Part shown: piece after piece, positions 1-64,000 of the stretch | Numbering within the stretch: position 1 is the stretch's first letter | Layout of the letters: each line of letters starts with the position of its first letter | NCBI GenBank assembly: GCA_029858565.1 | Contig: JAOUEV010000001.1 | Location: 96,001 to 160,000, forward strand | DNA from: Nitrospirota bacterium | GTDB lineage: Bacteria; Nitrospirota; UBA9217 | Length of the DNA: 64,000 bases | Reading direction: 5' to 3' | Program-made: the position numbers and the translations under genes | Notes under the pieces: generated by a model | Databases searched by the model: none | Seen by the model: the letters and a program-made list of their open reading frames with translations, nothing else | What the model was told of the DNA's origin: nothing

Positions 1-182
1 CGCCTTCCTCGATGACATGAAGCAAGGATGAGTGACAGCGATGACGAGCTAGGCATGCTTGAGTCACTCGTGGACCGGGCCCCGCTGTTCAGCGGCGGAG
101 GCGGCCAGACCTGAGTGAGACGGGTCCGGTCTTGTCAGCGTGCTGGAAGCGGCCGGTTCGATAGCCGCAGGCGTCCCGGGTT

Positions 183-211
183 TTGACAGGGGCGCCTTTT
201 TCTTGTATTAT
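183..211 (+). promoter_or_regulatory. sigma70-like promoter upstream of groES-like gene
   Basis: TTGACA-17 nt-TATTAT; no CIRCE inverted repeat seen. Confidence 0.55.
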
Positions 212-252
212 GAACATGCTGCATCATGCACATCGATCCGGAGGAGGATGCT

Positions 253-867
253 ATGAATGTAAAGCCTTTGAATGACTGGGCGGTCATTATCCCGTCTGAA
301 GCCGCCACCCGGACCGCCGGCGGCATCATCATTCCTGACAGCGCCAAGGAAAAGCCGTCCGAAGGGACCGTGGAGGCCATCGGCCCGGGCGCGCTCGAGG
401 AAGAGGGGTATGGCAAGAAAAAGAAGGAAAAGAAGGACCGCAAGTTCGTTCCTACTTCGGTAAAGCCCGGCGAGCGGGTCCTGTACGAAGCCTATGCCGG
501 CCACAAGATGGATGTAGGCGGACGGGAGATCGTGCTCGTGCGCGAACGGAACATCCTCGGCATCATGCCGCACAAGCCGGCGCAGCCCTACGTAGAGCTC
601 CCGCCGCTCCAGATACCCCATATGACATCGACCGCGGGAACGACCGCGCTGGCGAAGCGCGCTGTTACGTCGGTGATGGTGCCGAAAGCAGGCGCCGGAA
701 CCCCGGTCAAGACGGGAACAAAGAAAGCCGCGAAGAAATCTGCGAAAACGGCGGCAAAGAAGGCTGTGAAGAAAGCTGCAAAGAAGGCGGTAAAAAAGAC
801 CGTTAAGAAAGCGGCGGCGAAGCCCAAGAAGAAGACCGCTGCAAAGAAAACGAAGAAGAAACGGTAA
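253..867 (+). CDS. GroES/Cpn10-like protein with C-terminal Lys/Ala-rich histone H1-like tail
   Basis: VKPLNDW...RTAGGIIIPDSAKEKP...VEAIGPG...VKPGERVLY Cpn10 motifs, then KKAAKK repeats; RBS GAGGAGG before ATG 253. Confidence 0.8.
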   Translation: MNVKPLNDWAVIIPSEAATRTAGGIIIPDSAKEKPSEGTVEAIGPGALEEEGYGKKKKEKKDRKFVPTSVKPGERVLYEAYAGHKMDVGGREIVLVRERNILGIMPHKPAQPYVELPPLQIPHMTSTAGTTALAKRAVTSVMVPKAGAGTPVKTGTKKAAKKSAKTAAKKAVKKAAKKAVKKTVKKAAAKPKKKTAAKKTKKKR

Positions 868-873
868 CAGCGA

Positions 874-1482
874 ATGTCCATCCCTGAGAACGAACAAGCG
901 GAGCGCGAGGTCAAGATCCGCAGCATACTGCAGGAGGAACTGCAGGACGGCGAGGACCTTGCGAACGAGGCCCGGAGCATGGTCGGCTATCTTCTGCGGG
1001 AGAAGAAAGGATATGCTGCCGAGGACATCCGGAAGGGGCTGGCCTTTGAGGTGCAGCTCGGCGCTGAGACGGCGTGGTCGTCCGCTGACTTCCTTGTGTC
1101 GCTGAACGGCCGGATGGCCATGATCATCAAGTGCGCAGCGGGATCGCTCGACTCGCGGGAGCGCCAGGCTGTGGCCGCGGCGCGGGTCATTGCGTCTCCG
1201 CCGCTGCCGGTCGCGGTCGTTGCGGACCCGGTGCATGCAGAGGTGCTGGACGTGGCGAGCGGCAAGGTAGTGGGGGAAGGGTTCGGTGCGATCCCAACCA
1301 AAGAACAATTGACCGCGCTTGTCGCCAGCAAGGCTATGACGCCGCTCGATCCGAAACGGCTTGAGAAGGAGAAGCGCATCCTCCTGGCTTTTGACGCCAT
1401 CAAGTGCTGCGTGCCCCAGGGCGGGGACGGCAAGGGCGTCAATCTGCCGCGGGACGGCGGCGACCGTTGCTCCCCGAAGTAA
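874..1482 (+). CDS. type I restriction HsdR N-terminal-like (PD-(D/E)XK-like) domain protein, stand-alone
   Basis: 202-aa ORF; LLREKKGY..DI, ADFLV, IIKCAAGSLDSRERQAVAAAR resemble stand-alone HSDR_N_2 proteins. Confidence 0.55.
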   Translation: MSIPENEQAEREVKIRSILQEELQDGEDLANEARSMVGYLLREKKGYAAEDIRKGLAFEVQLGAETAWSSADFLVSLNGRMAMIIKCAAGSLDSRERQAVAAARVIASPPLPVAVVADPVHAEVLDVASGKVVGEGFGAIPTKEQLTALVASKAMTPLDPKRLEKEKRILLAFDAIKCCVPQGGDGKGVNLPRDGGDRCSPK

Positions 1483-1556
1483 ATTCCCCTGAAAGCTGAA
1501 GGGTCCCGGAGTTCCGGCGTTTTTCCCGTCGTTAATCCGGACTTCCATTGCCCACT

Positions 1557-4500
1557 ATGCCGCGGCGAATATCCATAGCAAAACTCTCGATTCCCTCGAC
1601 CAAGGGCAGCGTGGCGCGCACGCGGCTGTTCAAATCGCTCGACGAGGGCTCCCGCCCGGTCACCTGGATATCGGGACCCGCGGGATCGGGGAAAACGACG
1701 CTCATCGCGAGCTATTGCGCCGTCCGCAGGCTCCCGACCCTGTGGTACCGCGCCGACGCGGGCGACGGGGACCCTGCGACGTTCTTCTATTATCTCGGCC
1801 TCGCGGCACGGAAGGCGGCGCCGCGCAGGCGCAAGCCCCTGCCGCTGTTCACGCCGGAGTATTTTCTGGGAGCGGCGGTGTTTGCGCAGCGATACTTCGA
1901 GGAGCTCTTCGGCCGCCTTCCCTCCCGCGCCGCGATCGTGATCGACGATTACCACACCGTCGCTCCCGATTCTCCTTTGCATGCGATGACGGCGGCGGGA
2001 TTCGGCGTGCTGCCGGAGGGCATCCGGGTGTTCGTCACGAGCCGGAGCGGCCCGCCGGAGATGCTTGCGGGGCTGCGCGCGCAGGGGCGCATAGACATGC
2101 TCGGCTGGGAGGACTTGAAATTTACCCGGGAAGAGACCCGGGCGCTGGTGAGGAATGCGGGCCATGCGCGGCCGGCCCCGGACCTGGTCGCCGGGCTCCG
2201 GGCGACCACCGACGGGTGGAGCGCGGGCCTGGCGCTGCTCCTGGAACGGATGAAGAAGAGGCCCCTGGCCGGTCTCGCGGCTTCCCACCACTCCCGGGAG
2301 GAGATATTCGACTATTTCGCATCCCAGATCCTGGCTACGCTCGACGAAGAACGCAGGGCGTTCCTCCTGACGACGGCGCTTTTGCCGGAAATGACGGCGG
2401 CCGCGGCGGAAGATCTGAGCGGCGCCCCGCGCGCCTCGCGGATACTCTCGGACTTCGCGCGGGACCAGTTCTTTACGACAAGGCACGCGCGGAACGACGA
2501 CGTGTACCTCTACCATCCGCTCTTCCGGGAGTTTCTGACCGTCCGGGCGGAACGGGAGTTTTTGCCGGACCGGCTGCAGGCCCTCCGGAACCGGGCGGCC
2601 CGCATCCTGCAGCGCGAGGGAAGGTCCGAGGACGCCGCGGCGCTCATGGCTTCGGCAGGGGACTGGGACGGCCTCGCCGGGATCGTGCGCGAACAGGCGC
2701 CGGATCTCGTGCGCCAGGGACGGCACAAGACCGTCGAACACTGGCTGCTCCGCATGCCCGCGGAGGTCGTCGGCCGGTCCGGCTGGCTGTCGTACTGGCG
2801 CGCGGTCAGCGCCATGCCCTCCGATCTCACGGCGAGCCTGAACCTGTTCGAGCGCGCCTTCCGGCTGTTCGAAGCGGAAGGCGACCGGCCGGCGGCCCTG
2901 CTTGCCTGGTCGGGCGCGGTGGAAGCGATTTTTCTGGAGCGGGGGGATTTCACCAGGCTCGATCCATGGCTTGCATGGATCGACGAAATTCTCGGTGATG
3001 AGCCGGAGTTCCCCTCCGCCGAGGCGGAGGTCCGGGTCGTCACGAGCGTCGTCATCGCGCTGACCTTCCGGCGGCCGGACCATCCCCGCGTCTGCGCGTG
3101 GGCGGACCGTGCCTTCACCCTGGCGCAGCGAAACATCGACACCGGCGCCCGGATGTCCCTTGCGAATGTCCTCGTCTTTTTCGCCGTTCTATTCGGCGAT
3201 TTCACGAAGGTGTCCTTCCTCCTCGGCATGATCCGGCCGCTTGTCAGGACGGCCGATATCCATCCGCTCACCGCGATTCTCTGGCTCTCCATCGATGCCT
3301 GCGCCCGTTACTGGGTTGACGTGTCCAGCAAGGAGTCGCTCCGGGCCGTGGATGCGGGCATGGCGACTGCGCGCTCCAGCGGAGTGCGGGTTCTCGACTT
3401 CGTTCTCGCGGCCCAGGGAGCGCACGCAGCCATCGCGGCGGGGGACGTCGAAACAGCGCAGCGGTTCCTCGATGAAATGGCGCCGGTCATGGCCACTTCG
3501 CGTTTGACCGATCAGGCGAATTTTTACTATCTGCTGGCCTGGCTGGACCTCTACCGGGGAGATTCTCGTGCGGCGGCGCGGCACGCGGAGAGGGGAATCC
3601 AATTGGCCGCGGAAGCGGGAGCGGCCATTCCCGTCATTGCCACGCGAACCGGCCTGTCCCATGCGCTCATGAGCCTGGGAGACAATGATGCAGCTGAGAA
3701 ACAGATTTCCCTGGCGCGGTGCACGGCCGCCGGCATCCCGAGCATGCAGATGGAACTGATTCTGCTCTTTGCTGAAGCGCGGCTTGCCTTTCTTCGCGGA
3801 GCGGAGAAGGCCGGACGGTCCGTTCTCCGGAAAGCCCTGGTGCTGAGCCGCGACAACCGTTACTGGAATATGCCCTACTGGACGCCCGGCATCATGACGC
3901 CGCTTTGCATCAAAGCGCTCGACGGGGGTATCGAGAGAGAGTATGTCCGTGAGCTGATCAGGAAGCGAAATCTCTTTCCCGAAGAGTCGTTGCTCCTGAC
4001 GGAGAATTGGCCCTGGCCCGTCGAAATCCGCACCCTGGGCAGGTTTGAGATCGTTGTCGACGGGAAGCCGCACCGGTCGCCCGGGAAAGTGCAGCAACGG
4101 CCGCTGCAGCTCCTGAAAGCGCTGATCGCATTCGGCGCGCGCGAAGTGAGCCAGCCCAGTCTGAACGACGCGCTCTGGCCCGACGCGGACGGCGATTTGG
4201 CGAACCAGGCCTTTAAGACGACCCTGCACCGTCTGCGGCAGCTTCTGGGGAACGAGAAGGCCGTCGTCGTGAGCGACGGATTGGTGACCCTTGATCAGCG
4301 TCATTGCCGCGTTGATGTCCTGGTCTTCGAGCAACTGGCCGGCGAGGCCGCCGCTGCTTCGTCAGCGGGAGCAACGGACCAGGCCCGGGTCTTGCTCGAA
4401 AAGGCGGCGGCACTGTACACGGGCACCTTCCTTCCTGCGGAGGAGGGGAGCGTCTGGGCTGTTTCGCTTCGCGAGCGGCTGAAGGCGGGGTATCTGAAAA

Positions 4501-4754
4501 CCATTGTCCGGCTCGGCGCGCTGTATGCCTCGTCCTCGAACTGGGACAAGGCCGCGGATTGTTACCAGAAAGCACTGGATACGGACGATCTTGCCGAGGA
4601 GTTTTACCTCGGCCTGATGGAGTGTCATATCAGGCGGGGCCGGCCCGCCGAGGCTGCCCGCGTCTATGCCCGCTGCCGGAACAGGCTCATGGCTGCGCTG
4701 GGAGTCGGTCCGTCGCAGACCATCGAAGAACTTCACGCACGCCTGAAACGCTGA
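1557..4754 (+). CDS. MalT-like STAND ATPase / TPR / wHTH-BTAD (SARP-type) transcriptional regulator
   Basis: Walker A GPAGSGKTT, Walker B IVIDDYH, YHPLFREFL, C-terminal TLGRFEI...LWPD...TTLHRLRQLLG and BTAD-like region. Confidence 0.85.
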   Translation: MPRRISIAKLSIPSTKGSVARTRLFKSLDEGSRPVTWISGPAGSGKTTLIASYCAVRRLPTLWYRADAGDGDPATFFYYLGLAARKAAPRRRKPLPLFTPEYFLGAAVFAQRYFEELFGRLPSRAAIVIDDYHTVAPDSPLHAMTAAGFGVLPEGIRVFVTSRSGPPEMLAGLRAQGRIDMLGWEDLKFTREETRALVRNAGHARPAPDLVAGLRATTDGWSAGLALLLERMKKRPLAGLAASHHSREEIFDYFASQILATLDEERRAFLLTTALLPEMTAAAAEDLSGAPRASRILSDFARDQFFTTRHARNDDVYLYHPLFREFLTVRAEREFLPDRLQALRNRAARILQREGRSEDAAALMASAGDWDGLAGIVREQAPDLVRQGRHKTVEHWLLRMPAEVVGRSGWLSYWRAVSAMPSDLTASLNLFERAFRLFEAEGDRPAALLAWSGAVEAIFLERGDFTRLDPWLAWIDEILGDEPEFPSAEAEVRVVTSVVIALTFRRPDHPRVCAWADRAFTLAQRNIDTGARMSLANVLVFFAVLFGDFTKVSFLLGMIRPLVRTADIHPLTAILWLSIDACARYWVDVSSKESLRAVDAGMATARSSGVRVLDFVLAAQGAHAAIAAGDVETAQRFLDEMAPVMATSRLTDQANFYYLLAWLDLYRGDSRAAARHAERGIQLAAEAGAAIPVIATRTGLSHALMSLGDNDAAEKQISLARCTAAGIPSMQMELILLFAEARLAFLRGAEKAGRSVLRKALVLSRDNRYWNMPYWTPGIMTPLCIKALDGGIEREYVRELIRKRNLFPEESLLLTENWPWPVEIRTLGRFEIVVDGKPHRSPGKVQQRPLQLLKALIAFGAREVSQPSLNDALWPDADGDLANQAFKTTLHRLRQLLGNEKAVVVSDGLVTLDQRHCRVDVLVFEQLAGEAAAASSAGATDQARVLLEKAAALYTGTFLPAEEGSVWAVSLRERLKAGYLKTIVRLGALYASSSNWDKAADCYQKALDTDDLAEEFYLGLMECHIRRGRPAEAARVYARCRNRLMAALGVGPSQTIEELHARLKR

Positions 4755-4963
4755 TAAACCGCATTGTTTTTTCTGCATTTTCAAACCGCCCTGAGAGCAG
4801 CCATATTTCCCCGCTGTGCCACAATCGGTTCATCGCATCCGTAACCTATCCGTAACCTGTCCTCTTGTAGTATTCCCCATAGTGAATAACGACGAGTCCC
4901 CTGTCAAGCCGGCGCTGGGCGCTGGCAGGGACACGCCTAACCCGGACAAGCCGGAACTATAAA
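4737..4963 (+). repeat. 227-bp duplicated regulatory block, copy 1 (copy 2 at 7612-7838)
   Basis: near-identical sequence including last regulator codons, direct repeats, -10 and leader. Confidence 0.9.
4837..4873 (+). promoter_or_regulatory. putative SARP/BTAD-activated promoter
   Basis: ATCCGTAACCT x2 (11-bp period) in the -35 position, then TAGTAT at 4868-4873. Confidence 0.6.
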
Positions 4964-4982
4964 ACCAAAGGAGGTAATTATT

Positions 4983-6086
4983 ATGAAAAAGAGACATTTC
5001 GGGTTTTTTGCGGCATTGGTCTTGTGTTTATCATTGATAGCGGCCGCCTGCGGCGGGGGCGGCGGAGGGGGCATCCCGTCGGCGGCTACGCTTACCTCCA
5101 TCGCCGTAACTCCTGCCACCCCGAGCATTGCTCTGGGGACAACGCAGCAGTTCGCTGCCACGGGAACGTTTTCGGACGGAAGCACACAAAACCTGACCAC
5201 ACAGGTTGGCTGGAGCTCTTCGGACACGGGAAAGGCGACCATCAACAGCGCCGGCCTTGCCACGTCAGTTGCCGTCGGGACAACGACTGTCACGGCGACT
5301 TCAGGCAACATCGTGGGAACCGCCACTTTGACGGTAACCAACGCGACGCTCGCATCCATCGCCGTAACGCCGGCAACCGCGAGCATCGCTACGGGCGCGA
5401 CCCAGCAGTTCACTGCCAGGGGGACCTACTCGGACGGCAGCGCGAAGGATATCACGGCGTCGGTGACGTGGGCCTCATCGGACGTCACGCGGGCAACCGT
5501 GAGCGCGGCGGGATTGGCGACTGCGGCTTCAAATGCCGCCGGCTCGACCACTATCACGGCGACCTCGGGAAGCGTCTCGGGGAGCGCCGTGCTCAAGATC
5601 ATCGTCAATCTCCCCAAGACCGGCCAGGTCACATCATACGGCACGGGGTCGATCGACGATGGCGCATTGCAAAGAGGCGTTGCCTGGCCGACTCCGAGGT
5701 TCACCGCCGGAACGGGCGCAGAGGTTGACTGCGTGACCGACAACCTCACCGGGCTCATGTGGGTAAAGGCGCCGGATTCCACCATTACAAGGACATGGCA
5801 GGAGGCGCTGGACTATGCCAATGGTTTGGACCTTTGCGGCCACACCGACTGGCGGCTGCCGAACAAAAAGGAACTCAGGAGCCTTGCCAACTATGGGGAG
5901 GCCGATGTAGCTACATGGCTGAACAACCAGGGATTCAGCAATGTGCAGGCAAGCTTCTACTGGTCGTCTACGACGTACGCCGGTCTTACGACGTTGGCAG
6001 GGTTCGTCAGCATGTTCAACGGCCTCATGGGCTACGACACTAAGGGCGGTAGCTACTACGCGTGGCCTGTGCGCTCCGGACAGTAG
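4983..6086 (+). CDS. lipoprotein, 2x Ig-like (Big_2) + Lcl/DUF1566 C-type lectin domain; putative DGR target
   Basis: lipobox IAAA-C + Gly linker; SIAVTPA..SIA.G.TQQF.A.GT repeats; TDNLTGLMW, DWRLPN..EL, YWSST...WPVRSGQ. Confidence 0.85.
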   Translation: MKKRHFGFFAALVLCLSLIAAACGGGGGGGIPSAATLTSIAVTPATPSIALGTTQQFAATGTFSDGSTQNLTTQVGWSSSDTGKATINSAGLATSVAVGTTTVTATSGNIVGTATLTVTNATLASIAVTPATASIATGATQQFTARGTYSDGSAKDITASVTWASSDVTRATVSAAGLATAASNAAGSTTITATSGSVSGSAVLKIIVNLPKTGQVTSYGTGSIDDGALQRGVAWPTPRFTAGTGAEVDCVTDNLTGLMWVKAPDSTITRTWQEALDYANGLDLCGHTDWRLPNKKELRSLANYGEADVATWLNNQGFSNVQASFYWSSTTYAGLTTLAGFVSMFNGLMGYDTKGGSYYAWPVRSGQ

Positions 6087-6125
6087 GTTATTCGGCCATT
6101 TGGTCATTTGAGGTTTCGGCGAATC

Positions 6126-6300
6126 ATGGCGCAATATGAGCATTTGCCCATATATAAAAAAGGCGATGGATTTGGCCATATACATCGAAAACATCGTCAG
6201 GGGTTTTTCGAGATACCACAAGTACATCCTGGGCACGGACCTGCGGAACCTGTCCCGCACGGTTGTGCGGCTGATCATCAGGGCGAATTCCGAAAGGAGG
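6126..6300 (+). pseudogene. avd: DGR accessory Avd-like four-helix-bundle gene, frameshifted and truncated
   Basis: MAQYEHLPIYK(+1 at AAAAAAG)AMDLAIYIENIVRGFSRYHKYILGTDLRNLS...IIRANS; lies right after a variable-region-like 3' end. Confidence 0.7.
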
Positions 6301-6307
6301 AATCAAT

Positions 6308-6913
6308 ATGTTGAAGAAAATTATGATGCTTGCGGTTGTAATGGTGTTTGCGGCTGTTGCGGCGTATGCCGCGCCCGCGGATATTCCCAAGACCGGGCAG
6401 ACAAAGTGCTATAACACTGCAGGAGCGGAGATTGCCTGCGCTAACACCGGGCAGGACGGCGACAAGCTGGCAGGCGTTGCCTGGCCGACTCCGAGGTTCA
6501 CGGTCGGAACAGGCGCAGAAGTTGACTGCGTAACCGACAACCTTACCGGGCTCATGTGGGTAAAGGCGCCGGATCCCACCGGAAGGACATGGCAGGAGGC
6601 GCTGGACTATGCCGATGGTTTGGACCTTTGCGGCCACACCGACTGGCGGCTGCCGAACGTGAATGAGCTCGAAAGCCTTCTCCATGCGGAATACACGAAT
6701 ACAACATTGTGCGGCGGCGCAGGGTGTAGTGACAACGCCGCGTGGCTGAACACCCAGGGCTTCAGCAATGTGCAGGCTCACTACTACTGGTCGTCCAGTA
6801 CGTATGCCGCTGATACGACGTTAGCATGGCTCGTCCATATGGTCTTCGGCGGCGTGTACAGCGACGATAAGACCTCTATATTCAACGTGTGGCCTGTGCG
6901 CGCCGGACACTAG
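6308..6913 (+). CDS. secreted Lcl/DUF1566 C-type lectin protein; putative DGR target
   Basis: signal peptide; PKTGQTKCY, TDNLTGLMW, DWRLPNVNEL, YWSSST...WPVRAGH; core nearly identical to 4983-6086. Confidence 0.85.
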   Translation: MLKKIMMLAVVMVFAAVAAYAAPADIPKTGQTKCYNTAGAEIACANTGQDGDKLAGVAWPTPRFTVGTGAEVDCVTDNLTGLMWVKAPDPTGRTWQEALDYADGLDLCGHTDWRLPNVNELESLLHAEYTNTTLCGGAGCSDNAAWLNTQGFSNVQAHYYWSSSTYAADTTLAWLVHMVFGGVYSDDKTSIFNVWPVRAGH

Positions 6914-7116
6914 GCCGCTGCCGGTCTTGCCAATGCGGCAAAATTCAAGCATTGGATACCGGCGATGCGGTCTACGACAAATGCAGCAATTGGGCGGACG
7001 GAATCAGCGCAACAGCAGGTATATCAGGTTTGCCGTATACGACGAATATTTATTGGACATACGGCGCCTATCTGACCTGCGATATGGAGGCGTTGCTCTA
7101 TTACCTGGAAGACTGA
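6914..7116 (+). pseudogene. internally deleted 3' remnant of a paralog of the 9956-12109 lectin-like gene
   Basis: 6914-6955 matches about 11720-11756; C-terminus TCDMEALLYYLED vs TCDTQASLYCLED; shared downstream UTR. Confidence 0.75.
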
Positions 7117-7151
7117 GTTTTCGCAGGAATCAGGAAGACACGTAGTGCTTT

Positions 7152-7181
7152 GCGGCCGCCCTCCGGGGCGGCCGTTTCTTT
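7152..7181 (+). terminator. intrinsic terminator
   Basis: GCGGCCGCCC-TCCG-GGGCGGCCGT followed by TTCTTT. Confidence 0.85.
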
Positions 7182-7184
7182 GTG

Positions 7185-7610
7185 GTGCGCCCGGCAGGGC
7201 GCACACCCTTGGAGGTGAAAGTCCTCTACGGACCCTGATGACGGGAACCGTTAGCTGAACCGCAAGGGCTGCCGGGCTCACCGGGGTCTGAAGGAAGCGG
7301 TAAGCAAATCTCCGGCCCGAAGAACATGAAGCGCATACAAGGCGCCGCGTCTGGGCGAGACGGCCATAAGATTCAAAGCCCGATAGTCATTCGGAAGGCG
7401 CGGAAGTAGATGCGACGGGTATATGGGGTGAAAGTGGGTGCGCAATACCCGGGGAGGTCTGCGCGTCATGCGGTAGGAGCGTCGTGAGGGAGTCCGGGGA
7501 CGGGTCAGCCCGGCAACCAAGACCCAGGCGCAGCAGCGGCTGTCATCTGCAGCGAGTCCCCTTAAGGCAGGGGAAATACGAACCAGACAGCATCTCAGGA
7601 CGAATCCTCC
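7185..7610 (+). mobile_element. 5' fragment of a group IIC intron (no RT ORF, no domains V/VI)
   Basis: begins GTGCGCCCGGCAGGG 3 nt after terminator T-tract; GGTGAAAGTCC, GAAGGAAGCG, ATACCCGGGGAGGTCTG domain-I-like motifs; 3' boundary approximate. Confidence 0.75.
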
Positions 7611-7611
7611 A

Positions 7612-7838
7612 GCACGCCTGAAACGCTGATAAATCGCATTGTTTTTTCTGCATTTTCAAACCGCCCTGGGAACAGCCATATTTCCCCGCTGTGCCGCAAT
7701 CGGTTCATCGCATCCGTAACCTATCCGTAACCTGTCCTGTTGTAGTATCCCCCAAGTGAAAAACGACGGGCCCCCCTTTCAAGCTGGCGCTGGGCGCCGG
7801 CAGGGACACGCATAACCCGGACAAGCCGGAACCATAAA
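7612..7838 (+). repeat. 227-bp duplicated regulatory block, copy 2, with SARP-like repeats 7712-7733 and -10 at 7743-7748
   Basis: direct match to 4737-4963. Confidence 0.9.
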
Positions 7839-7934
7839 TCCGATACTATTCACCACGGATGCACGCGGATGAGCACGGACAAAACTTAAGATAAACGCCT
7901 TTATCAATAAGCCATAAATAAGGAGGGAAGGGAA

Positions 7935-9053
7935 ATGAAGATGCTATTGAGGCTTTCTTTCACAGTATTGCTGGCAGTCATGGCTCTATCCGGGTGCGGC
8001 GGAGGTGGTGGGGAAGGGGGCGGTGCTCCCGCGTCATCGGCCAAGGCCATTACCGCCTTTTCTCTCGACGGGGTTGCGGGGACAATAAATGAAACGGCAA
8101 AGACGATCTCCGTCACCATGCCGTACGGCACGAATGTCACGGCCCTGGTTGCGACGTTCACGAGCACCGGGGCGAGCGTAAAGGTAGGCTCGGCCGTCCA
8201 GACAAGCGGGACAACGGCGAATGACTTCACAAACCCCGTGTCATACACGGTAACGGCGGCGGACGGCACAATAGCGGCATATACCGTGACGGTGACCGTG
8301 GCCCTGAGCTCCGCCAAGGCCATTACCGCCTTTTCTCTCGACGGGGTTGCGGGGACAATAAATGAAACGGCAAAGACGATTTCCGTCGCAATGCCGTACG
8401 GCACGAATGTCACGGCTGTCACGGCCCTGGTTGCGACGTTCGCGACCACCGGGGAGAGCGTAACAGTAGGCTCGGCCGTCCAGACAAGCGGGACAACGGC
8501 GAATGACTTCACAAGCCCCGTGTCATACACGGTAACGGCGGCGGACGGTACAACGGCGACATATACCGTGACGGTGACAGTAGGCAAACTCCCGGATACC
8601 GGCCAAACGGGAGACTACACCGCTACCATCGGAGAAGACAGCGATTATACCATTAACTCTCCCTCTTACACTGATAACGGAGACGGCACAATCACCGACA
8701 ATGTCACGAAACTTACGTGGCAGAAGTGTTCCCCGGGACAAAGCGGAGCGGATTGCGCCGCCGGCACCGCGACGGAATATAGCTGGGACAATGCAGGTAC
8801 AGCCTGCGCCGGCCTTGGGACAGGCTGGCGTCTACCCACGCGCATGGAACTGCTCACAATAGCCGATTACGGGGTATCTGCCCCGGCAATAAACGGCGTT
8901 TCTTTCCCAGGCACGATCACATGGTACTACTGGACGTCCACTACTTACGCGGGCGGTACGACGAATGCGTGGGTCGTGGCCTTCGGCGGCGGCACCGCGG
9001 ACTGGTACGATAAGACTAGCGTGAACTATGTCCGTTGCGTGCGAGGACAGTGA
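7935..9053 (+). CDS. lipoprotein, 2x beta-sandwich repeats (DUF5018-like) + Lcl/DUF1566 domain; putative DGR target
   Basis: lipobox LSG-C; two near-identical SSAKAITAFS...YTVTAADGT repeats; DNGDGTITDNVT.LTWQ, WRLPT..EL, YWTST...VRCVRGQ. Confidence 0.85.
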   Translation: MKMLLRLSFTVLLAVMALSGCGGGGGEGGGAPASSAKAITAFSLDGVAGTINETAKTISVTMPYGTNVTALVATFTSTGASVKVGSAVQTSGTTANDFTNPVSYTVTAADGTIAAYTVTVTVALSSAKAITAFSLDGVAGTINETAKTISVAMPYGTNVTAVTALVATFATTGESVTVGSAVQTSGTTANDFTSPVSYTVTAADGTTATYTVTVTVGKLPDTGQTGDYTATIGEDSDYTINSPSYTDNGDGTITDNVTKLTWQKCSPGQSGADCAAGTATEYSWDNAGTACAGLGTGWRLPTRMELLTIADYGVSAPAINGVSFPGTITWYYWTSTTYAGGTTNAWVVAFGGGTADWYDKTSVNYVRCVRGQ

Positions 9054-9087
9054 GTCGGTCATTTAAATTCAAAGGAGGGGGTTGTCT

Positions 9088-9558
9088 ATGAAGAGAGTCC
9101 TGATTTCTATTTTGGCGGCAGGGTTTCTTGGGTTGTATTGCGGCTATGCAAACGCGGGGAGCTACACGGACAACGGCAATGCAACCGTGACCGACAATAC
9201 CACCGGTCTCATGTGGCAACAATGTTCCGCGGGTCTGAGCGGCGCTAATTGCACTGCAGGCATACAAGCTATATACTCATGGGATGATGCAATAACCTAT
9301 TGCGAAGGCCTGTCGCTCGGCGGCTTTACAGACTGGCGTCTGCCGAACGTCAGGGAGTTGAGCTCTCTTGTTGACGTTTCGCGGGTCAACCAGTCTATTG
9401 ATCCCCTGTTTCCTGCTACGCAATCAGCCTTGTACTGGTCGTCCACTATTAACGCGGGCAATACGTTATACGCGTGGATCGTGGACTTCAACAGCGGCCG
9501 CGTGTACTACAACGCGGTGTTTAATACGAACTATATCCGTTGCGTGCGGGGACAGTGA
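9088..9558 (+). CDS. secreted Lcl/DUF1566 protein; putative DGR target
   Basis: signal peptide; TDNTTGLMWQ, DWRLPNVREL, YWSST...IRCVRGQ. Confidence 0.85.
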   Translation: MKRVLISILAAGFLGLYCGYANAGSYTDNGNATVTDNTTGLMWQQCSAGLSGANCTAGIQAIYSWDDAITYCEGLSLGGFTDWRLPNVRELSSLVDVSRVNQSIDPLFPATQSALYWSSTINAGNTLYAWIVDFNSGRVYYNAVFNTNYIRCVRGQ

Positions 9559-9735
9559 GCCGGCGACTGGGTCATTGGGGTATCTGGGTATGAAGGGGGA
9601 GGGGGATGCCGCTATGCCAACATCCCCCTCGCATCGTACTATCCCCCAAGTGAAAAACGACGGGCCCCCTTTCAAGCCGGCGCTGGGCGCCGGCAGGGCG
9701 CGCCTGCGGCCGTGTATCCGGCCGGGAGGCAGGAC

Positions 9736-9942
9736 GTGGAGTGCTACATCGTTCGAATATACCGCCGATACGAGGACCCGGAGAGGAACATCGTCGGGGT
9801 CGTTGAAGAGGTGGGACAGGACGCAAAACAGGCATTTACCAATGACCGGGAACTGCGGGAGATCCTGGCCCCGGAACGAATACGAGCGGGCAGCCACGGC
9901 GGCAAAAGCGCTCTGAGCAGGTCCGGTGAACAGTCTCGTTAA
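9736..9942 (+). CDS. small hypothetical protein (68 aa)
   Basis: GGAGG + GTG start; YIVRIYRR...IVGVVEEV...AFTN..EL.EIL. Confidence 0.6.
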   Translation: MECYIVRIYRRYEDPERNIVGVVEEVGQDAKQAFTNDRELREILAPERIRAGSHGGKSALSRSGEQSR

Positions 9943-9955
9943 AAAGGAGGAATTG

Positions 9956-12109
9956 ATGAGAAACAGCACATTTGAGTACGGAATGGTTTTTCTGGCGCTA
10001 TGTTGTCTTGTTTTTGCAGGCTGCGGAGGCGGAGGCGCGACCACGATTGCGGATACCACTGCCCCGACGATCAGTTCCACCAGCCCGGCGAGCAACGCGA
10101 GCGGCGTTGCAGTGAACGGAGCGATCAGCGCGACCTTCAGCGAGGCCATGGATGCGTCAACAATAACATCGTCATCGTTCACGGTAAAAGACGCGAACAA
10201 TAACGCGGTTTCCGGGGCCGTGAATTATGCGGGAACATCCGCGACCTTCACGCCCGCGGCGGACTTTGCCTACGCTACGGCCTATACTGCAACGATCTCG
10301 ACGGGAGCAAAGGACGTTGCCGGAAATGCCCTCACAGCTGCCTATTCCTGGAGTTTCACCACGGGCACGGCTCCGGATACCACTGCCCCGACAGTCAGTT
10401 CCACCAGCCCGGAGAGCAACGCAACCGGTGTTGCGGTGAACGGCGCGGTCAGCGCGACCTTCAGCGAGGCCATGGACCCCGCAACGTTCACCGTATCGTC
10501 GTTCCTGCTGAAGGACGGGAGCAATAATGCCGTCAGCGGCGCGGTGAATTACGCGGGTACGACCGCGACCTTCACGCCGTCGGTCAATCTGGCTTATTCC
10601 GCGGGATACACGGCAACGGTCACGACTACTGTTAAAGACCTTGCAGGGAACGCCCCGGCTGCTGCCTATTCCTGGAGTTTCACCACCGGCGCGGCGCCGG
10701 ATACCACACCGCCGACGGTGACCTCCACCAGCCCGGCGGGCAGTGCAACCGGTGTTGCGGTGGACGGCGCGGTCAGCGTGACCTTCAGCGAAGCCATGAA
10801 AGCGGAGACGATCACCACCGGGTCCTTCCTGCTGAAAGACGCGGGCAATAACGCGGTCAGCGGCACGGTTATCTATTCAGCCGCAACGGCAACGTTCACT
10901 CCATCGGCAAATCTGGCCTATGCAACGCTGTACACGGCAACGGTCACAACGGCGGCAGTGGACCTGGCGGGAAACGGACTTGCGACAAATGCGACGTTTA
11001 CCTTTACGACCGCTGCAGCTCCGAACGTCGCTTTCGTGACCTCTGTTACCGGGAACGGTAATTTGAGTTCCTGGGCGGACGCCGGCGGAAAAACCGGCCT
11101 GGCTGCGGCAGACGCGATCTGCCAGGCGCGCGCAACAGCCGGAGGGCTGACGGGAACGTTCAAGGCCTGGATGTCCGATACCTCCGACGACGCCTATTGC
11201 CGCATGCATGACCTGACCGGCCACATTTATGATAAATGCGGACAAGGGGTGCTCCCGGCTTCGGCAGGGCCCTGGGTCAGAACCGACGGCACTCCCTTTG
11301 CTCCAACGATCGATAAAATGACGGCGCAGCGCCAGATCTACAGTCCGCTGGCGTATGACGAGTTCGGGATTAAGGCCCCGGCGGGATCGGCATTCCACAC
11401 CGGGACTTCGGAAACAGGCGAATATGTGTATGGAGGAATGTGCACAAACTGGACGGTTTCAAATTTTGATGCTCACAATGTAGGTTTTATCTACTCTACC
11501 ACCTACGGATGGACTGCCGGCTCGGGAAACTGTAACTCGTCGGCGGCGCTGGCGTGTTTTCAGATCGGGAACGGCGGACCGCTCCCGGCCTTTACCGCCA
11601 CGGGGAGAAAAGCCTTCATTACGTCGACCAAGGGGACCGGCAACCTCGGCAGTTGGGCCGACTCAGGCGGCAACACAGGTGTTGCTGCCGGCGATGCGAT
11701 CTGCCAGGCGCGGGCTTCCGCCGCCGGTCTTGCCAATGCGGCAAAATTCAAGGCGTGGTTGTCCGATGGAACCGCGGCGATGGATAGCCGGTTGACGGGC
11801 AATGGCCCCTGGCTCCGTCTCGACGGCATGGTTATGGCCAAGGACAAGACAGAACTCATGAGCGGCAGTTTGCCGACCAGCATCAACGTAACCGAGACAG
11901 GGGTGTACGTCGGCGACGCAAATTCCCTTGCCTGGACGGGCACGAAGTCAGACGGCACGGCGCACGCAGACACTTGTAACGGCTGGACCGATGCAACAAA
12001 CGGGATGAGCGGATTGGCGGGGATGCCTTATGCCGCGAACCTCTGGTGGACGTTCTTCACGCTGCCGACCTGCGACACGCAGGCGTCGCTCTATTGCCTG
12101 GAAGACTGA
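9956..12109 (+). CDS. lipoprotein, 3x Ig-like (Big_5/SbsA) + 2x DUF1554/endostatin-like lectin-fold domains
   Basis: lipobox FAG-C; DTTAPT..S.SP...ATFSEAMD repeats; two G..AADAICQARA...FKAW.SD...C..W...LYC domains. Confidence 0.8.
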   Translation: MRNSTFEYGMVFLALCCLVFAGCGGGGATTIADTTAPTISSTSPASNASGVAVNGAISATFSEAMDASTITSSSFTVKDANNNAVSGAVNYAGTSATFTPAADFAYATAYTATISTGAKDVAGNALTAAYSWSFTTGTAPDTTAPTVSSTSPESNATGVAVNGAVSATFSEAMDPATFTVSSFLLKDGSNNAVSGAVNYAGTTATFTPSVNLAYSAGYTATVTTTVKDLAGNAPAAAYSWSFTTGAAPDTTPPTVTSTSPAGSATGVAVDGAVSVTFSEAMKAETITTGSFLLKDAGNNAVSGTVIYSAATATFTPSANLAYATLYTATVTTAAVDLAGNGLATNATFTFTTAAAPNVAFVTSVTGNGNLSSWADAGGKTGLAAADAICQARATAGGLTGTFKAWMSDTSDDAYCRMHDLTGHIYDKCGQGVLPASAGPWVRTDGTPFAPTIDKMTAQRQIYSPLAYDEFGIKAPAGSAFHTGTSETGEYVYGGMCTNWTVSNFDAHNVGFIYSTTYGWTAGSGNCNSSAALACFQIGNGGPLPAFTATGRKAFITSTKGTGNLGSWADSGGNTGVAAGDAICQARASAAGLANAAKFKAWLSDGTAAMDSRLTGNGPWLRLDGMVMAKDKTELMSGSLPTSINVTETGVYVGDANSLAWTGTKSDGTAHADTCNGWTDATNGMSGLAGMPYAANLWWTFFTLPTCDTQASLYCLED

Positions 12110-12144
12110 GTTTTCGCAAAAATCAAGAAGACACGTACTGCTTT

Positions 12145-12174
12145 GCGGCCGCCCTTCGGGGCGGCCGTTTCTTT
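12145..12174 (+). terminator. intrinsic terminator (paralog of 7152-7181, intron-free)
   Basis: GCGGCCGCCC-TTCG-GGGCGGCCGT then TTCTTT. Confidence 0.85.
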
Positions 12175-12314
12175 GGAACGTGTATCGATGCTTCCCCCGT
12201 GGCAGGAATATGCTGCGGCGAACAGAGCCTTGACCCGCCTTTGCCCATGATGCTAGAATGCACACTGTTCACCGGCATGGATATCCCGATCATGGCAGCG
12301 CATTCTTTCCGTTC

Positions 12315-13148
12315 ATGACCCAACTTACCGAAGAGACTTTTGAAAAGACCCTCCGTTCCTTTATCCGCTCAGAGCGTATAGACCTGGGCGGCGTCACGTT
12401 CATCGATCCCTACGGCATGGTCGGCCTTTTGGAGATCGGCGAGCTGTGCATGCTCGAGGACGTGAAGAAGACGATCGTCCTTCCCCGATCCCCCGAGGTC
12501 TGCAGGTATCTTGAGCGCATGGACTTCTTTTCCCACGCGAAACGATACTTCACCCTTGAACCCATGCAGCCTCCATCTGATGGCAGCAGCGGCGCCTCAG
12601 ATGTACTGCTCGAGATCACACCCATCGAACGGGCCAACGATATCCACTATATTGTCGGCAAGGTGCGGGAGCGGGCCCAGGCCATACTTACTGCACATCT
12701 CCGGTACGATGAACGGGCCATCAACGGGTTCATCGTTGCCCTTTCCGAGGTCTGCCAGAACATCATCGAGCATAGCGAGAACAAGGGCTTTGTGGGAATC
12801 CAGAAGTACCGTTTTCCGAGCCTGGGAAAGAACATCGTCAAGATCGCGGTCATGGATGCGGGCATAGGATTTCGCAGGTCGCTCTCGAACCGCTTCAAGC
12901 TCAAGAGCGATCTTGAGGCTATAGAAAAGGGCCTGCTCCAAGGCGCGTCGCGCCACGAGGACGAGGGCCGTGGCCACGGCCTTGCCGCAGTGCGCAGGTT
13001 CGTGACCCAGTGGCAGGGCAGGCTCTCGATCCGCTCTGGCTCGGCCCGTCTCTCACTTATCCCGAAGTGGTCGCGGGGCAGGGAAAAGGAACTGAACCTC
13101 ACGCAGTTCCCCGGCAGCCAGATCAACATCATCCTGCCGGAGATGTGA
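12315..13148 (+). CDS. STAS-like + GHKL (HATPase_c) protein, anti-sigma-kinase-like
   Basis: IDLGGVTFIDPYG; N-box SEVCQNIIEHS, DAGIG, GRGHGL; no HisKA. Confidence 0.75.
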   Translation: MTQLTEETFEKTLRSFIRSERIDLGGVTFIDPYGMVGLLEIGELCMLEDVKKTIVLPRSPEVCRYLERMDFFSHAKRYFTLEPMQPPSDGSSGASDVLLEITPIERANDIHYIVGKVRERAQAILTAHLRYDERAINGFIVALSEVCQNIIEHSENKGFVGIQKYRFPSLGKNIVKIAVMDAGIGFRRSLSNRFKLKSDLEAIEKGLLQGASRHEDEGRGHGLAAVRRFVTQWQGRLSIRSGSARLSLIPKWSRGREKELNLTQFPGSQINIILPEM

Positions 13149-13207
13149 TCAGGCCCTATCCTGATCTCGAACACCGTTTTATTCCCGCGCTGATAACGCC
13201 TGTTTTA

Positions 13208-13236
13208 TTGACAGCTCTCGATCAAGTTGGTACTAT
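13208..13236 (+). promoter_or_regulatory. sigma70-like promoter
   Basis: TTGACA-17-TACTAT with TG extension. Confidence 0.55.
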
Positions 13237-13273
13237 GTTGCAGTTTGTTGAAGCCGTTCTGAAGGAGAATGAA

Positions 13274-13672
13274 ATGAAGAAACAGATTGTGATGTTGTTC
13301 CTGGCAGCAGGTCTCATGATCGCCCAGAGCGCATTGGCTGCTGAAACAGCGCCGCTCAGCACTCCGGAGCTGAAGCAGGCCATCGGCGCGGGCAAGAAGA
13401 ACACGGTTGTTTTCTTTATCAACCCCAACGGCGGTCCCTGCAAGGCGCAGAAGGAGATCCTGGTTCAGCTTCAGAAGGACCGGAAGGGGAACTTCAATAT
13501 TGCCTACGTGGATGCAATGAACCAGGCGAACCAGAAGGCGTTCTATGACTACGGCGTCAGGAGCCTGCCCACGGTCGTGGTCGTTGACGGGAAGGGCAAG
13601 ATCGCAAAGTATTTCCCTCCGGGCATCCAGAGCTACGATGTTCTGGCAAAGACGCTGGACAGCATTAAGTAA
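13274..13672 (+). CDS. exported thioredoxin-fold protein (GGPC, single Cys)
   Basis: signal peptide; FFINPNGGPCKAQ, YGVRSLPTVVVVD. Confidence 0.75.
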   Translation: MKKQIVMLFLAAGLMIAQSALAAETAPLSTPELKQAIGAGKKNTVVFFINPNGGPCKAQKEILVQLQKDRKGNFNIAYVDAMNQANQKAFYDYGVRSLPTVVVVDGKGKIAKYFPPGIQSYDVLAKTLDSIK

Positions 13673-14316
13673 TGGACCTAGGCATAACAAATATCGGATT
13701 GGCAATAGGCGCGGGGCTCGCAAGCGTGATGTCTCCCTGCGTGCTGCCGGTCGTTCCGGTGATCATGGCGGGGGCGGAGCGGGAAGACCGCCTTCGGCCC
13801 CTGCTGATCGTTCTCGGGCTGTCGCTCATGTTCATGATCATGGGCGCGATCTCGTCGCTCTTTGGCGCGCTTCTGGTCGGAAAGACCCGGTACATCGAAC
13901 TGACCGGCGCGGTGATCATCATGATCATGGGCTTTGTGGTCCTGTTCGATCTCAGCCTGTTCAAGCGGCTCTATCAATTGTCGAACATTCGCGTGAAGGG
14001 CGAGGGAAGGTTCTCGGGGCTTCTGCTCGGCATGGCGCTCGGCCTTGTCTGGGTCCCCTGCATCGGTCCGTTCCTGTCCAGCATCCTCACCATGGTCGGC
14101 ACGAGCGGAGAGATGGCAAAGGGTGTTTTCCTGCTCGGATTCTACTCTCTTGGCCTTGCGATCCCCATGCTGATCGTGGCTTATTCCTCACATCTTCTGC
14201 AGCGCAAGCTCAGTTCCCTGGCACGGCATGAAGCGGTATTTCGCTATGTGACCGGCAGCATCCTTATTGCTTTTGGTCTGTACTCCATCCTTGTCGGCAA
14301 CATCGCCTTCTCGTAA
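13672..14316 (+). CDS. ccdA: cytochrome c biogenesis / thiol transport protein CcdA
   Basis: SPCVLP and WVPCIGP motifs, about 6 TM; TAATG coupling to upstream gene. Confidence 0.85.
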   Translation: MDLGITNIGLAIGAGLASVMSPCVLPVVPVIMAGAEREDRLRPLLIVLGLSLMFMIMGAISSLFGALLVGKTRYIELTGAVIIMIMGFVVLFDLSLFKRLYQLSNIRVKGEGRFSGLLLGMALGLVWVPCIGPFLSSILTMVGTSGEMAKGVFLLGFYSLGLAIPMLIVAYSSHLLQRKLSSLARHEAVFRYVTGSILIAFGLYSILVGNIAFS

Positions 14317-14423
14317 CTGATTGATATTATAGGTTATAATATCAATTAAATAACCACTTGACAAAAGTCTTGAAATATGGTTCAATTGATTCAATTGAAT
14401 TGGATGTTTTTAGCGGGAGCTCT

Positions 14424-14990
14424 ATGGAATTAACGATCAATACCGGAACTTTTGAGCACAAGATCTATCCCATTCGAGGACAGAAGGTCATGCTGGACAG
14501 CGACCTTGCTGCTATGTATGGGGTGAATATCGGCGACCTGCATCGCGCGGTAAAAAGGAATATGACACGATTTCCCAAGGACTTCATGTTCCAGTTGACA
14601 CCCGATGAGACCGAAACCTTAAGATGCCAAACCGGCATCATGGGACTGCGTGAGCATCTTACAGCCCAAAACGCCGGCATAACGCCTGCTCGTGGAAAAC
14701 AGCGGAAGTATCTTCCCCAGGTCTTTACTGAACAGGGCGTGGCCATGCTTTCCAGCGTGTTAAAGAGCCGGCAGGCAGCTCACGTCAATACTGCAATCAT
14801 GCGCACGTTCATCAGTGATTCCCGGTTCGCGGTTGTTTTCGATGCCATTCGCGAGTTCATGACTCAGACGGACAAGATCGGTTTCCTTGCCAGGGAAAGC
14901 ATGTCTGTCTATAAGACAGTTGCTGAGAGATCATTATTGGCAGCCTCAAAAGCGGATAGGAAAAAGATCCATCATGAGGTTGCACGATGA
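14424..14990 (+). CDS. ORF6N (KilA-N-like) domain protein, possibly internally deleted
   Basis: IRGQKVMLDSDLA.MYGV...AVKRN..RFP.DFMFQLT...FTEQGVAMLSSVL. Confidence 0.8.
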   Translation: MELTINTGTFEHKIYPIRGQKVMLDSDLAAMYGVNIGDLHRAVKRNMTRFPKDFMFQLTPDETETLRCQTGIMGLREHLTAQNAGITPARGKQRKYLPQVFTEQGVAMLSSVLKSRQAAHVNTAIMRTFISDSRFAVVFDAIREFMTQTDKIGFLARESMSVYKTVAERSLLAASKADRKKIHHEVAR

Positions 14991-15370
14991 AGCCGGTGGC
15001 CACGGCAGAAACAATAGCGCGACAGATTTATCTGATCCGCGGACAGCACCGAAAGTATTTACCCTATGCATTTACCGAGCACGGGGCGCTCATGGCTGCG
15101 AGTGTTCTTAATACGCCGCGTGCCGTCGAGGTGAGCATTTATGTTGTGCGCGCATTCGTCAAGCTCCGGGAAATGATCGCTTCTCATAAGGATCTCGCAA
15201 ATCGCTTTGATGATTTGGAGAAACGATACGATGCGCGGTTTACCGTGGTTTTCGACGCTATTCGCGAACTGATGACCGTTCCGGAGGAAGAAAAAAGAAA
15301 AATCGGGTTTCTGGCAAAGGAGAACCATGCGGTCTATGCGTCGCCTGACCGCAGTAATGCAGTGGCCTAA
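14987..15370 (+). pseudogene. ORF6N-family paralog lacking most of the N-terminal domain
   Basis: IYLIRGQ joined directly to RKYLPYAFTEHGALMAASVLN...VVRAFVKLRE...RKIGF. Confidence 0.65.
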
Positions 15371-15380
15371 TAATTTCGCT

Positions 15381-15944
15381 ATGACCACTTACGACCTTCA
15401 TACACTCCTGAAAGAGGAGATCAACAGCGACGCCCGGGACCTCGTGACCCGGCCCACCGGCCAGGCCATCCGCATACGGATCGAGCGGGACCTGGAAGCG
15501 GAGCCCGCGGGAACCGTGATCGGTCTCGACTTCTCCAGGGTCGGAGTGATCGACTATTCCTGCGCGGACGAGATCGTGGCAAAGCTCCTGTCGCGGCTGC
15601 TTTCGGGCGAGTACGGGGACCGGTATCTCCTGCTCCTGGGGCTGAACGAGAACCAGAAGGAGAACATCGAGGTGGCGCTGGAACGGAAGGACCTCGCCAT
15701 CGCAGGCCAGATGAAGGACAACGGAAGGGCGCTGCTCGGGAGCCTGAACAATTACCTCCGCGACACGCTCGATCATATCGTGAAGAACCGGAAGGTATCG
15801 TCAAAGGACCTGGCAGACGCCAAGAAGCTCGAGCCGAACACGAGCGGAACACGGCTGCTGAACCTCTACAAGAAGCGGCTGGTAAAACGGATCGAGGAAC
15901 TGCGCAGCGACGGCAAGGTCTGGGTGTATGAAACGCTGGAGTAA
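15381..15944 (+). CDS. STAS-like (DUF4325-like) + winged-helix protein
   Basis: LDFSRVGVIDYSCADE; C-terminal SSKDLAD...NTSGTRLLNLYKKRLV. Confidence 0.6.
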   Translation: MTTYDLHTLLKEEINSDARDLVTRPTGQAIRIRIERDLEAEPAGTVIGLDFSRVGVIDYSCADEIVAKLLSRLLSGEYGDRYLLLLGLNENQKENIEVALERKDLAIAGQMKDNGRALLGSLNNYLRDTLDHIVKNRKVSSKDLADAKKLEPNTSGTRLLNLYKKRLVKRIEELRSDGKVWVYETLE

Positions 15945-16001
15945 AACAGCGCGAAGAAGCAACGGTGTTCTTATCAACGCGATTGACCGGAGGGTTGGAT
16001 C

Positions 16002-16460
16002 ATGGACAAGATCAACGACAGAATAGTCCTTTTTATCGCGCAGGGCGCGTACAGCGGCAGGGTGCCGTTCGCACCGGGAACAGCGGGAACGGCGGCTGCT
16101 GTTCTGCTGTATCTGCTGCTTAAGGCGCTCAATCCCGGGGCCTATCTTGGCGTATGCGTGCTCGTGACGGTCCTCGGGACCTGGATGGCAGGCGAGGCAG
16201 AGCTGCTGCTCAGGAAGAAGGACAGCCCCTCCATCGTTATCGACGAGATCGCCGGTTTTTTAGTGGCCATGTTCCTGGTGCCGGCGAGCTGGGAGTACAT
16301 CGTTGCGGCTTTCCTGCTCTTCCGGTTCTTCGATATCGTCAAACCCTGGCCGATCAACGGGCTTCAGAAGGTCTCCGGCGGCGCCGGGGTGATGCTCGAC
16401 GACCTGGGAGCAGGGATCTTCACGAACATAGTTCTTCAGATCGCGGCACGAAACCTATGA
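16002..16460 (+). CDS. pgpA: phosphatidylglycerophosphatase A
   Basis: APGTAGT, IVIDEIAG, FRFFDIVKPWP, MLDD. Confidence 0.92.
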   Translation: MDKINDRIVLFIAQGAYSGRVPFAPGTAGTAAAVLLYLLLKALNPGAYLGVCVLVTVLGTWMAGEAELLLRKKDSPSIVIDEIAGFLVAMFLVPASWEYIVAAFLLFRFFDIVKPWPINGLQKVSGGAGVMLDDLGAGIFTNIVLQIAARNL

Positions 16461-16561
16461 AGGGAAAGGAGTAAAGGATTGCAGGATTAGGAGGATTACC
16501 CCCTGGCATTATCAGACGGTTAATCCTTACCTCTCTACTCCTCTGATCCTGATCTTAAATC

Positions 16562-17797
16562 ATGCGCGCTGAGATCATAGCAACCGGCAGTGAACTGTTG
16601 ACCGGCAGGACCGTGGACACCAACTCCCTGTTCCTTGCCGACGGGCTTCTGGACCTCGGCATCGAAACCGCTTTCAAGTCCGTGGTAGGGGACGATGAAA
16701 AGGACATGGAAGAGGTCTTCCGCCGCGCCCTTGACCGCGCGGAGGTGATCGTGATCACCGGCGGCCTGGGCCCCACGGAGGATGATATCACGCGCAAGGT
16801 GCTCGCGCGGATGTTGAAGAAACGGCTCGTGCTGAACGAGAAAGCGCTCAAGGCGATCAAGGACGTGTTCGCTGCCCGGAACAGGGAGTATCCGGCGTCG
16901 AACGACCGCCAGGCGCTCATCCCGTCAGGCGGCCGGGTGCTGGCAAATCCCGTGGGCATCGCTCCGGGGTTCTTCCTGATCGAGGAAGGGCGGTTCATTG
17001 CCGTGCTTCCCGGAGTGCCGCAGGAGATGCGGACAATGTTCAGCGAGTCGCTCCGGCATGAGCTCGCGGCCCATTGCCGCAGCGAGGTCTTCATCCACCG
17101 CAAGGTGCTGCATACCTGGGGCATCGCCGAGTCAAAGGTCAACGAACAGCTTGAGGATATACTGAAAAAGGGCAAGCCCGTCATGGGACTGACCGCGCGG
17201 GAGACCGGCGTTGATATCAGCATCCTTGCGAAGGAAGGGAGCCGCGACCGCGCGCTCACCCTGGCGGACCGGACAGAGACCGAGGTCCGCAAACGGCTCG
17301 GCGACGCGGTGTACGGTATGGACAGCCAGGCCATGGAAGAGGTCGTGGGCGCCCTGCTCAGGCACCGCAAGCTCACACTCAGCGCGGCCGAGTCCTGCAC
17401 CGGCGGATTGATCAGCTCGAGGATCACGAACACTCCCGGAAGCTCCGACTATTTCGAACGAGCCGTGGTCACCTACAGCAACGCATCCAAGACCGAACTG
17501 CTGGGTGTTCCCGCGGAGCTGATCGCGGCCCATGGCGCGGTGAGCCGGGAGGTCGCGGCTGCCATGGCAACGGGCATCCGGGAACGCGCGAAAACAAGCC
17601 TCGGCATCGCGATCACCGGGATCGCGGGCCCGGGAGGCGGTACAGCGGAAAAGCCTGTGGGTCTTGTGTACCTGGCCCTCGCAACCGCCGAAGGCGTATC
17701 GGTCGAGGAGCGCAGGTTCCTGGGAGACCGCGACCAGATCCGGCAGCGTACCGCCCAGGCGGCGCTGGATATGGTGAGGAGGCATCTGATTGCGTGA
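16562..17797 (+). CDS. cinA: competence/damage-inducible protein CinA
   Basis: GSELL.G...DTN, GGLGPT.DD.T, AESCTGG, GAVS. Confidence 0.93.
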   Translation: MRAEIIATGSELLTGRTVDTNSLFLADGLLDLGIETAFKSVVGDDEKDMEEVFRRALDRAEVIVITGGLGPTEDDITRKVLARMLKKRLVLNEKALKAIKDVFAARNREYPASNDRQALIPSGGRVLANPVGIAPGFFLIEEGRFIAVLPGVPQEMRTMFSESLRHELAAHCRSEVFIHRKVLHTWGIAESKVNEQLEDILKKGKPVMGLTARETGVDISILAKEGSRDRALTLADRTETEVRKRLGDAVYGMDSQAMEEVVGALLRHRKLTLSAAESCTGGLISSRITNTPGSSDYFERAVVTYSNASKTELLGVPAELIAAHGAVSREVAAAMATGIRERAKTSLGIAITGIAGPGGGTAEKPVGLVYLALATAEGVSVEERRFLGDRDQIRQRTAQAALDMVRRHLIA

Positions 17798-17862
17798 TTG
17801 CGGATTGCGGATTGAAAAAACCGCTGGCATAATCCGCAATCTGCAATCGGAAATCCGAAATC
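17796..17862. repeat. heptamer-based inverted repeat
   Basis: GATTGCGGATTGCGGATT ... AATCCGCAATCTGCAATC. Confidence 0.75.
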
Positions 17863-17865
17863 AAT

Positions 17866-18420
17866 ATGCGTTTATTCATTGCCATCGAGCTCCCCGAATC
17901 GCTCAAGCAGGAGATCGGGACGGTCCGGGAACAGCTCAGGAAGAGCGGGGCAGATGCCAACTGGACCCGGCCTGAAGGCATCCACCTGACGCTCAAGTTC
18001 CTGGGCGAGGTGGAGGAGTCCCTCGTCCCGTTGATCAAAGGATCCCTTGCAGCGGCTTGTCGGGGTATCGGAAAGTTCCGGATCGAGATCGCGGGAGCGG
18101 GCGCCTTCCCGAACCTGAAGGCCCCCCGGGTGCTGTGGCTGGGCGTGCAGGGTGACGTGGAAAAGCTCGGAGCGCTGCAGGCATCGGTCGAGGACGGGAT
18201 GGCGGATCTGGGATTCGAGCGGGAGGAACGGAAGTTCAGTCCTCATCTTACCCTTGGCCGCGTTAAGTTCCCCAGGCCACGGGACAACTGGCAGGACAGG
18301 ATCAGCGAGATCAGGGACGTGCAGCTCGGCGGATTCGAGGCCGGTCACGTGAGCCTGATGAAGAGCGAGCTACGGCGCGACGGCGCGGTGTATACGGAAA
18401 TGGCGAGGATAGAGATCTAG
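17866..18420 (+). CDS. thpR: RNA 2',3'-cyclic phosphodiesterase
   Basis: two 2H motifs HLTL; MRLFIAI. Confidence 0.92.
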   Translation: MRLFIAIELPESLKQEIGTVREQLRKSGADANWTRPEGIHLTLKFLGEVEESLVPLIKGSLAAACRGIGKFRIEIAGAGAFPNLKAPRVLWLGVQGDVEKLGALQASVEDGMADLGFEREERKFSPHLTLGRVKFPRPRDNWQDRISEIRDVQLGGFEAGHVSLMKSELRRDGAVYTEMARIEI

Positions 18421-18490
18421 ACGAGAAACGAGAAACGAGAAACGAGAAACAGGAACTCACTCGTCGCTTGTCTCTGGTCACTTGTCACTG
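18421..18490. repeat. heptamer tandem repeat (ACGAGAA)x4 with degenerate inverted arm
   Basis: seen directly. Confidence 0.75.
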
Positions 18491-18527
18491 AGTAAATATC
18501 CCGGGACATCCGGAAAGGAGAACGAAC

Positions 18528-19622
<1,095 letters not shown>

Positions 19623-19780
19623 CGCCCGCCGCCGGATAATATTAGAAATTTCGCGCAAGTTAATGTACAATAGAACCACTTGCCGGTCGGTCCGGCCGCG
19701 TTCAGCGGTCAACGGCCGGCGCGATTTTTCTGCCCCGCCTGCTTGTCAGGCGTCGGTGCGTCTGGTTTGCGGGAGGTACC

Positions 19781-20998
19781 ATGCAACTGAATGATCTGCT
19801 CAAAGCGACGTTCGAAAAAAGAGCGTCGGACCTGCATCTGAAGGTCGGTGTTCCACCGGTCCTCAGGATCGACGGGAGGCTGGTGCCGCTTGATGCCGAG
19901 AAGCGGCTGACCCAGGAAGACACGGTCGCGATCGCGTCGGGCATCATGAACCCGGGCCAGAAGGCCCGGTTCAACGAGAAGAACGAGCTGGACCTGGCCT
20001 ACGCGGTCCCGGGGCTGGGACGTTTCCGCGTGAACATATTCAAACAGCGCGGCAGCGTGGGCATGGTATTCCGGTCCGTGCCCGCGAAGATCCTGAACTT
20101 CGAGGAGCTGCTCCTGCCCCCGGTATTGACGAAGGTCGCCCAGGAGCAGCGCGGCCTGATACTCGTGACCGGGACCACGGGAAGCGGAAAATCCACGACG
20201 CTCGCGGCCGTGATCGATTACATCAACACGGCGCGCACCACGAACATCGTGACCATCGAAGACCCCATCGAGTTCCTGCACCGGGACAAGAAGAGCATTG
20301 TGAACCAGCGCGAGATCGGTTCGGACACCTTCACCTTCGGAGAGGCGCTCCGGAGCGCCCTGCGCCAGGACCCCGATGTCATCCTCGTTGGCGAAATGCG
20401 CGACTTCGAGACCATTTCCACAGCGCTGACCGCGGCCGAGACCGGCCACCTCGTGCTGTCCACCCTCCATACGGTGGACACTTCCGAGACCGTGAACCGC
20501 ATCATCAACGCGTTCCCGCCCTTCCAGCAAAAACAGGTGCGCATGCAGCTGGCATCGGTCATCAAGGCCATCGTTTCCCAGCGGCTGGTCGCGCGCGCTG
20601 ACGGCAAGGGCCGCGTGCCTGCCGTGGAAGTGATGCTCGGGACCATGTCGGTGCGCGAAGCGATCATCGACGAGACCAAGACCCGCACCATCCCCGGGAT
20701 CATATCCTCGGGCATGGTCCATTACGGCATGCAGACCTTTGACCAGTCCCTTCTTGGCCACTACAAGAAAGGCATCATCACCTACGAGGAAGCGCTCACC
20801 ATGGCAAGCAACCCCGACGATTTCGCGCTCAAGGTCAAAGGCGTGCAGTCTACGAGCGACCTGGCCATGGAAGAGGATGAAAAAAAGAAGTCCGGATCAG
20901 GCATACGGGGCACCATCGGCGGAGCAAAGCCGGCGGCCAAGGAGTCCCCGGGCTCCTCAGGAAACTCGGATTTCAAGATCGACCGGTTCGGCAAGTAG
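19781..20998 (+). CDS. pilT: type IV pilus retraction ATPase, PilT/PilU family
   Basis: ASDLHL, TGTTGSGKSTT, EDPIEF, LRQDPDVI.VGEMRD, GMQTFDQSL. Confidence 0.88.
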   Translation: MQLNDLLKATFEKRASDLHLKVGVPPVLRIDGRLVPLDAEKRLTQEDTVAIASGIMNPGQKARFNEKNELDLAYAVPGLGRFRVNIFKQRGSVGMVFRSVPAKILNFEELLLPPVLTKVAQEQRGLILVTGTTGSGKSTTLAAVIDYINTARTTNIVTIEDPIEFLHRDKKSIVNQREIGSDTFTFGEALRSALRQDPDVILVGEMRDFETISTALTAAETGHLVLSTLHTVDTSETVNRIINAFPPFQQKQVRMQLASVIKAIVSQRLVARADGKGRVPAVEVMLGTMSVREAIIDETKTRTIPGIISSGMVHYGMQTFDQSLLGHYKKGIITYEEALTMASNPDDFALKVKGVQSTSDLAMEEDEKKKSGSGIRGTIGGAKPAAKESPGSSGNSDFKIDRFGK

Positions 20999-21072
20999 GC
21001 GTGAGACGTGAAACTAAAGAGGGATAATATCATTTCAGGGCGGTCCTCAGTGACCGCCCGTTCAATTTGACC

Positions 21073-21561
21073 ATGGAGCAGGACGACAAGGAACTGAAAC
21101 GGGCAAAGAACAGCGCCTATCGTTTTCTCACCATCCGTCCCCGAAGCAGATACGAGGTCGAGCATAAGCTTCAGGACCGGGATTTCCCCTCGGACATCAT
21201 CACTTCCGTCATTGATCATCTTATCAGGCTTGGCTATCTTGACGATCGAAGGTTTGCGGCCCAATGGGCAGCGAGCCGTGTACGGACGCGCGGATTCGGC
21301 AGACGCAGGATCGAGCAGGAACTTTACACCAAGGGGATCAGCCGTGAACTTATCACCGATACCCTGAGGGAGCTCTTTTGCGACGAGCCGGAGCTTGATG
21401 TGGCGCGCAAGGAGGCGGAAAAGAAGCTTCGTTCCCTCGGACGGTTCGACCCGGAGGTCCGGAAGCGGCGGCTTGCCGGGCATCTGGAGCGGAAAGGATT
21501 CCCTGCGGAGATAATCGGGAAAGTCCTGAGGGAGACGGGCCGTGACCGACGCGAACCTTGA
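21073..21561 (+). CDS. recX: regulatory protein RecX
   Basis: LT.RPRS..E, GYLDD.RFA, G.RRI.QEL..KG, L.RKGF. Confidence 0.88.
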   Translation: MEQDDKELKRAKNSAYRFLTIRPRSRYEVEHKLQDRDFPSDIITSVIDHLIRLGYLDDRRFAAQWAASRVRTRGFGRRRIEQELYTKGISRELITDTLRELFCDEPELDVARKEAEKKLRSLGRFDPEVRKRRLAGHLERKGFPAEIIGKVLRETGRDRREP

Positions 21562-21607
21562 CTAATCCGATGAGAAGGGGTATGATCATCCGTATTAAGT
21601 TACGGAT
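21558..21607 (+). promoter_or_regulatory. TA operon promoter with operator palindrome
   Basis: TTGACT-17-TATGAT then ATCCGTA-TTAAGT-TACGGAT. Confidence 0.7.
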
Positions 21608-21621
21608 AATCGGAGGATATC

Positions 21622-21912
21622 GTGAAAGCAGCATTCAAAAGGGAAGAGATGGTAAGTGCAACAACGGTTGCGAAGAACTTCGGCAAGGTCGTTGCGGACC
21701 TTTTGGAACACCGGAAGGAGAAGGCGGCCGTGGTCAGGAACAATGAGATCACAGCGGTCATTCTGCCTGTCGAGGATTACGAGTACATGGCGGATGTGGT
21801 CGAGTTCGTGGAGCATCTCGAGATCTACGATATGGTCACGAAGCGACGGAAAAGCGCCGGCAAGCGCGTTCCCTTGGACAAGCTGTTGAAGGAGGAAGGC
21901 GTTGCGCTATAA
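21622..21912 (+). CDS. Phd/YefM-family antitoxin
   Basis: MVSAT..AKNFG.V...VVRNNE..AVIL.VEDYE; overlaps toxin gene. Confidence 0.75.
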   Translation: MKAAFKREEMVSATTVAKNFGKVVADLLEHRKEKAAVVRNNEITAVILPVEDYEYMADVVEFVEHLEIYDMVTKRRKSAGKRVPLDKLLKEEGVAL

Positions 21913-22210
21913 GGTCGTTCTTACCGCGGAAGCGGCGAACGATTTTCGCAGTCTTGACGGCTCGGTCAAGAAACAAGCCGCCCGACAGCTCAAAAAGCTC
22001 GAAGAATCACCTCACCTTGGCCAGCCGCTCGGAAATCGTGCAGGATTCGATCTGGCTGGTTACTATAAGCTGTACGCGGCAACTAAAGCCATCCGGATCA
22101 TCTATCGTATTATTGAGGATGAAGTCGTTGTGGAGATTCTAGGCATCGGCAAGCGGGCTGATTTCGAGGTCTATGCGGATGTGGCGAGAAGGTTGTTGAA
22201 GAAGAAGTAG
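21902..22210 (+). CDS. RelE/ParE-family toxin
   Basis: YKVVLT.EA..DF..LD...G.PL....L.GYYKL...RIIYRI...IGKR. Confidence 0.82.
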   Translation: MRYKVVLTAEAANDFRSLDGSVKKQAARQLKKLEESPHLGQPLGNRAGFDLAGYYKLYAATKAIRIIYRIIEDEVVVEILGIGKRADFEVYADVARRLLKKK

Positions 22211-22326
22211 GTGAACCTGTTGTCAGGGATACCGGCTGTCCCGCACTAATCTGTTGAATTCTTCCCGTTTTTCTGCTATTTTCCCCAGTGCTGTTACTTT
22301 CTTAAATTTTCGCCAAGAGGTGTGTT

Positions 22327-24966
<2,640 letters not shown>

Positions 24967-24994
24967 TGCTGCTTAGATCTAAAAAGTAAAATGT

Positions 24995-25068
24995 ATCTCG
25001 CGCGAAGCCGCAAAGGAAAGCAATGATCTGACGAACTTCTTTGCGGGCTTAGCGTCTTTGCGAGAGAT
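24995..25068. repeat. inverted-repeat element (CGCAAAG family)
   Basis: ATCTCGCGCGAAGCCGCAAAG ... CTTTGCG...CTTTGCGAGAGAT. Confidence 0.7.
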
Positions 25069-25104
25069 ATGATCTGGTCTGTTTATTTGAGAGTTGTGAA
25101 CTTG

Positions 25105-25144
25105 AACGCATCCGGAGCCCTTTCCGGGTGCGTTTTTCATTTTT
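25105..25144 (+). terminator. intrinsic terminator after alaS
   Basis: AACGCATCCGGA...TCCGGGTGCGTT + T tract. Confidence 0.7.
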
Positions 25145-25236
25145 CTCCAACCGCTTGTGCTTTGCTGTTCTATGCTATAATCAAATCAAACAGCTATAGT
25201 TAACTTCACAGGAACTCATCTCACAAGGAGGTTGCC

Positions 25237-25554
25237 ATGGTGGTTGCGGAGATCGTCAAGAGGGCTTTTCTGGCAGGGCTTGGTGCGCAGGAGAAGGCGA
25301 AGGAGTTCGTCGACGAGCTGGTAAAGGCCGGGGAGCTTTCAAAGAGCGACGCGGCTGCGATGGTCAAAGAATGGACCGAAAAAGCGCAGCAGAGCACCAA
25401 GGACGTGGATGTAAAGCTCAAGGACGCCGTGGCCGGCATCCTGGAAAAACTGCACATCCCGAATAAGGACGAGTTCGAACGGCTGGAAAAGAAGGTGCAG
25501 AGCCTTTCCGCGCGGGTCAGAAAGCTCGAAGGCGGGGGCGAGGCAGAGGACTGA
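25237..25554 (+). CDS. phasin-like protein
   Basis: AGLGA..KAKEFVDELVK.GELS, IP.K.EFE.LEKK. Confidence 0.75.
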   Translation: MVVAEIVKRAFLAGLGAQEKAKEFVDELVKAGELSKSDAAAMVKEWTEKAQQSTKDVDVKLKDAVAGILEKLHIPNKDEFERLEKKVQSLSARVRKLEGGGEAED

Positions 25555-25572
25555 TCGTCCGGGTAGAGCGCT

Positions 25573-27279
25573 ATGTCCTTCCTGGGGTTCTGGAGAAGAC
25601 ATTACCGGGACATTCCCCGGGTGCGGCATATCCTGATGGTGGCGTCCCGGAACGGGTTCGGCCATCTTGTGGAACAAACAGGTCTGCAGCGGTTCGTGTC
25701 CGTGGGCATGAGGTTTCTGGCGTTCCGGAAACCTCCGCCCATGGTCCATCCGCTCGGAGCGCCCGAACGGCTCCGGATCATGTTCGAGGACCTGGGGCCG
25801 ACATTTATCAAACTGGGCCAGGTGCTTGCCTGCCGGCCCGATCTCCTTCCCCTTGAGTATGCGCGGGAACTGGCAAAACTTACCGATTCCGTCGCTCCCT
25901 TTCCCTTCCCCGAAGCGCGAGAGATCATTGAGTCGGACCTGAACGCGGGTCTTGATGAACTGTTCAGCCGATTCGACGTTGTGCCGGTAGCTGCGGCATC
26001 GATCGCCCAGGTCCACAGCGCTGCCCTGCCCGACGGCCGCGAGGTCATGGTCAAGGTCCAACGGCCGAACATCGACCGCATCATTGAGCGCGACACCAGC
26101 ATCCTGAGCGGGATCGCCGCCCTCCTGGACACCCACGTGCGCGAGCTTCAGCCCTACAACCTGCCGGGGATCGTGGATGAGTTCGCCCGGACCATCGGCC
26201 GGGAGCTCGATTTCTACATCGAAGGATCGAACGCCCAGCGGCTGCGCAGGAACTTCGAGGCCGGCGACGTGCTGGTCATACCCGAGATCTACCCGGATCT
26301 ATCGAGCAGGCGGGTGCTGGTCATGGAGCGGATCGAAGGGATCCGGATCGACGACGTGGACGGGATCGTCCGGCGCGGCCATGACCGCAAGGAGATAACG
26401 AAAAAAGGGGCCGGCGCCTTTTTCAAGATGGTGTTCCAGGACGGACTGTTCCACGCCGACCCCCATCCGGGCAACATCTTTGTGCTCGCCGACGGACGGA
26501 TCGGCCTGGTCGACTTCGGCATCATGGGCCGGGTGACCGAAGAGAACATGGAGCATTTCGCCAACGTCCTGCTTGCGCTCGCGGATCACGATTATGATTC
26601 GCTGGCACGTCAGTATGTGAACCTCGGCTTCGTGTCCGAGGAGACCGTGGACATCGAGAAGTTCCAGCGCGGTCTGCGCGACGACCTGGAGGAGCTGCTG
26701 GAGCCTTATTACACCATGAAGGTCGGGCAAATAGACTTCGGCGTATACGTTGACCGGGTCTCGCGGATCCTGTCGCGGCATAAGCTCCGGCTTCCTCAGA
26801 ACCTCTACCTCATGGACAAGGCGCTGATCACGCTTGAAGGACTTCTGAAGCAGCTCGACCCGGAATTCAACTATTTCGAAGCTGCCCAGCCCTACGTGGA
26901 GGACCTGATCCGCAAGAGGCACCAGCCCGCACGGATGCTTCGGCGGGCGCGCAAGAGTTTGGCCGCGATGAACGACGCGGTGATCGATCTGCCGCGCCAG
27001 GCGCGATCAGCTCTTGGTAAGCTGCTTCGCGGCGACGTGGGGGTGAAGCTCCACCATGAGGGCCTGCACCATCTTATCCGCGACCTGGACAAGGCGAGCA
27101 ACCGGCTGTCATTCAGCATCATCACCGCTGCCATTATCGTGGCATCGTCCATTATCATCCACTCGGGGCTCGGCCAAAAGATCTTCGATCTGCCCGTGCT
27201 GGGGCTTGCCGGCTATGTCATCGCCGGTCTCTTCGGCATCTGGATCTTGATCGGCATCCTGCGGTCGGGACAACTATAA
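25573..27279 (+). CDS. AarF/ABC1/UbiB-family atypical kinase
   Basis: LGPTFIKLGQ, AAASIAQVH, VKVQRP, FHADPHPGN, DFG. Confidence 0.92.
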   Translation: MSFLGFWRRHYRDIPRVRHILMVASRNGFGHLVEQTGLQRFVSVGMRFLAFRKPPPMVHPLGAPERLRIMFEDLGPTFIKLGQVLACRPDLLPLEYARELAKLTDSVAPFPFPEAREIIESDLNAGLDELFSRFDVVPVAAASIAQVHSAALPDGREVMVKVQRPNIDRIIERDTSILSGIAALLDTHVRELQPYNLPGIVDEFARTIGRELDFYIEGSNAQRLRRNFEAGDVLVIPEIYPDLSSRRVLVMERIEGIRIDDVDGIVRRGHDRKEITKKGAGAFFKMVFQDGLFHADPHPGNIFVLADGRIGLVDFGIMGRVTEENMEHFANVLLALADHDYDSLARQYVNLGFVSEETVDIEKFQRGLRDDLEELLEPYYTMKVGQIDFGVYVDRVSRILSRHKLRLPQNLYLMDKALITLEGLLKQLDPEFNYFEAAQPYVEDLIRKRHQPARMLRRARKSLAAMNDAVIDLPRQARSALGKLLRGDVGVKLHHEGLHHLIRDLDKASNRLSFSIITAAIIVASSIIIHSGLGQKIFDLPVLGLAGYVIAGLFGIWILIGILRSGQL

Positions 27280-27434
27280 GAGCAGCAGTAAGGGGTAAGG
27301 AGCAAGGAACAGCAAAGCCGGTGCCGGTGGCTGGGAACAGCCGATATACCAGAGAACGTGGGATCACCTTTCGAATTATTCTCTCCATCTTATTGACGAA
27401 CCCGACATAGCGGTATATCATATTCGAACCTATC

Positions 27435-28535
<1,101 letters not shown>

Positions 28536-28663
28536 TAAGTGATAAGCAGTAAGCGCTAGAGCAGAAAAAGGGCTAGAGGGCTAAGAAGCAGGATCGAGGA
28601 TTACAGGATCAGAGGATTAAAAGGGTAGATGGTAGCCGCGGGCTTTAGCCTGCGTTAGTCATG

Positions 28664-29020
28664 TTACTCGATCATGATCGTATATCCCGCGAACTCCGGT
28701 AACGCAGCAAGCATTTCCTTCATTCCGTCCGTCTTGAACTTTCCGTAGGCCATCGAAGTGTCGGAGAACTTGATGGCCTTTTTGTTCCCGTCGCGCTCGA
28801 ACTTCCCGCCGCCGAGGATATGCCAGGCTTTGTCGTGAATGAAAAACTTTTCCTTCCTGCTGTCGTAGCTTCCTTCGATGCCCTTGTCCATGCAGAACCG
28901 TTCCACGATGTTGGCGTGGTATTTGGTCAGCTCCTTGGGGGAGAGGATGAGATATATCTCGTTGCTGTTCCATATCTGGACGAACTTGCCCACGGTTGCC
29001 GAAGGGATGTCGGTTTTCAT
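28664..29020 (-). CDS. hypothetical protein
   Basis: 118-aa ORF at end of minus-strand operon. Confidence 0.6.
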   Translation of the reverse strand: MKTDIPSATVGKFVQIWNSNEIYLILSPKELTKYHANIVERFCMDKGIEGSYDSRKEKFFIHDKAWHILGGGKFERDGNKKAIKFSDTSMAYGKFKTDGMKEMLAALPEFAGYTIMIE

Positions 29021-29072
29021 GATGGAACTGTAGTAAACGGGTGTGTAGTCGATGAATACCATGTACATGTTC

Positions 29073-29591
29073 TCAGGGCTTTACCTGCTCGATGAATCTT
29101 CCCTGATATCGTGCGTGTCCGTCGCACTTTTCGAACACGAACTGGCAGATCCGCGTGCCGGGATAGAGCGCCAGCGGTCCATGGCCCAGGTTCACGATCT
29201 CAAGCACCTGGTGATTCGAGATGCCCGGGTGCATGAATCCGGCGGTGACGTGCACGGCAAGGCCGAAGCGGGCGAACCTGCTTCTGCCTTCGAGCCTGCC
29301 CGAGATATTGTCCGCAAGGGTGATCTTTTCCCGGGTGATCCCCAGTATCATCTCTCCCGGTTTGATCACCATGTAGCTGCCGTCAGGCACATGCACGGTC
29401 CTGGTGATATCCTCGAACCGGGAATCGTTCTTGATGTGGTAGACCTTGAACTTCTTTTTGAACATCCTGAAATCGTTCCCAAGCGTAAGGTCAACGGACC
29501 CCGGACCGACCTGTGACCGGTCGAGCGGTTCGATCCTGATCGAACCATCAGCCAGTGCTTTCCCTATTTCTTCTCCGACCAGAATGCTCAT
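29073..29591 (-). CDS. dcd: dCTP deaminase
   Basis: PGSVDLTL, EGRSRFAR.GL.VH.TAG...PG, LEI.N, RICQ. Confidence 0.88.
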   Translation of the reverse strand: MSILVGEEIGKALADGSIRIEPLDRSQVGPGSVDLTLGNDFRMFKKKFKVYHIKNDSRFEDITRTVHVPDGSYMVIKPGEMILGITREKITLADNISGRLEGRSRFARFGLAVHVTAGFMHPGISNHQVLEIVNLGHGPLALYPGTRICQFVFEKCDGHARYQGRFIEQVKP

Positions 29592-29594
29592 AGT

Positions 29595-30449
29595 TCACTC
29601 CCTCTGCCTCGGATCAAGCGCATCCCTTATGCCTTCGCCGAGCAGATTATACCCCAGCACGGTAATGAGGATGGCGAGGCCGGGAAAGGCTGAGAGCCAC
29701 CAGGCGATCTCGATGTTGTCCTTGCCTGACGAGAGCAGGCTGCCCCAGCTCGGTGTGGGCGGCTGGACGCCGAGGCCAAGGAAGCTCAGGCCTGATTCCA
29801 CGAGGATCGCGCCGCCGATGCCCATGGTAGCGGAAACAAGGATGGGGGAGAGGCCGTTCGGCAGGATGTGCTTGAAGATGATCCTGAAATCCGTTGCTCC
29901 GAGCGCCCTGGCCGCGGTGACGTATTCCCGCTCCTTGATGGCGATGAACTCCGCCCGAACGAGGCGGGCGGGCTCCATCCAGCTGGTGAGACCGATCACG
30001 ATCATGATGTTCATGATATTCGGCTCCAGGATGGCGATGACCGCGAGTACCAGGAAGATGGTGGGGATGCTCAGCATGATATCCACGAAGCGCATGAATG
30101 CGCTGTCGATGTATCCTCCGTAGAATCCCGCGATGGCGCCGACCAGGATGCCGATGAGGGTGGCGATGCCGATGGCCACGAAGCCCACTTCGAGCGAGAT
30201 GCGCGCGCCGTAGATCATGCGTGCCAGAACGTCGCGGCCCAGCTCGTCAGTGCCAAAGGGATGCTCCACGGTCGGCCCCACGAGGATATGCTTTACGTCG
30301 ATCTTCGACGGATCGTGCGGGCTGATCCACGGCGCAAGGACAGCGACCACGAACACGGCAAGCACCAGCAAACCGCCGATGACGGACAGCCAGTTCCTGC
30401 GGAAGGTCCGGAAAGTTTCGGTTGTTGTAAGGGTTATGTTGTTTGGCAT
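29595..30449 (-). CDS. peptide ABC transporter permease (OppC/DppC)
   Basis: HPFGTDELGRD, ARALGA, LSFLGLG..PP.PSWG. Confidence 0.92.
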   Translation of the reverse strand: MPNNITLTTTETFRTFRRNWLSVIGGLLVLAVFVVAVLAPWISPHDPSKIDVKHILVGPTVEHPFGTDELGRDVLARMIYGARISLEVGFVAIGIATLIGILVGAIAGFYGGYIDSAFMRFVDIMLSIPTIFLVLAVIAILEPNIMNIMIVIGLTSWMEPARLVRAEFIAIKEREYVTAARALGATDFRIIFKHILPNGLSPILVSATMGIGGAILVESGLSFLGLGVQPPTPSWGSLLSSGKDNIEIAWWLSAFPGLAILITVLGYNLLGEGIRDALDPRQRE

Positions 30450-30450
30450 G

Positions 30451-31422
30451 TCACTTCAGTCTCACTCTCGGGTCCGTGAGCGCGTACCCGATGTCCGCGA
30501 GGAAATTCCCGAGCATGGTGAGGCCCGCGGCAGGGACGAGCACACCCATGGCAACGTTGTAATCCCGCGAGAAGACGGCCTGGTACATGAGCTGACCCAT
30601 GCCGGGGATGCCGAAGACCTGCTCCATGATCACGCTGCCGCCGATGATGCCGGGCAGGGAGAGGCCGAGGATCGTGATCACGGGCATGAGCGCGTTCCGG
30701 AGCGCATGCTTGTACACGACCACGTTCTCGGAAAGTCCCTTGGCCCGGGCGGTCCTGATGTAGTCCTGGCGCAGGACCTCCAGCATGTTGTTCCGCATGT
30801 ATCTTGAGAAACCCGCCAGACCGCCGACAGCAGAGACAAATACCGGCAGGACCAGATGGTTCGCCTTGTCCATGAGCCTGTCCCAGCCTGACAGGCCGGT
30901 CAGGTCAAGGCTCTGGAGCCCGGAGATGGGCAGCAGGCCCCACTGGACACCGAAGAAATAGATCAGGAGCAGGGCGAGCCAGAAATGGGGCATGGAATAA
31001 CCCACGAACACGAAGATCGTGGTGAAACGGTCGAGGCTGGAATACTGGTGCGTTGCCGAGAGGATGCCTATGGGAATGGCGAGCAGCAGCACCACTGCGA
31101 GCGACAGAAGATTGATCGTGAGGGTGATGGGCAGGCGTTCGAGGATCTTGTCCTTCACCTTGCGGCCGTCGGCAAAGGCCTCGCCGAAATCCAGGGTAAC
31201 GAACTTGCGGAGCCAGGTGATGTACTGCTTGTGCACCGGCTGGTCAGCGCCATAGAGCTTCCGGAGCCGCTCCCGCGCCTCGGCAGAGGCCTTGGCCGAG
31301 AACTCCATCTGCGCTTCCGCAGGGCCGCCGGGCGCCATGTGCATGATCGTGAAAGAAAGGACCGTTATCCCGAGCAGGATGGGGACCATGAGCAAAAGGC
31401 GCTTTAGACTATAGAAGAGCAT
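30451..31422 (-). CDS. peptide ABC transporter permease (OppB/DppB)
   Basis: QDYIRTARAKGL, HALRNA, FGIPGMG, LTDPR. Confidence 0.92.
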   Translation of the reverse strand: MLFYSLKRLLLMVPILLGITVLSFTIMHMAPGGPAEAQMEFSAKASAEARERLRKLYGADQPVHKQYITWLRKFVTLDFGEAFADGRKVKDKILERLPITLTINLLSLAVVLLLAIPIGILSATHQYSSLDRFTTIFVFVGYSMPHFWLALLLIYFFGVQWGLLPISGLQSLDLTGLSGWDRLMDKANHLVLPVFVSAVGGLAGFSRYMRNNMLEVLRQDYIRTARAKGLSENVVVYKHALRNALMPVITILGLSLPGIIGGSVIMEQVFGIPGMGQLMYQAVFSRDYNVAMGVLVPAAGLTMLGNFLADIGYALTDPRVRLK

Positions 31423-31427
31423 GGGGG

Positions 31428-31682
31428 CTAGTCTTTGACCTTGTAGACAAGGTCAAAGGGATTGGCAGGCTGGGAAAGCTTGATACCCGTGAACTGGCCG
31501 CGCATGGCTTTTTCGACCGGCTTGTGGTCGAACTCCATGGCGTCCACCTTCTGGGTGAAATCCGTGCCATTACCCTTGATGTGGATGGTCTCTCCTACGG
31601 CAAGGTCGCCGAAATCGAGTTTCACCGCGGCAATGGAATTCTTCTCAAAATACCTGATGACCGATCCGATCCGCTCTTCCAT
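31428..31682 (-). CDS. EF-Tu domain II-like / U32 C-terminal-like small protein
   Basis: IG.V..YF.K..IAAV.L...L.VG.TIHIKG..TDF.QKV. Confidence 0.65.
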   Translation of the reverse strand: MEERIGSVIRYFEKNSIAAVKLDFGDLAVGETIHIKGNGTDFTQKVDAMEFDHKPVEKAMRGQFTGIKLSQPANPFDLVYKVKD

Positions 31683-31796
31683 GGGGTCAATGATAGTATA
31701 AAATCCCCGTTCTTTCAAGAAAAAACCATGATGCCCCCGTCCGGGGGAGACGGCGAGAACGGCCGATAACCTTCAATCATTTTAACCTCATAGCGC

Positions 31797-31825
31797 TTGA
31801 CAAGGCAGGGGGCGGCGAGTATTAT
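31797..31825 (+). promoter_or_regulatory. tRNA operon promoter
   Basis: TTGACA-17-TATTAT. Confidence 0.65.
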
Positions 31826-31863
31826 ATGGTCTGCCGTGAAGGGGCCAGGGAAGGTCAAATGCG

Positions 31864-31940
<77 letters not shown>

Positions 31941-32007
31941 GTTTAATTGCGGATTGCGGATTGTAGATTGCGGATTGCACGTTAATCCACAATCCCAAAT
32001 TTAGAAT

Positions 32008-32084
32008 GCGCCTGTAGCTCAGCTGGATAGAGCAACAGCCTTCTAAGCTGTGGGTCAGGGGTTCGAGTCCCTTCAGGCGCGCCA
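32008..32084 (+). tRNA. tRNA-Arg(TCT)
   Basis: cloverleaf, anticodon TCT, CCA end. Confidence 0.96.
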
Positions 32085-32236
32085 ATTCAAATGCGGAACG
32101 GGGAATGCGGAATTTGGAATGAAATACCGCAGATCCCTGACCCGAGGGGTCAAAGGGGAGAGGCTCCCCTGAGATGAATATCGGGGGAGATTCCAGAGGG
32201 GGCTGGCCCCCGCTGGGGAGCCCTTTAGGGGCGACT

Positions 32237-32268
32237 GGTCAGGGGTTCGAGTCCCTTCAGGCGCGCCA
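32237..32268 (+). repeat. 32-bp direct repeat of tRNA-Arg(TCT) 3' end (att-like)
   Basis: GGTCAGGGGTTCGAGTCCCTTCAGGCGCGCCA identical to 32053-32084. Confidence 0.9.
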
Positions 32269-32405
32269 TATAACAATTGCGGATTTGTAAAACCGCAGCA
32301 CCAATAACTGAAAAGTGTATTCCTGATTGCAGGGTGTGATAGTCGGGCCGGAACGAAATGATTACAATCCGCAATCCGAAATCCGCAATCGGGAAATAGA
32401 AACAT

Positions 32406-32482
32406 GGTGGGCGTAGCTCAGTTGGTAGAGCACCAGGTTGTGGCCCTGGTGGTCGCGGGTTCAAGCCCCGTCGCTCACCCCA
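32406..32482 (+). tRNA. tRNA-His(GTG)
   Basis: G-1, anticodon GTG, CCA end. Confidence 0.96.
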
Positions 32483-32573
32483 ATCAATTGCAGTGCGGAG
32501 TGCAGAGTGCGAAGTGCGGAGTGAAGCATCGTCATTCATTCCGAATTCCGCATTCCGGACTCCGCATTTTATT

Positions 32574-32650
32574 GCGCCCGTAGCTCAGCTGGATAGAGCG
32601 TTGGCCTCCGAAGCCAAAGGTCCCGCGTTCGAATCGCGGCGGGCGCACCA
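32574..32650 (+). tRNA. tRNA-Arg(CCG)
   Basis: TTGGC-CTCCGAA-GCCAA anticodon arm, CCA end. Confidence 0.95.
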
Positions 32651-32747
32651 TCTAATTGCGGATTTTCGATTGCGGATTGCGGATTGCAATACATAAAGCG
32701 GATTTTTGTAAATCCGCAATCCGAAATCTACAATCCGAAATCGTCAT

Positions 32748-32824
<77 letters not shown>

Positions 32825-32991
32825 TAAGTAAATTTTGATTTCGGAATGCGAAATGCGGAATGAAAAGCGTTGTTTCGCTCCGGCGAGCGAGGAAAAAATT
32901 CCTCTGATAACCCCATTTTCCTGTTGCATCCGGTACTAAAGATGCGTATAATACGCTCCTTGTCGCAAGGTATTGTATTCCGTTTTTTAAC

Positions 32992-33067
<76 letters not shown>

Positions 33068-33184
33068 TATAAAACACCGAGAGCAGTGGGCGACTGAACG
33101 CACACTGCTCTCATTGTTATTGCGGCATTCAAAGGGCAGGTCGTCTGGAGAACCTATCCCGGGGCCATGCGTTCCTATAACGTC

Positions 33185-33267
33185 GCGAGAGTGGCGGAAC
33201 TGGCAGACGCGCTGGTCTTAGAAGCCAGTGGGCAACCGTGGGGGTTCAAGTCCCCCCTCTCGCACCA
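33185..33267 (+). tRNA. tRNA-Leu(TAG)
   Basis: anticodon TAG, variable arm, CCA end. Confidence 0.95.
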
Positions 33268-33367
33268 TACATCAAATGCGGATTGCGGATTGCGGAATGC
33301 GGAATGAAATAATCCCATCCCACCACGTTCAATCTCTGCTTTATCAATAGCGAACAGGAGCAAGGAC

Positions 33368-34642
33368 ATGAAGGTAACGATCGAGGACATCAGTTCAGTA
33401 AAGAAAAAGCTGCATATTCAGGTGCTGCCCGACGCGATCGCGCGGGAGACGGAAAAGGCCGTGGCCGATATCGCCAAGAAGGCCAAGATCCCGGGATTTC
33501 GCCCGGGCAAGGCGCCCAAGGCCGTGGTGGAGCGTCACTACCAGATGGAGATCCATTCGGACGTCATGAACCGGCTCATCTCCGAATCCTATCTGCAGGC
33601 GGTGCAGGAGAACAATCTGCATCCCGTGGAGATGCCGAACATCACGAACATCTCCCCGCTCGAGAAGGATTCGCCGCTCAATTTCACGGCGATGGTCGAG
33701 GTCCGGCCGCAGATAGACCTCAAGCCCTATGAAGGCATTGAAGTGAAGGAAACGCCGGTCACCGTTACCGACGAGGATGTCACGGCCACCATCGACCGTC
33801 TCCGGGAGATGTACGCGAACCTCGAGGTCGTGGAAGGCCAGGATCTCGGCAAGGACCACACGGCGATCATCGATTTCGAAGGGTTCCATGAAGGGAAGCC
33901 GATCGAGGGCGCCAAGGCGCAGGACCACATGCTGGCGCTCGGCACGGGAAGCCTGATTCCCGGGTTCGAGGAGCAGCTGGTCGGCATGAAGAAGGCCGAA
34001 CAGCGCGAGATCAGCGTGACCTTCCCCGGCGACTATCACGACAAGAACATCGCCGGCAAGGCTGCGAAGTTCAACGTGACCCTGAAAGAGGTCAAGAAAA
34101 AGGTCCTGCCCGAGCTGAATGACGAGTTCGCCAAGGACATCGGCGAGCACAAGAACGTCGACGAACTGAAGACGCGCATCCGCGAGGACCTCGAGATCCG
34201 CAAGAAGAACGAGCGGGCATCAGGCCAGCGCGAGGAGCTCATGGCCAAGCTGGTCGATGCCTACACGTTCGATGTTCCCGGCGGCATGGTGGAGCGGGAA
34301 ATGATGTCCATGGCCCGTTCCCAGGCAATGCGTCTGGCGCGGCAGGGCATGGACCTCAAGACCTTCGATATCAAGGCCTTCCGCGAGAAGAACCACGACC
34401 TGGCCGTGAAACGCGTGAAAGGGAGCCTTCTGCTGGACCTGATCGCGGAGAAGGAAAAGATCCAGGTATCGGAGAACGAGGTGAACGCGGCCCTCGCGGC
34501 TGCAGCGCAGAGCACGGGCCAGAAGATCGAGGCTGTCAAGAAGTATTACGAGGAACAGGAAGGCGGCCTGGAGAACCTCGAGATCTCCCTGCTCCATGAG
34601 AAGACCCTCACGCTCTTGCTTTCAAAGGCGAAGAAGGTATAA
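33368..34642 (+). CDS. tig: trigger factor
   Basis: IPGFRPGKAP, FKBP domain LIPGFEEQLVG. Confidence 0.96.
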   Translation: MKVTIEDISSVKKKLHIQVLPDAIARETEKAVADIAKKAKIPGFRPGKAPKAVVERHYQMEIHSDVMNRLISESYLQAVQENNLHPVEMPNITNISPLEKDSPLNFTAMVEVRPQIDLKPYEGIEVKETPVTVTDEDVTATIDRLREMYANLEVVEGQDLGKDHTAIIDFEGFHEGKPIEGAKAQDHMLALGTGSLIPGFEEQLVGMKKAEQREISVTFPGDYHDKNIAGKAAKFNVTLKEVKKKVLPELNDEFAKDIGEHKNVDELKTRIREDLEIRKKNERASGQREELMAKLVDAYTFDVPGGMVEREMMSMARSQAMRLARQGMDLKTFDIKAFREKNHDLAVKRVKGSLLLDLIAEKEKIQVSENEVNAALAAAAQSTGQKIEAVKKYYEEQEGGLENLEISLLHEKTLTLLLSKAKKV

Positions 34643-34684
34643 AATAGAACCAGCGGAAAAGACTGAACCTGACAGGAGAATTAC

Positions 34685-35290
<606 letters not shown>

Positions 35291-35295
35291 CCGCA

Positions 35296-36537
<1,242 letters not shown>

Positions 36538-36572
36538 GGGCGCAGGAATAGTCATTAAGTAACCATGTTATC

Positions 36573-36607
36573 AAGAGATTGAGGCGAGTCTTCAATCTCT
36601 TTTTTTT
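36573..36607 (+). terminator. intrinsic terminator after clpX
   Basis: AAGAGATTGAG...TTCAATCTCTT + T tract. Confidence 0.75.
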
Positions 36608-36658
36608 CACACCTTCAGTTCATGAGGAACGGAGAAAGCAGGACCAGAAAAGAGCTTG

Positions 36659-36752
36659 TCTCGCGCAAAGCCGCAAAGAACGCAAAGGAAATCCAAGAGC
36701 CATAGCTGCAGCAATTTATTGACTTTCTTTGCGGCTTGGCGCCTTTGCGCGA
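36659..36752. repeat. inverted-repeat element (CGCAAAG family)
   Basis: TCGCGCAAAGCCGCAAAGAACGCAAAG ... CTTTGCGGCTTGGCGCCTTTGCGCGA. Confidence 0.75.
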
Positions 36753-36782
36753 AGAAGTCTTATCTTCTCGGTACGGTATGTT

Positions 36783-37376
36783 ATGAAAATCCTTTCCGCC
36801 GAATTCGTGACCAGCGCTGTAAAGCCCCATCAGTTTCCCAAGGACGGGAAGCCGCAGGTGGCTTTCGCGGGCCGGTCGAACGTCGGCAAGTCATCCATCA
36901 TCAATGCGCTGCTGAACCGGAAGAACCTGGTCAAGACCAGCTCCACTCCGGGCAAGACCCAGCTCATCAATTTCTTCCTGATCAACGATAACTTCTACTG
37001 CGTGGACCTTCCGGGGTACGGCTTCGCCCGGGCGCCCCGGAACGTTGTGGACCAATGGGCGCCCATGATCGAGGGGTATATCCGGGAAAGCGCCCAGCTT
37101 CGTCTGGTGGTCGTTCTGCTGGACAGCCGCAGAAAGCCTGATGAACGCGATGCCCGCCTGGTCGAATGGCTCCGCCACTATGACGTTCCGGCGCTGTATA
37201 TCCTCACCAAGTCCGACAAGCTGAAGCGCATGGAAGCGGCCAAGGCGCAGCGGGAGATCCCGGCGGTCCTGGAACTTGACGCGAAACCGCGGCTCACGTC
37301 CGCAAAGAGCGGGCAGGGGATCGTGGAACTGAAGAACGAGATCGCCAGGATACTGAACACACCTGCTTTGTCGTAA
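36783..37376 (+). CDS. engB: ribosome biogenesis GTPase EngB/YihA
   Basis: GRSNVGKSS, PGKTQ, DLPGYG, TKSDK. Confidence 0.95.
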   Translation: MKILSAEFVTSAVKPHQFPKDGKPQVAFAGRSNVGKSSIINALLNRKNLVKTSSTPGKTQLINFFLINDNFYCVDLPGYGFARAPRNVVDQWAPMIEGYIRESAQLRLVVVLLDSRRKPDERDARLVEWLRHYDVPALYILTKSDKLKRMEAAKAQREIPAVLELDAKPRLTSAKSGQGIVELKNEIARILNTPALS

Positions 37377-37488
37377 GTTAGGGCCCCTTTTTCTGCGCAC
37401 CGGTATTTCAAAATCCTGCATCTTGATTCTTTTTCCCGGCTCCTGTATCCTATATTCTGTCTTCTGACTCCTGAATTTGGAGGGTCAC

Positions 37489-39015
37489 ATGGAATTCATC
37501 AAGGACCTCGTCGGATCGCTCTTCTGGGCGACCGTGATCAGCCTGTCGCTCCTGGTGAGCGGGATCGTTTCCACCGGTTTTCTGGCGAAGAAATCCAAGC
37601 TCCTGAAGCCGATCGGAGCGGGGCTCAAGCTCATCGTGCTGTTCGTCGCTGTCCAGGCGTTCATATACCTGGGAGCGGCGGAAGTATATCCCCGGTTTTC
37701 CCGTCATCTGAACTTCTATTCCTGGGTCATCTTCTCCTTCGCGGTCCTGCGTCTCGCGCTCTACATGTACGGCGATCTGTTCGTGGTGCGGTGGAAAAAG
37801 GGGAGCTTTCCGGCGGCCTTCAAGAACATCATCACGGTCTTTGTCCTGGTCATCGCGGTGCTGGTGCTGCTGAAGGAGATCCTGGACATCAATGTCACAT
37901 CGCTGATCGCCACGACCACGGTGCTGACCGCAACCATCGGTCTGGCCTTCCAGAGCACGCTGGCGAACATGCTCGCCGGTCTCACGATCCACCTGGAAAA
38001 ACCGCTGAAGCAGGGCGACTGGATCCAGGCGGGCGGCCATGAGGGACATGTGCTCGATATCACGCTCCGGTCCACGCGCATGATGACCGTGGACAACAAC
38101 GAGGTCTTTATTCCGAACAGCAAGGTGCTGTCCGAGGCCGTGGTGAACTACAGCCTCCCCGACGCGGCGAGCGTGCGCAAGCTGTCGATCGGCGTTGCCT
38201 ACAGCATTCCGCCGAACACCGTGCGGAAGGCGGTCCTGGACGTGCTCTCGACGATCCCGGGCGTGGCGCATCAACCGCCGTCCCTGGTGCGCGTGCTGAG
38301 CTACGGGGACTTCTCGGTCCAGTACGAGATCCGCTTCTCCCTTATGGATTTCGGGAAGCACGTGGATGTCGAGGCGGAGATCATGAACCTTCTGTGGTAC
38401 CGGTTCCGCAGGGACCGCATCGACATACCATTCCCGATCCGCCATGTCACTATGACCCAGTTGACGCCGGAGAGCATCAAGGCCGACCATGAGCACCACG
38501 TTGCGGGTGTGCTGAAATTGATGGAAAAGGTGGACATCATGTCGGCCCTGTCCGCTGCAGAGCTGCGGAATCTTGTTGAAGCGGTGCAGGTCAAGGCCTA
38601 TGCGTCGGGCGAGTGCCCCGTGCGGCAGGGCGATGCCGGTGACTCCTTCTATATCATCAAGAAGGGGACCGTGGACGTGATCGTGGAAAAGACGCCGGGC
38701 GACGGGATGGTGGTGGCGACCCTGGGTGCGGGCAATTTCTTCGGGGAAATGAGCCTGCTGACGGGAGCCGTGCGTACCGCAAGCATCCGTGTCAAGGACG
38801 ACGCGGAGTTCATCGTCATCGACCGGGAGAACTTCCGGACGGTCCTGGTGCATAATCCCTCGATCGCCGAGTCCCTGAGCCACATCCTGGCAGAGCGCCA
38901 GGCAAGCCTTGATGCTCAGCGCGAAAAGCTCGACAGCGCGACCGTGGCCCGGCGGAAACAGGACGCCTCCGGCAAGATGCTGCACAATATCAGGCACTTT
39001 TTCGGCCTCCATTGA
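37489..39015 (+). CDS. MscS mechanosensitive channel with C-terminal cNMP-binding domain
   Basis: IGLAFQSTL.N..AG, GDWI, IPNS, IPFP; QGD.GDSFYII..G, FFGEMSLLTG..R.A. Confidence 0.88.
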   Translation: MEFIKDLVGSLFWATVISLSLLVSGIVSTGFLAKKSKLLKPIGAGLKLIVLFVAVQAFIYLGAAEVYPRFSRHLNFYSWVIFSFAVLRLALYMYGDLFVVRWKKGSFPAAFKNIITVFVLVIAVLVLLKEILDINVTSLIATTTVLTATIGLAFQSTLANMLAGLTIHLEKPLKQGDWIQAGGHEGHVLDITLRSTRMMTVDNNEVFIPNSKVLSEAVVNYSLPDAASVRKLSIGVAYSIPPNTVRKAVLDVLSTIPGVAHQPPSLVRVLSYGDFSVQYEIRFSLMDFGKHVDVEAEIMNLLWYRFRRDRIDIPFPIRHVTMTQLTPESIKADHEHHVAGVLKLMEKVDIMSALSAAELRNLVEAVQVKAYASGECPVRQGDAGDSFYIIKKGTVDVIVEKTPGDGMVVATLGAGNFFGEMSLLTGAVRTASIRVKDDAEFIVIDRENFRTVLVHNPSIAESLSHILAERQASLDAQREKLDSATVARRKQDASGKMLHNIRHFFGLH

Positions 39016-39099
39016 GGCCGGACAACAGGCGGACATTATTTCACGGTCACTTGATTTGTTCGTTGACTCTCCGGAAAATCCCATTATAATGAACGAATT

Positions 39100-40512
39100 A
39101 TGAGGGAACTGACGAGAGGCGAAGACTTCTACGACGGGAACGCACTGCTGGGCGATCCCGTGCACGGATATATTTCCTTCACCACTCCGCGGCCGGATGT
39201 TCCCGAAAAAACGGAAAAAGACCTGATCGATACGGCGTGGATGCAGCGGCTCCGGCAGATCTATCAGCTTCAGAGCGCGCGCTGGGTCTATCCATCGGCC
39301 GAGCACAGCCGCTTCCAGCACTCCCTTGGCGCCATGCATCTTGCGGGCCGCTTCGCCCGCCATCTCTATCCGTCCCTCAGGGCGGCGGTCCCCGACTGCC
39401 CGTCCGCCAACTTCATCGAGGAACTTCTCCGCGTTGCCGCTCTGCTGCACGATGTCGGCCACGGTCCGTTCGGCCATTTCTTTGATGACAATTTTCTCGA
39501 ACATTTCGGCCTCACCCACGAGAAGCTCGGCCAGCTGATCATCAGGAACGAGCTGGGGTCCATCCTCCGCGAGATCAAGAGGAGCCCGTCGGGCGAGTTC
39601 GCCAAGCGGGAGCGCCTCGATCCGGACCAGATCGCCTTCCTCATCGGCAAAGGCGCGACGGCCGTGTCAAAGCAGCCCCGCTGGCTCACCTTCCTCCAGC
39701 CCATGCTCTCGGGCATCTACACGGTGGACAACCTGGACTATGTGCTGCGGGACGCGTATATGTGCGGCGTGGCCGTGGGGCCCGTGGACATCGACCGGCT
39801 GATGTACTACACCTTCTTCACCGACAAGGGACTGACGCTTCACAAGTCCGGCCTGTCGGCGCTGAACATGTTCCTGAACGCCCGGCTGTACATGTACACC
39901 AACGTCTACTACCATCGCACCACGCGGGCCATTGACCAGCACTTGAAGGAGCTGTTCAAGGACACTATGGCCGCGCTCTTTCCGTACAACCCCGCCGAGA
40001 ACCTTGGGGCCTACCTTGATCTGACCGACTGGTCGTTGCTCGAAGCGGTCCGGAAATGGGGCAAGGAAAGCGATGGAGCAACGACAAAGCTGGGTGCTGA
40101 ATGGGCCACAATCCTGGCCCGTGAAGTAAAATGGAAGATGGCCTACGATGTAACCCTGTCGATGCGGTACTTTGCCAAGGGGAACACGCTCATCGAGGCC
40201 CCCGAGATGGTCAAGCGGGTGCGGAAAAAGCTTCCCGAAAAGCTCAAAGACCTTCAGTTCTGCGTGGACATGGCGAGCCAGGACCCGCGCCCCATCAACC
40301 CCCTCATGATGGGCGAGCGCCAGATCCACGTGTTCAATCCCTCGACCCGGAAGGTCGAGAAGGAACCGCTCAAGGATTTTTTCGACTACATCCCGGCGCG
40401 GGTCGTCCAATGCCGCGTCTTCACGCTCAACCACGACCACGATCTTCTGCTTGCCGACATCGTGGAGCAGGTCCTGGGGATCCAGGAAGACAGCATCAAG
40501 ACGAACGTGTGA
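39100..40512 (+). CDS. HD-superfamily phosphohydrolase (dNTPase-like)
   Basis: DPVHGYI, QRLR.I.Q, HSRFQHSLG, LLHDVGHGPF.H, D..DY..RD. Confidence 0.88.
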   Translation: MRELTRGEDFYDGNALLGDPVHGYISFTTPRPDVPEKTEKDLIDTAWMQRLRQIYQLQSARWVYPSAEHSRFQHSLGAMHLAGRFARHLYPSLRAAVPDCPSANFIEELLRVAALLHDVGHGPFGHFFDDNFLEHFGLTHEKLGQLIIRNELGSILREIKRSPSGEFAKRERLDPDQIAFLIGKGATAVSKQPRWLTFLQPMLSGIYTVDNLDYVLRDAYMCGVAVGPVDIDRLMYYTFFTDKGLTLHKSGLSALNMFLNARLYMYTNVYYHRTTRAIDQHLKELFKDTMAALFPYNPAENLGAYLDLTDWSLLEAVRKWGKESDGATTKLGAEWATILAREVKWKMAYDVTLSMRYFAKGNTLIEAPEMVKRVRKKLPEKLKDLQFCVDMASQDPRPINPLMMGERQIHVFNPSTRKVEKEPLKDFFDYIPARVVQCRVFTLNHDHDLLLADIVEQVLGIQEDSIKTNV

Positions 40513-40564
40513 TCACGCAGCAGGCTCTTCCCCGAGCGGCTTGTCCGCAGGGCGCGGGCCGACG

Positions 40565-42082
40565 ATGTCTCTGTTCGTGAAGCCCATGAAGACCAAGGCC
40601 AGAAATATCATTGCAGGAACGGTTCTCGCCGCTTCCCTCGTTTGGACGGCAGACGCGGTCCTGGACTCGATCGTCCATCATGACGGGACCTTCAGTGACC
40701 TGTTCGCTGGAAATGTCCCGATCCACGGCATTGTTTTCCGTATCCTGTTCGCGGCCGTCATCATCGTGGGAGCGTACAGCTACGCGAAGGTCAGGGAAAA
40801 GCGGGTGATCAGCACGGATGAACTGCAGCGGCACCTTGCCGCGGTCGAGGCCTCCATGGACGGGGTCGCCATTTACGACAAGAACGGCAACTATCTCTAT
40901 GTAAACGAGGCTTACGCGCGGATCAACGGGTATAAAGGGACAAGAGAGGTTATCGGCAAGAACTTCAGGCTGGTCTACGGTGATAATCAGCGGGAATGGA
41001 TGGAGCGGAATATCCCTCCTGAACTCGAACGGACCGGGAAGTGGCATGGAGAACTGCTGGCCCAACGGAAGGATGGGACAGCATATATCCAGGAAGTATC
41101 GGTATCGCGCCTCCCTGACGGCGGCCGGATCTGCATCATCAGGGACATCACCGACCGAAAACAGCGCGAAGAGGCGCTCAAGCGCTCCGAGCGTCTCCTG
41201 AACAGCATCTTCGCAAGCATCCACGATCCCTTCTGCGTTCTTGACGAGAGCTATCGGATCATCAAGGCGAACAAGGCCTACGCTGAGCTCAAGGAAAAGA
41301 GCCTTTCCGACATCCTCGACCATGCGTGCTACAAGACGCTGGAAGGGAAGAACGAGGTCTGTGACGGCTGCGTGATACGGAAGACCTTCCAGTCGGGCGA
41401 TCCCTGCGCCAAGGAAAAGAAGGTCACCCTTCGTTCGGGCGAGACGCTCTGGCTCGAGATATTCACCTATCCGATAACCGACGAGCAGGGGAAAACGATC
41501 CAGGTGATCGAATATACCCGCGACGTGACCGACCGGAAAAAATCCGACGATGACCGCAAGCGGCTCATCGACCGTCTCGAGATCCTGTCAAGCGTTGACG
41601 GGCTGACCGGTCTGCTCAACCGGAGGGCACTGACCGAGCAGCTAACTTACGAGATCGACAGAGCCCGGAGATACGGGTCCGCCCTCTCGATCATTCTGTG
41701 CGACATGGACAATCTAAAGGAGATCAACGACCGGCATGGACACCTTGCGGGCGATATGGCGATCCAGATGGTATCGGCAACGCTCAGGAATGTCCTCCGG
41801 AGCGTGGATATCGCGGGACGGTACGGAGGCGATGAGTTCCTGCTGATCGTTCCCGAGACCCAGATCGAAGGTGTCCGGAGTCTCGCAGAGAAGATACGAG
41901 AAGCGATCCAGCGGACCGAGATCCGCGTTGATAAGGAAAAGACCTTGGCCATGTCGCTCAGCATGGGCATCGCGACCCTGGCCTCGCTGCCCGAGGATGT
42001 CGACGGGCTTATATCCCGCGTGGATACGGCGTTGTATAACTCCAAGCATTCCGGCAGGAACCGCATATCGGTGGCCGAGTAG
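40565..42082 (+). CDS. membrane PAS-PAS-GGDEF diguanylate cyclase
   Basis: 2 TM, two PAS, DGLTGLLNRR, RxxD I-site, RYGGDEF. Confidence 0.9.
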   Translation: MSLFVKPMKTKARNIIAGTVLAASLVWTADAVLDSIVHHDGTFSDLFAGNVPIHGIVFRILFAAVIIVGAYSYAKVREKRVISTDELQRHLAAVEASMDGVAIYDKNGNYLYVNEAYARINGYKGTREVIGKNFRLVYGDNQREWMERNIPPELERTGKWHGELLAQRKDGTAYIQEVSVSRLPDGGRICIIRDITDRKQREEALKRSERLLNSIFASIHDPFCVLDESYRIIKANKAYAELKEKSLSDILDHACYKTLEGKNEVCDGCVIRKTFQSGDPCAKEKKVTLRSGETLWLEIFTYPITDEQGKTIQVIEYTRDVTDRKKSDDDRKRLIDRLEILSSVDGLTGLLNRRALTEQLTYEIDRARRYGSALSIILCDMDNLKEINDRHGHLAGDMAIQMVSATLRNVLRSVDIAGRYGGDEFLLIVPETQIEGVRSLAEKIREAIQRTEIRVDKEKTLAMSLSMGIATLASLPEDVDGLISRVDTALYNSKHSGRNRISVAE

Positions 42083-42170
42083 GCATGGTTATCACCGGGA
42101 GTACGGCACTTGCTAGGCAGCATGGCTGATCGCTGGTTATTTTTTGTCAGGACCAGTGAATCGGCCAGGA

Positions 42171-42206
42171 ACAGAAGCGGGCTCTTGAAAAAGAGCCCGC
42201 TTCTGT
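42171..42206. terminator. hairpin between convergent genes
   Basis: ACAGAAGCGGGCTCTT-GAAA-AAGAGCCCGCTTCTGT. Confidence 0.75.
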
Positions 42207-42274
42207 GTTTGTACCGCGGATTAAGCTTTCTAGGTCAGGCAGGCTATGCGAGAGAGCTCCTGTCAGTCTTAGTT

Positions 42275-44104
42275 CTATGGCACATAGAGCGCCTTCACCA
42301 TGCTGACAATGGCCTTCCAGGAGATTCCCTCGTAGTCCAGCAGTTCACCGGATTTCCCGCTCCTGGGAATACTTCTGATCGCAAGGGAATGGATCGGCAC
42401 GGGACGTTTTGAAAGGGTTGCCCGCACAGCATCGGCGATGCCGCCCTCGGGAACATGGTCTTCCACAACGATGATGCATCCTGTGTCGTCCGCCGCCTGT
42501 CTGATCGTCGCGATGTCGACCGGTTTGACGCTGTAAAGGTCGATCACGCGGATGTATATATCCTCCTTTTTCAGCTCTTCATAGGCCTTCAGCGCCTCAT
42601 GGACCGTAATGCCGGCTGCGACTATCGTCGCCATATCCCCTGAGTTCGACCGCAGGACCTTGCTGCCGCCTATCCAGAAAGCTTCGTCGTTGCGATATAA
42701 AACCGCGGTAGGATTGCGCGTTGTCCTGAGATAGCTGATGCCGGTGAATTGCGCCATCAGTTCCGTCAGTTTTTCCGCGGACACGGCGTCCGAGGGATAG
42801 AGCACCACGCTCCGCTGGACGCTTCTGAACATGGCCAGGTCCTCCAGCCCCATCTGGGAGGAGCCGTCCTCGCCGATCGACACGCCGGCGTGGGATCCGC
42901 AGAACTTGATGTTCCCGTTGGAATAGGCTGCCATGCGCACCTGGTCAAAAGCACGGGTAAAGAAAGCCGCAAAGGTGGATACAAAGGGGGTCTTGCCCCG
43001 GAGAGCCATACCGAGCGCGGCGCCTACCATATTCTGTTCAGCAATGAACATTTCAAAGAACCGCTCGGGATGTTTTGCCTTGAACAGCTCTGCATAGGTC
43101 GAATTGCTCACCTCGCCGTCAAGGACCGCCAGATCGGGATACTGCACTGCAAGGCGCGCCAGGGCCGTGCCATAGGCATAGCGCGTCGCGATCGGTTTGT
43201 CAGGATCATAGAGCGATGCCGGGGCCTTGATACTTTGCTGGTATGCCGGTCTCTCGTTGTCGGGCTTTGTCAGTGAACCGTGAACCGACTTGTCCACGGG
43301 CCCCAGCTCTTTGAGCGCCAGCTCCAGTTCATCCGAATTCAGCGCTTTGCCATGCCAGCCGTTCTTGTTCTCTATGAAAGAGACGCCCTTTCCCTTGATG
43401 GTCCGTGCGATGATCATGCAGGGCTTGTCGCCGGACTTCATTGCCTGGCCATAGGCGGTCTTGATGAGATAAGGGTCATGGCCGTCGATCTCAACCGCCA
43501 GCCAGCCGAATGCTTCTGCCCGCTTTCGGTAGATATCAAGAGCATGTCCGTACATGGTCTCTCCCCGCTGACCGAGCCGGTTCACATCCACGATCGCCGT
43601 GAGGTTCCCGAGCTTATAGTAGGAAGCGATCGCCATGGCCTCCCAGACCGATCCTTCGGCCATTTCGCCGTCACCCAGAAGCACATAGGTGCGGTAGGGG
43701 AGCTTGTCGAGGAACTTCGCGTTCAGCGCCATGCCTACGCCGATCGACAGACCCTGTCCAAGCGAGCCGGTGGCGGCTTCTGTATACCTGAACGCGGGCG
43801 TAGGATGGCCTTCCAAAGGACTTCCGAACTTCCTGAGGCTCATAAGTTCATCGTCGGTGACAGCGCCTGCCGCTGCCCAGAGCGCGTAAAACAGCGGGGA
43901 AGCGTGGCCTTTTGAAAAAATGAGCCTGTCGTTGTTGGGATGGCCGGGATCGTCAAGGTCATAGCTGAAGATGCCGCTGAAGAGAAGCACGGTCATCAGG
44001 TCGGCCGCTGAAAGGGAGGATGTGGGATGGCCGGAACCGGCCCTGGTCGTCGAGACCAGGATATTATAACGGATCAATTTTGCGAGTGCTGATAGATCGT
44101 TCAC
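42275..44104 (-). CDS. tkt: transketolase
   Basis: GSGHPTS, SKGHA, GSLGQG, GDGE..EG, IAEQN, GEDG.S. Confidence 0.92.
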   Translation of the reverse strand: MNDLSALAKLIRYNILVSTTRAGSGHPTSSLSAADLMTVLLFSGIFSYDLDDPGHPNNDRLIFSKGHASPLFYALWAAAGAVTDDELMSLRKFGSPLEGHPTPAFRYTEAATGSLGQGLSIGVGMALNAKFLDKLPYRTYVLLGDGEMAEGSVWEAMAIASYYKLGNLTAIVDVNRLGQRGETMYGHALDIYRKRAEAFGWLAVEIDGHDPYLIKTAYGQAMKSGDKPCMIIARTIKGKGVSFIENKNGWHGKALNSDELELALKELGPVDKSVHGSLTKPDNERPAYQQSIKAPASLYDPDKPIATRYAYGTALARLAVQYPDLAVLDGEVSNSTYAELFKAKHPERFFEMFIAEQNMVGAALGMALRGKTPFVSTFAAFFTRAFDQVRMAAYSNGNIKFCGSHAGVSIGEDGSSQMGLEDLAMFRSVQRSVVLYPSDAVSAEKLTELMAQFTGISYLRTTRNPTAVLYRNDEAFWIGGSKVLRSNSGDMATIVAAGITVHEALKAYEELKKEDIYIRVIDLYSVKPVDIATIRQAADDTGCIIVVEDHVPEGGIADAVRATLSKRPVPIHSLAIRSIPRSGKSGELLDYEGISWKAIVSMVKALYVP

Positions 44105-44156
44105 AAACTCCTCCTCAAGAAACCCAGCGTTAGAACGCGGACGTTCTGCTCCCGCA

Positions 44157-44672
44157 CTAGGGCAGCAGGCTTTTTACATCCACCGGCGGCTCGTCCTGGG
44201 ACCCTTCTCCCTTGGCCTTGCCTCCGATCTCCAGTCCTGCTTCGCGGTAATAATTGTACCCCGGATACTTGCCCGGCCCGCTGATAAGCAGGTCCTCCTT
44301 CTCATACACCAGGTTCGTGCGGAGATATTCTCCCATCTCGAAGTCCGGCGTGAGCTGGATCGCGCAGGTCGGGCAGGCTTCTTCGCAGTACCCGCAGAAG
44401 ATGCAGCGGGAGAAATTTATCCGAAAGAACTCCGGGTAGCGCCTTCCCATTTGGTCTTCGGTCGCCTGGAGCGAAATGCAGTCCACCGGGCAGGCAACCG
44501 CGCAGAGATGACAGGCAACGCAACGCTCCCGTCCGTCAGGATCGCGGGAGAGAATGATCCTGCCGCGCCACCGGGGCGCGAGCGTGGAGCGCTCCTCGGG
44601 GTACTGGACCGTGATCCGCTTCCGGAACATGGTCATGAAGACCGTGAGTATGGATCGCAGAATACTAAACAT
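44157..44672 (-). CDS. nuoI: NADH-quinone oxidoreductase subunit I
   Basis: two CxxCxxCxxxCP; QYPEE. Confidence 0.95.
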
Positions 44673-44808
44673 GGTTGTTGACACTGAGGACACTGACAAG
44701 GCCTTTGACACAGATAACGGCGGATAGGAGCCTATGAAAATGCTGGATGAATCTGTTACAAATATCACGCATCTTCATAGCCGTTCTCTGAGTCTTCAGT
44801 GTCTACAA

Positions 44809-45762
44809 CTATCCTTTCATCAGTATCCATGCACCAGTCAGTAGCAAATTCCCCACCGCCAGAGGCAGGCAGACCTTCCATCCAAAGGACATCAGCTGGT
44901 CGTACCTGGGCCGGGGAAGACTGGCGCGCAGCAGGATGAACAGACAGATGAAAAAGAACGTCTTGAGCGTGAACCACACCAGCGGCGGCAGCCAGGGGCC
45001 GAGCCAGCCGCCGAAGAACAGGACCGTGATGAGCGACGAGATCAAGGTGATGCCGAGATATTCGCCGACGAAGAACAGGCCGAACTTGAGGCCCGAGTAC
45101 TCCGAGTGAAAGCCCGCGACCAGTTCGCTTTCCGCCTCGGGCAGGTCAAAGGGCAGGCGGTTGGTCTCCGCGGTCCCGGCGATCAGGAACAGCATGAAGC
45201 CGACGAACTGATAGCGGATGAACCAGCCGTCCCGCTGGGCTTCGATGATGCGGTTCAGGTCAAAGGACCCGGCGAGCATCACCACGCCCATGAGCGACAG
45301 GCCCATGAAGGCTTCGTACGAAAGCATCTGGGCTGACGATCGGAGCCCGCCGAGGATCGAGTACTTGCTTCCCGAGGCCCATCCCGCGAGAACGACGCTG
45401 TACACGCCAAGTGACGACATGGCGAGGAAGAAGAGCAGCCCCATGTTCAATTCCACGACCTGGATGCCCGGAGCAAAAGGCACCACGGCAAAGGACATGA
45501 GCGTGACCGTGACGATAATGGCCGGCGCCATGATGAAGACCGGTTTGTTCGCGAAAGGCGGGACCCAGTCTTCCTTGAAGAGGACCTTGATCATGTCCGC
45601 AACGACCTGGAGCAGGCCGAAGGGGCCGACGCGGTTCGGGCCGTACCGGTCCTGCCAGAGCGCCAGCAGACGCCGTTCGAGCCAGATCAGCATCCCGCCA
45701 ACGGCCAGGAGGGTGAAGAGGACGGCGAAGGAGACCAGTATGTGAGTAAGGCTGTTGCTCAT
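44809..45762 (-). CDS. nuoH: NADH-quinone oxidoreductase subunit H
   Basis: ERR...QDRYGPNRVG, PFDLPEAE.EL..GF..EYSG. Confidence 0.96.
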   Translation of the reverse strand: MSNSLTHILVSFAVLFTLLAVGGMLIWLERRLLALWQDRYGPNRVGPFGLLQVVADMIKVLFKEDWVPPFANKPVFIMAPAIIVTVTLMSFAVVPFAPGIQVVELNMGLLFFLAMSSLGVYSVVLAGWASGSKYSILGGLRSSAQMLSYEAFMGLSLMGVVMLAGSFDLNRIIEAQRDGWFIRYQFVGFMLFLIAGTAETNRLPFDLPEAESELVAGFHSEYSGLKFGLFFVGEYLGITLISSLITVLFFGGWLGPWLPPLVWFTLKTFFFICLFILLRASLPRPRYDQLMSFGWKVCLPLAVGNLLLTGAWILMKG

Positions 45763-45907
45763 GGCAATACGGATAGAACAGAAGGACCATTGATCGCACG
45801 AAGGCACGAAGTCACGAAGAAAGGCAATTTCACTCTCCTGGTCTTGATCAGAGTTGACTCCTCCGTGTCTTCGTGGCTTCGTGCGAGACTGCTTTTGACA
45901 TCGTCCG

Positions 45908-48463
45908 CTACATTGTCATCCGAGGATCCTGCTGATCGTCCATCGGTCTTCTCTTGCCAAGAGCAGGCGATAAATTACTCAATTCCTCAGATCCGAAAAT
46001 GAAGTATTGCGGTGATTCTGCCGGGTCTTCACTAAGATCGATCCGGAAATACTCTGATTGGCCGCCTATCATTTTGATCAATCTCGTGCCTGTGCTCTCT
46101 TTGCGAAGGTCTCCGCCCACTTCCTGCTGGAACCTGTTCAACGCCTGGACCGAGTTCCATCCCGGGGACCAGTACCGGGAAATGAGCGGAGCGGGCGGCT
46201 GCTGTTCCGAGCCTTCCATGGAAAAGGCGAGCGGGCTGTCCGCGTCATACGCGGGTTTTGGTTCATGAACGGTTCGGTCGGCGATCATGGAGGTCCTGCC
46301 GCTGTAACGGTGCGACTGGCGGGGAACCTTCTGGCCGGCGATCCGGAAACCTGCAGGAGGCACCAGATCGGCCAGCTCCGCGAAGAGCGGCAGTTCCCGG
46401 CTCATCTTGCGGATAATGTCGTCTAAGGTCGCGAAACCGCCGGGAGCCGGGTGTTGCGTCGCCATCATTATAGCATTGATCCACTTCCAGCCTGCTTGAA
46501 TATCTCCTCTTGGCACGAAGACCTCATTGTACCGCTGCGGCCGGGTCTCGTAATTGATCAGCGTTCCGGATGATTCTGCAAAGGTCGCCGCGGGCAGGAC
46601 AACGTCAGCCTGGTCAGCTGTTCGATGCATGATATGGTCAAGAACGATGATATTCTTCGCTCTTCCGAGGAACTGTTCGACGCTTGCTTCGTCAGCTCTG
46701 CGGTAGAGGTCGTTCTCCAGGATAATGACCGTGTCCGCTAAACCATCCTGCATGACCGTGAATGCCTCGTCAAGGGTCCTTCCGCCAAGGAGTGCTGCAC
46801 CTAGGGTGTTGCATTCATGTACTGCGAATGCTAATTGCACAGCTTTTCCCTTTAGCTGGAGCGCCCGGGCGATGTTCGCTGCTGTTTGTACTACTCCCGT
46901 GCTTTGGCAGCCTGTCCCGGATACGATCAGAGGATGCTTGGCATTCATGAGAACCGTTGCGATCTCTTTGGCAAGAGCGTCAACGTCCTGCCCCCTCACT
47001 TCGGTCCTCTCTCCAGAGGATAAGGGAGGGATATTGGGATCGAGCTTCTGAGATATCGCTGACGCCAGCCGAACAATGTCCTGGATCGGAACGTGCGCTG
47101 TCTTTGCCGCGACATCATCGAGCCGGGTCTCTGCAGGAGAAATGATGTAGACCGGGCTTTTCGCGCTCTGCCCTGCGTTCCGCACGGCATTATCGTCCCA
47201 GAGCGGCAGTTTCATGGCTGCCGCGATCTCGAACTGTTTGTTCCTGCTTGCCTGACGCACTGCAAGGGCCATCAGGGGGGCTGTATTCGGTAGGTCCTCG
47301 CCAAGTATCAGGACAGCATCGGCGGCCTGTATCTCTCGGAGCGAAGGAGAAGAGGCAGGGCTGTTCTTCTGAATGTCGATAATCAGCGAAACAAGGGATT
47401 GTTCCTCGTTCCCAATGCCGCTGAAAAAGCTATTCTCCCCGGCCAGCGTTCTGAGAGCGAAGTTCGATTCCAGCGACGCACGGGGCGAGCCTATGGCTAT
47501 GACGCCTTTTGCTTTGGACAGGATATCGGCGATATGGGTGAGTACCGTCTCTCTATCAGCTGGCTTCCCCCCCTCGCCCCGGCCCTCTCCCGCGGGGGGA
47601 GAGGGAGATTTTACCAGGGGAGTGCGGATGCGCTTATGGCTGTTCACGAACTCGTACCCGAACCTGCCCCGGTCGCAGAGGAAATAACCGTTAATGTCGC
47701 GGTTATAGCGGTTCATGATGCGCCGCAGAGACCCGTATCGTTCACCGGCGATGGTATTGCACCCCACGCCGCAATGGACGCAGATGGACGGCGCCGTCTG
47801 GAGGTCCCACTTGCGGGTGTAATGCTCCTTGAGGGTCTTGTCCGTGAACACGCCGGTGGGACAGATCTCGATCAGGTTGCCGCTGAACTCGCTTTCGAGG
47901 GGGCCGTCCGCGTGCCTGCCGAAATAGACGTGGTCGTGGGCGCCAAAGACGTTCAGGTCCCTGCCGCCGGCCACACCTCGATAGAAGCGGACGCAGCGGT
48001 AGCACTGGATGCAGCGGTTCATCTCATGATTGAGAAAGGGGCCCAGGTCCTGGTTCTGGTGCGTGCGTTTTCTGAAACGGCTCCGCCGATAATTATGGCC
48101 CGTCATGACCGTCATATCCTGGAGATGGCATTCTCCTCCTTCGTCGCAGACCGGACAGTCATGGGGATGGTTCAGCATGAGCTGTTCGACAATGCCCTTT
48201 CTGAACGCCCGGGCTTCGGGGTCGTCCACGGAGATGCGCAGTCCTTCGGAAACCGGCGTCATGCAGGACATGATGATGCGGCCCTTGGCATCCTTGTCAT
48301 CCTTGTACTGCTTCACCGCGCATTGCCTGCATGCGCCCACGGCATGCAGGGCCGGGTGCCAGCAGAAGTAAGGCAGGTCAAAGCCCAGGGAGAGGCAGGC
48401 CTGGAGGAGGTTCTGGTCAGGCTTGACCTGGTGGGGTTTGTTGTCGATAAAAATCGTCACCAT
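45908..48463 (-). CDS. nuoG: NADH-quinone oxidoreductase subunit G
   Basis: FCWHP, GACRQC, HPHDCPVC, RCIQCYRC, CVHCGVGC. Confidence 0.95.
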   Translation of the reverse strand: MVTIFIDNKPHQVKPDQNLLQACLSLGFDLPYFCWHPALHAVGACRQCAVKQYKDDKDAKGRIIMSCMTPVSEGLRISVDDPEARAFRKGIVEQLMLNHPHDCPVCDEGGECHLQDMTVMTGHNYRRSRFRKRTHQNQDLGPFLNHEMNRCIQCYRCVRFYRGVAGGRDLNVFGAHDHVYFGRHADGPLESEFSGNLIEICPTGVFTDKTLKEHYTRKWDLQTAPSICVHCGVGCNTIAGERYGSLRRIMNRYNRDINGYFLCDRGRFGYEFVNSHKRIRTPLVKSPSPPAGEGRGEGGKPADRETVLTHIADILSKAKGVIAIGSPRASLESNFALRTLAGENSFFSGIGNEEQSLVSLIIDIQKNSPASSPSLREIQAADAVLILGEDLPNTAPLMALAVRQASRNKQFEIAAAMKLPLWDDNAVRNAGQSAKSPVYIISPAETRLDDVAAKTAHVPIQDIVRLASAISQKLDPNIPPLSSGERTEVRGQDVDALAKEIATVLMNAKHPLIVSGTGCQSTGVVQTAANIARALQLKGKAVQLAFAVHECNTLGAALLGGRTLDEAFTVMQDGLADTVIILENDLYRRADEASVEQFLGRAKNIIVLDHIMHRTADQADVVLPAATFAESSGTLINYETRPQRYNEVFVPRGDIQAGWKWINAIMMATQHPAPGGFATLDDIIRKMSRELPLFAELADLVPPAGFRIAGQKVPRQSHRYSGRTSMIADRTVHEPKPAYDADSPLAFSMEGSEQQPPAPLISRYWSPGWNSVQALNRFQQEVGGDLRKESTGTRLIKMIGGQSEYFRIDLSEDPAESPQYFIFGSEELSNLSPALGKRRPMDDQQDPRMTM

Positions 48464-48468
48464 AGACT

Positions 48469-48947
48469 TTTAGCCACGGAAGAGGCGGATACTTCTATAA
48501 AAAAGCACAGTAAACCTCTTTTGCGAACGTAAGGATTATCTAAAGTACACGACGGACTATTTTCAATTTATCAGCGAAATTGATGAGAAGGCCTACTTTC
48601 TTGCCGGTGGCCTTCAGGTAATTGATAAGCTGTGCTTCGTGAATCTTTGCCAGCTCAGAAACTGCTTTAAGTTCGACTATGACGGCGTCCTCGACAAGAA
48701 GGTCAGCGAAATATTCACCTACGAGCTTTTCCTCAAAGAATACGCTGATGGGAGCTTGTTGGCCCGCTTGCAGGCCTTTTGAAGCCAGCTTGATCATCAT
48801 GGCATTCTCATATACTTTCTCGGCAAAACCAAAGCCCAGCTGATTATGAACGTCGTAGGCAGCAGAAATGATCTTGTCGGTAATATCGGCAAGATGCAGG
48901 TTCGATTCTGTTGTTGTCATGTGTTATCCGCCTCTTCCGTGGCTAAA
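48469..48947. mobile_element. 479-bp element with perfect 23-bp terminal inverted repeats carrying a GxxExxY gene
   Basis: TTTAGCCACGGAAGAGGCGGATA (48469-48491) / TATCCGCCTCTTCCGTGGCTAAA (48925-48947); mobility inferred. Confidence 0.65.
48540..48920 (-). CDS. GxxExxY protein (PD-(D/E)XK nuclease superfamily)
   Basis: VH..LG.GF.EKVY, ADLLVE..VIVELKA, AQLINYLKAT...GLLINF. Confidence 0.92.
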   Translation of the reverse strand: MTTTESNLHLADITDKIISAAYDVHNQLGFGFAEKVYENAMMIKLASKGLQAGQQAPISVFFEEKLVGEYFADLLVEDAVIVELKAVSELAKIHEAQLINYLKATGKKVGLLINFADKLKIVRRVL

Positions 48948-50223
48948 TAGATTTCCAGGGACAATGTTTGTTGTTGATATGCGATTCAAAATCCTCCAGG
49001 AAATACTTCAACGCGCTCTGGAGAGGCTCCACCGCTCCCGGCGCCAGGGCGCAGAAGGTATTGCCCGGTCCGAGAAGCCTGCACTGTTCCGTAAGCAGGT
49101 CCAGATCTGACATTTCGCCCTTGCCTGTCTCAATGGCCTGGAGCGTCCTTTCGATCCATGGCAGGCCTTCGCGGCAGGGCGTGCACCAGCCACAGGACTC
49201 GCGGCGGAAGAACTTTTCCAGACTATGCACGAACCCGACCGGGCAGGTCCGGTCATCGAGCACGGTGATCGTCCCGGTGCCCATGCGGCTGCCCGCTTTC
49301 ATGACCGAGTCGAAGTCCATTCTGACGTTCATGTGATCCGGCGTCAGGAAGTCGGTTGAAGCGCCGCCAGGCATAAATGCCCTCAGGCGGTAACCATCCA
49401 TCATGCCCCCGGCCTGCTCCTCGATCAGGTCGCTGACCATCGTTCCCATGGGCAATTCCCAGAGACCCGGGTTCCTGACCCTGCCGCTGACTCCATAGAT
49501 CTTCGTACCGCTATCATTGATCCCGCCGATCGACTTGAACCAGTCAGCACCGTTGTTCACGATATGGGGAAGGTTTACCACCGTTTCCACATTGTTCACT
49601 ACCGTCGGCCGTCCCCAGAGACCGGAGACCTGGGGAAAGGGCGGTTTGGCGCGCGGGGTGGCGCGTTTGCCTTCCAGCGCATTTATCAAGGCGGTCTCTT
49701 CGCCGCAGATATACCTGCCGGCGCTGGTGTGGATCCGCAGATCAAGCGAGAATCCGGAGCCGAGGATGTTTTCGCCCAACAGCTTATTTTCGTATGCTTC
49801 TGCAATGGCCTTGTTCAGCAGCAGCTCCGCACGGCCGTATCCCTGGCGCAGGAATATGTACGCATGGGAAGCCTGGATCGCATAAGCGGCCACGACGATG
49901 CCTTCAATGAGCTGGTGAGGATCTCCTTCGAGCAGGTAACGGTCCTTGAACGCTCCTGGCTCCATTTCATCGGCATTCACAATGAAGTACTTTTGTTTTG
50001 GCGCGTTCTCACCCATGGGCACAAAGCTCCACTTCATGCCTGTGGGAAAACCCGCGCCGCCGCGACCCCGAAGGTTCGATGCCTTTACTTGGACCTGCAC
50101 ATCCTGCGGGGACATGGTCGAGAGCATCGTACGGACGGCCCGGTATCCGCCGGCCTGCTCGTATTCCATGAGCGATAGCGGGTCCTCGTTGGGCCGGATG
50201 TTCTTTGTCAGTGGTCGTTCCAT
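48943..50223 (-). CDS. nuoF: NADH-quinone oxidoreductase subunit F
   Basis: LRGRGGAGF, NADEMEPG, YICGEETAL, ESCGWCTPCREG. Confidence 0.96.
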   Translation of the reverse strand: MERPLTKNIRPNEDPLSLMEYEQAGGYRAVRTMLSTMSPQDVQVQVKASNLRGRGGAGFPTGMKWSFVPMGENAPKQKYFIVNADEMEPGAFKDRYLLEGDPHQLIEGIVVAAYAIQASHAYIFLRQGYGRAELLLNKAIAEAYENKLLGENILGSGFSLDLRIHTSAGRYICGEETALINALEGKRATPRAKPPFPQVSGLWGRPTVVNNVETVVNLPHIVNNGADWFKSIGGINDSGTKIYGVSGRVRNPGLWELPMGTMVSDLIEEQAGGMMDGYRLRAFMPGGASTDFLTPDHMNVRMDFDSVMKAGSRMGTGTITVLDDRTCPVGFVHSLEKFFRRESCGWCTPCREGLPWIERTLQAIETGKGEMSDLDLLTEQCRLLGPGNTFCALAPGAVEPLQSALKYFLEDFESHINNKHCPWKSI

Positions 50224-50232
50224 AGAATCTTA

Positions 50233-50325
50233 TTTAGACACTGAGGACACTGAAAAAATATGAATGACTCAACATCAGAAGTTTCTTCGTCTTCTCATAT
50301 GTTGTCAGTGTCCTCAGTGTCTAAA
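50233..50325. repeat. 93-bp element with perfect 21-bp inverted repeats
   Basis: TTTAGACACTGAGGACACTGA / TCAGTGTCCTCAGTGTCTAAA. Confidence 0.85.
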
Positions 50326-50326
50326 A

Positions 50327-50791
50327 TCAGCTGTATTTGCTTAATATCTCATCAATTGTTTCCGGCGTCACCGGTCCGAACAGTTCGTCGTCCACCATCA
50401 TGGCAGGCGCGCGGTCGCAGGCGCCGAGGCATGAGGCAGGGAGGAGCGTGAACCTGTTGTCTCCGGTTGTCTCGCCGTATCCGATCCCGAGCTTTGTGCT
50501 GATCAGCTTATACAGGTCATCATGCCCCAGGGACCAGCAGACCATGCTGTCGCAGAGCGCGATCACATGGCGGCCGACAGGCTTGCGGAAGATGAAGCTG
50601 TAGAACGTGGCAACAGCGTCCAGTTCGGCAGGCGTCATGGAGAGCTGCGCTGCAACATCCCGCAGGCTCGCGTCGGATACCCATCCTCGCTTTTTCTGCA
50701 CCACGCGCAAGGCCTCGATGGCCGCCGCTTCCGGCCGTTCGCAGTGCTTCAGTTCCTCGGATATTTCCTGTTTTTCCTGCTCAGTCAGCAT
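50327..50791 (-). CDS. nuoE: NADH-quinone oxidoreductase subunit E
   Basis: VATFY, CDSMVC, CLGAC. Confidence 0.95.
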   Translation of the reverse strand: MLTEQEKQEISEELKHCERPEAAAIEALRVVQKKRGWVSDASLRDVAAQLSMTPAELDAVATFYSFIFRKPVGRHVIALCDSMVCWSLGHDDLYKLISTKLGIGYGETTGDNRFTLLPASCLGACDRAPAMMVDDELFGPVTPETIDEILSKYS

Positions 50792-50865
50792 ATCCAGTCA
50801 ATTCCTGCCTCCAGGGGGGAGAGGGGCCTATATATCTGATCTTACCCTGCGTCTCCGTGTCCAAT

Positions 50866-52614
50866 TTATCTATCCAAATCCGCCAGAATAAAATCAATGC
50901 TCCCCAGGATCGCCATGAGGTCGGCGATCATCAGACCTTTTGCGATCTTCGGCACCATCTGCATGTGCGGGAACGAAGGCGTGCGGATGCGGGTGCGGTA
51001 GGAGTGGATGCCTCCGTCGCTCACGAGATAATATCCGTTGCTGCCCTTTGTCGCTTCGATGCCCATGAACGCCTCGCCCGCTGGTATGACCGGGCCCCAG
51101 GATAGGCCCAGAAAATGGGTGATCAGGGTCTCAATGTCCTTCAGGGTCCGTTCCTTGCGCGGCGGGGTCGTGAGCGGGTGATCGGATTTATAGGATCCCT
51201 CGGGCATGTTCTTCATGCACTGTTCAACGATCCGCATGCTCTGGCGGATCTCCTCGATGCGGACCACGGCGCGGTCATAGCAGTCGCCGTTCACTGCAGT
51301 GGGGATATCGAAGTCGAACATCTCGTAGCCCGAGTAAGGCCGCTTCCTTCGAAAGTCCCAATCGAGTCCGCAGGCGCGGAGACCCGGTCCGGTCACTCCC
51401 CACTCGACCGCATCTTCGAGCGAATAGGCGCCGACTCCCCGGGTCCTTCCTTTGAAGATGCTGTTCCGCATGACGATACTGTCGTATTCCTTGAGCCGGT
51501 GCGGAAGATAGGCGAGGAAATCCCTCACCAGCCGGTCCCAGCCTTTTGGCAGGTCCTGAGAAACACCGCCGATCCGGAACCAGGCCGGGTGCATGCGGCC
51601 GCCGCAGACCGCTTCGACGATCTCAAAGACCTTTTCCCGGTCAGAGAAAGTGTAGAACACCGGAGACAAGGCCCCCACGTCCTGGGCAAAGGTGCCGTAC
51701 CAGACCAGATGGCTCTGGATGCGGAACAGCTCTGCCATCATCACGCGGATAACCTTTACCCGGTCGGGCACCTCGATCCCCGCGAGCTTCTCGACCGCCA
51801 GTACATATGCCAGGTTGTTCATGACACCGCCGAAGTAGTCGATGCGGTCCGTGTAGGGAATGAAGGTGTGCCAGGTCTGGCGCTCGGCCATCTTTTCCGC
51901 GCCGCGGTGATGATAGCCGATGTCCGGGACAGCGTCCACGATCTCTTCTCCGTCGAGCTGCAGGATGATGCGCAGGAGACCGTGCGTACCCGGGTGCTGG
52001 GGGCCAAGGTTCAGGAACAGGTGGTCCGTGCCGTCCTTTGCCGGCGCCATGCCCCATTCCTCGGGCCGGAACTTGAGCGCCTGCTGCGCAATGTCCATCT
52101 GGTCCTCGGGCATGCGGAACTGTCCCATTTCCGTTGCCCGCGCGGGATGCTCCTTCCTGAGCGGGTGGCCTTCCCATGCGGGCGGCAGCAGGATGCGCTT
52201 GAGATGGGGGTGGCCGTTGAAGCGGATGCCGAAGAGGTCCCATGCTTCCCGTTCGTACCAGTTCGCGTTCCGCCAGAGTCCGGTGATGGACGGCAGGGTG
52301 TGAGTATCTCCCAGGAGCGGGACCTTGATCCTGATGTCCTCGTTCCGGTCAAAGGACAGCAGGTGGTACACAACAGTGAAATCGGACATGGGCTGGTCTG
52401 GTCTGTTCGTCCGCGTGCGTTCGTCAATGACCGTGAGGTCATAGAGCATTTTGTAGGGCCGGCCGATCTTCGTCTTGAGATGCAGGAGTACGTCGGCGGT
52501 CCGGTCAGGGGAGATCCAGAGCGTGGGGATGTTGTCCTTTGCGGGCTGTACCGCGAGGATCGCGGGGCCGAAGGAGCTGCTTAGGTCGGCGATGATAGGG
52601 TTAGGAAAAGTCAT
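50866..52614 (-). CDS. nuoC: fused NADH-quinone oxidoreductase subunit C/D
   Basis: [40 protein letters not shown]. Confidence 0.95.
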
Positions 52615-52628
52615 AAAAACAAGCCATG

Positions 52629-52784
52629 TTTTACCGCAGAGGACGCGGAGGACGCCGAGAAAAGCCTAAAAAAAGCGCAAGAGCCGATCCTGTTTTAGAA
52701 GGATAAAACTAATGCAAACAGGCTCATATGCTCCATAAGAATATATCTGACCTTTGAATTTCTCTGCGTCCTCTGCGGTGAAAA
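52629..52784. repeat. inverted-repeat element (CGCAGAG family)
   Basis: ACCGCAGAGGACGC ... GCGTCCTCTGCGGT. Confidence 0.8.
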
Positions 52785-52795
52785 AGCCGTTTTTG

Positions 52796-53410
52796 TTAGA
52801 CTTCATCGGGTGAACGCAGCACCGAAGCCTTCACCCGTTCCGCCCGCTTCATATCCCTCATGCATGGCGGTTCGGGAGCGGTCGTATCCTGCCGTCCCGC
52901 GACCCAGGACAGGGGGCGTTTCTCCTTGCCCACCTTGGCGCTCAGGAGCAGGAGCCCTTCCATGAAGGCTTCGGGCCGGGGAGGGCAGCCGGGAACGTAG
53001 ACGTCAACGGGCAGGAGCTTGTCGACTCCCTGGACCACGCTGTAGATATCGTACATGCCGCCGGAATTGGCGCAGGAGCCCATGGAGATTACCCAGCGGG
53101 GCTCCATCATCTGTTCGTAGAGCCGTTTGATCACCGGCGCCATCTTGATGAACACCGTGCCGGCCACGATCATGAGGTCAGCTTCGCGGGGCGTGCCCCG
53201 GAGCACTTCTGCGCCATACCGCGCGATGTCGTACTTGCTCGTAAGGCTGGCGGCCATCTCCACGTAGCAGCACGAGAGGCCGAAATTGAAGGGCCAGATC
53301 GAGTTCTTCCGGCCCCAGGCGACCATGTCCTCAAGCCGCGTCAGGAGCAGGCTTTGGCGCACTGCGTCGTCAATGTCTGGGATGCTGCTTCTGGTTGTAG
53401 ACCAGTTCAT
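52796..53410 (-). CDS. nuoB: NADH-quinone oxidoreductase subunit B
   Basis: [26 protein letters not shown]. Confidence 0.96.
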
Positions 53411-53555
53411 ACGTTATAATCCCCGGAGCGGGTCAGCTTTAGAGCTTTAAGCGGTAGAGCGGTAAGCAGCCACAACCAGTTATAGAGCATTAAGCGGTAG
53501 AACCGTTAGCAACCGACTGTTTATCTTCCCTTTGTGCCTGCTTACGGCTTATCGC

Positions 53556-53936
53556 TTACTGCTTGCGACTCGATTTAACCTTTCCCCAGTCAAGAGCTCC
53601 CTGACGCAAGATGTACATGAACGCGACGGCGAACACCCCGGTGAACAGCAGGACCTCCACGTACCCGGTCCACCCGATCTCCCTCACCGACAGTGCCCAG
53701 ATGTACAGATAGACCGCCTCGACATCGAAGATAAGAAAGAACATGGCGATGAGGTAGAACTTGACGTCGAACCGGCCGCCCACGGTGCCGGTGGACTGTA
53801 CCCCGGACTCATAGGGCTCATCGGTCGCGCGCTCATGGTGGCGCTGGCCAAGCAGGGCCGAGAGCGCAACAATGAACGCGACAATGGTGACCGTCGCAAG
53901 GAAGTACAGGACCAGCGGGAACAAAGGACCATCCAA
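53556..53936 (-). CDS. nuoA: NADH-quinone oxidoreductase subunit A (start uncertain: TTG 53936 or ATG 53972)
   Basis: PYESG, KFYLIAMFFLIFDVE, GALDW. Confidence 0.92.
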   Translation of the reverse strand: MDGPLFPLVLYFLATVTIVAFIVALSALLGQRHHERATDEPYESGVQSTGTVGGRFDVKFYLIAMFFLIFDVEAVYLYIWALSVREIGWTGYVEVLLFTGVFAVAFMYILRQGALDWGKVKSSRKQ

Positions 53937-54121
53937 GGCGATTTCGCTCCTGTTATTGCTTTTCTCAAGCATACCGAGTGCCCGGGGGAATGTCAAGCAG
54001 GCATAAGCGGAATGCGCGGTCCGCGCGGGTCTTTCATTCGGCCATATAGCCGTTGACAAGTCCTGTCAACGCTGCTAATCTACACAGGTCTGCGCCAAAC
54101 CACCATACTGAAGGAGAGAAC

Positions 54122-54835
54122 ATGAAGAGAACGGTCACCATGCTAGTGTGTCTGTGCCTGATAGCGCCGGCCGCGATAGCGGCGGAGAAGGGCAAGTTCA
54201 AGACCAAGAAAGAACAGCTGAGCTACAGCCTCGGCTATGATATGGCAACCAATTTCAAGCGGACCGAGCTCGACGTCGATCCCGCCATGATCATGCAGGG
54301 AATGAAGGATGCCCAGGCCGGAAAACCGAAAATGTCAGAAGAGGAGATGCGCGAGGTCCTGATGGAGGCTCAGCAGAAGTTCCGGACCAAGCAGCAGGAG
54401 CTGATGGCGAAGCAGCAGGAACAGCGCAAATCACAGGGGGAGAAGAATAAGAAGGAAGGCGAGGCTTTTCTTGAAGAGAACAAGAAAAAACCGGGCATCG
54501 TGACGCTGCCGAGCGGTCTGCAGTACAAGATGCTTGTGGAAGGAAAGGGCAAATCGCCCAAGGCAACGGACAAGGTTACGGTCAACTATCGGGGGACGCT
54601 GATCGACGGAACCGAGTTCGACAGTTCCTATAAGCGCAATCAACCGGCGACGTTCGCGCTGAACCAGGTCATCAAGGCCTGGACCGAAGGCGTCCAGCTC
54701 ATGAAAGAAGGCGGGAAGATCCAGCTTTTTGTGCCGTCCGAGCTTGGATATGGAGACCGGGGCGCGGGAGCGCAGATCGGACCCAACGCCGTGCTGATCT
54801 TCGAGGTCGAGCTGATCTCGGTGGCGGCTGAGTAG
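54122..54835 (+). CDS. FKBP-type PPIase (FkpA/Mip-like)
   Basis: signal peptide, SYSLG, SGLQY, YRGTLIDGTEFDSS. Confidence 0.92.
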   Translation: MKRTVTMLVCLCLIAPAAIAAEKGKFKTKKEQLSYSLGYDMATNFKRTELDVDPAMIMQGMKDAQAGKPKMSEEEMREVLMEAQQKFRTKQQELMAKQQEQRKSQGEKNKKEGEAFLEENKKKPGIVTLPSGLQYKMLVEGKGKSPKATDKVTVNYRGTLIDGTEFDSSYKRNQPATFALNQVIKAWTEGVQLMKEGGKIQLFVPSELGYGDRGAGAQIGPNAVLIFEVELISVAAE

Positions 54836-54867
54836 GCCGGATCGGTGCCGGCGGCCCGGAGGATACC

Positions 54868-55515
54868 GTGGTGAAACAACTCTTCAGAGTGTTGATCGCA
54901 TCTGCGATACTGCTGGCGGGTGTCCTGGCGGCAGGCGCGGAAGCGGCTGAACAAACACCAACGACCGCTGACGCATGGTTCTTTCGCGGAGGGGAGCTCG
55001 CGTCGCAGGGCGCTCTGGAAGCGGCGCATAATGCGTTCTCAAAAGCGATCGAGATGAATGCGCGCATGGCCGAGGCCTTTGTCAGCAGGGGCATGGTGCA
55101 CGAGCGGTTGAGAAGAACGAAGGAGGCGATCGCAGATTATACATCCGCTCTCGCCATCAACAGGAACTTCGCGCAGGCATACAACAACCGGGGGATGGTC
55201 CTGTTCCGCGGCCAGCGGTTCCAGCCTGCCTTGGACGACTTGAGCGAGGCTGTCAGCCTTGATGGGAATAACTCGTCCTATCGGGCTAACCGGGCTGCCG
55301 TCTATGCCCGCCTGAAGAACTACGACAAGGCCATCGCGGACTATACCGCGGCGGTCCTGATCGATCCGGACAATGCCGATGCCTACGCCGGTCGGGGAGC
55401 CGCTCACTATTCCCGGGGGGATCGCTCCAAGGCCGTGACCGACCTGAAATTGGCCTGTTCGCGAGGCAGCGAAGCAGGATGCAGGAGCCTGAAGGCTGTG
55501 AACGGCCGAAAGTGA
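54868..55515 (+). CDS. exported TPR protein
   Basis: AYNNRG, AIADY repeats. Confidence 0.82.
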   Translation: MVKQLFRVLIASAILLAGVLAAGAEAAEQTPTTADAWFFRGGELASQGALEAAHNAFSKAIEMNARMAEAFVSRGMVHERLRRTKEAIADYTSALAINRNFAQAYNNRGMVLFRGQRFQPALDDLSEAVSLDGNNSSYRANRAAVYARLKNYDKAIADYTAAVLIDPDNADAYAGRGAAHYSRGDRSKAVTDLKLACSRGSEAGCRSLKAVNGRK

Positions 55516-55522
55516 GGCGATA

Positions 55523-56098
55523 ATGAAAGTGCTGGCTATCAATGGAAGCGCGCGCAAGGACGGGAACACGGCGCTGCTGCTCAACACGGTCATGGCCGAG
55601 CTTTCGACCCAGGGGATCGAGACCGAGCTCTACCAGCTGGCGGGCAAGCCCATCCAGGGCTGCATTGCCTGTTATAAGTGTTTTCAGAACAAGAACAAAC
55701 GGTGCGCAGTGGACAAGGACATTGCCAACGAATGCATCGAGAAGATGCTTTCCGCCGACGGCATCCTCCTGGGTTCGCCGACCTATTTTGCCGACCTGTC
55801 CGCAGGCATGAAGGCCCTGATCGAACGGAGCGGCATGGTCGCCAGGGCCAACGGGAACATGTTCCGCAGAAAAGCCGGGGCAGGGGTCGTAGCCGTTCGA
55901 CGGGCCGGCGCCATGCACGTATTCAGCTCGCTGAACGCCTTCTTTCTGATCAGCGAAATGGTCATCCCGGGATCGAGCTACTGGAACCTGGGGCGGGGCA
56001 GGGAACCGGGCGAGGTCAGGAACGACGAGGAAGGCATGCAGACCATGAAGACGCTGGGCCAGAACATGGCCTGGCTGATGAAGCAGCTGGGGAAATAA
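55523..56098 (+). CDS. iron-sulfur flavoprotein (flavodoxin-fold)
   Basis: NGS.RKDGNT, CIACYKC......C, GSPTY. Confidence 0.88.
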   Translation: MKVLAINGSARKDGNTALLLNTVMAELSTQGIETELYQLAGKPIQGCIACYKCFQNKNKRCAVDKDIANECIEKMLSADGILLGSPTYFADLSAGMKALIERSGMVARANGNMFRRKAGAGVVAVRRAGAMHVFSSLNAFFLISEMVIPGSSYWNLGRGREPGEVRNDEEGMQTMKTLGQNMAWLMKQLGK

Positions 56099-56304
56099 CG
56101 GCGAATCTTTAAAAGCTATTTATCGCACGAAGCCGCGAAGACACGAAGAAAAATAAAGGCGACTCTTATGAGCCGCCTTTATTTGTGAGTGATGGTAAGT
56201 CTTGCCCCCTCTCCCGACAAGGATGAGGGGCCGCATACGTGATGATCTTGGCGGTTGCTTTTTGCTGTTTCGCACTTCCTTGCTGCTTGCTACGGGCCCT
56301 GCCT

Positions 56305-56802
56305 CTACTTGAGCTTCTTGATCACCGCACGCAGGATGTCCGCCCGCGTCAGGATCCCGATCAGTTTCCCCTTCTCATCCACTACCGGCAAGCGCCGGAT
56401 CTTCTTGTCGTCCATGATCTCCACGGCTTTCGAGACGTTCATGTCCGGTCTGATCGTCTGGGGCTTCCCGGTCATGATGTCGCCGACCGTATCTCCGATC
56501 CTGCGCTCCGGCAGCCGTTCGCCGAGCATGTACTTCAGCAGGTCCTTGACCGTATGCGCCTTTCCCATGCCGAGCATCGAAAGCACATCCGCCTGGGTAA
56601 TGATCCCGAGGAGCTTGTAGTCGCGGTCCACGACCGGCAGTCCGCTGATGTTCCGCTCGGTCAGGATATGCGCGACATTCACGATGGTGTCGTACTTCTG
56701 GACCGTCAGGACCCCGCGGGTCATCACGTCCTGCACCAGGATCTCCTGGCCCATGGAGGAACGGAGGTGGCTGTCTGCGGGTTTGAGAGCTTTCTTCGGC
56801 AT
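56305..56802 (-). CDS. CBS domain protein
   Basis: two CBS repeats LPVVD...GI.T..D. Confidence 0.88.
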   Translation of the reverse strand: MPKKALKPADSHLRSSMGQEILVQDVMTRGVLTVQKYDTIVNVAHILTERNISGLPVVDRDYKLLGIITQADVLSMLGMGKAHTVKDLLKYMLGERLPERRIGDTVGDIMTGKPQTIRPDMNVSKAVEIMDDKKIRRLPVVDEKGKLIGILTRADILRAVIKKLK

Positions 56803-57001
56803 GGCACGCTCCTGCGCTGAAAATAAGAACTCCGCCGCAATTCCGCGACGATAGCTGATCTAACGGTGCATACTATACCATCCCGAAGGGCTCAAGAAAA
56901 GAGGGAAATGAAGGATTGACGGGGCAACCGCTGCAGAGCGCCTGTTGATCGCAAAAAGGGGTTGTCTTTACCCACAAGATCGAAGTCGTCGGAAACAGCG
57001 G

Positions 57002-57802
57002 CTATCCATGCTTCTGCGCGATCTTCTCGAACATCATAACCATGCCCGTGCCGAGCTCGAAGACCGATTCGATGGGAAGATGATCAGCCGCGGTGGAGTC
57101 GAAGAATATCTTGAGCATGGATTCCATGTCCCCGTCAGCATGCCAGTAGCAGAACAGCACCGGCATTTTCGGCAGGGGATAGAGGATGACGGTCACATCA
57201 GCGCCAAAGTCGCCGGTGGACCGTTTTCCGCCAAAGAGGGTGATGATGTCCTCGAAAAGTTCCGCATGATCATCCGCCAGTTTCGCGAGCGCCTGTTCGG
57301 CCCGCCTGTGAAAGAGCGGTCCGCGCTGGTTTGCGCCGGCCAATTCCCGGAAAGGGATCCAGTTTCCTGATGGGGTCGTGCCCTTGCTATGGACGACGTA
57401 GCCGAGCAGCGGGATGACAAGGCCGCTGTGGGTGTGGCATTCTGATGCGACGCTCCCTTCCGCATCCACTGAGAAGTCCCTGCCCAGACAACGTACGATC
57501 AGTTTGCCTGCCTCAAAGCGTCCTGCCAGGCGGCCAGCTGATGAAGCGAGATCGACCTCTTTCATCCTCGAGCGCAGCTCTTCAACGATACCTGACCGTA
57601 TCTTGTCGATGTCCGGCAGCACCTCGACCAGATCAATGATCTGCTGCGCATCCTCCCTGGCCAGATGCGGGCAGCTGGTGACCGTGCGCTCGGCTTTAAG
57701 CACTGCGGTCGCAAAGGCGAAACAGGACGGGAAACCACAGTCCCTGCAGTTGGTCTGCGGGAGTCTGCGGTAGATGTCTAGGGGGCTTTTGAGAGGGGGC
57801 AT
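57002..57802 (-). CDS. Fe-S cluster domain + DUF3786-like protein
   Basis: LPQTNCRDCGFPSC.AFA...CP; W..FREL, PLPK.P....W..D. Confidence 0.72.
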   Translation of the reverse strand: MPPLKSPLDIYRRLPQTNCRDCGFPSCFAFATAVLKAERTVTSCPHLAREDAQQIIDLVEVLPDIDKIRSGIVEELRSRMKEVDLASSAGRLAGRFEAGKLIVRCLGRDFSVDAEGSVASECHTHSGLVIPLLGYVVHSKGTTPSGNWIPFRELAGANQRGPLFHRRAEQALAKLADDHAELFEDIITLFGGKRSTGDFGADVTVILYPLPKMPVLFCYWHADGDMESMLKIFFDSTAADHLPIESVFELGTGMVMMFEKIAQKHG

Positions 57803-57856
57803 GGAAAGGACAAAGGTATTAAGATTTAGGCGCAAACCAACAAAAGAAAATCTTTT

Positions 57857-57950
57857 TCTCGCGCAAAGACGCCAAGCCGCAAAGAAAGGCAATATCAAAC
57901 CAAGTCATCTGGTTAAAATTTTCTTCGCGCCTTTGCGGCTTTGCGCGAGA
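57857..57950. repeat. inverted-repeat element (CGCAAAG family)
   Basis: TCTCGCGCAAAG ... CTTTGCGCGAGA. Confidence 0.78.
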
Positions 57951-57986
57951 CGCCTTTTATCATTTAGTCCGTTACGAAAGGAAGTG

Positions 57987-58826
57987 TTATGCGCCTTTTA
58001 TCTGCCCGCCCCATTCCTTCAAATGCCCGGTGATGAAGGCGATGATCTTCTCATGCTCCTCATCACCCCGTCCCTGGATCGTCATGGGTTCGCCAAAGGT
58101 GAAGTGGACCTTTTTCTCCGGATCGATCTTCCCGAAATCCTTGATCAGTTTCCCGTTGCCCCAGGCGTCGGTCAGGAGCGCGATAGGGACCACCGGGACG
58201 CCTGCGCGTTTCGCGAGCTTGATGCCGATGGTGTTGAACTCAGCGGGGTCGAACATGGCGCTGCGCGTGGTCTGGGGGAACACAATTATCGAAGTGCCGT
58301 TCTTCAGCCGCTCCGAACCGCCTTCCATGACAATGCGGAAATCGTCGCGCGCGTTGGTCCTGCCCACGGTAATGGGATCACGGGTGCGCATGATGTGCTT
58401 AAACACGGGATAGTCCACCAGGCTCTGTTTCACCACAAAGGTGCAATGTTTGACCGGCTCGATGATCATGGGGAGCACGAAGGTCTCCAGGGTGCTCATG
58501 TGATTGCCGATGAACACGCAGGGTCCGTTAACGCCCCGGAGGTTGTCGATCCCTGTCACCTCGAACCGGACTCCTACGTTCTCAAGGGCGCGGAGGGTGT
58601 TAAAGCTGTTCTCGCACCACTCGGCGTCGGCGTAGCGGCCGCGCTTTGCCCTGGAGCTCCCGCTGAACACGATTTTCAGGAGGTCGACGTAGAACGGCAG
58701 GCCCGGGGCCATGCGGCCGATGATCGAGGGGGCGACCGGCGCGGTCCGATACGCGCCGTTCTCATAGGTCAGGGTCAGCACGAGGGGGTCTCCTTGGACA
58801 TCGGAAGATCGCTGCAACGGGTTCAA
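57987..58826 (-). CDS. lysophospholipid acyltransferase (PlsC-like; start uncertain)
   Basis: NHMS.LE, IIVFPQTTRS, PVVP. Confidence 0.8.
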   Translation of the reverse strand: MNPLQRSSDVQGDPLVLTLTYENGAYRTAPVAPSIIGRMAPGLPFYVDLLKIVFSGSSRAKRGRYADAEWCENSFNTLRALENVGVRFEVTGIDNLRGVNGPCVFIGNHMSTLETFVLPMIIEPVKHCTFVVKQSLVDYPVFKHIMRTRDPITVGRTNARDDFRIVMEGGSERLKNGTSIIVFPQTTRSAMFDPAEFNTIGIKLAKRAGVPVVPIALLTDAWGNGKLIKDFGKIDPEKKVHFTFGEPMTIQGRGDEEHEKIIAFITGHLKEWGGQIKGA

Positions 58827-58872
58827 TATACCATCCGGCAGGGGACATGGAAAGAGGGAAGTGCGTAAGGGT

Positions 58873-60378
58873 TTATATCAGGTCGGGCGACGGGCGCTTG
58901 ATGTAATATCCCTGTGCGTAATGGATGCCTGCGGTCCTGACCTGGTCCAGGATGCCCTCGGACTCCACGTATTCGGCGATGGTCTTGATCTTAAGACGGT
59001 TTGCGAGGGCGGCGATGCTCGTGACGATCTCCTTCTCGATCGAGCCTCCGCCGTGAAGGGTCCTGATGAACTCGCCGTCGACCTTGAGGAAGTCCACGTC
59101 AAAGGTCTTGAGATAATGGAACGAGGAATAGCCCGCGCCGAAGTCGTCGATGGCGAAGCGGAAACCCTCGTCCTTGAGCTTGCGGACGAAATCCTCGATC
59201 AGGCTGACGTTCTTGACCGTGTCCCGCTCGGTGATCTCGAAGACCATGCTCGCCGGGGGGATGTCGTAGTCCCTGAACAGCGCCTTGAGCGTGGGAATGA
59301 AATCGGCGATCACCAGCGCTTTGGGCGAAAGGTTCAGGAATAGCGTGCCCGGATAGTTCCGCTCCTTCACGATGGTGAAGGCCCGCTCGATGAGCTGGTA
59401 ATCGATCTTGCCGATTGCGCCCATGTTCTCGGCTGCCTCGATGAAGTCGGCCGCGGGGATGATCTTGTCGTCCACGATGATGCGGGTCAGCACTTCGTAG
59501 GCCAGGACGCTCTTGTCGTCCACGCTGACGATGGGCTGGAAATAGGGGACGATCTTTTTTCTCTTATGGCTGTGGATGGCGTCAAGGATCATGATGCTCG
59601 TTTCCCCGAGGTTCTTGATCATATCCACGTTGTCCCGCTCGCTCGGAAAAGCCATATGGTCCTTGCCCGAGGTCTTTGCCTGGGCGAGCATGCTGTCCGC
59701 CAGCATGAAGAGGTCCCGGGCATCCTGAGCATGGCTGGGGAAGACCGCCACCCCGATGGAGATCGTTTCCTGCATTACCGCTCCGTCCGGCAGGGTGATA
59801 GAATGGTTTCGCAGGCTTTCCATGATACGATGGGCGACCACATAGGCCTGCTCTTCGTCGCAGACCGGCAGAATGGCCGTGAAGTTGTCACCGCCGAACC
59901 GCGCCGGGATGTCTCCCTTGCGGACGGCCGCCCTGAGGATGGCGGAAAAATCCCTGAGGAATCGGTCCCCGATCTCATGGCCGTAAGTGTCGTTGATGAT
60001 CTTGAAATTGTCCACGTCGATGTGGAGGAGCGAGAACTTGTACTGCTGCCGGCGGGAGCGCTGGGTCTCGTACTGAAGCAGGTCCCAGAAGGTGCGTTGG
60101 TTGTACAAACCCGTGAGCGCGTCGCGGGTCGCGGATTCTTTCGCCTCGTCCGAGTAGCGGTTCAGCGCGCGCATGAGAAAAAGATTGCTGATGATCGGGA
60201 ACGGCGCGAAACAGAGCAGGAGGACCGTCATGGTCTTTCGCGGCAGCCAGGTCGTCTCCCTGCCGCTGAACAGCACGGCGGCCGCGGCAGCGATCAGAAG
60301 AAGGGTCAGAAAGATCGCGCCTATAAACAAGCACATCTTGATCTTTTTGAGGTTTTTTTCGCTTTTTGGTTCCGGCAT
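58873..60378 (-). CDS. membrane GGDEF-EAL protein
   Basis: 2 TM; GGDNF; FQPI, EVLTR, FEITE, DDFGAGYSS, AEYVE, QGY. Confidence 0.9.
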   Translation of the reverse strand: MPEPKSEKNLKKIKMCLFIGAIFLTLLLIAAAAAVLFSGRETTWLPRKTMTVLLLCFAPFPIISNLFLMRALNRYSDEAKESATRDALTGLYNQRTFWDLLQYETQRSRRQQYKFSLLHIDVDNFKIINDTYGHEIGDRFLRDFSAILRAAVRKGDIPARFGGDNFTAILPVCDEEQAYVVAHRIMESLRNHSITLPDGAVMQETISIGVAVFPSHAQDARDLFMLADSMLAQAKTSGKDHMAFPSERDNVDMIKNLGETSIMILDAIHSHKRKKIVPYFQPIVSVDDKSVLAYEVLTRIIVDDKIIPAADFIEAAENMGAIGKIDYQLIERAFTIVKERNYPGTLFLNLSPKALVIADFIPTLKALFRDYDIPPASMVFEITERDTVKNVSLIEDFVRKLKDEGFRFAIDDFGAGYSSFHYLKTFDVDFLKVDGEFIRTLHGGGSIEKEIVTSIAALANRLKIKTIAEYVESEGILDQVRTAGIHYAQGYYIKRPSPDLI

Positions 60379-60544
60379 GGAACAATGAACTCCCCGCAAC
60401 AGATCGTATTTAGAGAATAGCCGTGAAGCCTGATCTTTGTCAACCCCGCGGATGAAATAATACAAGACATACTTGTACACCTCGAACGTGCATGGCCGAT
60501 CCGGGGCAGGAGGCGGGCAGGGGGAGAAAAAACTTGCGTGAGCG

Positions 60545-62125
60545 ATGGAAAAAAGGGACAATGGCGCCATGTTGATCGGGTCATTGAAGCGGGCGGTCGC
60601 CCAGATGGTCATGCCGCGCATTGACGGCGAAAAGCTTGCAGATGCCGCGTATCGGGGAGAGATACATAAGCTTGCCGAGGAAGGTATCGGCGGGTTCATT
60701 CTCTTTGGCGGAGACATCAAAAGCACGCCTGCCTACCTTGCGGAGCTGCAGGCCAAGGCGGAGCACCGCTTGCTCATCTCCTCGGATGTGGAGCGGGGGC
60801 TTGGGCAGCAGCTTGCCGGCGGGACCCGGTTTCCCAGCCAGCGGGCCGTGTCAGCGGCGATCGACCGGCGGTCGAAAAAGGACAGCGATCTCCTGAACCG
60901 CATGCTCGACGCGGTCAGGACGGAGTCCCGGGCAGCGGGGATCCATATCGTGTTCTCGCCGGTCATGGATGTGAACAACAATCCCGACAATCCCATTATC
61001 TGCACCCGCGCCTTTGGCGATGATCCGCAGACCGTGGAGTGGTTCGGCAAGCAGTATATCCGGAGGCTCCAGAAGCCCCGTTCCAACGGTGACCTCGACC
61101 TTCTTGCCTGCGCCAAGCATTTTCCCGGCCACGGGGACACGGACCAGGATTCTCACTCCGTTCTTCCGGTGATCCGCGCGGACAAGGCAAGGCTGAACCG
61201 GGTGGAGCTGCCGCCGTTCCGCGAGGCGGTCAAGGACGGCGTGGGTACGGTGATGATCGCCCACCTCTTGGTGCCGGCGCTCGATCCGACAAAACCGGTG
61301 ACCTTCTCGAAAAAGGTGGTGACCGCGCTGCTTCGCGAAGGCATGGCCTTCGAAGGGCTCATCGTATCCGACGCGCTGGACATGGGAGCCCTGGCGAACG
61401 AATATCCCCAGGGCGAGATCGCGATCCGCGCTGTAGAGGCCGGTATGGACATCCTGCTTCATCCCGTGGACGCCCGAGTGACCGTGGAAGCGGTCGTGCG
61501 TGCCGTGGAGCAGGGAAGGCTCACCCAGGAGCGAATCCAGGAATCCGTGGACCGGATCATGGGGATGAAGAAGAAACTGGGGATCTTGAATGATGCTGCA
61601 CCAGTGAATGCGAAGCTCGACTATGAAAAACACCGCAAGATAGCGCAGGAGATCTCCCGCAGGGCGGTCACCGTGGTGCGGGGGAGCAAAGGGATGCTTC
61701 CCCTTGATGCTGATAAAGGCGCGGCATGCTTCATCCTGGATGACGATTCCCAGGGCAGAGGCGAAGCATTCCAGCAGGAACTGATGGCGCGATTCGTCGA
61801 CGCGACAGTGACCACGCTTACCCCGGACGCATGTGAAGCCGCTTTGTCATCCCATCTGGATATCAGCAGAGCCGGCGCTGCGGTGATCGCCATATTCTCC
61901 CGCATATCCGCTTCCAAGGGCAGGTCCGGCATCTCGCCGAAGCTTCGGGACGCGGCAATCGAGCTGCTGAAGCGCGCGAAAGCCGCGGGAAAGCCATCGG
62001 TGGTCATTTCATTCGACAGCCCTTATATTCTGGACCAGTTCAAGGACGCTGGCCTGCATATCGCCTGCTATGACCGGATGGACGAGATACAGAGGGCGGC
62101 AGCAGAGAAACTAGTAAAGGGCTAA
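60545..62125 (+). CDS. nagZ: GH3 beta-N-acetylhexosaminidase
   Basis: KHFPGHGDTDQDSH, SDALDM. Confidence 0.85.
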   Translation: MEKRDNGAMLIGSLKRAVAQMVMPRIDGEKLADAAYRGEIHKLAEEGIGGFILFGGDIKSTPAYLAELQAKAEHRLLISSDVERGLGQQLAGGTRFPSQRAVSAAIDRRSKKDSDLLNRMLDAVRTESRAAGIHIVFSPVMDVNNNPDNPIICTRAFGDDPQTVEWFGKQYIRRLQKPRSNGDLDLLACAKHFPGHGDTDQDSHSVLPVIRADKARLNRVELPPFREAVKDGVGTVMIAHLLVPALDPTKPVTFSKKVVTALLREGMAFEGLIVSDALDMGALANEYPQGEIAIRAVEAGMDILLHPVDARVTVEAVVRAVEQGRLTQERIQESVDRIMGMKKKLGILNDAAPVNAKLDYEKHRKIAQEISRRAVTVVRGSKGMLPLDADKGAACFILDDDSQGRGEAFQQELMARFVDATVTTLTPDACEAALSSHLDISRAGAAVIAIFSRISASKGRSGISPKLRDAAIELLKRAKAAGKPSVVISFDSPYILDQFKDAGLHIACYDRMDEIQRAAAEKLVKG

Positions 62126-62217
62126 GAAGAACAAAGAAGGGCTAGAGGGGTAATGGGCTAGGGTCAGGAGTAAGGCGTAAGGGGTAAGTAACCTCCAAAG
62201 AGACGCAAGCTGTGTCC

Positions 62218-62244
62218 GTCATTCCCGCGCAGGCGGGAATCCAG
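62218..62244. repeat. REP-like palindrome (dRS3/RPE-4-like)
   Basis: GTCATTCCCGCGCAGGCGGGAATCCA. Confidence 0.65.
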
Positions 62245-62323
62245 GTTCTGTGCTTTTCTCTGCGCCTCCGCGTCTCTGCGCGAGATGCTTTGGTTTTGAG
62301 TCAGCGATTATGCTCTCTATCAC

Positions 62324-62974
62324 ATGGCAACGATACTAATTATCTTCCTCTTCTTCGCGCTTATCCACAGCATCACGGTCTCCCATCGATTCAAGAACCT
62401 CTGCAAACAGCTTTTCGGGGAAAAGTTCCTGCGAGTCTGGTACCGGTTCCTGTATACCTCGGTGAGCGGGTTGACCGCAGCCATAGCAGTGTGCCTGATA
62501 GCCCAGGCGCCGGACCGTCATCTCTGGACAGCTCCGTCATGGCTCCGCTGGACCATGCACGGGATACAGATCGCAGGTTTTGTTTTCGGCGCAAAAGCCT
62601 TTGACTATCTGGACAAGTGGGAGTTCTTGGGGTTCCGCCAGGTGTTGCGGTATCTCCGGTCCGGCGAGGTCAGCGGAAATGTCGAAGGCCTGACCGACAG
62701 GGAATTGGCCACTACGGGAGTCTACGGCATCGTGCGTCATCCGCTCTATGTGGCGGGCATTGTGATATTCACGTTCAGCCCTGTCATTACCGTGAATGGA
62801 CTCCTGATCACCGTCCTGGCGGACCTGTATTTCCTCTTCGGTATGTTTATCGAAGAAAAACGCTTCCTTCGCATCTTTGGCGACCGGTATCGGGAATATA
62901 TGCTGAGAGTTCCAAGGATGCTGCCCCGGCTAAGAAAGAATGCGGAGAAGGAACACCCCCGTACCTCTGCCTGA
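62324..62974 (+). CDS. isoprenylcysteine carboxyl methyltransferase-family membrane protein
   Basis: FALIHS, G.YGIVRHPLY, EEKR....FG..Y..Y...VPR. Confidence 0.8.
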   Translation: MATILIIFLFFALIHSITVSHRFKNLCKQLFGEKFLRVWYRFLYTSVSGLTAAIAVCLIAQAPDRHLWTAPSWLRWTMHGIQIAGFVFGAKAFDYLDKWEFLGFRQVLRYLRSGEVSGNVEGLTDRELATTGVYGIVRHPLYVAGIVIFTFSPVITVNGLLITVLADLYFLFGMFIEEKRFLRIFGDRYREYMLRVPRMLPRLRKNAEKEHPRTSA

Positions 62975-63070
62975 GATTATCCGTGGCTTCTGATTTCCCT
63001 TCGCAGTGACCGCTATCCATGATCAGCAACCTCATTTGACCTCCAATGACATGTTGACCTGATCTTTCCG

Positions 63071-63102
63071 TTGACTTTCGTTATTCCCTCAGATATATTA
63101 CG
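63071..63102 (+). promoter_or_regulatory. promoter overlapped by ModE-like box
   Basis: TTGACT-17-TATATT; CGTTAT-N10-ATATTACG at 63079-63102. Confidence 0.65.
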
Positions 63103-63106
63103 CTTA

Positions 63107-63526
63107 ATGCCGAACAAAGATCACGGGAATAAGACGAAGAGAGTTCATGAACCCGGAGTACATGGCCGGATCTGGATCGACGGTCCCGACGGAGTATTCA
63201 TCGGTCATGGTCGGGTGGTCCTGCTCGAACGGATCCGGGAACATGGCTCCATCACCCAGGCCGCCAAGTCCATGGAAATGGCCTATCGCCATGCCTGGGA
63301 CCTGGTGGACTCCATGAACCGCCAGGCCGTGGAACCCTTTGTCGTGGTCGCCACCGGCGGCAGGGGCGGCGGCGGGGCGCAGGTCACCGAAGCGGGTGAA
63401 AAGGCGATCAAACTGTTCTGGAAGCTCCAGGAGGATTTCCGGAAGTTCCTGGAAAAGGAGCAGAGAGCGCTGTTGAAGAAATACCTCGTTCCTATAGACG
63501 GAAAGAAGAAGCAAAAGAAATGGTAA
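63107..63526 (+). CDS. modE: ModE-family regulator, HTH-only
   Basis: LLERI...GSI.QAAK.M.M.Y..AW...MN, GG.GGGGA..T. Confidence 0.85.
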   Translation: MPNKDHGNKTKRVHEPGVHGRIWIDGPDGVFIGHGRVVLLERIREHGSITQAAKSMEMAYRHAWDLVDSMNRQAVEPFVVVATGGRGGGGAQVTEAGEKAIKLFWKLQEDFRKFLEKEQRALLKKYLVPIDGKKKQKKW

Positions 63527-63686
63527 TCACCTGTTCCGGTTTCGCCGGGACACACAGGCGAAGTCAAAGTCGGGGCTGGATTGAAAGTTTGGAAGGATTA
63601 TCGTTCTGGTTATTCTCCGTGTCCTCCGTGGCTCCGTGGTAAATAACCGATCTTGCTTTGTATTGATCTTCTGCAGAGGGACCTGC

Positions 63687-64000
63687 ATGAAATGGGTCAC
63701 GACCTTCGCTTTTGCGGTGATGCTCATCAGTACGGCTGCGTTCGCCGAAACGCGCGTCAAGATGGCATCGACCACGAGCACGGAAAATTCAGGGCTCTTC
63801 AACTACATACTTCCGCTCTTTGAGAAAAAGACGGGCATCAAGATCGACGTGGTTGCCGTGGGTACCGGCGCGGCGATCGAGATCGGCAGGCGCGGGGACG
63901 CAGACCTGGTGTTCGTGCATGCGAAAGAGCAGGAGCTGCAGGCGGTGAAAGAAGGCTACTTCGTGAACCGGCACGATGTGATGTACAACGATTTCATTCT
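63687..64000 (+). CDS. tupA: tungstate ABC transporter substrate-binding protein (partial, runs off window)
   Basis: MASTTSTENSGL, VAVGTG.A...G..GDAD...VHA, MYNDF. Confidence 0.82.
   Translation, partial: MKWVTTFAFAVMLISTAAFAETRVKMASTTSTENSGLFNYILPLFEKKTGIKIDVVAVGTGAAIEIGRRGDADLVFVHAKEQELQAVKEGYFVNRHDVMYNDFI

Follow-up and report, generated by a model that had tools for sequence, protein, structure and literature searches.

Hairpins at nuo gene junctions of a Nitrospirota bacterium as probable shells of small selfish gene cassettes

The 64,000-nt stretch of Nitrospirota DNA analysed here (hereinafter designated the window) carries a tightly coupled, 9-kb nuo operon that appears to hold six insertions, which poses the question of how its cistrons keep their stoichiometry. 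Hairpins of this kind are easily misread as terminators or regulatory RNA structures and, in operon prediction, make intergenic distances look larger. In our view, with a probability of roughly 0.7, small selfish gene cassettes have left the nuo junction hairpins behind as their shells.

Inverted word arrays at the nuoA-I junctions

Empty inverted repeats had been described at nearly every nuo junction in an earlier note on this DNA, and we recover them at the same positions. Clear ORF-less hairpins occupy four of the seven nuoA-I junctions (B/CD, E/F, G/H and H/I); the remaining three hold a weak composite hairpin (A/B), a remnant (CD/E) and an intact GxxExxY gene (F/G) (Table 1). Having an ORF, F/G is the exception to the description as empty, and the earlier note had itself also used it as a filled reference. 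The arms consist of short tandem units, as had been claimed, and GACACTGAG, xCACGAAG, CGCAGAGGA and GTAAGCx words are found at the junctions. A uniform hairpin score reaches a z of at least 7 at six of the seven junctions, and the stability of each junction was expressed as an RNA fold z relative to 200 shuffles.

Table 1 Positions in the window of nuoA-I and of the elements at their junctions, with arm pairing and RNA fold stability.
Feature	Position	Strand	Description	Arms	Arm length and complementarity	Fold z (shuffles as stable)
nuoA	53556-53936	-				
A/B element	53448-53564	-	weak composite hairpin; paired arrays score 15.5 (contig positions 149448-149564)	53458-53475 / 53532-53549	18 nt, 89%	-0.85 (44/200)
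nuoB	52796-53410	-				
B/CD element	52614-52798	-	empty hairpin, arms of CGCAGAGGA words	52614-52650 / 52762-52798	37 nt, 76%	-4.46 (0/200)
nuoCD	50866-52614	-				
CD/E remnant	50792-50865	-	half an arm (GACACGGAGACGCAGG) and CCCCTCTCCCCCC relic			+1.63
nuoE	50327-50791	-				
E/F element	50233-50325	-	empty hairpin, arms of GACACTGAG words	50233-50263 / 50295-50325	31 nt, 94%, perfect 21-nt core	-7.54 (0/200)
nuoF	48943-50223	-				
F/G full cassette	48469-48947	-	GxxExxY ORF enclosed by perfect arms	48469-48491 / 48925-48947	23 nt, perfect	
nuoG	45908-48463	-				
G/H element	45794-45886	-	empty hairpin, xCACGAAG octamer arms	45794-45819 / 45861-45886	26 nt, 88%	-2.73 (0/200)
nuoH	44809-45762	-				
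H/I element	44671-44812	-	composite hairpin, outer GACACTGA arms	44671-44708 / 44775-44812	38 nt, 76%	-4.92 (0/200)
nuoI	44157-44672	-				

The B/CD stem runs from 1 nt past the nuoB stop to the nuoCD ATG and the H/I stem from the first base past the nuoH stop to 2 nt short of the nuoI ATG; at F/G, where the arms start with TTTAGCCACGG, the 5′ arm contains the nuoF stop TAG and the 3′ arm ends 5 nt upstream of the nuoG ATG. The G/H arms show one mismatch per word, located at the spacer base. H/I shares GACACTGAG word units with E/F, has an inner half-arm (ATCCGCC/GTGTCAAAGG) and keeps a CTATGAAG / TTTTCATAG box. At A/B, a purine-rich GTAAGCx heptamer array overlaps the nuoA stop and is followed by two pyrimidine-rich arrays; the fold z in Table 1 refers to the whole junction, and the hairpin-only score gives a z of 7.0 relative to mononucleotide shuffles. 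RNA folding yields no hairpin at CD/E, consistent with its earlier description as a degenerate half. G/H and A/B contain no recognisable cargo remnant. When the flanks of the six nuo elements were inspected, no consistent target-site duplication was seen; the ends of the arms cannot be placed to single-base precision.

One reading, which we consider unlikely, is that the hairpins are selected host RNA elements (processing, stabilising or coupling) that set nuo cistron output, with the small ORFs as occasional passengers. It would account for the four stems that are far more stable than shuffles, for stem ends lying 0-9 nt from the host stop or start at B/CD, E/F, F/G and H/I, and for the genes downstream of the elements, on which no obvious Shine-Dalgarno sequence is seen by eye. 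It also fits elements devoid of terminator-like or promoter-like sites on the operon strand: taking as an intrinsic terminator a GC-rich, short-looped stem with a T run behind it on the transcribed strand, no minus-strand terminator-like site of 44000-54300 lies inside any junction element, and no promoter-like site on the operon strand falls within the nuo junction elements. Rfam models at gathering thresholds give no match in the nuo region, the only matches elsewhere being tRNAs and a group II intron. We also considered whether the stem might bridge the two parts of a split Shine-Dalgarno sequence and rejected this, as nothing convincing was seen by eye in the 5′ flanks of the nuo stems.

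The behaviour of the arms speaks against selected host RNA elements and lends no support to the claim of the earlier note that pairing is kept by selection on structure. Own-arm matches at variable arm positions, counted in 17 hairpins of the commonest family whose arms are in register (the one family on which this result rests), amount to 3/17, 1/17 and 7/17 compared with 7.7, 3.8 and 8.4 expected, and thus show no arm covariation; in the CACGAAG/CACGGAG family, none of 299 candidates has both arms in register under the pattern used. Sense-strand mismatches in 67 elements comprise 44 G·U and 60 A·C pairs, with no G·U excess. Arm complementarity may be a construction feature rather than a product of compensatory evolution, arising because both arms would be made of the same word, like terminal inverted repeats. 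Since the arm vocabularies are many and unrelated, a single covariance model cannot represent the family. The B/CD arms are near-identical across three genera with different loops, which could also mean a host function of these arms and counts in favour of host RNA elements.

Filled and empty junctions in relatives

The nuo junctions were compared in 20 relatives, the closest of which shows 76% NuoF identity, so that the comparison covers alleles above the strain level; movement of an element was not directly observed. Junction length ranges from overlapping stop and start to about 490 nt, and the hairpin score reaches a z of at least 4.5 at 36 of the 117 junctions; none of the nuo junctions of L003, L004, L011 and L012 carries a significant hairpin. 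Of 17 relatives assessed at F/G, 5 have an intact GxxExxY gene there and 1 a decayed one; the junction is overlapping in 2 and empty or short in the rest, giving GxxExxY at F/G in 6 of 18 assessable genomes when the window is included. E/F is GxxExxY-filled in 1 of 20 relatives and shorter than 40 nt in 4. A DUF559 nuclease gene is found at CD/E in 2 of 20 (L009 and L019) between CCCTCTCC/GGAGAGGG arms, and between the B/CD arms lies an 89-aa ORF in L009 and, in L019, a truncated copy. The operon strand carries all nine nuclease cargos (seven GxxExxY, including that of the window, and two DUF559) as well as the 89-aa ORF. The earlier note had staked its proposal on ORF-filled alleles at orthologous junctions, and such alleles are found at F/G, E/F, CD/E and B/CD. 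The cargo is not confined to the GxxExxY and four-helix-bundle proteins that it named, as DUF559 and other ORFs occur too.

Of 13 relatives, 12 have a tight G/H junction (-8 to +5 nt), and the insertion at this junction is present in the window genome only, among the genomes compared. Tight junctions in relatives (-4 to +5 nt) show that the state seen in the window is an insertion. Occupancy and word type at one and the same junction vary even within a genus, and this shift, together with the four relatives lacking significant junction hairpins, argues against selected host RNA elements. Cassette phylogeny is incongruent with that of the host, the same-genus relative L001 having the other cassette type.

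The F/G ORF (48540-48920, 126 aa) belongs to the GxxExxY family, matching PF13366 (PDDEXK_3; E 2e-41, 141.5 bits, cut-off 22) and TIGR04256 (E 1e-41, 142 bits, cut-off 35). D73, E83 and K85 are invariant across eight sequences. The folds nearest to the GxxExxY structural model (pLDDT 93.9) are those of Cas4 SSO0001, archaeal Hjc and lambda exonuclease, with TM scores of 0.45-0.58. The F/G cargo is predicted to be an intact PD-(D/E)XK nuclease, with the fold and the acidic and lysine residues in place. Searching the PDB by sequence with the GxxExxY protein returned 0 matches at E ≤ 1, and the accessible part of PMC3424549 gives PF13366 as 'Unknown'.

The ends of such a gene persist in empty copies. 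Compared with the full F/G cassette of L009, the window E/F element is identical at 33 of 38 nt on its left side, where the cargo ATG is included, and at 33 of 34 nt on its right side, which takes in the stretch after the stop; this agreement at both ends marks E/F as a GxxExxY cassette shortened by internal deletion. At B/CD the element is found at lengths of 381, 260 and 181 nt, a series in which the arms are conserved, and members of the GACACTGAG family have a common CTATGAA...TTCATAG box. Ends homologous to a longer ORF-bearing copy, one of the marks of MITEs, are found at E/F, in the B/CD series and in four empty copies that also carry the F/G arms. Several stages are present within nuo, with F/G full, E/F and H/I retaining cargo ends and B/CD belonging to a deletion series. 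Retention of cargo ends in empty copies is a further point against selected host RNA elements. Filled orthologues, the cargo ends of E/F and the tight junctions of relatives all bear out the derivation, proposed in the earlier note, of the empty elements from ORF cassettes at stop-start junctions.

Related hairpins in the genome and in other phyla

The hairpins are not nuo-specific: about 130-140 with arms of tandem 7-10-nt words occur across the 3.9-Mb genome, and the nuo operon is their densest cluster. Among 1588 arrays of period 7-10, 200 have an inverted partner within 800 nt, compared with 15 in a complement-only control. Paired arrays merge into 139 elements, in which the purine-rich arm comes first in 105 and the order is reversed in 4; the loop measures 20-60 nt in 71 of them. 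Hairpins nested within hairpin loops also occur. Elements also lie between convergent (20/110) and divergent (10/110) genes, which speaks against selected host RNA elements. All seven PF13366 genes of the genome sit between word arms, and each of the five PF05635 genes above cut-off is flanked by word arrays on one side or both. Each GxxExxY gene has a distinct arm vocabulary. The two paralogs closest to each other (50% identity) also have the closest words, CGCAGAG/CGCAAAG, in a set too small to count (n = 7).

Could such arrays arise by local replication slippage, as microsatellite-like 7-9-nt arrays in chance inverted pairs with neither mobility nor common origin? Heptamer arrays are abundant here (193 of period 7 and 4 of period 6 at scores of at least 40), as are, in the accessible parts of the two reports, intergenic GGGNATC heptamers in Xanthomonas and Nostoc (PMC4692102) and TAACTGA heptamers, with one inverted set noted, in Beggiatoaceae (PMC4679880). 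However, slippage would explain neither the excess of inverted pairs over the control nor the arm polarity, nor the non-repeat inner sequence common to copies and full cassettes, nor the same arm families in other genera and phyla. The pairing excess, the polarity and the match of E/F to the L009 cassette already disfavour slippage, which we regard as very improbable.

The 139 elements do combine terminal inverted repeats with many copies, as MITEs do, and are short, numerous, intergenic and hairpin-forming. They might then be REP/REPIN- or MITE-like repeats moved in trans, for example by a Y1 (RAYT/IS200-type) enzyme, with the enclosed ORFs uninvolved, which would agree with the 12 Y1_Tnp matches in the genome and with one arm design common to several unrelated cargos. 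Such mobilisation is nevertheless improbable in our judgement: two Y1 genes between inverted repeats (C19 and C82) have different, non-periodic flanks, every GxxExxY gene keeps its own vocabulary, no target-site duplication could be made out, and across phyla the arm word tracks the similarity of the GxxExxY protein.

This last point comes from GxxExxY loci of many phyla, where flanking inverted arms with a score of at least 14 are present at 44 of 76 assessable loci, compared with 0 of 63 displaced controls; 32 of the 76 have no flanking repeat at this threshold. The isolates Geomobilimonas luticola (L058) and Flavobacterium tiangeerense (L075) are among the carriers of cassettes. The nearest protein neighbour has the same arm word at 19 of 37 loci, relative to 14% expected, an association that is overstated because kin share labels in the arm-word shuffle test. 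Neighbouring ORFs both lie on the cargo strand at 45 of 55 loci and both on the opposite strand at 4, the neighbour strand being taken crudely from the longest open frame, which called a shadow frame at the locus of the window itself. On these counts, the cassette type is evidently common across bacteria.

A possible cassette cycle and its known relatives

If the nuo hairpins are shells of selfish gene cassettes, a full cassette would open with a purine-rich arm of 2-4 tandem words of 7-10 nt, followed a few bases later by an ORF of about 125 codons, its stop and the same words inverted. The ORF would encode a GxxExxY PD-(D/E)XK nuclease here and a four-helix-bundle S23p/Avd-like protein, a DUF559 nuclease or another protein elsewhere. 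Cassettes would insert in sense orientation between a stop and the next start in co-transcribed operons, and would thereby be transcribed by the host operon; the purine-rich 5′ arm may supply the ribosome-binding site of the cargo. The stem would close the junction in the mRNA, leaving the host stop and start adjacent, which could make an insertion tolerable in a tightly coupled operon. Internal deletion would remove the ORF from most copies and leave a hairpin of 60-190 nt, and spread might proceed through copying, initiated by the nuclease, into the tips or loops of hairpins with shared arm sequence.

A wider scheme, which we put forward tentatively and hold to be somewhat doubtful, would make the cassettes a so far undescribed, cross-phylum 'hairpin-slot' class of selfish elements and the mRNA counterpart of rRNA intervening sequences, in which a small structure-specific nuclease or other cargo, carried between word-array arms, copies into word-sharing hairpin tips, the stem makes the insert tolerable by folding it aside, which holds host stop and start together and preserves translational coupling, and periodic mismatches evade double-strand RNA or palindrome surveillance. 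The model is testable at the bench: a design of stem plus small gene would colonise ordinary operon junctions, and the ORF-less hairpins that litter many genomes would be its deletion products, the arm word moving with the protein. It touches GxxExxY and four-helix-bundle '23S IVS' proteins, which are very large families with no known function; the latter are relatives of the DGR protein Avd. We know of no prior explanation of the origin or spread of rRNA intervening sequences.

In the literature covered, which excludes subscription journals, we found no description of such cassettes beyond rRNA, and the only described relative is the 23S IVS. According to the accessible part of PMC4990558, the helix-45 IVS of Coxiella burnetii is an insert of ~430 nt with a small S23p (PF05635) ORF inside a long stem, in which GACAGAT heptamers (2-3 units, strain-variable) separate the ORF start from an AG-rich, Shine-Dalgarno-like stretch. 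The same text describes the ORF as decaying, one strain showing a deletion of 176 bp, and the IVS as selfish and horizontally spread by an unknown mechanism. A long stem around a small ORF together with tandem heptamers recurs in the F/G cassette and at 7/7 GxxExxY genes here, and the PF05635 genes of the window genome are likewise flanked by word arrays. By contrast, the nuo elements lie between protein genes in mRNA rather than in rRNA helix 25/45, and their cargo is a GxxExxY nuclease; RNase III excision has been shown for the IVS. The 23S gene of the window genome (3001 nt, compared with a 2925-position model) has no helix 25/45 insert when examined by eye without structural alignment.

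Like MITEs, the elements comprise many short copies with inverted ends and one or few ORF-bearing copies per arm family, and nuo-type empties keep the ends of the full copy. Unlike MITEs, their arms are tandem word arrays, one design encloses several unrelated cargos, no target-site duplication could be made out, and the cargo is no known transposase, matching only PF13366, PF04480, PF05635 or no family. REP/REPIN-RAYT systems are similar in being short, high-copy intergenic hairpins, and the window genome has Y1 transposase genes; they differ from the present elements, which have periodic word arms in many vocabularies, and the Y1 genes here are flanked otherwise. Cyanobacterial STRR repeats are another abundant intergenic heptamer repeat. 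The heptamer repeats of PMC4692102 and PMC4679880 resemble our arrays in their 7-nt tandem units of variable number, in their enrichment between co-directional ORFs near stops and starts and in being transcribed; in their accessible parts, however, both reports describe direct arrays, propose G-quadruplex or regulatory roles and do not connect the repeats with enclosed ORFs.

In its accessible part, PMC3424549 places a group I intron homing endonuclease in the DUF559/Vsr group. The cargo families as such are neither known transposases nor proven homing enzymes. Homing genes need no hairpin arms, whereas the cassettes have them, and copies here occur at many non-homologous sites. Both kinds of element nevertheless share a nuclease gene that recurs at one site next to gene-less alleles, as at F/G in 6/18 genomes, and a phylogeny incongruent with that of the host, as in L001.

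Junction hairpins in the nuo operon

The nuoA-B-CD-E-F-G-H-I operon occupies 44157-54059 on the minus strand (Pfam), with a sigma-70-like promoter at 53996-53968 ahead of nuoA. It ends at nuoI, nuoJ-N not being adjacent in the window; the gene downstream (42275-44104, minus strand) has transketolase domain matches, and several further NuoF-like genes lie elsewhere in the same genome. Inverted-repeat detection confirmed the nuo repeats listed in the earlier note (see Table). When the junctions were scored as RNA folds, none of 200 dinucleotide shuffles was as stable as E/F (z = -7.5), H/I (z = -4.9), B/CD (z = -4.5) or G/H (z = -2.7), whereas the A/B fold is not more stable than its shuffles (z = -0.85) and CD/E yields no hairpin (z = +1.6). 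The earlier note's observation holds: four junctions carry clear empty hairpins (arms without an ORF), A/B has a weak one and CD/E only a remnant; F/G is filled. By a uniform hairpin score, 6/7 junctions are occupied.

The arms are built from words in tandem: GACACTGAG at both E/F and H/I, CGCAGAGGA at B/CD, xCACGAAG at G/H and GTAAGCx at A/B. The stems at B/CD, E/F and H/I begin 0-1 nt past the upstream stop and end 0-9 nt ahead of the downstream ATG. F/G holds a cassette (word-array arm, small ORF, inverted arm) whose perfect 23-nt arms enclose a 126-aa GxxExxY ORF (PF13366, E = 2e-41; TIGR04256, E = 1e-41); the 5' arm contains the nuoF stop codon and the 3' arm finishes 5 nt ahead of the nuoG ATG. 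The GxxExxY alignment retains D73, E83 and K85, and the AlphaFold model of this enclosed ORF, or cargo, is confident (pLDDT 93.9). The predicted structure is a generic PD-(D/E)XK fold, with Cas4 SSO0001, the 120-aa archaeal Holliday-junction resolvase Hjc and lambda exonuclease as best PDB neighbours (TM 0.45-0.58); that the protein might prefer branched or hairpin DNA is no more than a lead.

Table. Inverted repeats at nuo junctions of the window, cargo genes at orthologous junctions, and nested elements (L, nuo loci of relatives; G000, the window's own genome; C, its contigs).
Feature	Location	Arms
H/I inverted repeat	44671-44812	38 nt, 76% complementary
G/H inverted repeat	45794-45886	26 nt, 88% complementary
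E/F inverted repeat	50233-50325	31 nt, 94% complementary
B/CD inverted repeat	52614-52798	37 nt, 76% complementary
A/B inverted repeat	53458-53549	18 nt, 89% complementary
DUF559 gene at CD/E	L009:4681-5082 (+)	CCCTCTCC/GGAGAGGG
DUF559 gene at CD/E	L019:2417-2806 (-)	CCCTCTCC/GGAGAGGG
89-aa hydrophobic ORF at B/CD	L009:2561-2830 (+)	CCGCAGAGGACGCAGAGGA, as in the window's empty B/CD element
Nested element	G000 C62:99880-100062	GACACTGAG-word hairpin within loop of GCCACGGAAGAGGCGGATA-word hairpin
Nested element	G000 C96:6755-6945	GACACTGAG-word hairpin within loop of GCCACGGAAGAGGCGGATA-word hairpin

Filled and empty alleles at orthologous junctions

Operons of relatives were located via NuoF, and all nuo genes of 20 loci were mapped by tblastn; 19 of these loci belong to the window's family and one to a different family. 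Junction lengths range from -13 to about 490 nt. G/H measures -8 to +5 nt in 12/13 relatives compared with 145 nt in the window, indicating that the window's state is an insertion. ORF-filled alleles, expected if the repeats are scars of GxxExxY-type elements as the earlier note held, do occur: an intact GxxExxY gene sits at F/G in 5/17 relatives (L001, L002, L007, L009 and L016), L015 has a decayed 306-nt copy there, and nuoF and nuoG overlap in L008 and L020. At E/F, L010 has a GxxExxY gene, and the junction measures 0-32 nt in four relatives. CD/E holds genes for DUF559 (PF04480; Vsr-like PD-(D/E)XK) in L009 and L019, and the window's CD/E keeps a CCCCTCTCCCCCC relic at 50815-50835. The 89-aa ORF at B/CD in L009, which has no Pfam or NCBIfam match and recurs as a 5'-truncated copy in L019, adds a third or fourth cargo type to those found with such arms. 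All these cargos lie on the operon strand in the relatives.

By the uniform hairpin score, 36/117 of the relatives' junctions reach z of at least 4.5; of the others, 31 measure less than 40 nt, and 50 exceed that length but lack a significant hairpin. In four relatives no nuo junction has a significant hairpin. The word type at a given junction varies even inside the genus, and F/G of L001, from the same genus, holds the other GxxExxY type (56% identical to the window protein, 77% to that of L009), which together show turnover and probably horizontal replacement.

That empty elements derive from filled copies is supported by direct alignment. The window's E/F hairpin matches the full F/G cassette of L009 at 33/38 nt on the left, where the alignment extends 17 nt beyond the arm across the cargo ATG and first codons, and at 33/34 nt on the right, including a stretch past the cargo stop. 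An inner box, CTATGAA ... TTCATAG, containing the cargo start codon and its complement, is common to the GACACTGAG arm family genome-wide and also present at H/I, and the B/CD elements form a deletion series. The F/G-cassette arms recur in four empty hairpins elsewhere in the genome, two of which have a GACACTGAG-family hairpin nested in the loop, suggesting that hairpin tips are landing sites.

Arm pairing and its cause

The earlier note had read the maintained pairing as selection on structure, a view that two tests in this one genome do not bear out. The first used 17 hairpins from the commonest family (xCGCAAAG words) whose two arms are in register. The three arm positions that vary most match their partners in 3, 1 and 7 of 17 cases, against 7.7, 3.8 and 8.4 expected by random re-pairing of arms, so that covariation is absent in this one family; for the first position, the probability of so low a count is 0.006. 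If anything, mismatches are favoured, leaving inner helices of 3-7 bp broken by single mismatches, and the G/H element likewise has short helices with single mismatches. Arm mismatches in 67 elements of known transcription direction comprise 44 G·U and 60 A·C, giving no wobble signature of a sense-strand RNA under selection. The arms pair because both are built from the same word. Drift does not account for B/CD arms that are nearly identical in three genera.

Distribution, mechanism and related systems

A gapless inverted-repeat scan of the 3.92-Mb genome found 95 loci, mostly with word-array arms. An inverted partner with a score of at least 14 and no more than 800 nt away was found for 200/1588 TRF arrays with periods of 7-10, versus 15 in a complement-only control; the paired arrays merge into 139 elements, 71 with loops of 20-60 nt and 22 with loops above 200 nt. 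Purine-rich arms precede pyrimidine-rich ones in 105 of the 139, with the opposite order in only 4. Neighbouring ORFs of the 110 elements away from contig ends are co-directional in 67, convergent in 20, divergent in 10 and undecided in 13. Such arms enclose all seven PF13366 genes in the genome, and each of these genes has a separate word vocabulary; all five PF05635 genes above cut-off have word arrays on at least one side. Elements are most crowded in the nuo operon, with 6 in 9.3 kb versus a genome mean of 0.33 per 10 kb and 3 in the second-best cluster. Word-array hairpins also occupy two junctions of a four-gene NiFe hydrogenase operon (L022, G000 C62:97000-116500, positions 628-5028); 2 kb downstream of it another GxxExxY cassette adjoins an XcyI-type restriction-modification pair. 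At 31864-33308 in the window, the spacers of seven consecutive tRNA genes consist of heptamer arrays and hairpins (ATTGCGG, AATGCGG and AGTGCGG words), indicating that the same element type colonises a tRNA operon too.

A GxxExxY scan with one genome per species gave 584 relatives, the best 80 of which include Nitrospinota, Bacteroidota, Chloroflexota, Planctomycetota, Verrucomicrobiota, Desulfobacterota, Bacillota, Ignavibacteria and others. Among the 76 of these 80 loci with enough flank, 44 have an inverted repeat (score at least 14) between the 130-nt stretches on either side of the ORF, versus 0/63 when the flanks are shifted by 400 nt. Here too the arms consist of tandem words (GACAGGAT, CACGGAT, CGCGGAT, CACTGAT and similar), the GACAGGAT class spanning several phyla. 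By a crude frame-length call at 55 loci with long ORFs on either side, both neighbours share the cargo strand in 45 and oppose it in 4. In 19/37 classifiable loci, versus 14% expected, the arm word is shared with the nearest neighbour by protein similarity, and the observed identity difference was reached by 0/5000 label shuffles of these 37 loci, whose kin are not independent.

The cassettes insert at stop/start junctions in sense orientation, decay to hairpins, keep arm and cargo linked, and nest. A cassette would have no promoter of its own and would depend on operon transcription. Purine words (GAGG, AAGG) end 5-12 nt ahead of the cargo ATG and may serve as its ribosome-binding site, which would account for the 105:4 arm polarity as well. 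The RNA stem might loop the insert out, holding host stop and start together, and the nuclease could initiate copying at hairpin tips, with shared arms as homology.

Among described systems, the 23S rRNA intervening sequences with an S23p ORF come closest. The Coxiella example (PMC4990558) is described as an ORF enclosed in a stem, 428 nt in all, whose start codon is preceded by GACAGAT heptamers, 2-3 in tandem; decay of the ORF and excision by RNase III are described as well. Intergenic heptamer arrays in Xanthomonas and Nostoc (PMC4692102) and in Beggiatoaceae (PMC4679880) are described as direct repeats without ORFs, and PF13366 is catalogued with unknown function and multiple transfers (PMC3424549). 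Our literature search found no account of these cassettes at operon junctions; the window adds the orthologous-junction series, the direct alignment of empty to filled copies, the negative covariation result and a hotspot in a core respiratory operon.

The genome also has 12 Y1_Tnp matches, among them Y1 transposase genes (PF01797) between non-periodic inverted repeats (G000 C19:19735-20324 and C82:36838-37488), REP/RAYT-like and IS200-like loci that form a separate repeat system. Positions 7271-7443 of the window match the Rfam model of group II intron domains D1-D4 (RF02001, 110 bits).

Follow-up and report, generated by a model that had tools for sequence, protein, structure and literature searches.

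The nuoF-nuoG junction

In the 64,000-nucleotide stretch of Nitrospirota DNA analyzed here (the window), nuoF (48943-50223; TIGR01959, 579 bits) and nuoG (45908-48463; TIGR01973, 625 bits) are separated by a cassette of about 480 nt that encodes a 126-aa GxxExxY/PDDEXK_3 protein (48540-48920). The upstream host gene, the ORF and the downstream host gene all lie on the minus strand. As claimed in a preliminary description of this DNA, the ORF is boxed by perfect 23-bp terminal inverted repeats. A repeat search recovered arms at 48469-48491 and 48925-48947 that are 23 nt long, 100% complementary and 433 nt apart, and at up to three mismatches the 23-mer occurs exactly twice in the window, versus 0.00 times expected from 100 shuffles.

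Both arms were located by the inverted-repeat and the 23-mer searches. The upstream (5') arm (48925-48947, minus strand; coding strand TTTAGCCACGGAAGAGGCGGATA) consists of two related units (CACGGAAGA and GGCGGATA). It contributes the stop codon of nuoF (TAG, plus-strand positions 48943-48945) and contains the purine-rich run GGAAGAGG, which resembles a ribosome-binding site and ends 10 nt before the ATG of the ORF (48918-48920). The downstream (3') arm (48469-48491, minus strand; coding strand TATCCGCCTCTTCCGTGGCTAAA) is pyrimidine-rich and ends 5 nt before the nuoG ATG (48461-48463), with no Shine-Dalgarno-like run in between. The stop codon, the purine-rich run and the nuoG start are thus placed as the preliminary description had them. 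Between the ORF stop and the downstream arm lies an untranslated loop tail of 48 nt (48492-48539, minus strand), in which no terminator-like site was found on the minus strand. Because there is no further ORF between the arms, neither a DDE nor a Y1 transposase is encoded there, again in agreement with the earlier account; the nuclease is the sole ORF.

Inspection by eye of the copies in this genome and in relatives revealed no direct repeat abutting the arms, and hence no target-site duplication. The only direct repeat seen near the arms was a non-abutting TCTA. Over positions 44000-53000 no Rfam family scored above threshold; a sub-threshold match to a microRNA precursor, on the hairpin between nuoE and nuoF, was taken as chance.

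The 126-aa protein scores 142 bits with TIGR04256 (cut-off 35) and 141.5 bits with PF13366 (cut-off 22; 2e-41). Its nuclease motif is intact (D73, E83-x-K85 and Q97), as is G31xxE34xxY37. Among 52 sequences, G29, Y37, E83, K85, Q97 and N114 are invariant, and G31, E34 and D73 are at least 90% conserved. The AlphaFold model (pLDDT 93.7) gave weak-to-moderate Foldseek matches (TM 0.45-0.58) to Cas4 SSO0001, lambda exonuclease and the Hjc resolvase; the predicted fold is that of a PD-(D/E)XK nuclease. A 12-sequence profile found no match by sequence in the PDB, PHROGs contained no match to the protein, and PADLOC returned one marginal match, to the nuclease core of a type IIG restriction enzyme (E = 0.005). 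The GxxExxY/PDDEXK_3 family was classed as 'Unknown' in the 2012 survey of PD-(D/E)XK proteins.

The same architecture in this genome and in other phyla

Inverted repeats flank each of the seven GxxExxY genes in this Nitrospirota genome; the repeats differ in sequence but are alike in build. The arms comprise two to four tandem units of 7-10 nt (CACGGA, CACTGAG and ACAGGAT types), and such arrays occur at all seven copies and at most of the related loci. The latter are the 80 closest loci (48-66% identical) found with an alignment of seven sequences, and represent part of the family only; 70 of the 80, from about 18 phyla including ANME-2 and Methanosarcinales, were usable for inverted-repeat scoring. 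An inverted-repeat score of at least 12 was reached by 51 of these 70 loci, of at least 14 by 41 and of at least 16 by 27, compared with 23, 11 and 3, respectively, of 205 controls with mismatched left and right flanks. The check that the preliminary description proposed, for terminal inverted repeats at other GxxExxY genes, therefore came out in its favor both within the genome and among relatives. Two archaeal hosts (L101 and L115) have repeats as good as the bacterial ones. Cultured, harmless organisms such as Pelotomaculum propionicicum MGP, Geomobilimonas luticola JCM 17780 and Flavobacterium sp. SUN052 are among the carriers. Arms of the same kind also flank the four-helix-bundle (TIGR02436) genes of this genome, four of them full-length and one partial.

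The cassette is nearly always co-oriented with its host operon and takes up all of the space between the stop codon of the preceding gene and the start codon of the following one. Both neighbors are on the strand of the ORF at 49 of the 70 loci and both are opposite at 5. The median distance from the upstream stop to the left arm is 3.5 nt, and that from the right arm to the next start is 13 nt. That the arms abut the stop and start may be due to no more than insertion into spacers that were very short.

Both bacteria and archaea have cassettes of this type, in which the ORF is transferred along with its arm type. On the protein tree arm type changes 21 times versus a mean of 30.3 for shuffled assignments (0 of 200 shuffles were as low), and the clades with ACAGGAT arms cover at least six phyla. 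In the real families the 5' arm is purine-rich. Since an inverted repeat reads purine-arm-first on both strands, counting purine arms against the gene strand carries no strand information. The few pairs that read pyrimidine-first and have long loops probably combine arms from two neighboring hairpins.

Hairpins without an ORF

Four consecutive nuo junctions hold one element each. Besides the nuoF-nuoG cassette these are, all on the minus strand, a sibling hairpin without an ORF in the nuoE-nuoF spacer (50233-50325; arms TTTAGACACTGAGGACACTGA...), an ORF-less hairpin of CACGAAG units in the nuoG-nuoH spacer (45794-45886) and an imperfect ORF-less hairpin in the nuoH-nuoI spacer (44680-44803) with GACACTGAGG-type arms and an inner GACACAGATAACGGCGGATA module. 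Both ends of the ORF-bearing cassettes of two related genera (G019 and G001), including the start-codon region, can be aligned with the nuoE-nuoF hairpin, which therefore looks like an internal-deletion derivative.

ORF-less hairpins with cassette-type arms are scattered through the genome. The core of the nuoF-nuoG arm type has 36 other sites in the genome (shuffled mean 4.45), and ACAGGATNNACAGGAT has 14-116 sites in five unrelated genomes versus 0 for the reversed control. The arms of the seven GxxExxY cassettes recur at 15-41 sites each and one four-helix-bundle arm (4HB_C93) at 166, with shuffled means of 2-8. For three other four-helix-bundle arm types, copy number does not, or only slightly, exceed that of shuffled controls. 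ATTGCGG hairpins form the largest family (261 sites), and no ORF in the genome goes with them.

Among 56 short hairpins no loops were related, except in two identical pairs at contig ends that are probably assembly duplicates; in a separate comparison, one C135 hairpin pair was 90.5% identical over 190 nt between unrelated flanks. No ORF was found in more than one copy per genome. With single-copy ORFs and unrelated hairpin loops, there is thus no sign of recent bursts within a genome.

Gain, loss and replacement at nuo junctions

The nuoF-nuoG junction was compared in 27 loci of relatives in which both gene ends were found. Five contain an intact cassette (G001, G012, G010, G014 and G019), one an internally deleted cassette (G017), 17 other hairpins or spacers, and four are empty (G015, L021, L022 and L028). 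At the empty site of G015 the nuoF stop overlaps the nuoG start, yet G015 is the sister of the cassette-bearing G019 (support 98/96). The neighboring nuoE-nuoF junction is similarly variable, with a full cassette in G003, the hairpin in the genome of the window, and spacers of only 3, 7 and 22 nt in G019, G013 and G006, respectively. The ORFs of G001 and G019 are 77% identical (NuoF 71%), while those of the window and G001 are 55% identical (NuoF 76%); the similarity of the ORFs contradicts the NuoF tree of their hosts.

Related genera have gained, replaced or lost the cassette at identical operon junctions, or have let it decay there. One conserved site with presence/absence polymorphism and a phylogeny incongruent with that of the host is the pattern by which homing endonuclease genes are recognized, and it is found here. 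The empty alleles that the preliminary description had proposed to look for exist, beside decayed cassettes and unrelated hairpins. Given the inverted repeats at other GxxExxY genes, these empty alleles and the incongruence between ORF and NuoF, its view of the cassette as a selfish intervening element is well supported.

The terminal stem

The two arms pair in both the minimum free energy and the centroid RNA folds (z = -3.37). In an alignment of seven nuoF-nuoG cassettes from related genera, 85.7% of the cells pair, and both sides have changed in 10 of the 23 pairs; the structure underlying this count came from the window's own sequence, and the aligned rows are mutually related. The covariation score was reached by none of 500 shuffles, and slid registers were 28-43% paired. 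Selection on the RNA strand might leave more G:U-type than A:C-type mismatches on the coding strand; no such bias was found in 61 related cassettes (76 versus 65, p = 0.40) or in 36 hairpins of the genome (28 versus 31). The G:U strand-bias tests give no support for RNA-level selection. The earlier proposal that the ends pair, loop out the ORF and preserve operon expression is consequently retained in part: the stem is predicted by folding, but an action in the mRNA stays conjectural, with no RNA-strand signal in the two tests.

The genome encodes RNase III (rnc). Archaeal hosts have equally good repeats and the RNase III model had no match in four archaeal control genomes; therefore, RNase III is not the whole story.

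Interpretation and alternatives

We lean, with some reserve, toward reading the nuoF-nuoG insert as an IVS-type selfish cassette of an intercistronic junction, composed of a small nuclease gene between terminal arms built from arrays of 7-10-nt units, with the stem acting in RNA and the nuclease presumably serving homing. Under this scenario, the cassette would have no promoter of its own and would be transcribed by read-through of the nuo operon. In the transcript, the arms would form a 23-bp stem that brings the nuoF stop next to the nuoG start. By analogy with rRNA IVSs of like build, for which this has been demonstrated, the stem may be long enough for RNase III, so the insert would be either insulated or cut out while the operon keeps working. 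As the purine-rich arm holds the ribosome-binding site of the ORF, pairing would therefore gate ORF translation. The GxxExxY nuclease may act on DNA, at cognate repeat arrays or unoccupied junctions, and host repair would then copy the cassette in, in a homing-like manner. To our knowledge, a PD-(D/E)XK nuclease is by itself unable to join DNA. After fixation, the ORF would be expected to decay by internal deletion, leaving a hairpin.

A different relationship between gene and hairpins, resembling that of REPINs and RAYTs with another enzyme, appears rather unlikely to us but deserves weight. The ORF-less hairpins would then be the primary population and might serve the host as intercistronic signals for RNA processing or stability, and the single-copy GxxExxY or four-helix-bundle gene would be a caretaker that spreads or homogenizes cognate arms in trans; the nuoF-nuoG cassette would be the master copy of one hairpin family and would not copy itself. 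The recurrence of each ORF's own arm type without the ORF, at the copy numbers given above, and the single-copy state of all ORFs speak for such a relationship. So does the G:U strand bias being absent, and homogenization at the level of DNA fits both the conservation of arms but not loops between copies and the identity of the nuoF-nuoG arms. The tandem units resemble binding sites, and RAYT genes are flanked by their own REPs in the portion of the published account drawn on here (PMC3116915). However, the ORFs cross phyla and are replaced or lost at one site, unlike the vertically kept RAYTs. The ATTGCGG family, the largest, lacks any ORF of its own here, and the copy numbers of three four-helix-bundle arm types stand at or little above those of shuffled controls. 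The remnants of start codons and cassette 3' ends in hairpins fit decay better than independent spread.

The inverted repeat could instead be a cis-regulator of a small accessory nuclease gene, for example one that is defense- or toxin-like, with pairing that keeps the ribosome-binding site covered and expression low; general recombination or other elements would move the gene, and the arms would contribute neither to mobility nor to the protection of the operon. We regard this as improbable, even though the purine-rich arm has its Shine-Dalgarno-like run shortly before the ATG and the opposite arm is anti-Shine-Dalgarno-like. In Coxiella, according to the sections of PMC4990558 used here, an RNase III cut removes the Shine-Dalgarno-like AGAAGA and the ORF is not translated unless a ribosome-binding site is added. 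Genes for both IVS proteins and GxxExxY proteins have been noticed inside cas loci (PMC3936711, PMC8934634). Against regulation alone, no defense-system or phage family matched beyond the marginal restriction-enzyme core, the numerous same-armed hairpins that persist without an ORF are unexplained by a pure ORF regulator, and arm type is transferred together with the ORF. We give almost no credence to the idea that the nuo operon has simply inherited an ordinary accessory gene vertically and that the repeat is a chance or local palindrome. The gene does occupy the same junction in the genome of the window and in six related genera (the five with intact cassettes and G017), but this explanation is already contradicted: the 23-mer pair is expected 0.00 times by chance, the junction is also found empty or with unrelated fillers, ORF similarity departs from the host tree, and unrelated copies from about 18 phyla are enclosed in the same way.

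The preferred reading of an IVS-type selfish cassette may extend further, although we put this forward only tentatively and suspect that it claims too much. rRNA IVSs, GxxExxY genes, genes for the four-helix-bundle 'IVS protein' and a good part of the purine/pyrimidine-armed intergenic hairpins in many bacteria and archaea could constitute one pan-prokaryotic mobile class. Its members would be unit-array cassettes that home into polycistronic junctions (mRNA, tRNA or rRNA), are neutralized by their own terminal stem, are spread or maintained by an encoded nuclease or nucleic-acid-binding protein acting on cognate arrays, and leave behind hairpin relics that shape spacers.

If true, this would provide a function-level context for two large uncharacterized families, GxxExxY/PDDEXK_3 and the 23S IVS/four-helix-bundle proteins. 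The 30-year-old question of what rRNA IVSs are and how they move would become testable, as the architecture is common, in ordinary operons and in cultured hosts. It would also explain why such small genes turn up in conserved operons and cas loci, why families of purine/pyrimidine-armed hairpins are found in the intercistronic spacers of many genomes, and why spacers differ so wildly between close relatives. Should the stem really rescue expression of a split operon, it would represent an intron-like strategy without a ribozyme.

Comparison with known systems

Like MITEs and other transposons with terminal inverted repeats, the cassettes have internal subrepeats in their terminal repeats, and ORF-less internal-deletion derivatives far outnumber the ORF-bearing copies. 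Unlike them, no transposase of a known class lies between the arms, where the 126-aa nuclease is encoded alone, no target-site duplication was found, and the ORF-less copies share no loop sequence. REPINs and RAYTs, as portrayed in the part of PMC3116915 used here, are alike in having a single-copy gene between inverted short repeats that are also scattered gene-less in intergenic regions, and in the coexistence of several gene/repeat families within one genome. Here, in contrast, a PD-(D/E)XK nuclease or a four-helix-bundle protein takes the place of the Y1/HUH transposase, the arms are tandem unit arrays rather than GTAG-type REPs, the loops are mutually unrelated and the ORFs cross phyla. 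A direct link to RAYTs was considered and rejected: the 12 Y1_Tnp matches of this genome are flanked by other kinds of repeats, and none of the 12 by tandem-unit arms.

With the homing endonuclease genes of introns and inteins, the cassette shares a small nuclease gene within a sequence that is possibly neutralized after transcription, the reoccupation of one conserved site (two ORF lineages and an empty sister allele at nuoF-nuoG) and a cycle of invasion, decay and loss. PD-(D/E)XK homing enzymes exist. The cassette differs in having neither ribozyme nor intein, and its neutralization would be by a plain stem, through host RNase III or looping, with no ligation.

The closest resemblance in build is to the rRNA IVSs of Coxiella and Leptospira. 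In the excerpted account available for Coxiella (PMC4990558), the 23S IVS has two to three tandem GACAGAT heptamers, a 28-bp terminal stem that is cut by RNase III, and a small S23p ORF that is decayed in some strains. The same excerpts support further likenesses, namely a length of about 430-500 nt, a small sense-oriented ORF in the loop, a terminal stem of more than 20 bp, heptamer-like tandem units at the 5' end (GACAGAT there; CACGGA, CACTGAG and ACAGGAT here), a Shine-Dalgarno-like purine run in the arm, sporadic distribution, and ORF decay by internal deletion. The four-helix-bundle genes of this genome, which belong to the IVS-protein family, have the same kind of arm. The nuoF-nuoG cassette thus has the long terminal stem (23 bp) and the tandem units in the 5' arm of an IVS, but it lies in an mRNA intercistronic spacer, not in a helix of an rRNA gene, and its cargo is a PD-(D/E)XK GxxExxY nuclease, not an S23p/four-helix-bundle protein. 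Excision from the transcript by RNase III without ligation belongs to the definition of an rRNA IVS; for the cassette it is a prediction. No IVS or repeat of this type was found in the genome's own 23S gene (C115:4773-7773) and no rRNA IVS in the complete 23S genes of relatives (of 26 genomes searched, 8 gave a 23S match, in some cases to fragments only), nor did the 80 related GxxExxY loci show any 23S similarity.

The open-access journal articles searched yielded no published account of this cassette type. The suggestion in the preliminary description of a wholly undescribed mobile class nevertheless goes too far, as a stem of tandem heptamer-like units around a small ORF is the build of the Coxiella 23S IVS as given in the excerpts of PMC4990558. 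The IVS-type build is known; GxxExxY-bearing cassettes of that build in operon spacers appear to be new.

A GxxExxY cassette between nuoF and nuoG

On the minus strand, the junction between nuoF (48943-50223) and nuoG (45908-48463), both assigned by NCBIfam and Pfam models, encodes a 126-aa GxxExxY ORF (48540-48920; TIGR04256, 142 bits against a cut-off of 35; PF13366, 2e-41). A repeat search placed the ORF between two 23-nt arms (48469-48491 and 48925-48947), 100% complementary and 433 nt apart, which are the only matches to the 23-mer in the window at up to three mismatches (expected 0.00 from 100 shuffles). The upstream arm reads TTTAGCCACGGAAGAGGCGGATA on the coding strand and includes the nuoF TAG; its run GGAAGAGG ends 10 nt 5' of the ORF ATG, and the nuoG ATG begins 5 nt past the end of the downstream arm. 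The preliminary description, which had reported perfect repeats, the nuoF stop and a purine-rich run within an arm, and the 5-nt gap to nuoG, was correct in all these details. No promoter-like or terminator-like site was found on the minus strand inside the cassette. Upstream in the operon lies a fused nuoC-nuoD gene (50866-52614, 582 aa), and the window's genome (3.92 Mb in 144 contigs, the window being C14:96001-160000) encodes several NuoF paralogues (6 matches); its named relatives put the genome in Nitrospirota.

In 52 aligned GxxExxY sequences G29, Y37, E83, K85, Q97 and N114 are invariant and E34, D73 and H94 at least 90% conserved, together a complete PD-(D/E)XK site. The AlphaFold model is confident (pLDDT 93.7); modest Foldseek matches (E ~5e-4 to 3e-3, TM 0.45-0.58) link it to the nuclease core of Cas4 SSO0001, of lambda exonuclease and of Hjc, a junction resolvase of equal size. 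The protein has no sequence match in the PDB or PHROGs and a marginal one only in PADLOC. A 2012 survey listed PDDEXK_3 as 'Unknown', with multiple transfers.

Arms around GxxExxY genes in other genomes

Seven GxxExxY genes were found by tblastn in the window's genome, 36-49% identical to that of the window. Terminal inverted repeats, which the preliminary description proposed to look for at all GxxExxY genes, flank 7/7. The arms differ in sequence but share a common build of 2-4 tandem units of 7-10 nt, such as CACGGATGAA/CACGGTTAAA, CACGAAGGA/CACGAAGTG, CACAGAG, CGCAGAGG and GCCGCAAAG. A scan across prokaryotes, with a single genome for each species, returned at least 589 relatives, and the best 80 (48-66% identical) come from Nitrospirota, Bacteroidota, Planctomycetota, Acidobacteriota, Chloroflexota, Bacillota, Thermodesulfobacteriota, Verrucomicrobiota and others, including the archaeal ANME-2 and Methanosarcinales. 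At the 70 loci with enough flank, 150 nt upstream were compared without gaps to 220 nt downstream, with mismatched left and right pairs as controls. Inverted-repeat scores reached 12 at 51/70 loci and in 23/205 controls, 14 at 41/70 and in 11/205, and 16 at 27/70 and in 3/205. Control scores are inflated because unit motifs (ACAGGATT, CACGGATT, CGCAGATG, CACTGA, TATGATT) are common to different loci, a sharing that is informative in itself. Arms around GxxExxY genes are the rule, not an accident.

On a protein tree of the 70 relatives, arm type requires 21 changes against a shuffled mean of 30.3, with 0/200 shuffles as low; the tree is short and poorly resolved, and labels are common to kin. 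ACAGGAT arms occupy two clades, each with several phyla. The ORF and its arms therefore travel together.

Both neighbors lie on the strand of the ORF at 49/70 loci and both are opposite at 5/70. Among the 51 loci scoring at least 12, the element has a median length of 501 nt. The median distance from a co-oriented upstream stop to the start of the left arm is 3.5 nt (within 10 nt or overlapping in 25/38), and that from the end of the right arm to a co-oriented start is 13 nt (within 15 nt in 23/42). Given this co-orientation, these distances and the lack of promoter-like or terminator-like sites in the cassette of the window, the cassettes sit inside operons, in operon direction, and fill the whole spacer.

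Gain, loss and replacement at nuo junctions

NuoF orthologues were found in 40 relatives, and the nuoF-nuoG spacer could be read in 27 loci with both gene ends plus that of the window. The cassette is intact in the window's genome, in G001 of the same genus, and in the related genomes G012, G010, G014 and G019. In G017 the ORF is internally deleted, leaving a 309-nt spacer. Unrelated short hairpins of other unit types, or plain spacers, occupy 17 loci, including G003 (same genus), G008, G013, G004, G018, G022 and locus L030. The preliminary description had called for empty sites and target-site duplications to be sought at this junction; the former exist in G015, where the nuoF stop overlaps the nuoG start, and at loci L021, L022 and L028, while no duplication was seen. 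The nuoE-nuoF junction varies likewise: it holds a hairpin with no ORF in the window's genome, an entire GxxExxY cassette of 463 nt with arms of ACAGGAT type in G003, spacers of 3, 7 and 22 nt in G019, G013 and G006, and other hairpins in the remaining relatives.

Similarity among the ORFs contradicts the host tree. The ORFs of G001 and G019 are 77% identical with NuoF at 71% and in different NuoF clades, compared with 55% and 76% for the window's genome and G001, and 60% and 80% for G019 and G010. To explain this incongruence, with the empty G015 as sister to G019 (support 98/96), a lateral replacement or an independent insertion must be invoked at least once at nuoF-nuoG. In G012 and G014 (loci L004 and L012) an insertion of ~24 nt (ATCAGGATTTTAATC[AC]GTG[TC]AAA) interrupts the right arm of the nuoF-nuoG cassette, so each half of the left arm has its pairing partner in a separate segment; cassette arms are modular and able to nest.

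Hairpins without an ORF

A census of inverted repeats found periodic arms in 179/1055, at 111 loci, with loops of at most 200 nt in 69. The arm core of nuoF-nuoG has 36 further sites at 32 loci, 7 as close pairs (shuffled mean 4.45), and other GxxExxY arms have 15-41 each. GTGCGGA, the arm of one four-helix-bundle gene, has 166 further sites, and the ATTGCGG family 261, without an ORF. The GACACTGAGGACACTGA type has ~17 paired copies in the window's genome with unlike loops, many opening with CTATGA(A)AAG and closing with TTCATAG. In five unrelated genomes ACAGGATNNACAGGAT has 116, 41, 115, 101 and 14 sites, frequently paired face to face at a distance of 100-200 nt, whereas its reversed control has 0.

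Four consecutive junctions in the window, nuoE-F (50233-50325), F-G, G-H (45794-45886) and H-I (44680-44803), carry one tandem-unit hairpin element each, with different or composite arm types. The nuoE-nuoF hairpin can be aligned to the cassettes of G019 and G001 at both of their ends, a match that takes in the region around the start codon and 11 nt lying inside the right arm. This alignment and the half-deleted G017 ORF point to decay of ORF cassettes into hairpins. The 35-nt nuoE-nuoF spacer of G009 (locus L003) is a minimal hairpin, TTTTGACAGG-TAA-TCCTGTCTAAAA, with one unit per arm and a 3-nt loop, which may represent a relic in extreme form or the footprint of an excision. The window also has a cluster of seven tRNA genes at 31864-33305 (Pro, Arg, His, Arg, Arg, Lys, Leu). 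Arrays of ATTGCGG and GTGCGGA units lie in inverted orientation in the spacers of this cluster (11 pairs in the census), so the same hairpin class is also found in tRNA-operon spacers.

Loops of 56 short hairpins showed no similarity except in two contig-end duplicates. In a separate comparison, two composite hairpins 1.4 kb apart (C135:37124-37277 and 38516-38673), their outer arms of GACACTGA type and their inner ones of nuoF-nuoG type, were 90.5% identical over 190 nt with unrelated flanks. Nothing else points to copying in the fairly recent past, and no recent burst was seen.

Possible action of the stem and likeness to known elements

On the best reading, the cassette is a selfish element of the IVS type, IVS being the intervening sequence of rRNA genes, in an intercistronic junction, and the ORF-less hairpins are its relics. 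The terminal stem plausibly neutralizes the cassette in the transcript, with plausible support at the DNA level from its small nuclease. The chief alternative is a caretaker arrangement like that of REPIN and RAYT. The genome has 12 matches to Y1 (IS200/RAYT-like) transposases, among them C88:30680-31009, C51:46254-46577, C82:36954-37271 and C19:20093-20257, and the repeats around them are of other kinds, not cassette-type; 7/12 have their own inverted repeats, which are of GGGTCAGG type or are palindromes of GTAGGGGCGGGTTTCAAACCCGCCC and form a repeat system distinct from that of the cassettes. No known transposase is associated with the cassette.

For action at the RNA level speak the folded stem, present in the MFE and centroid structures (z = -3.37), its length of 23-28 bp, which suits the RNase III encoded in the genome, operon co-orientation and the published IVS precedent. 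What counts against RNA alone is that, among coding-strand mismatches, the G:U type is not in excess over the A:C type (76 vs 65, p = 0.40; 28 vs 31 in a second set), and that arms are equally good in archaeal hosts, while the RNase III model matched 0 archaeal controls. Across seven same-site cassettes 85.7% of cells are paired and 10/23 pairs changed on both sides, with a covariation score reached by 0/500 shuffles and 28-43% pairing in slid registers; the kept pairing fits DNA-level pairing or arm homogenization equally well. The tandem units, kept between copies as loops drift, look like protein-binding arrays of the kind formed by the subterminal repeats of TIR transposons.

TIGR02436, the four-helix-bundle IVS protein, has 8 matches in the window's genome (4 full length, 1 clear partial). 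Its genes have flanks like those of GxxExxY genes, with arrays of purine-rich units on the upstream side and their complements on the downstream side (GTGCGGA, GACGAGAGA, AATTAAG, AGGATTA, ACGACTG); cassettes of this type thus have two or more alternative cargo genes. One TIGR02436 gene (C7:9221-9535, locus L119), with GACGAGAGA-unit arms, lies between a NuoF-like gene (C7:9841-11040) and a gene that starts with a 2Fe-2S NuoG-like N-terminus, which makes this a second F-G-type junction, with the other cargo inside. Among the 80 related GxxExxY loci 0/80 lie in 23S genes; the genome's own 23S gene (~3.0 kb) has no large insert, nor do the complete ones recovered among 26 relatives (~3.0 kb; matches in 8 genomes, some fragments only). 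The literature, apart from database family notes, subscription journals and supplements, yielded no such cassette outside rRNA and no GxxExxY function; priority elsewhere is possible. According to passages of Warrier et al. 2016 (PMC4990558), the Coxiella 23S rRNA IVS has a 28-bp terminal stem cut mid-way by RNase III, an S23p (four-helix-bundle) ORF in its loop, which carries a 176-bp deletion in one strain, and a 5' region with an SD-like AGAAGA and 2 or 3 tandem GACAGAT heptamers. As described in those passages, its architecture equals that of the nuoF-nuoG-type cassettes.
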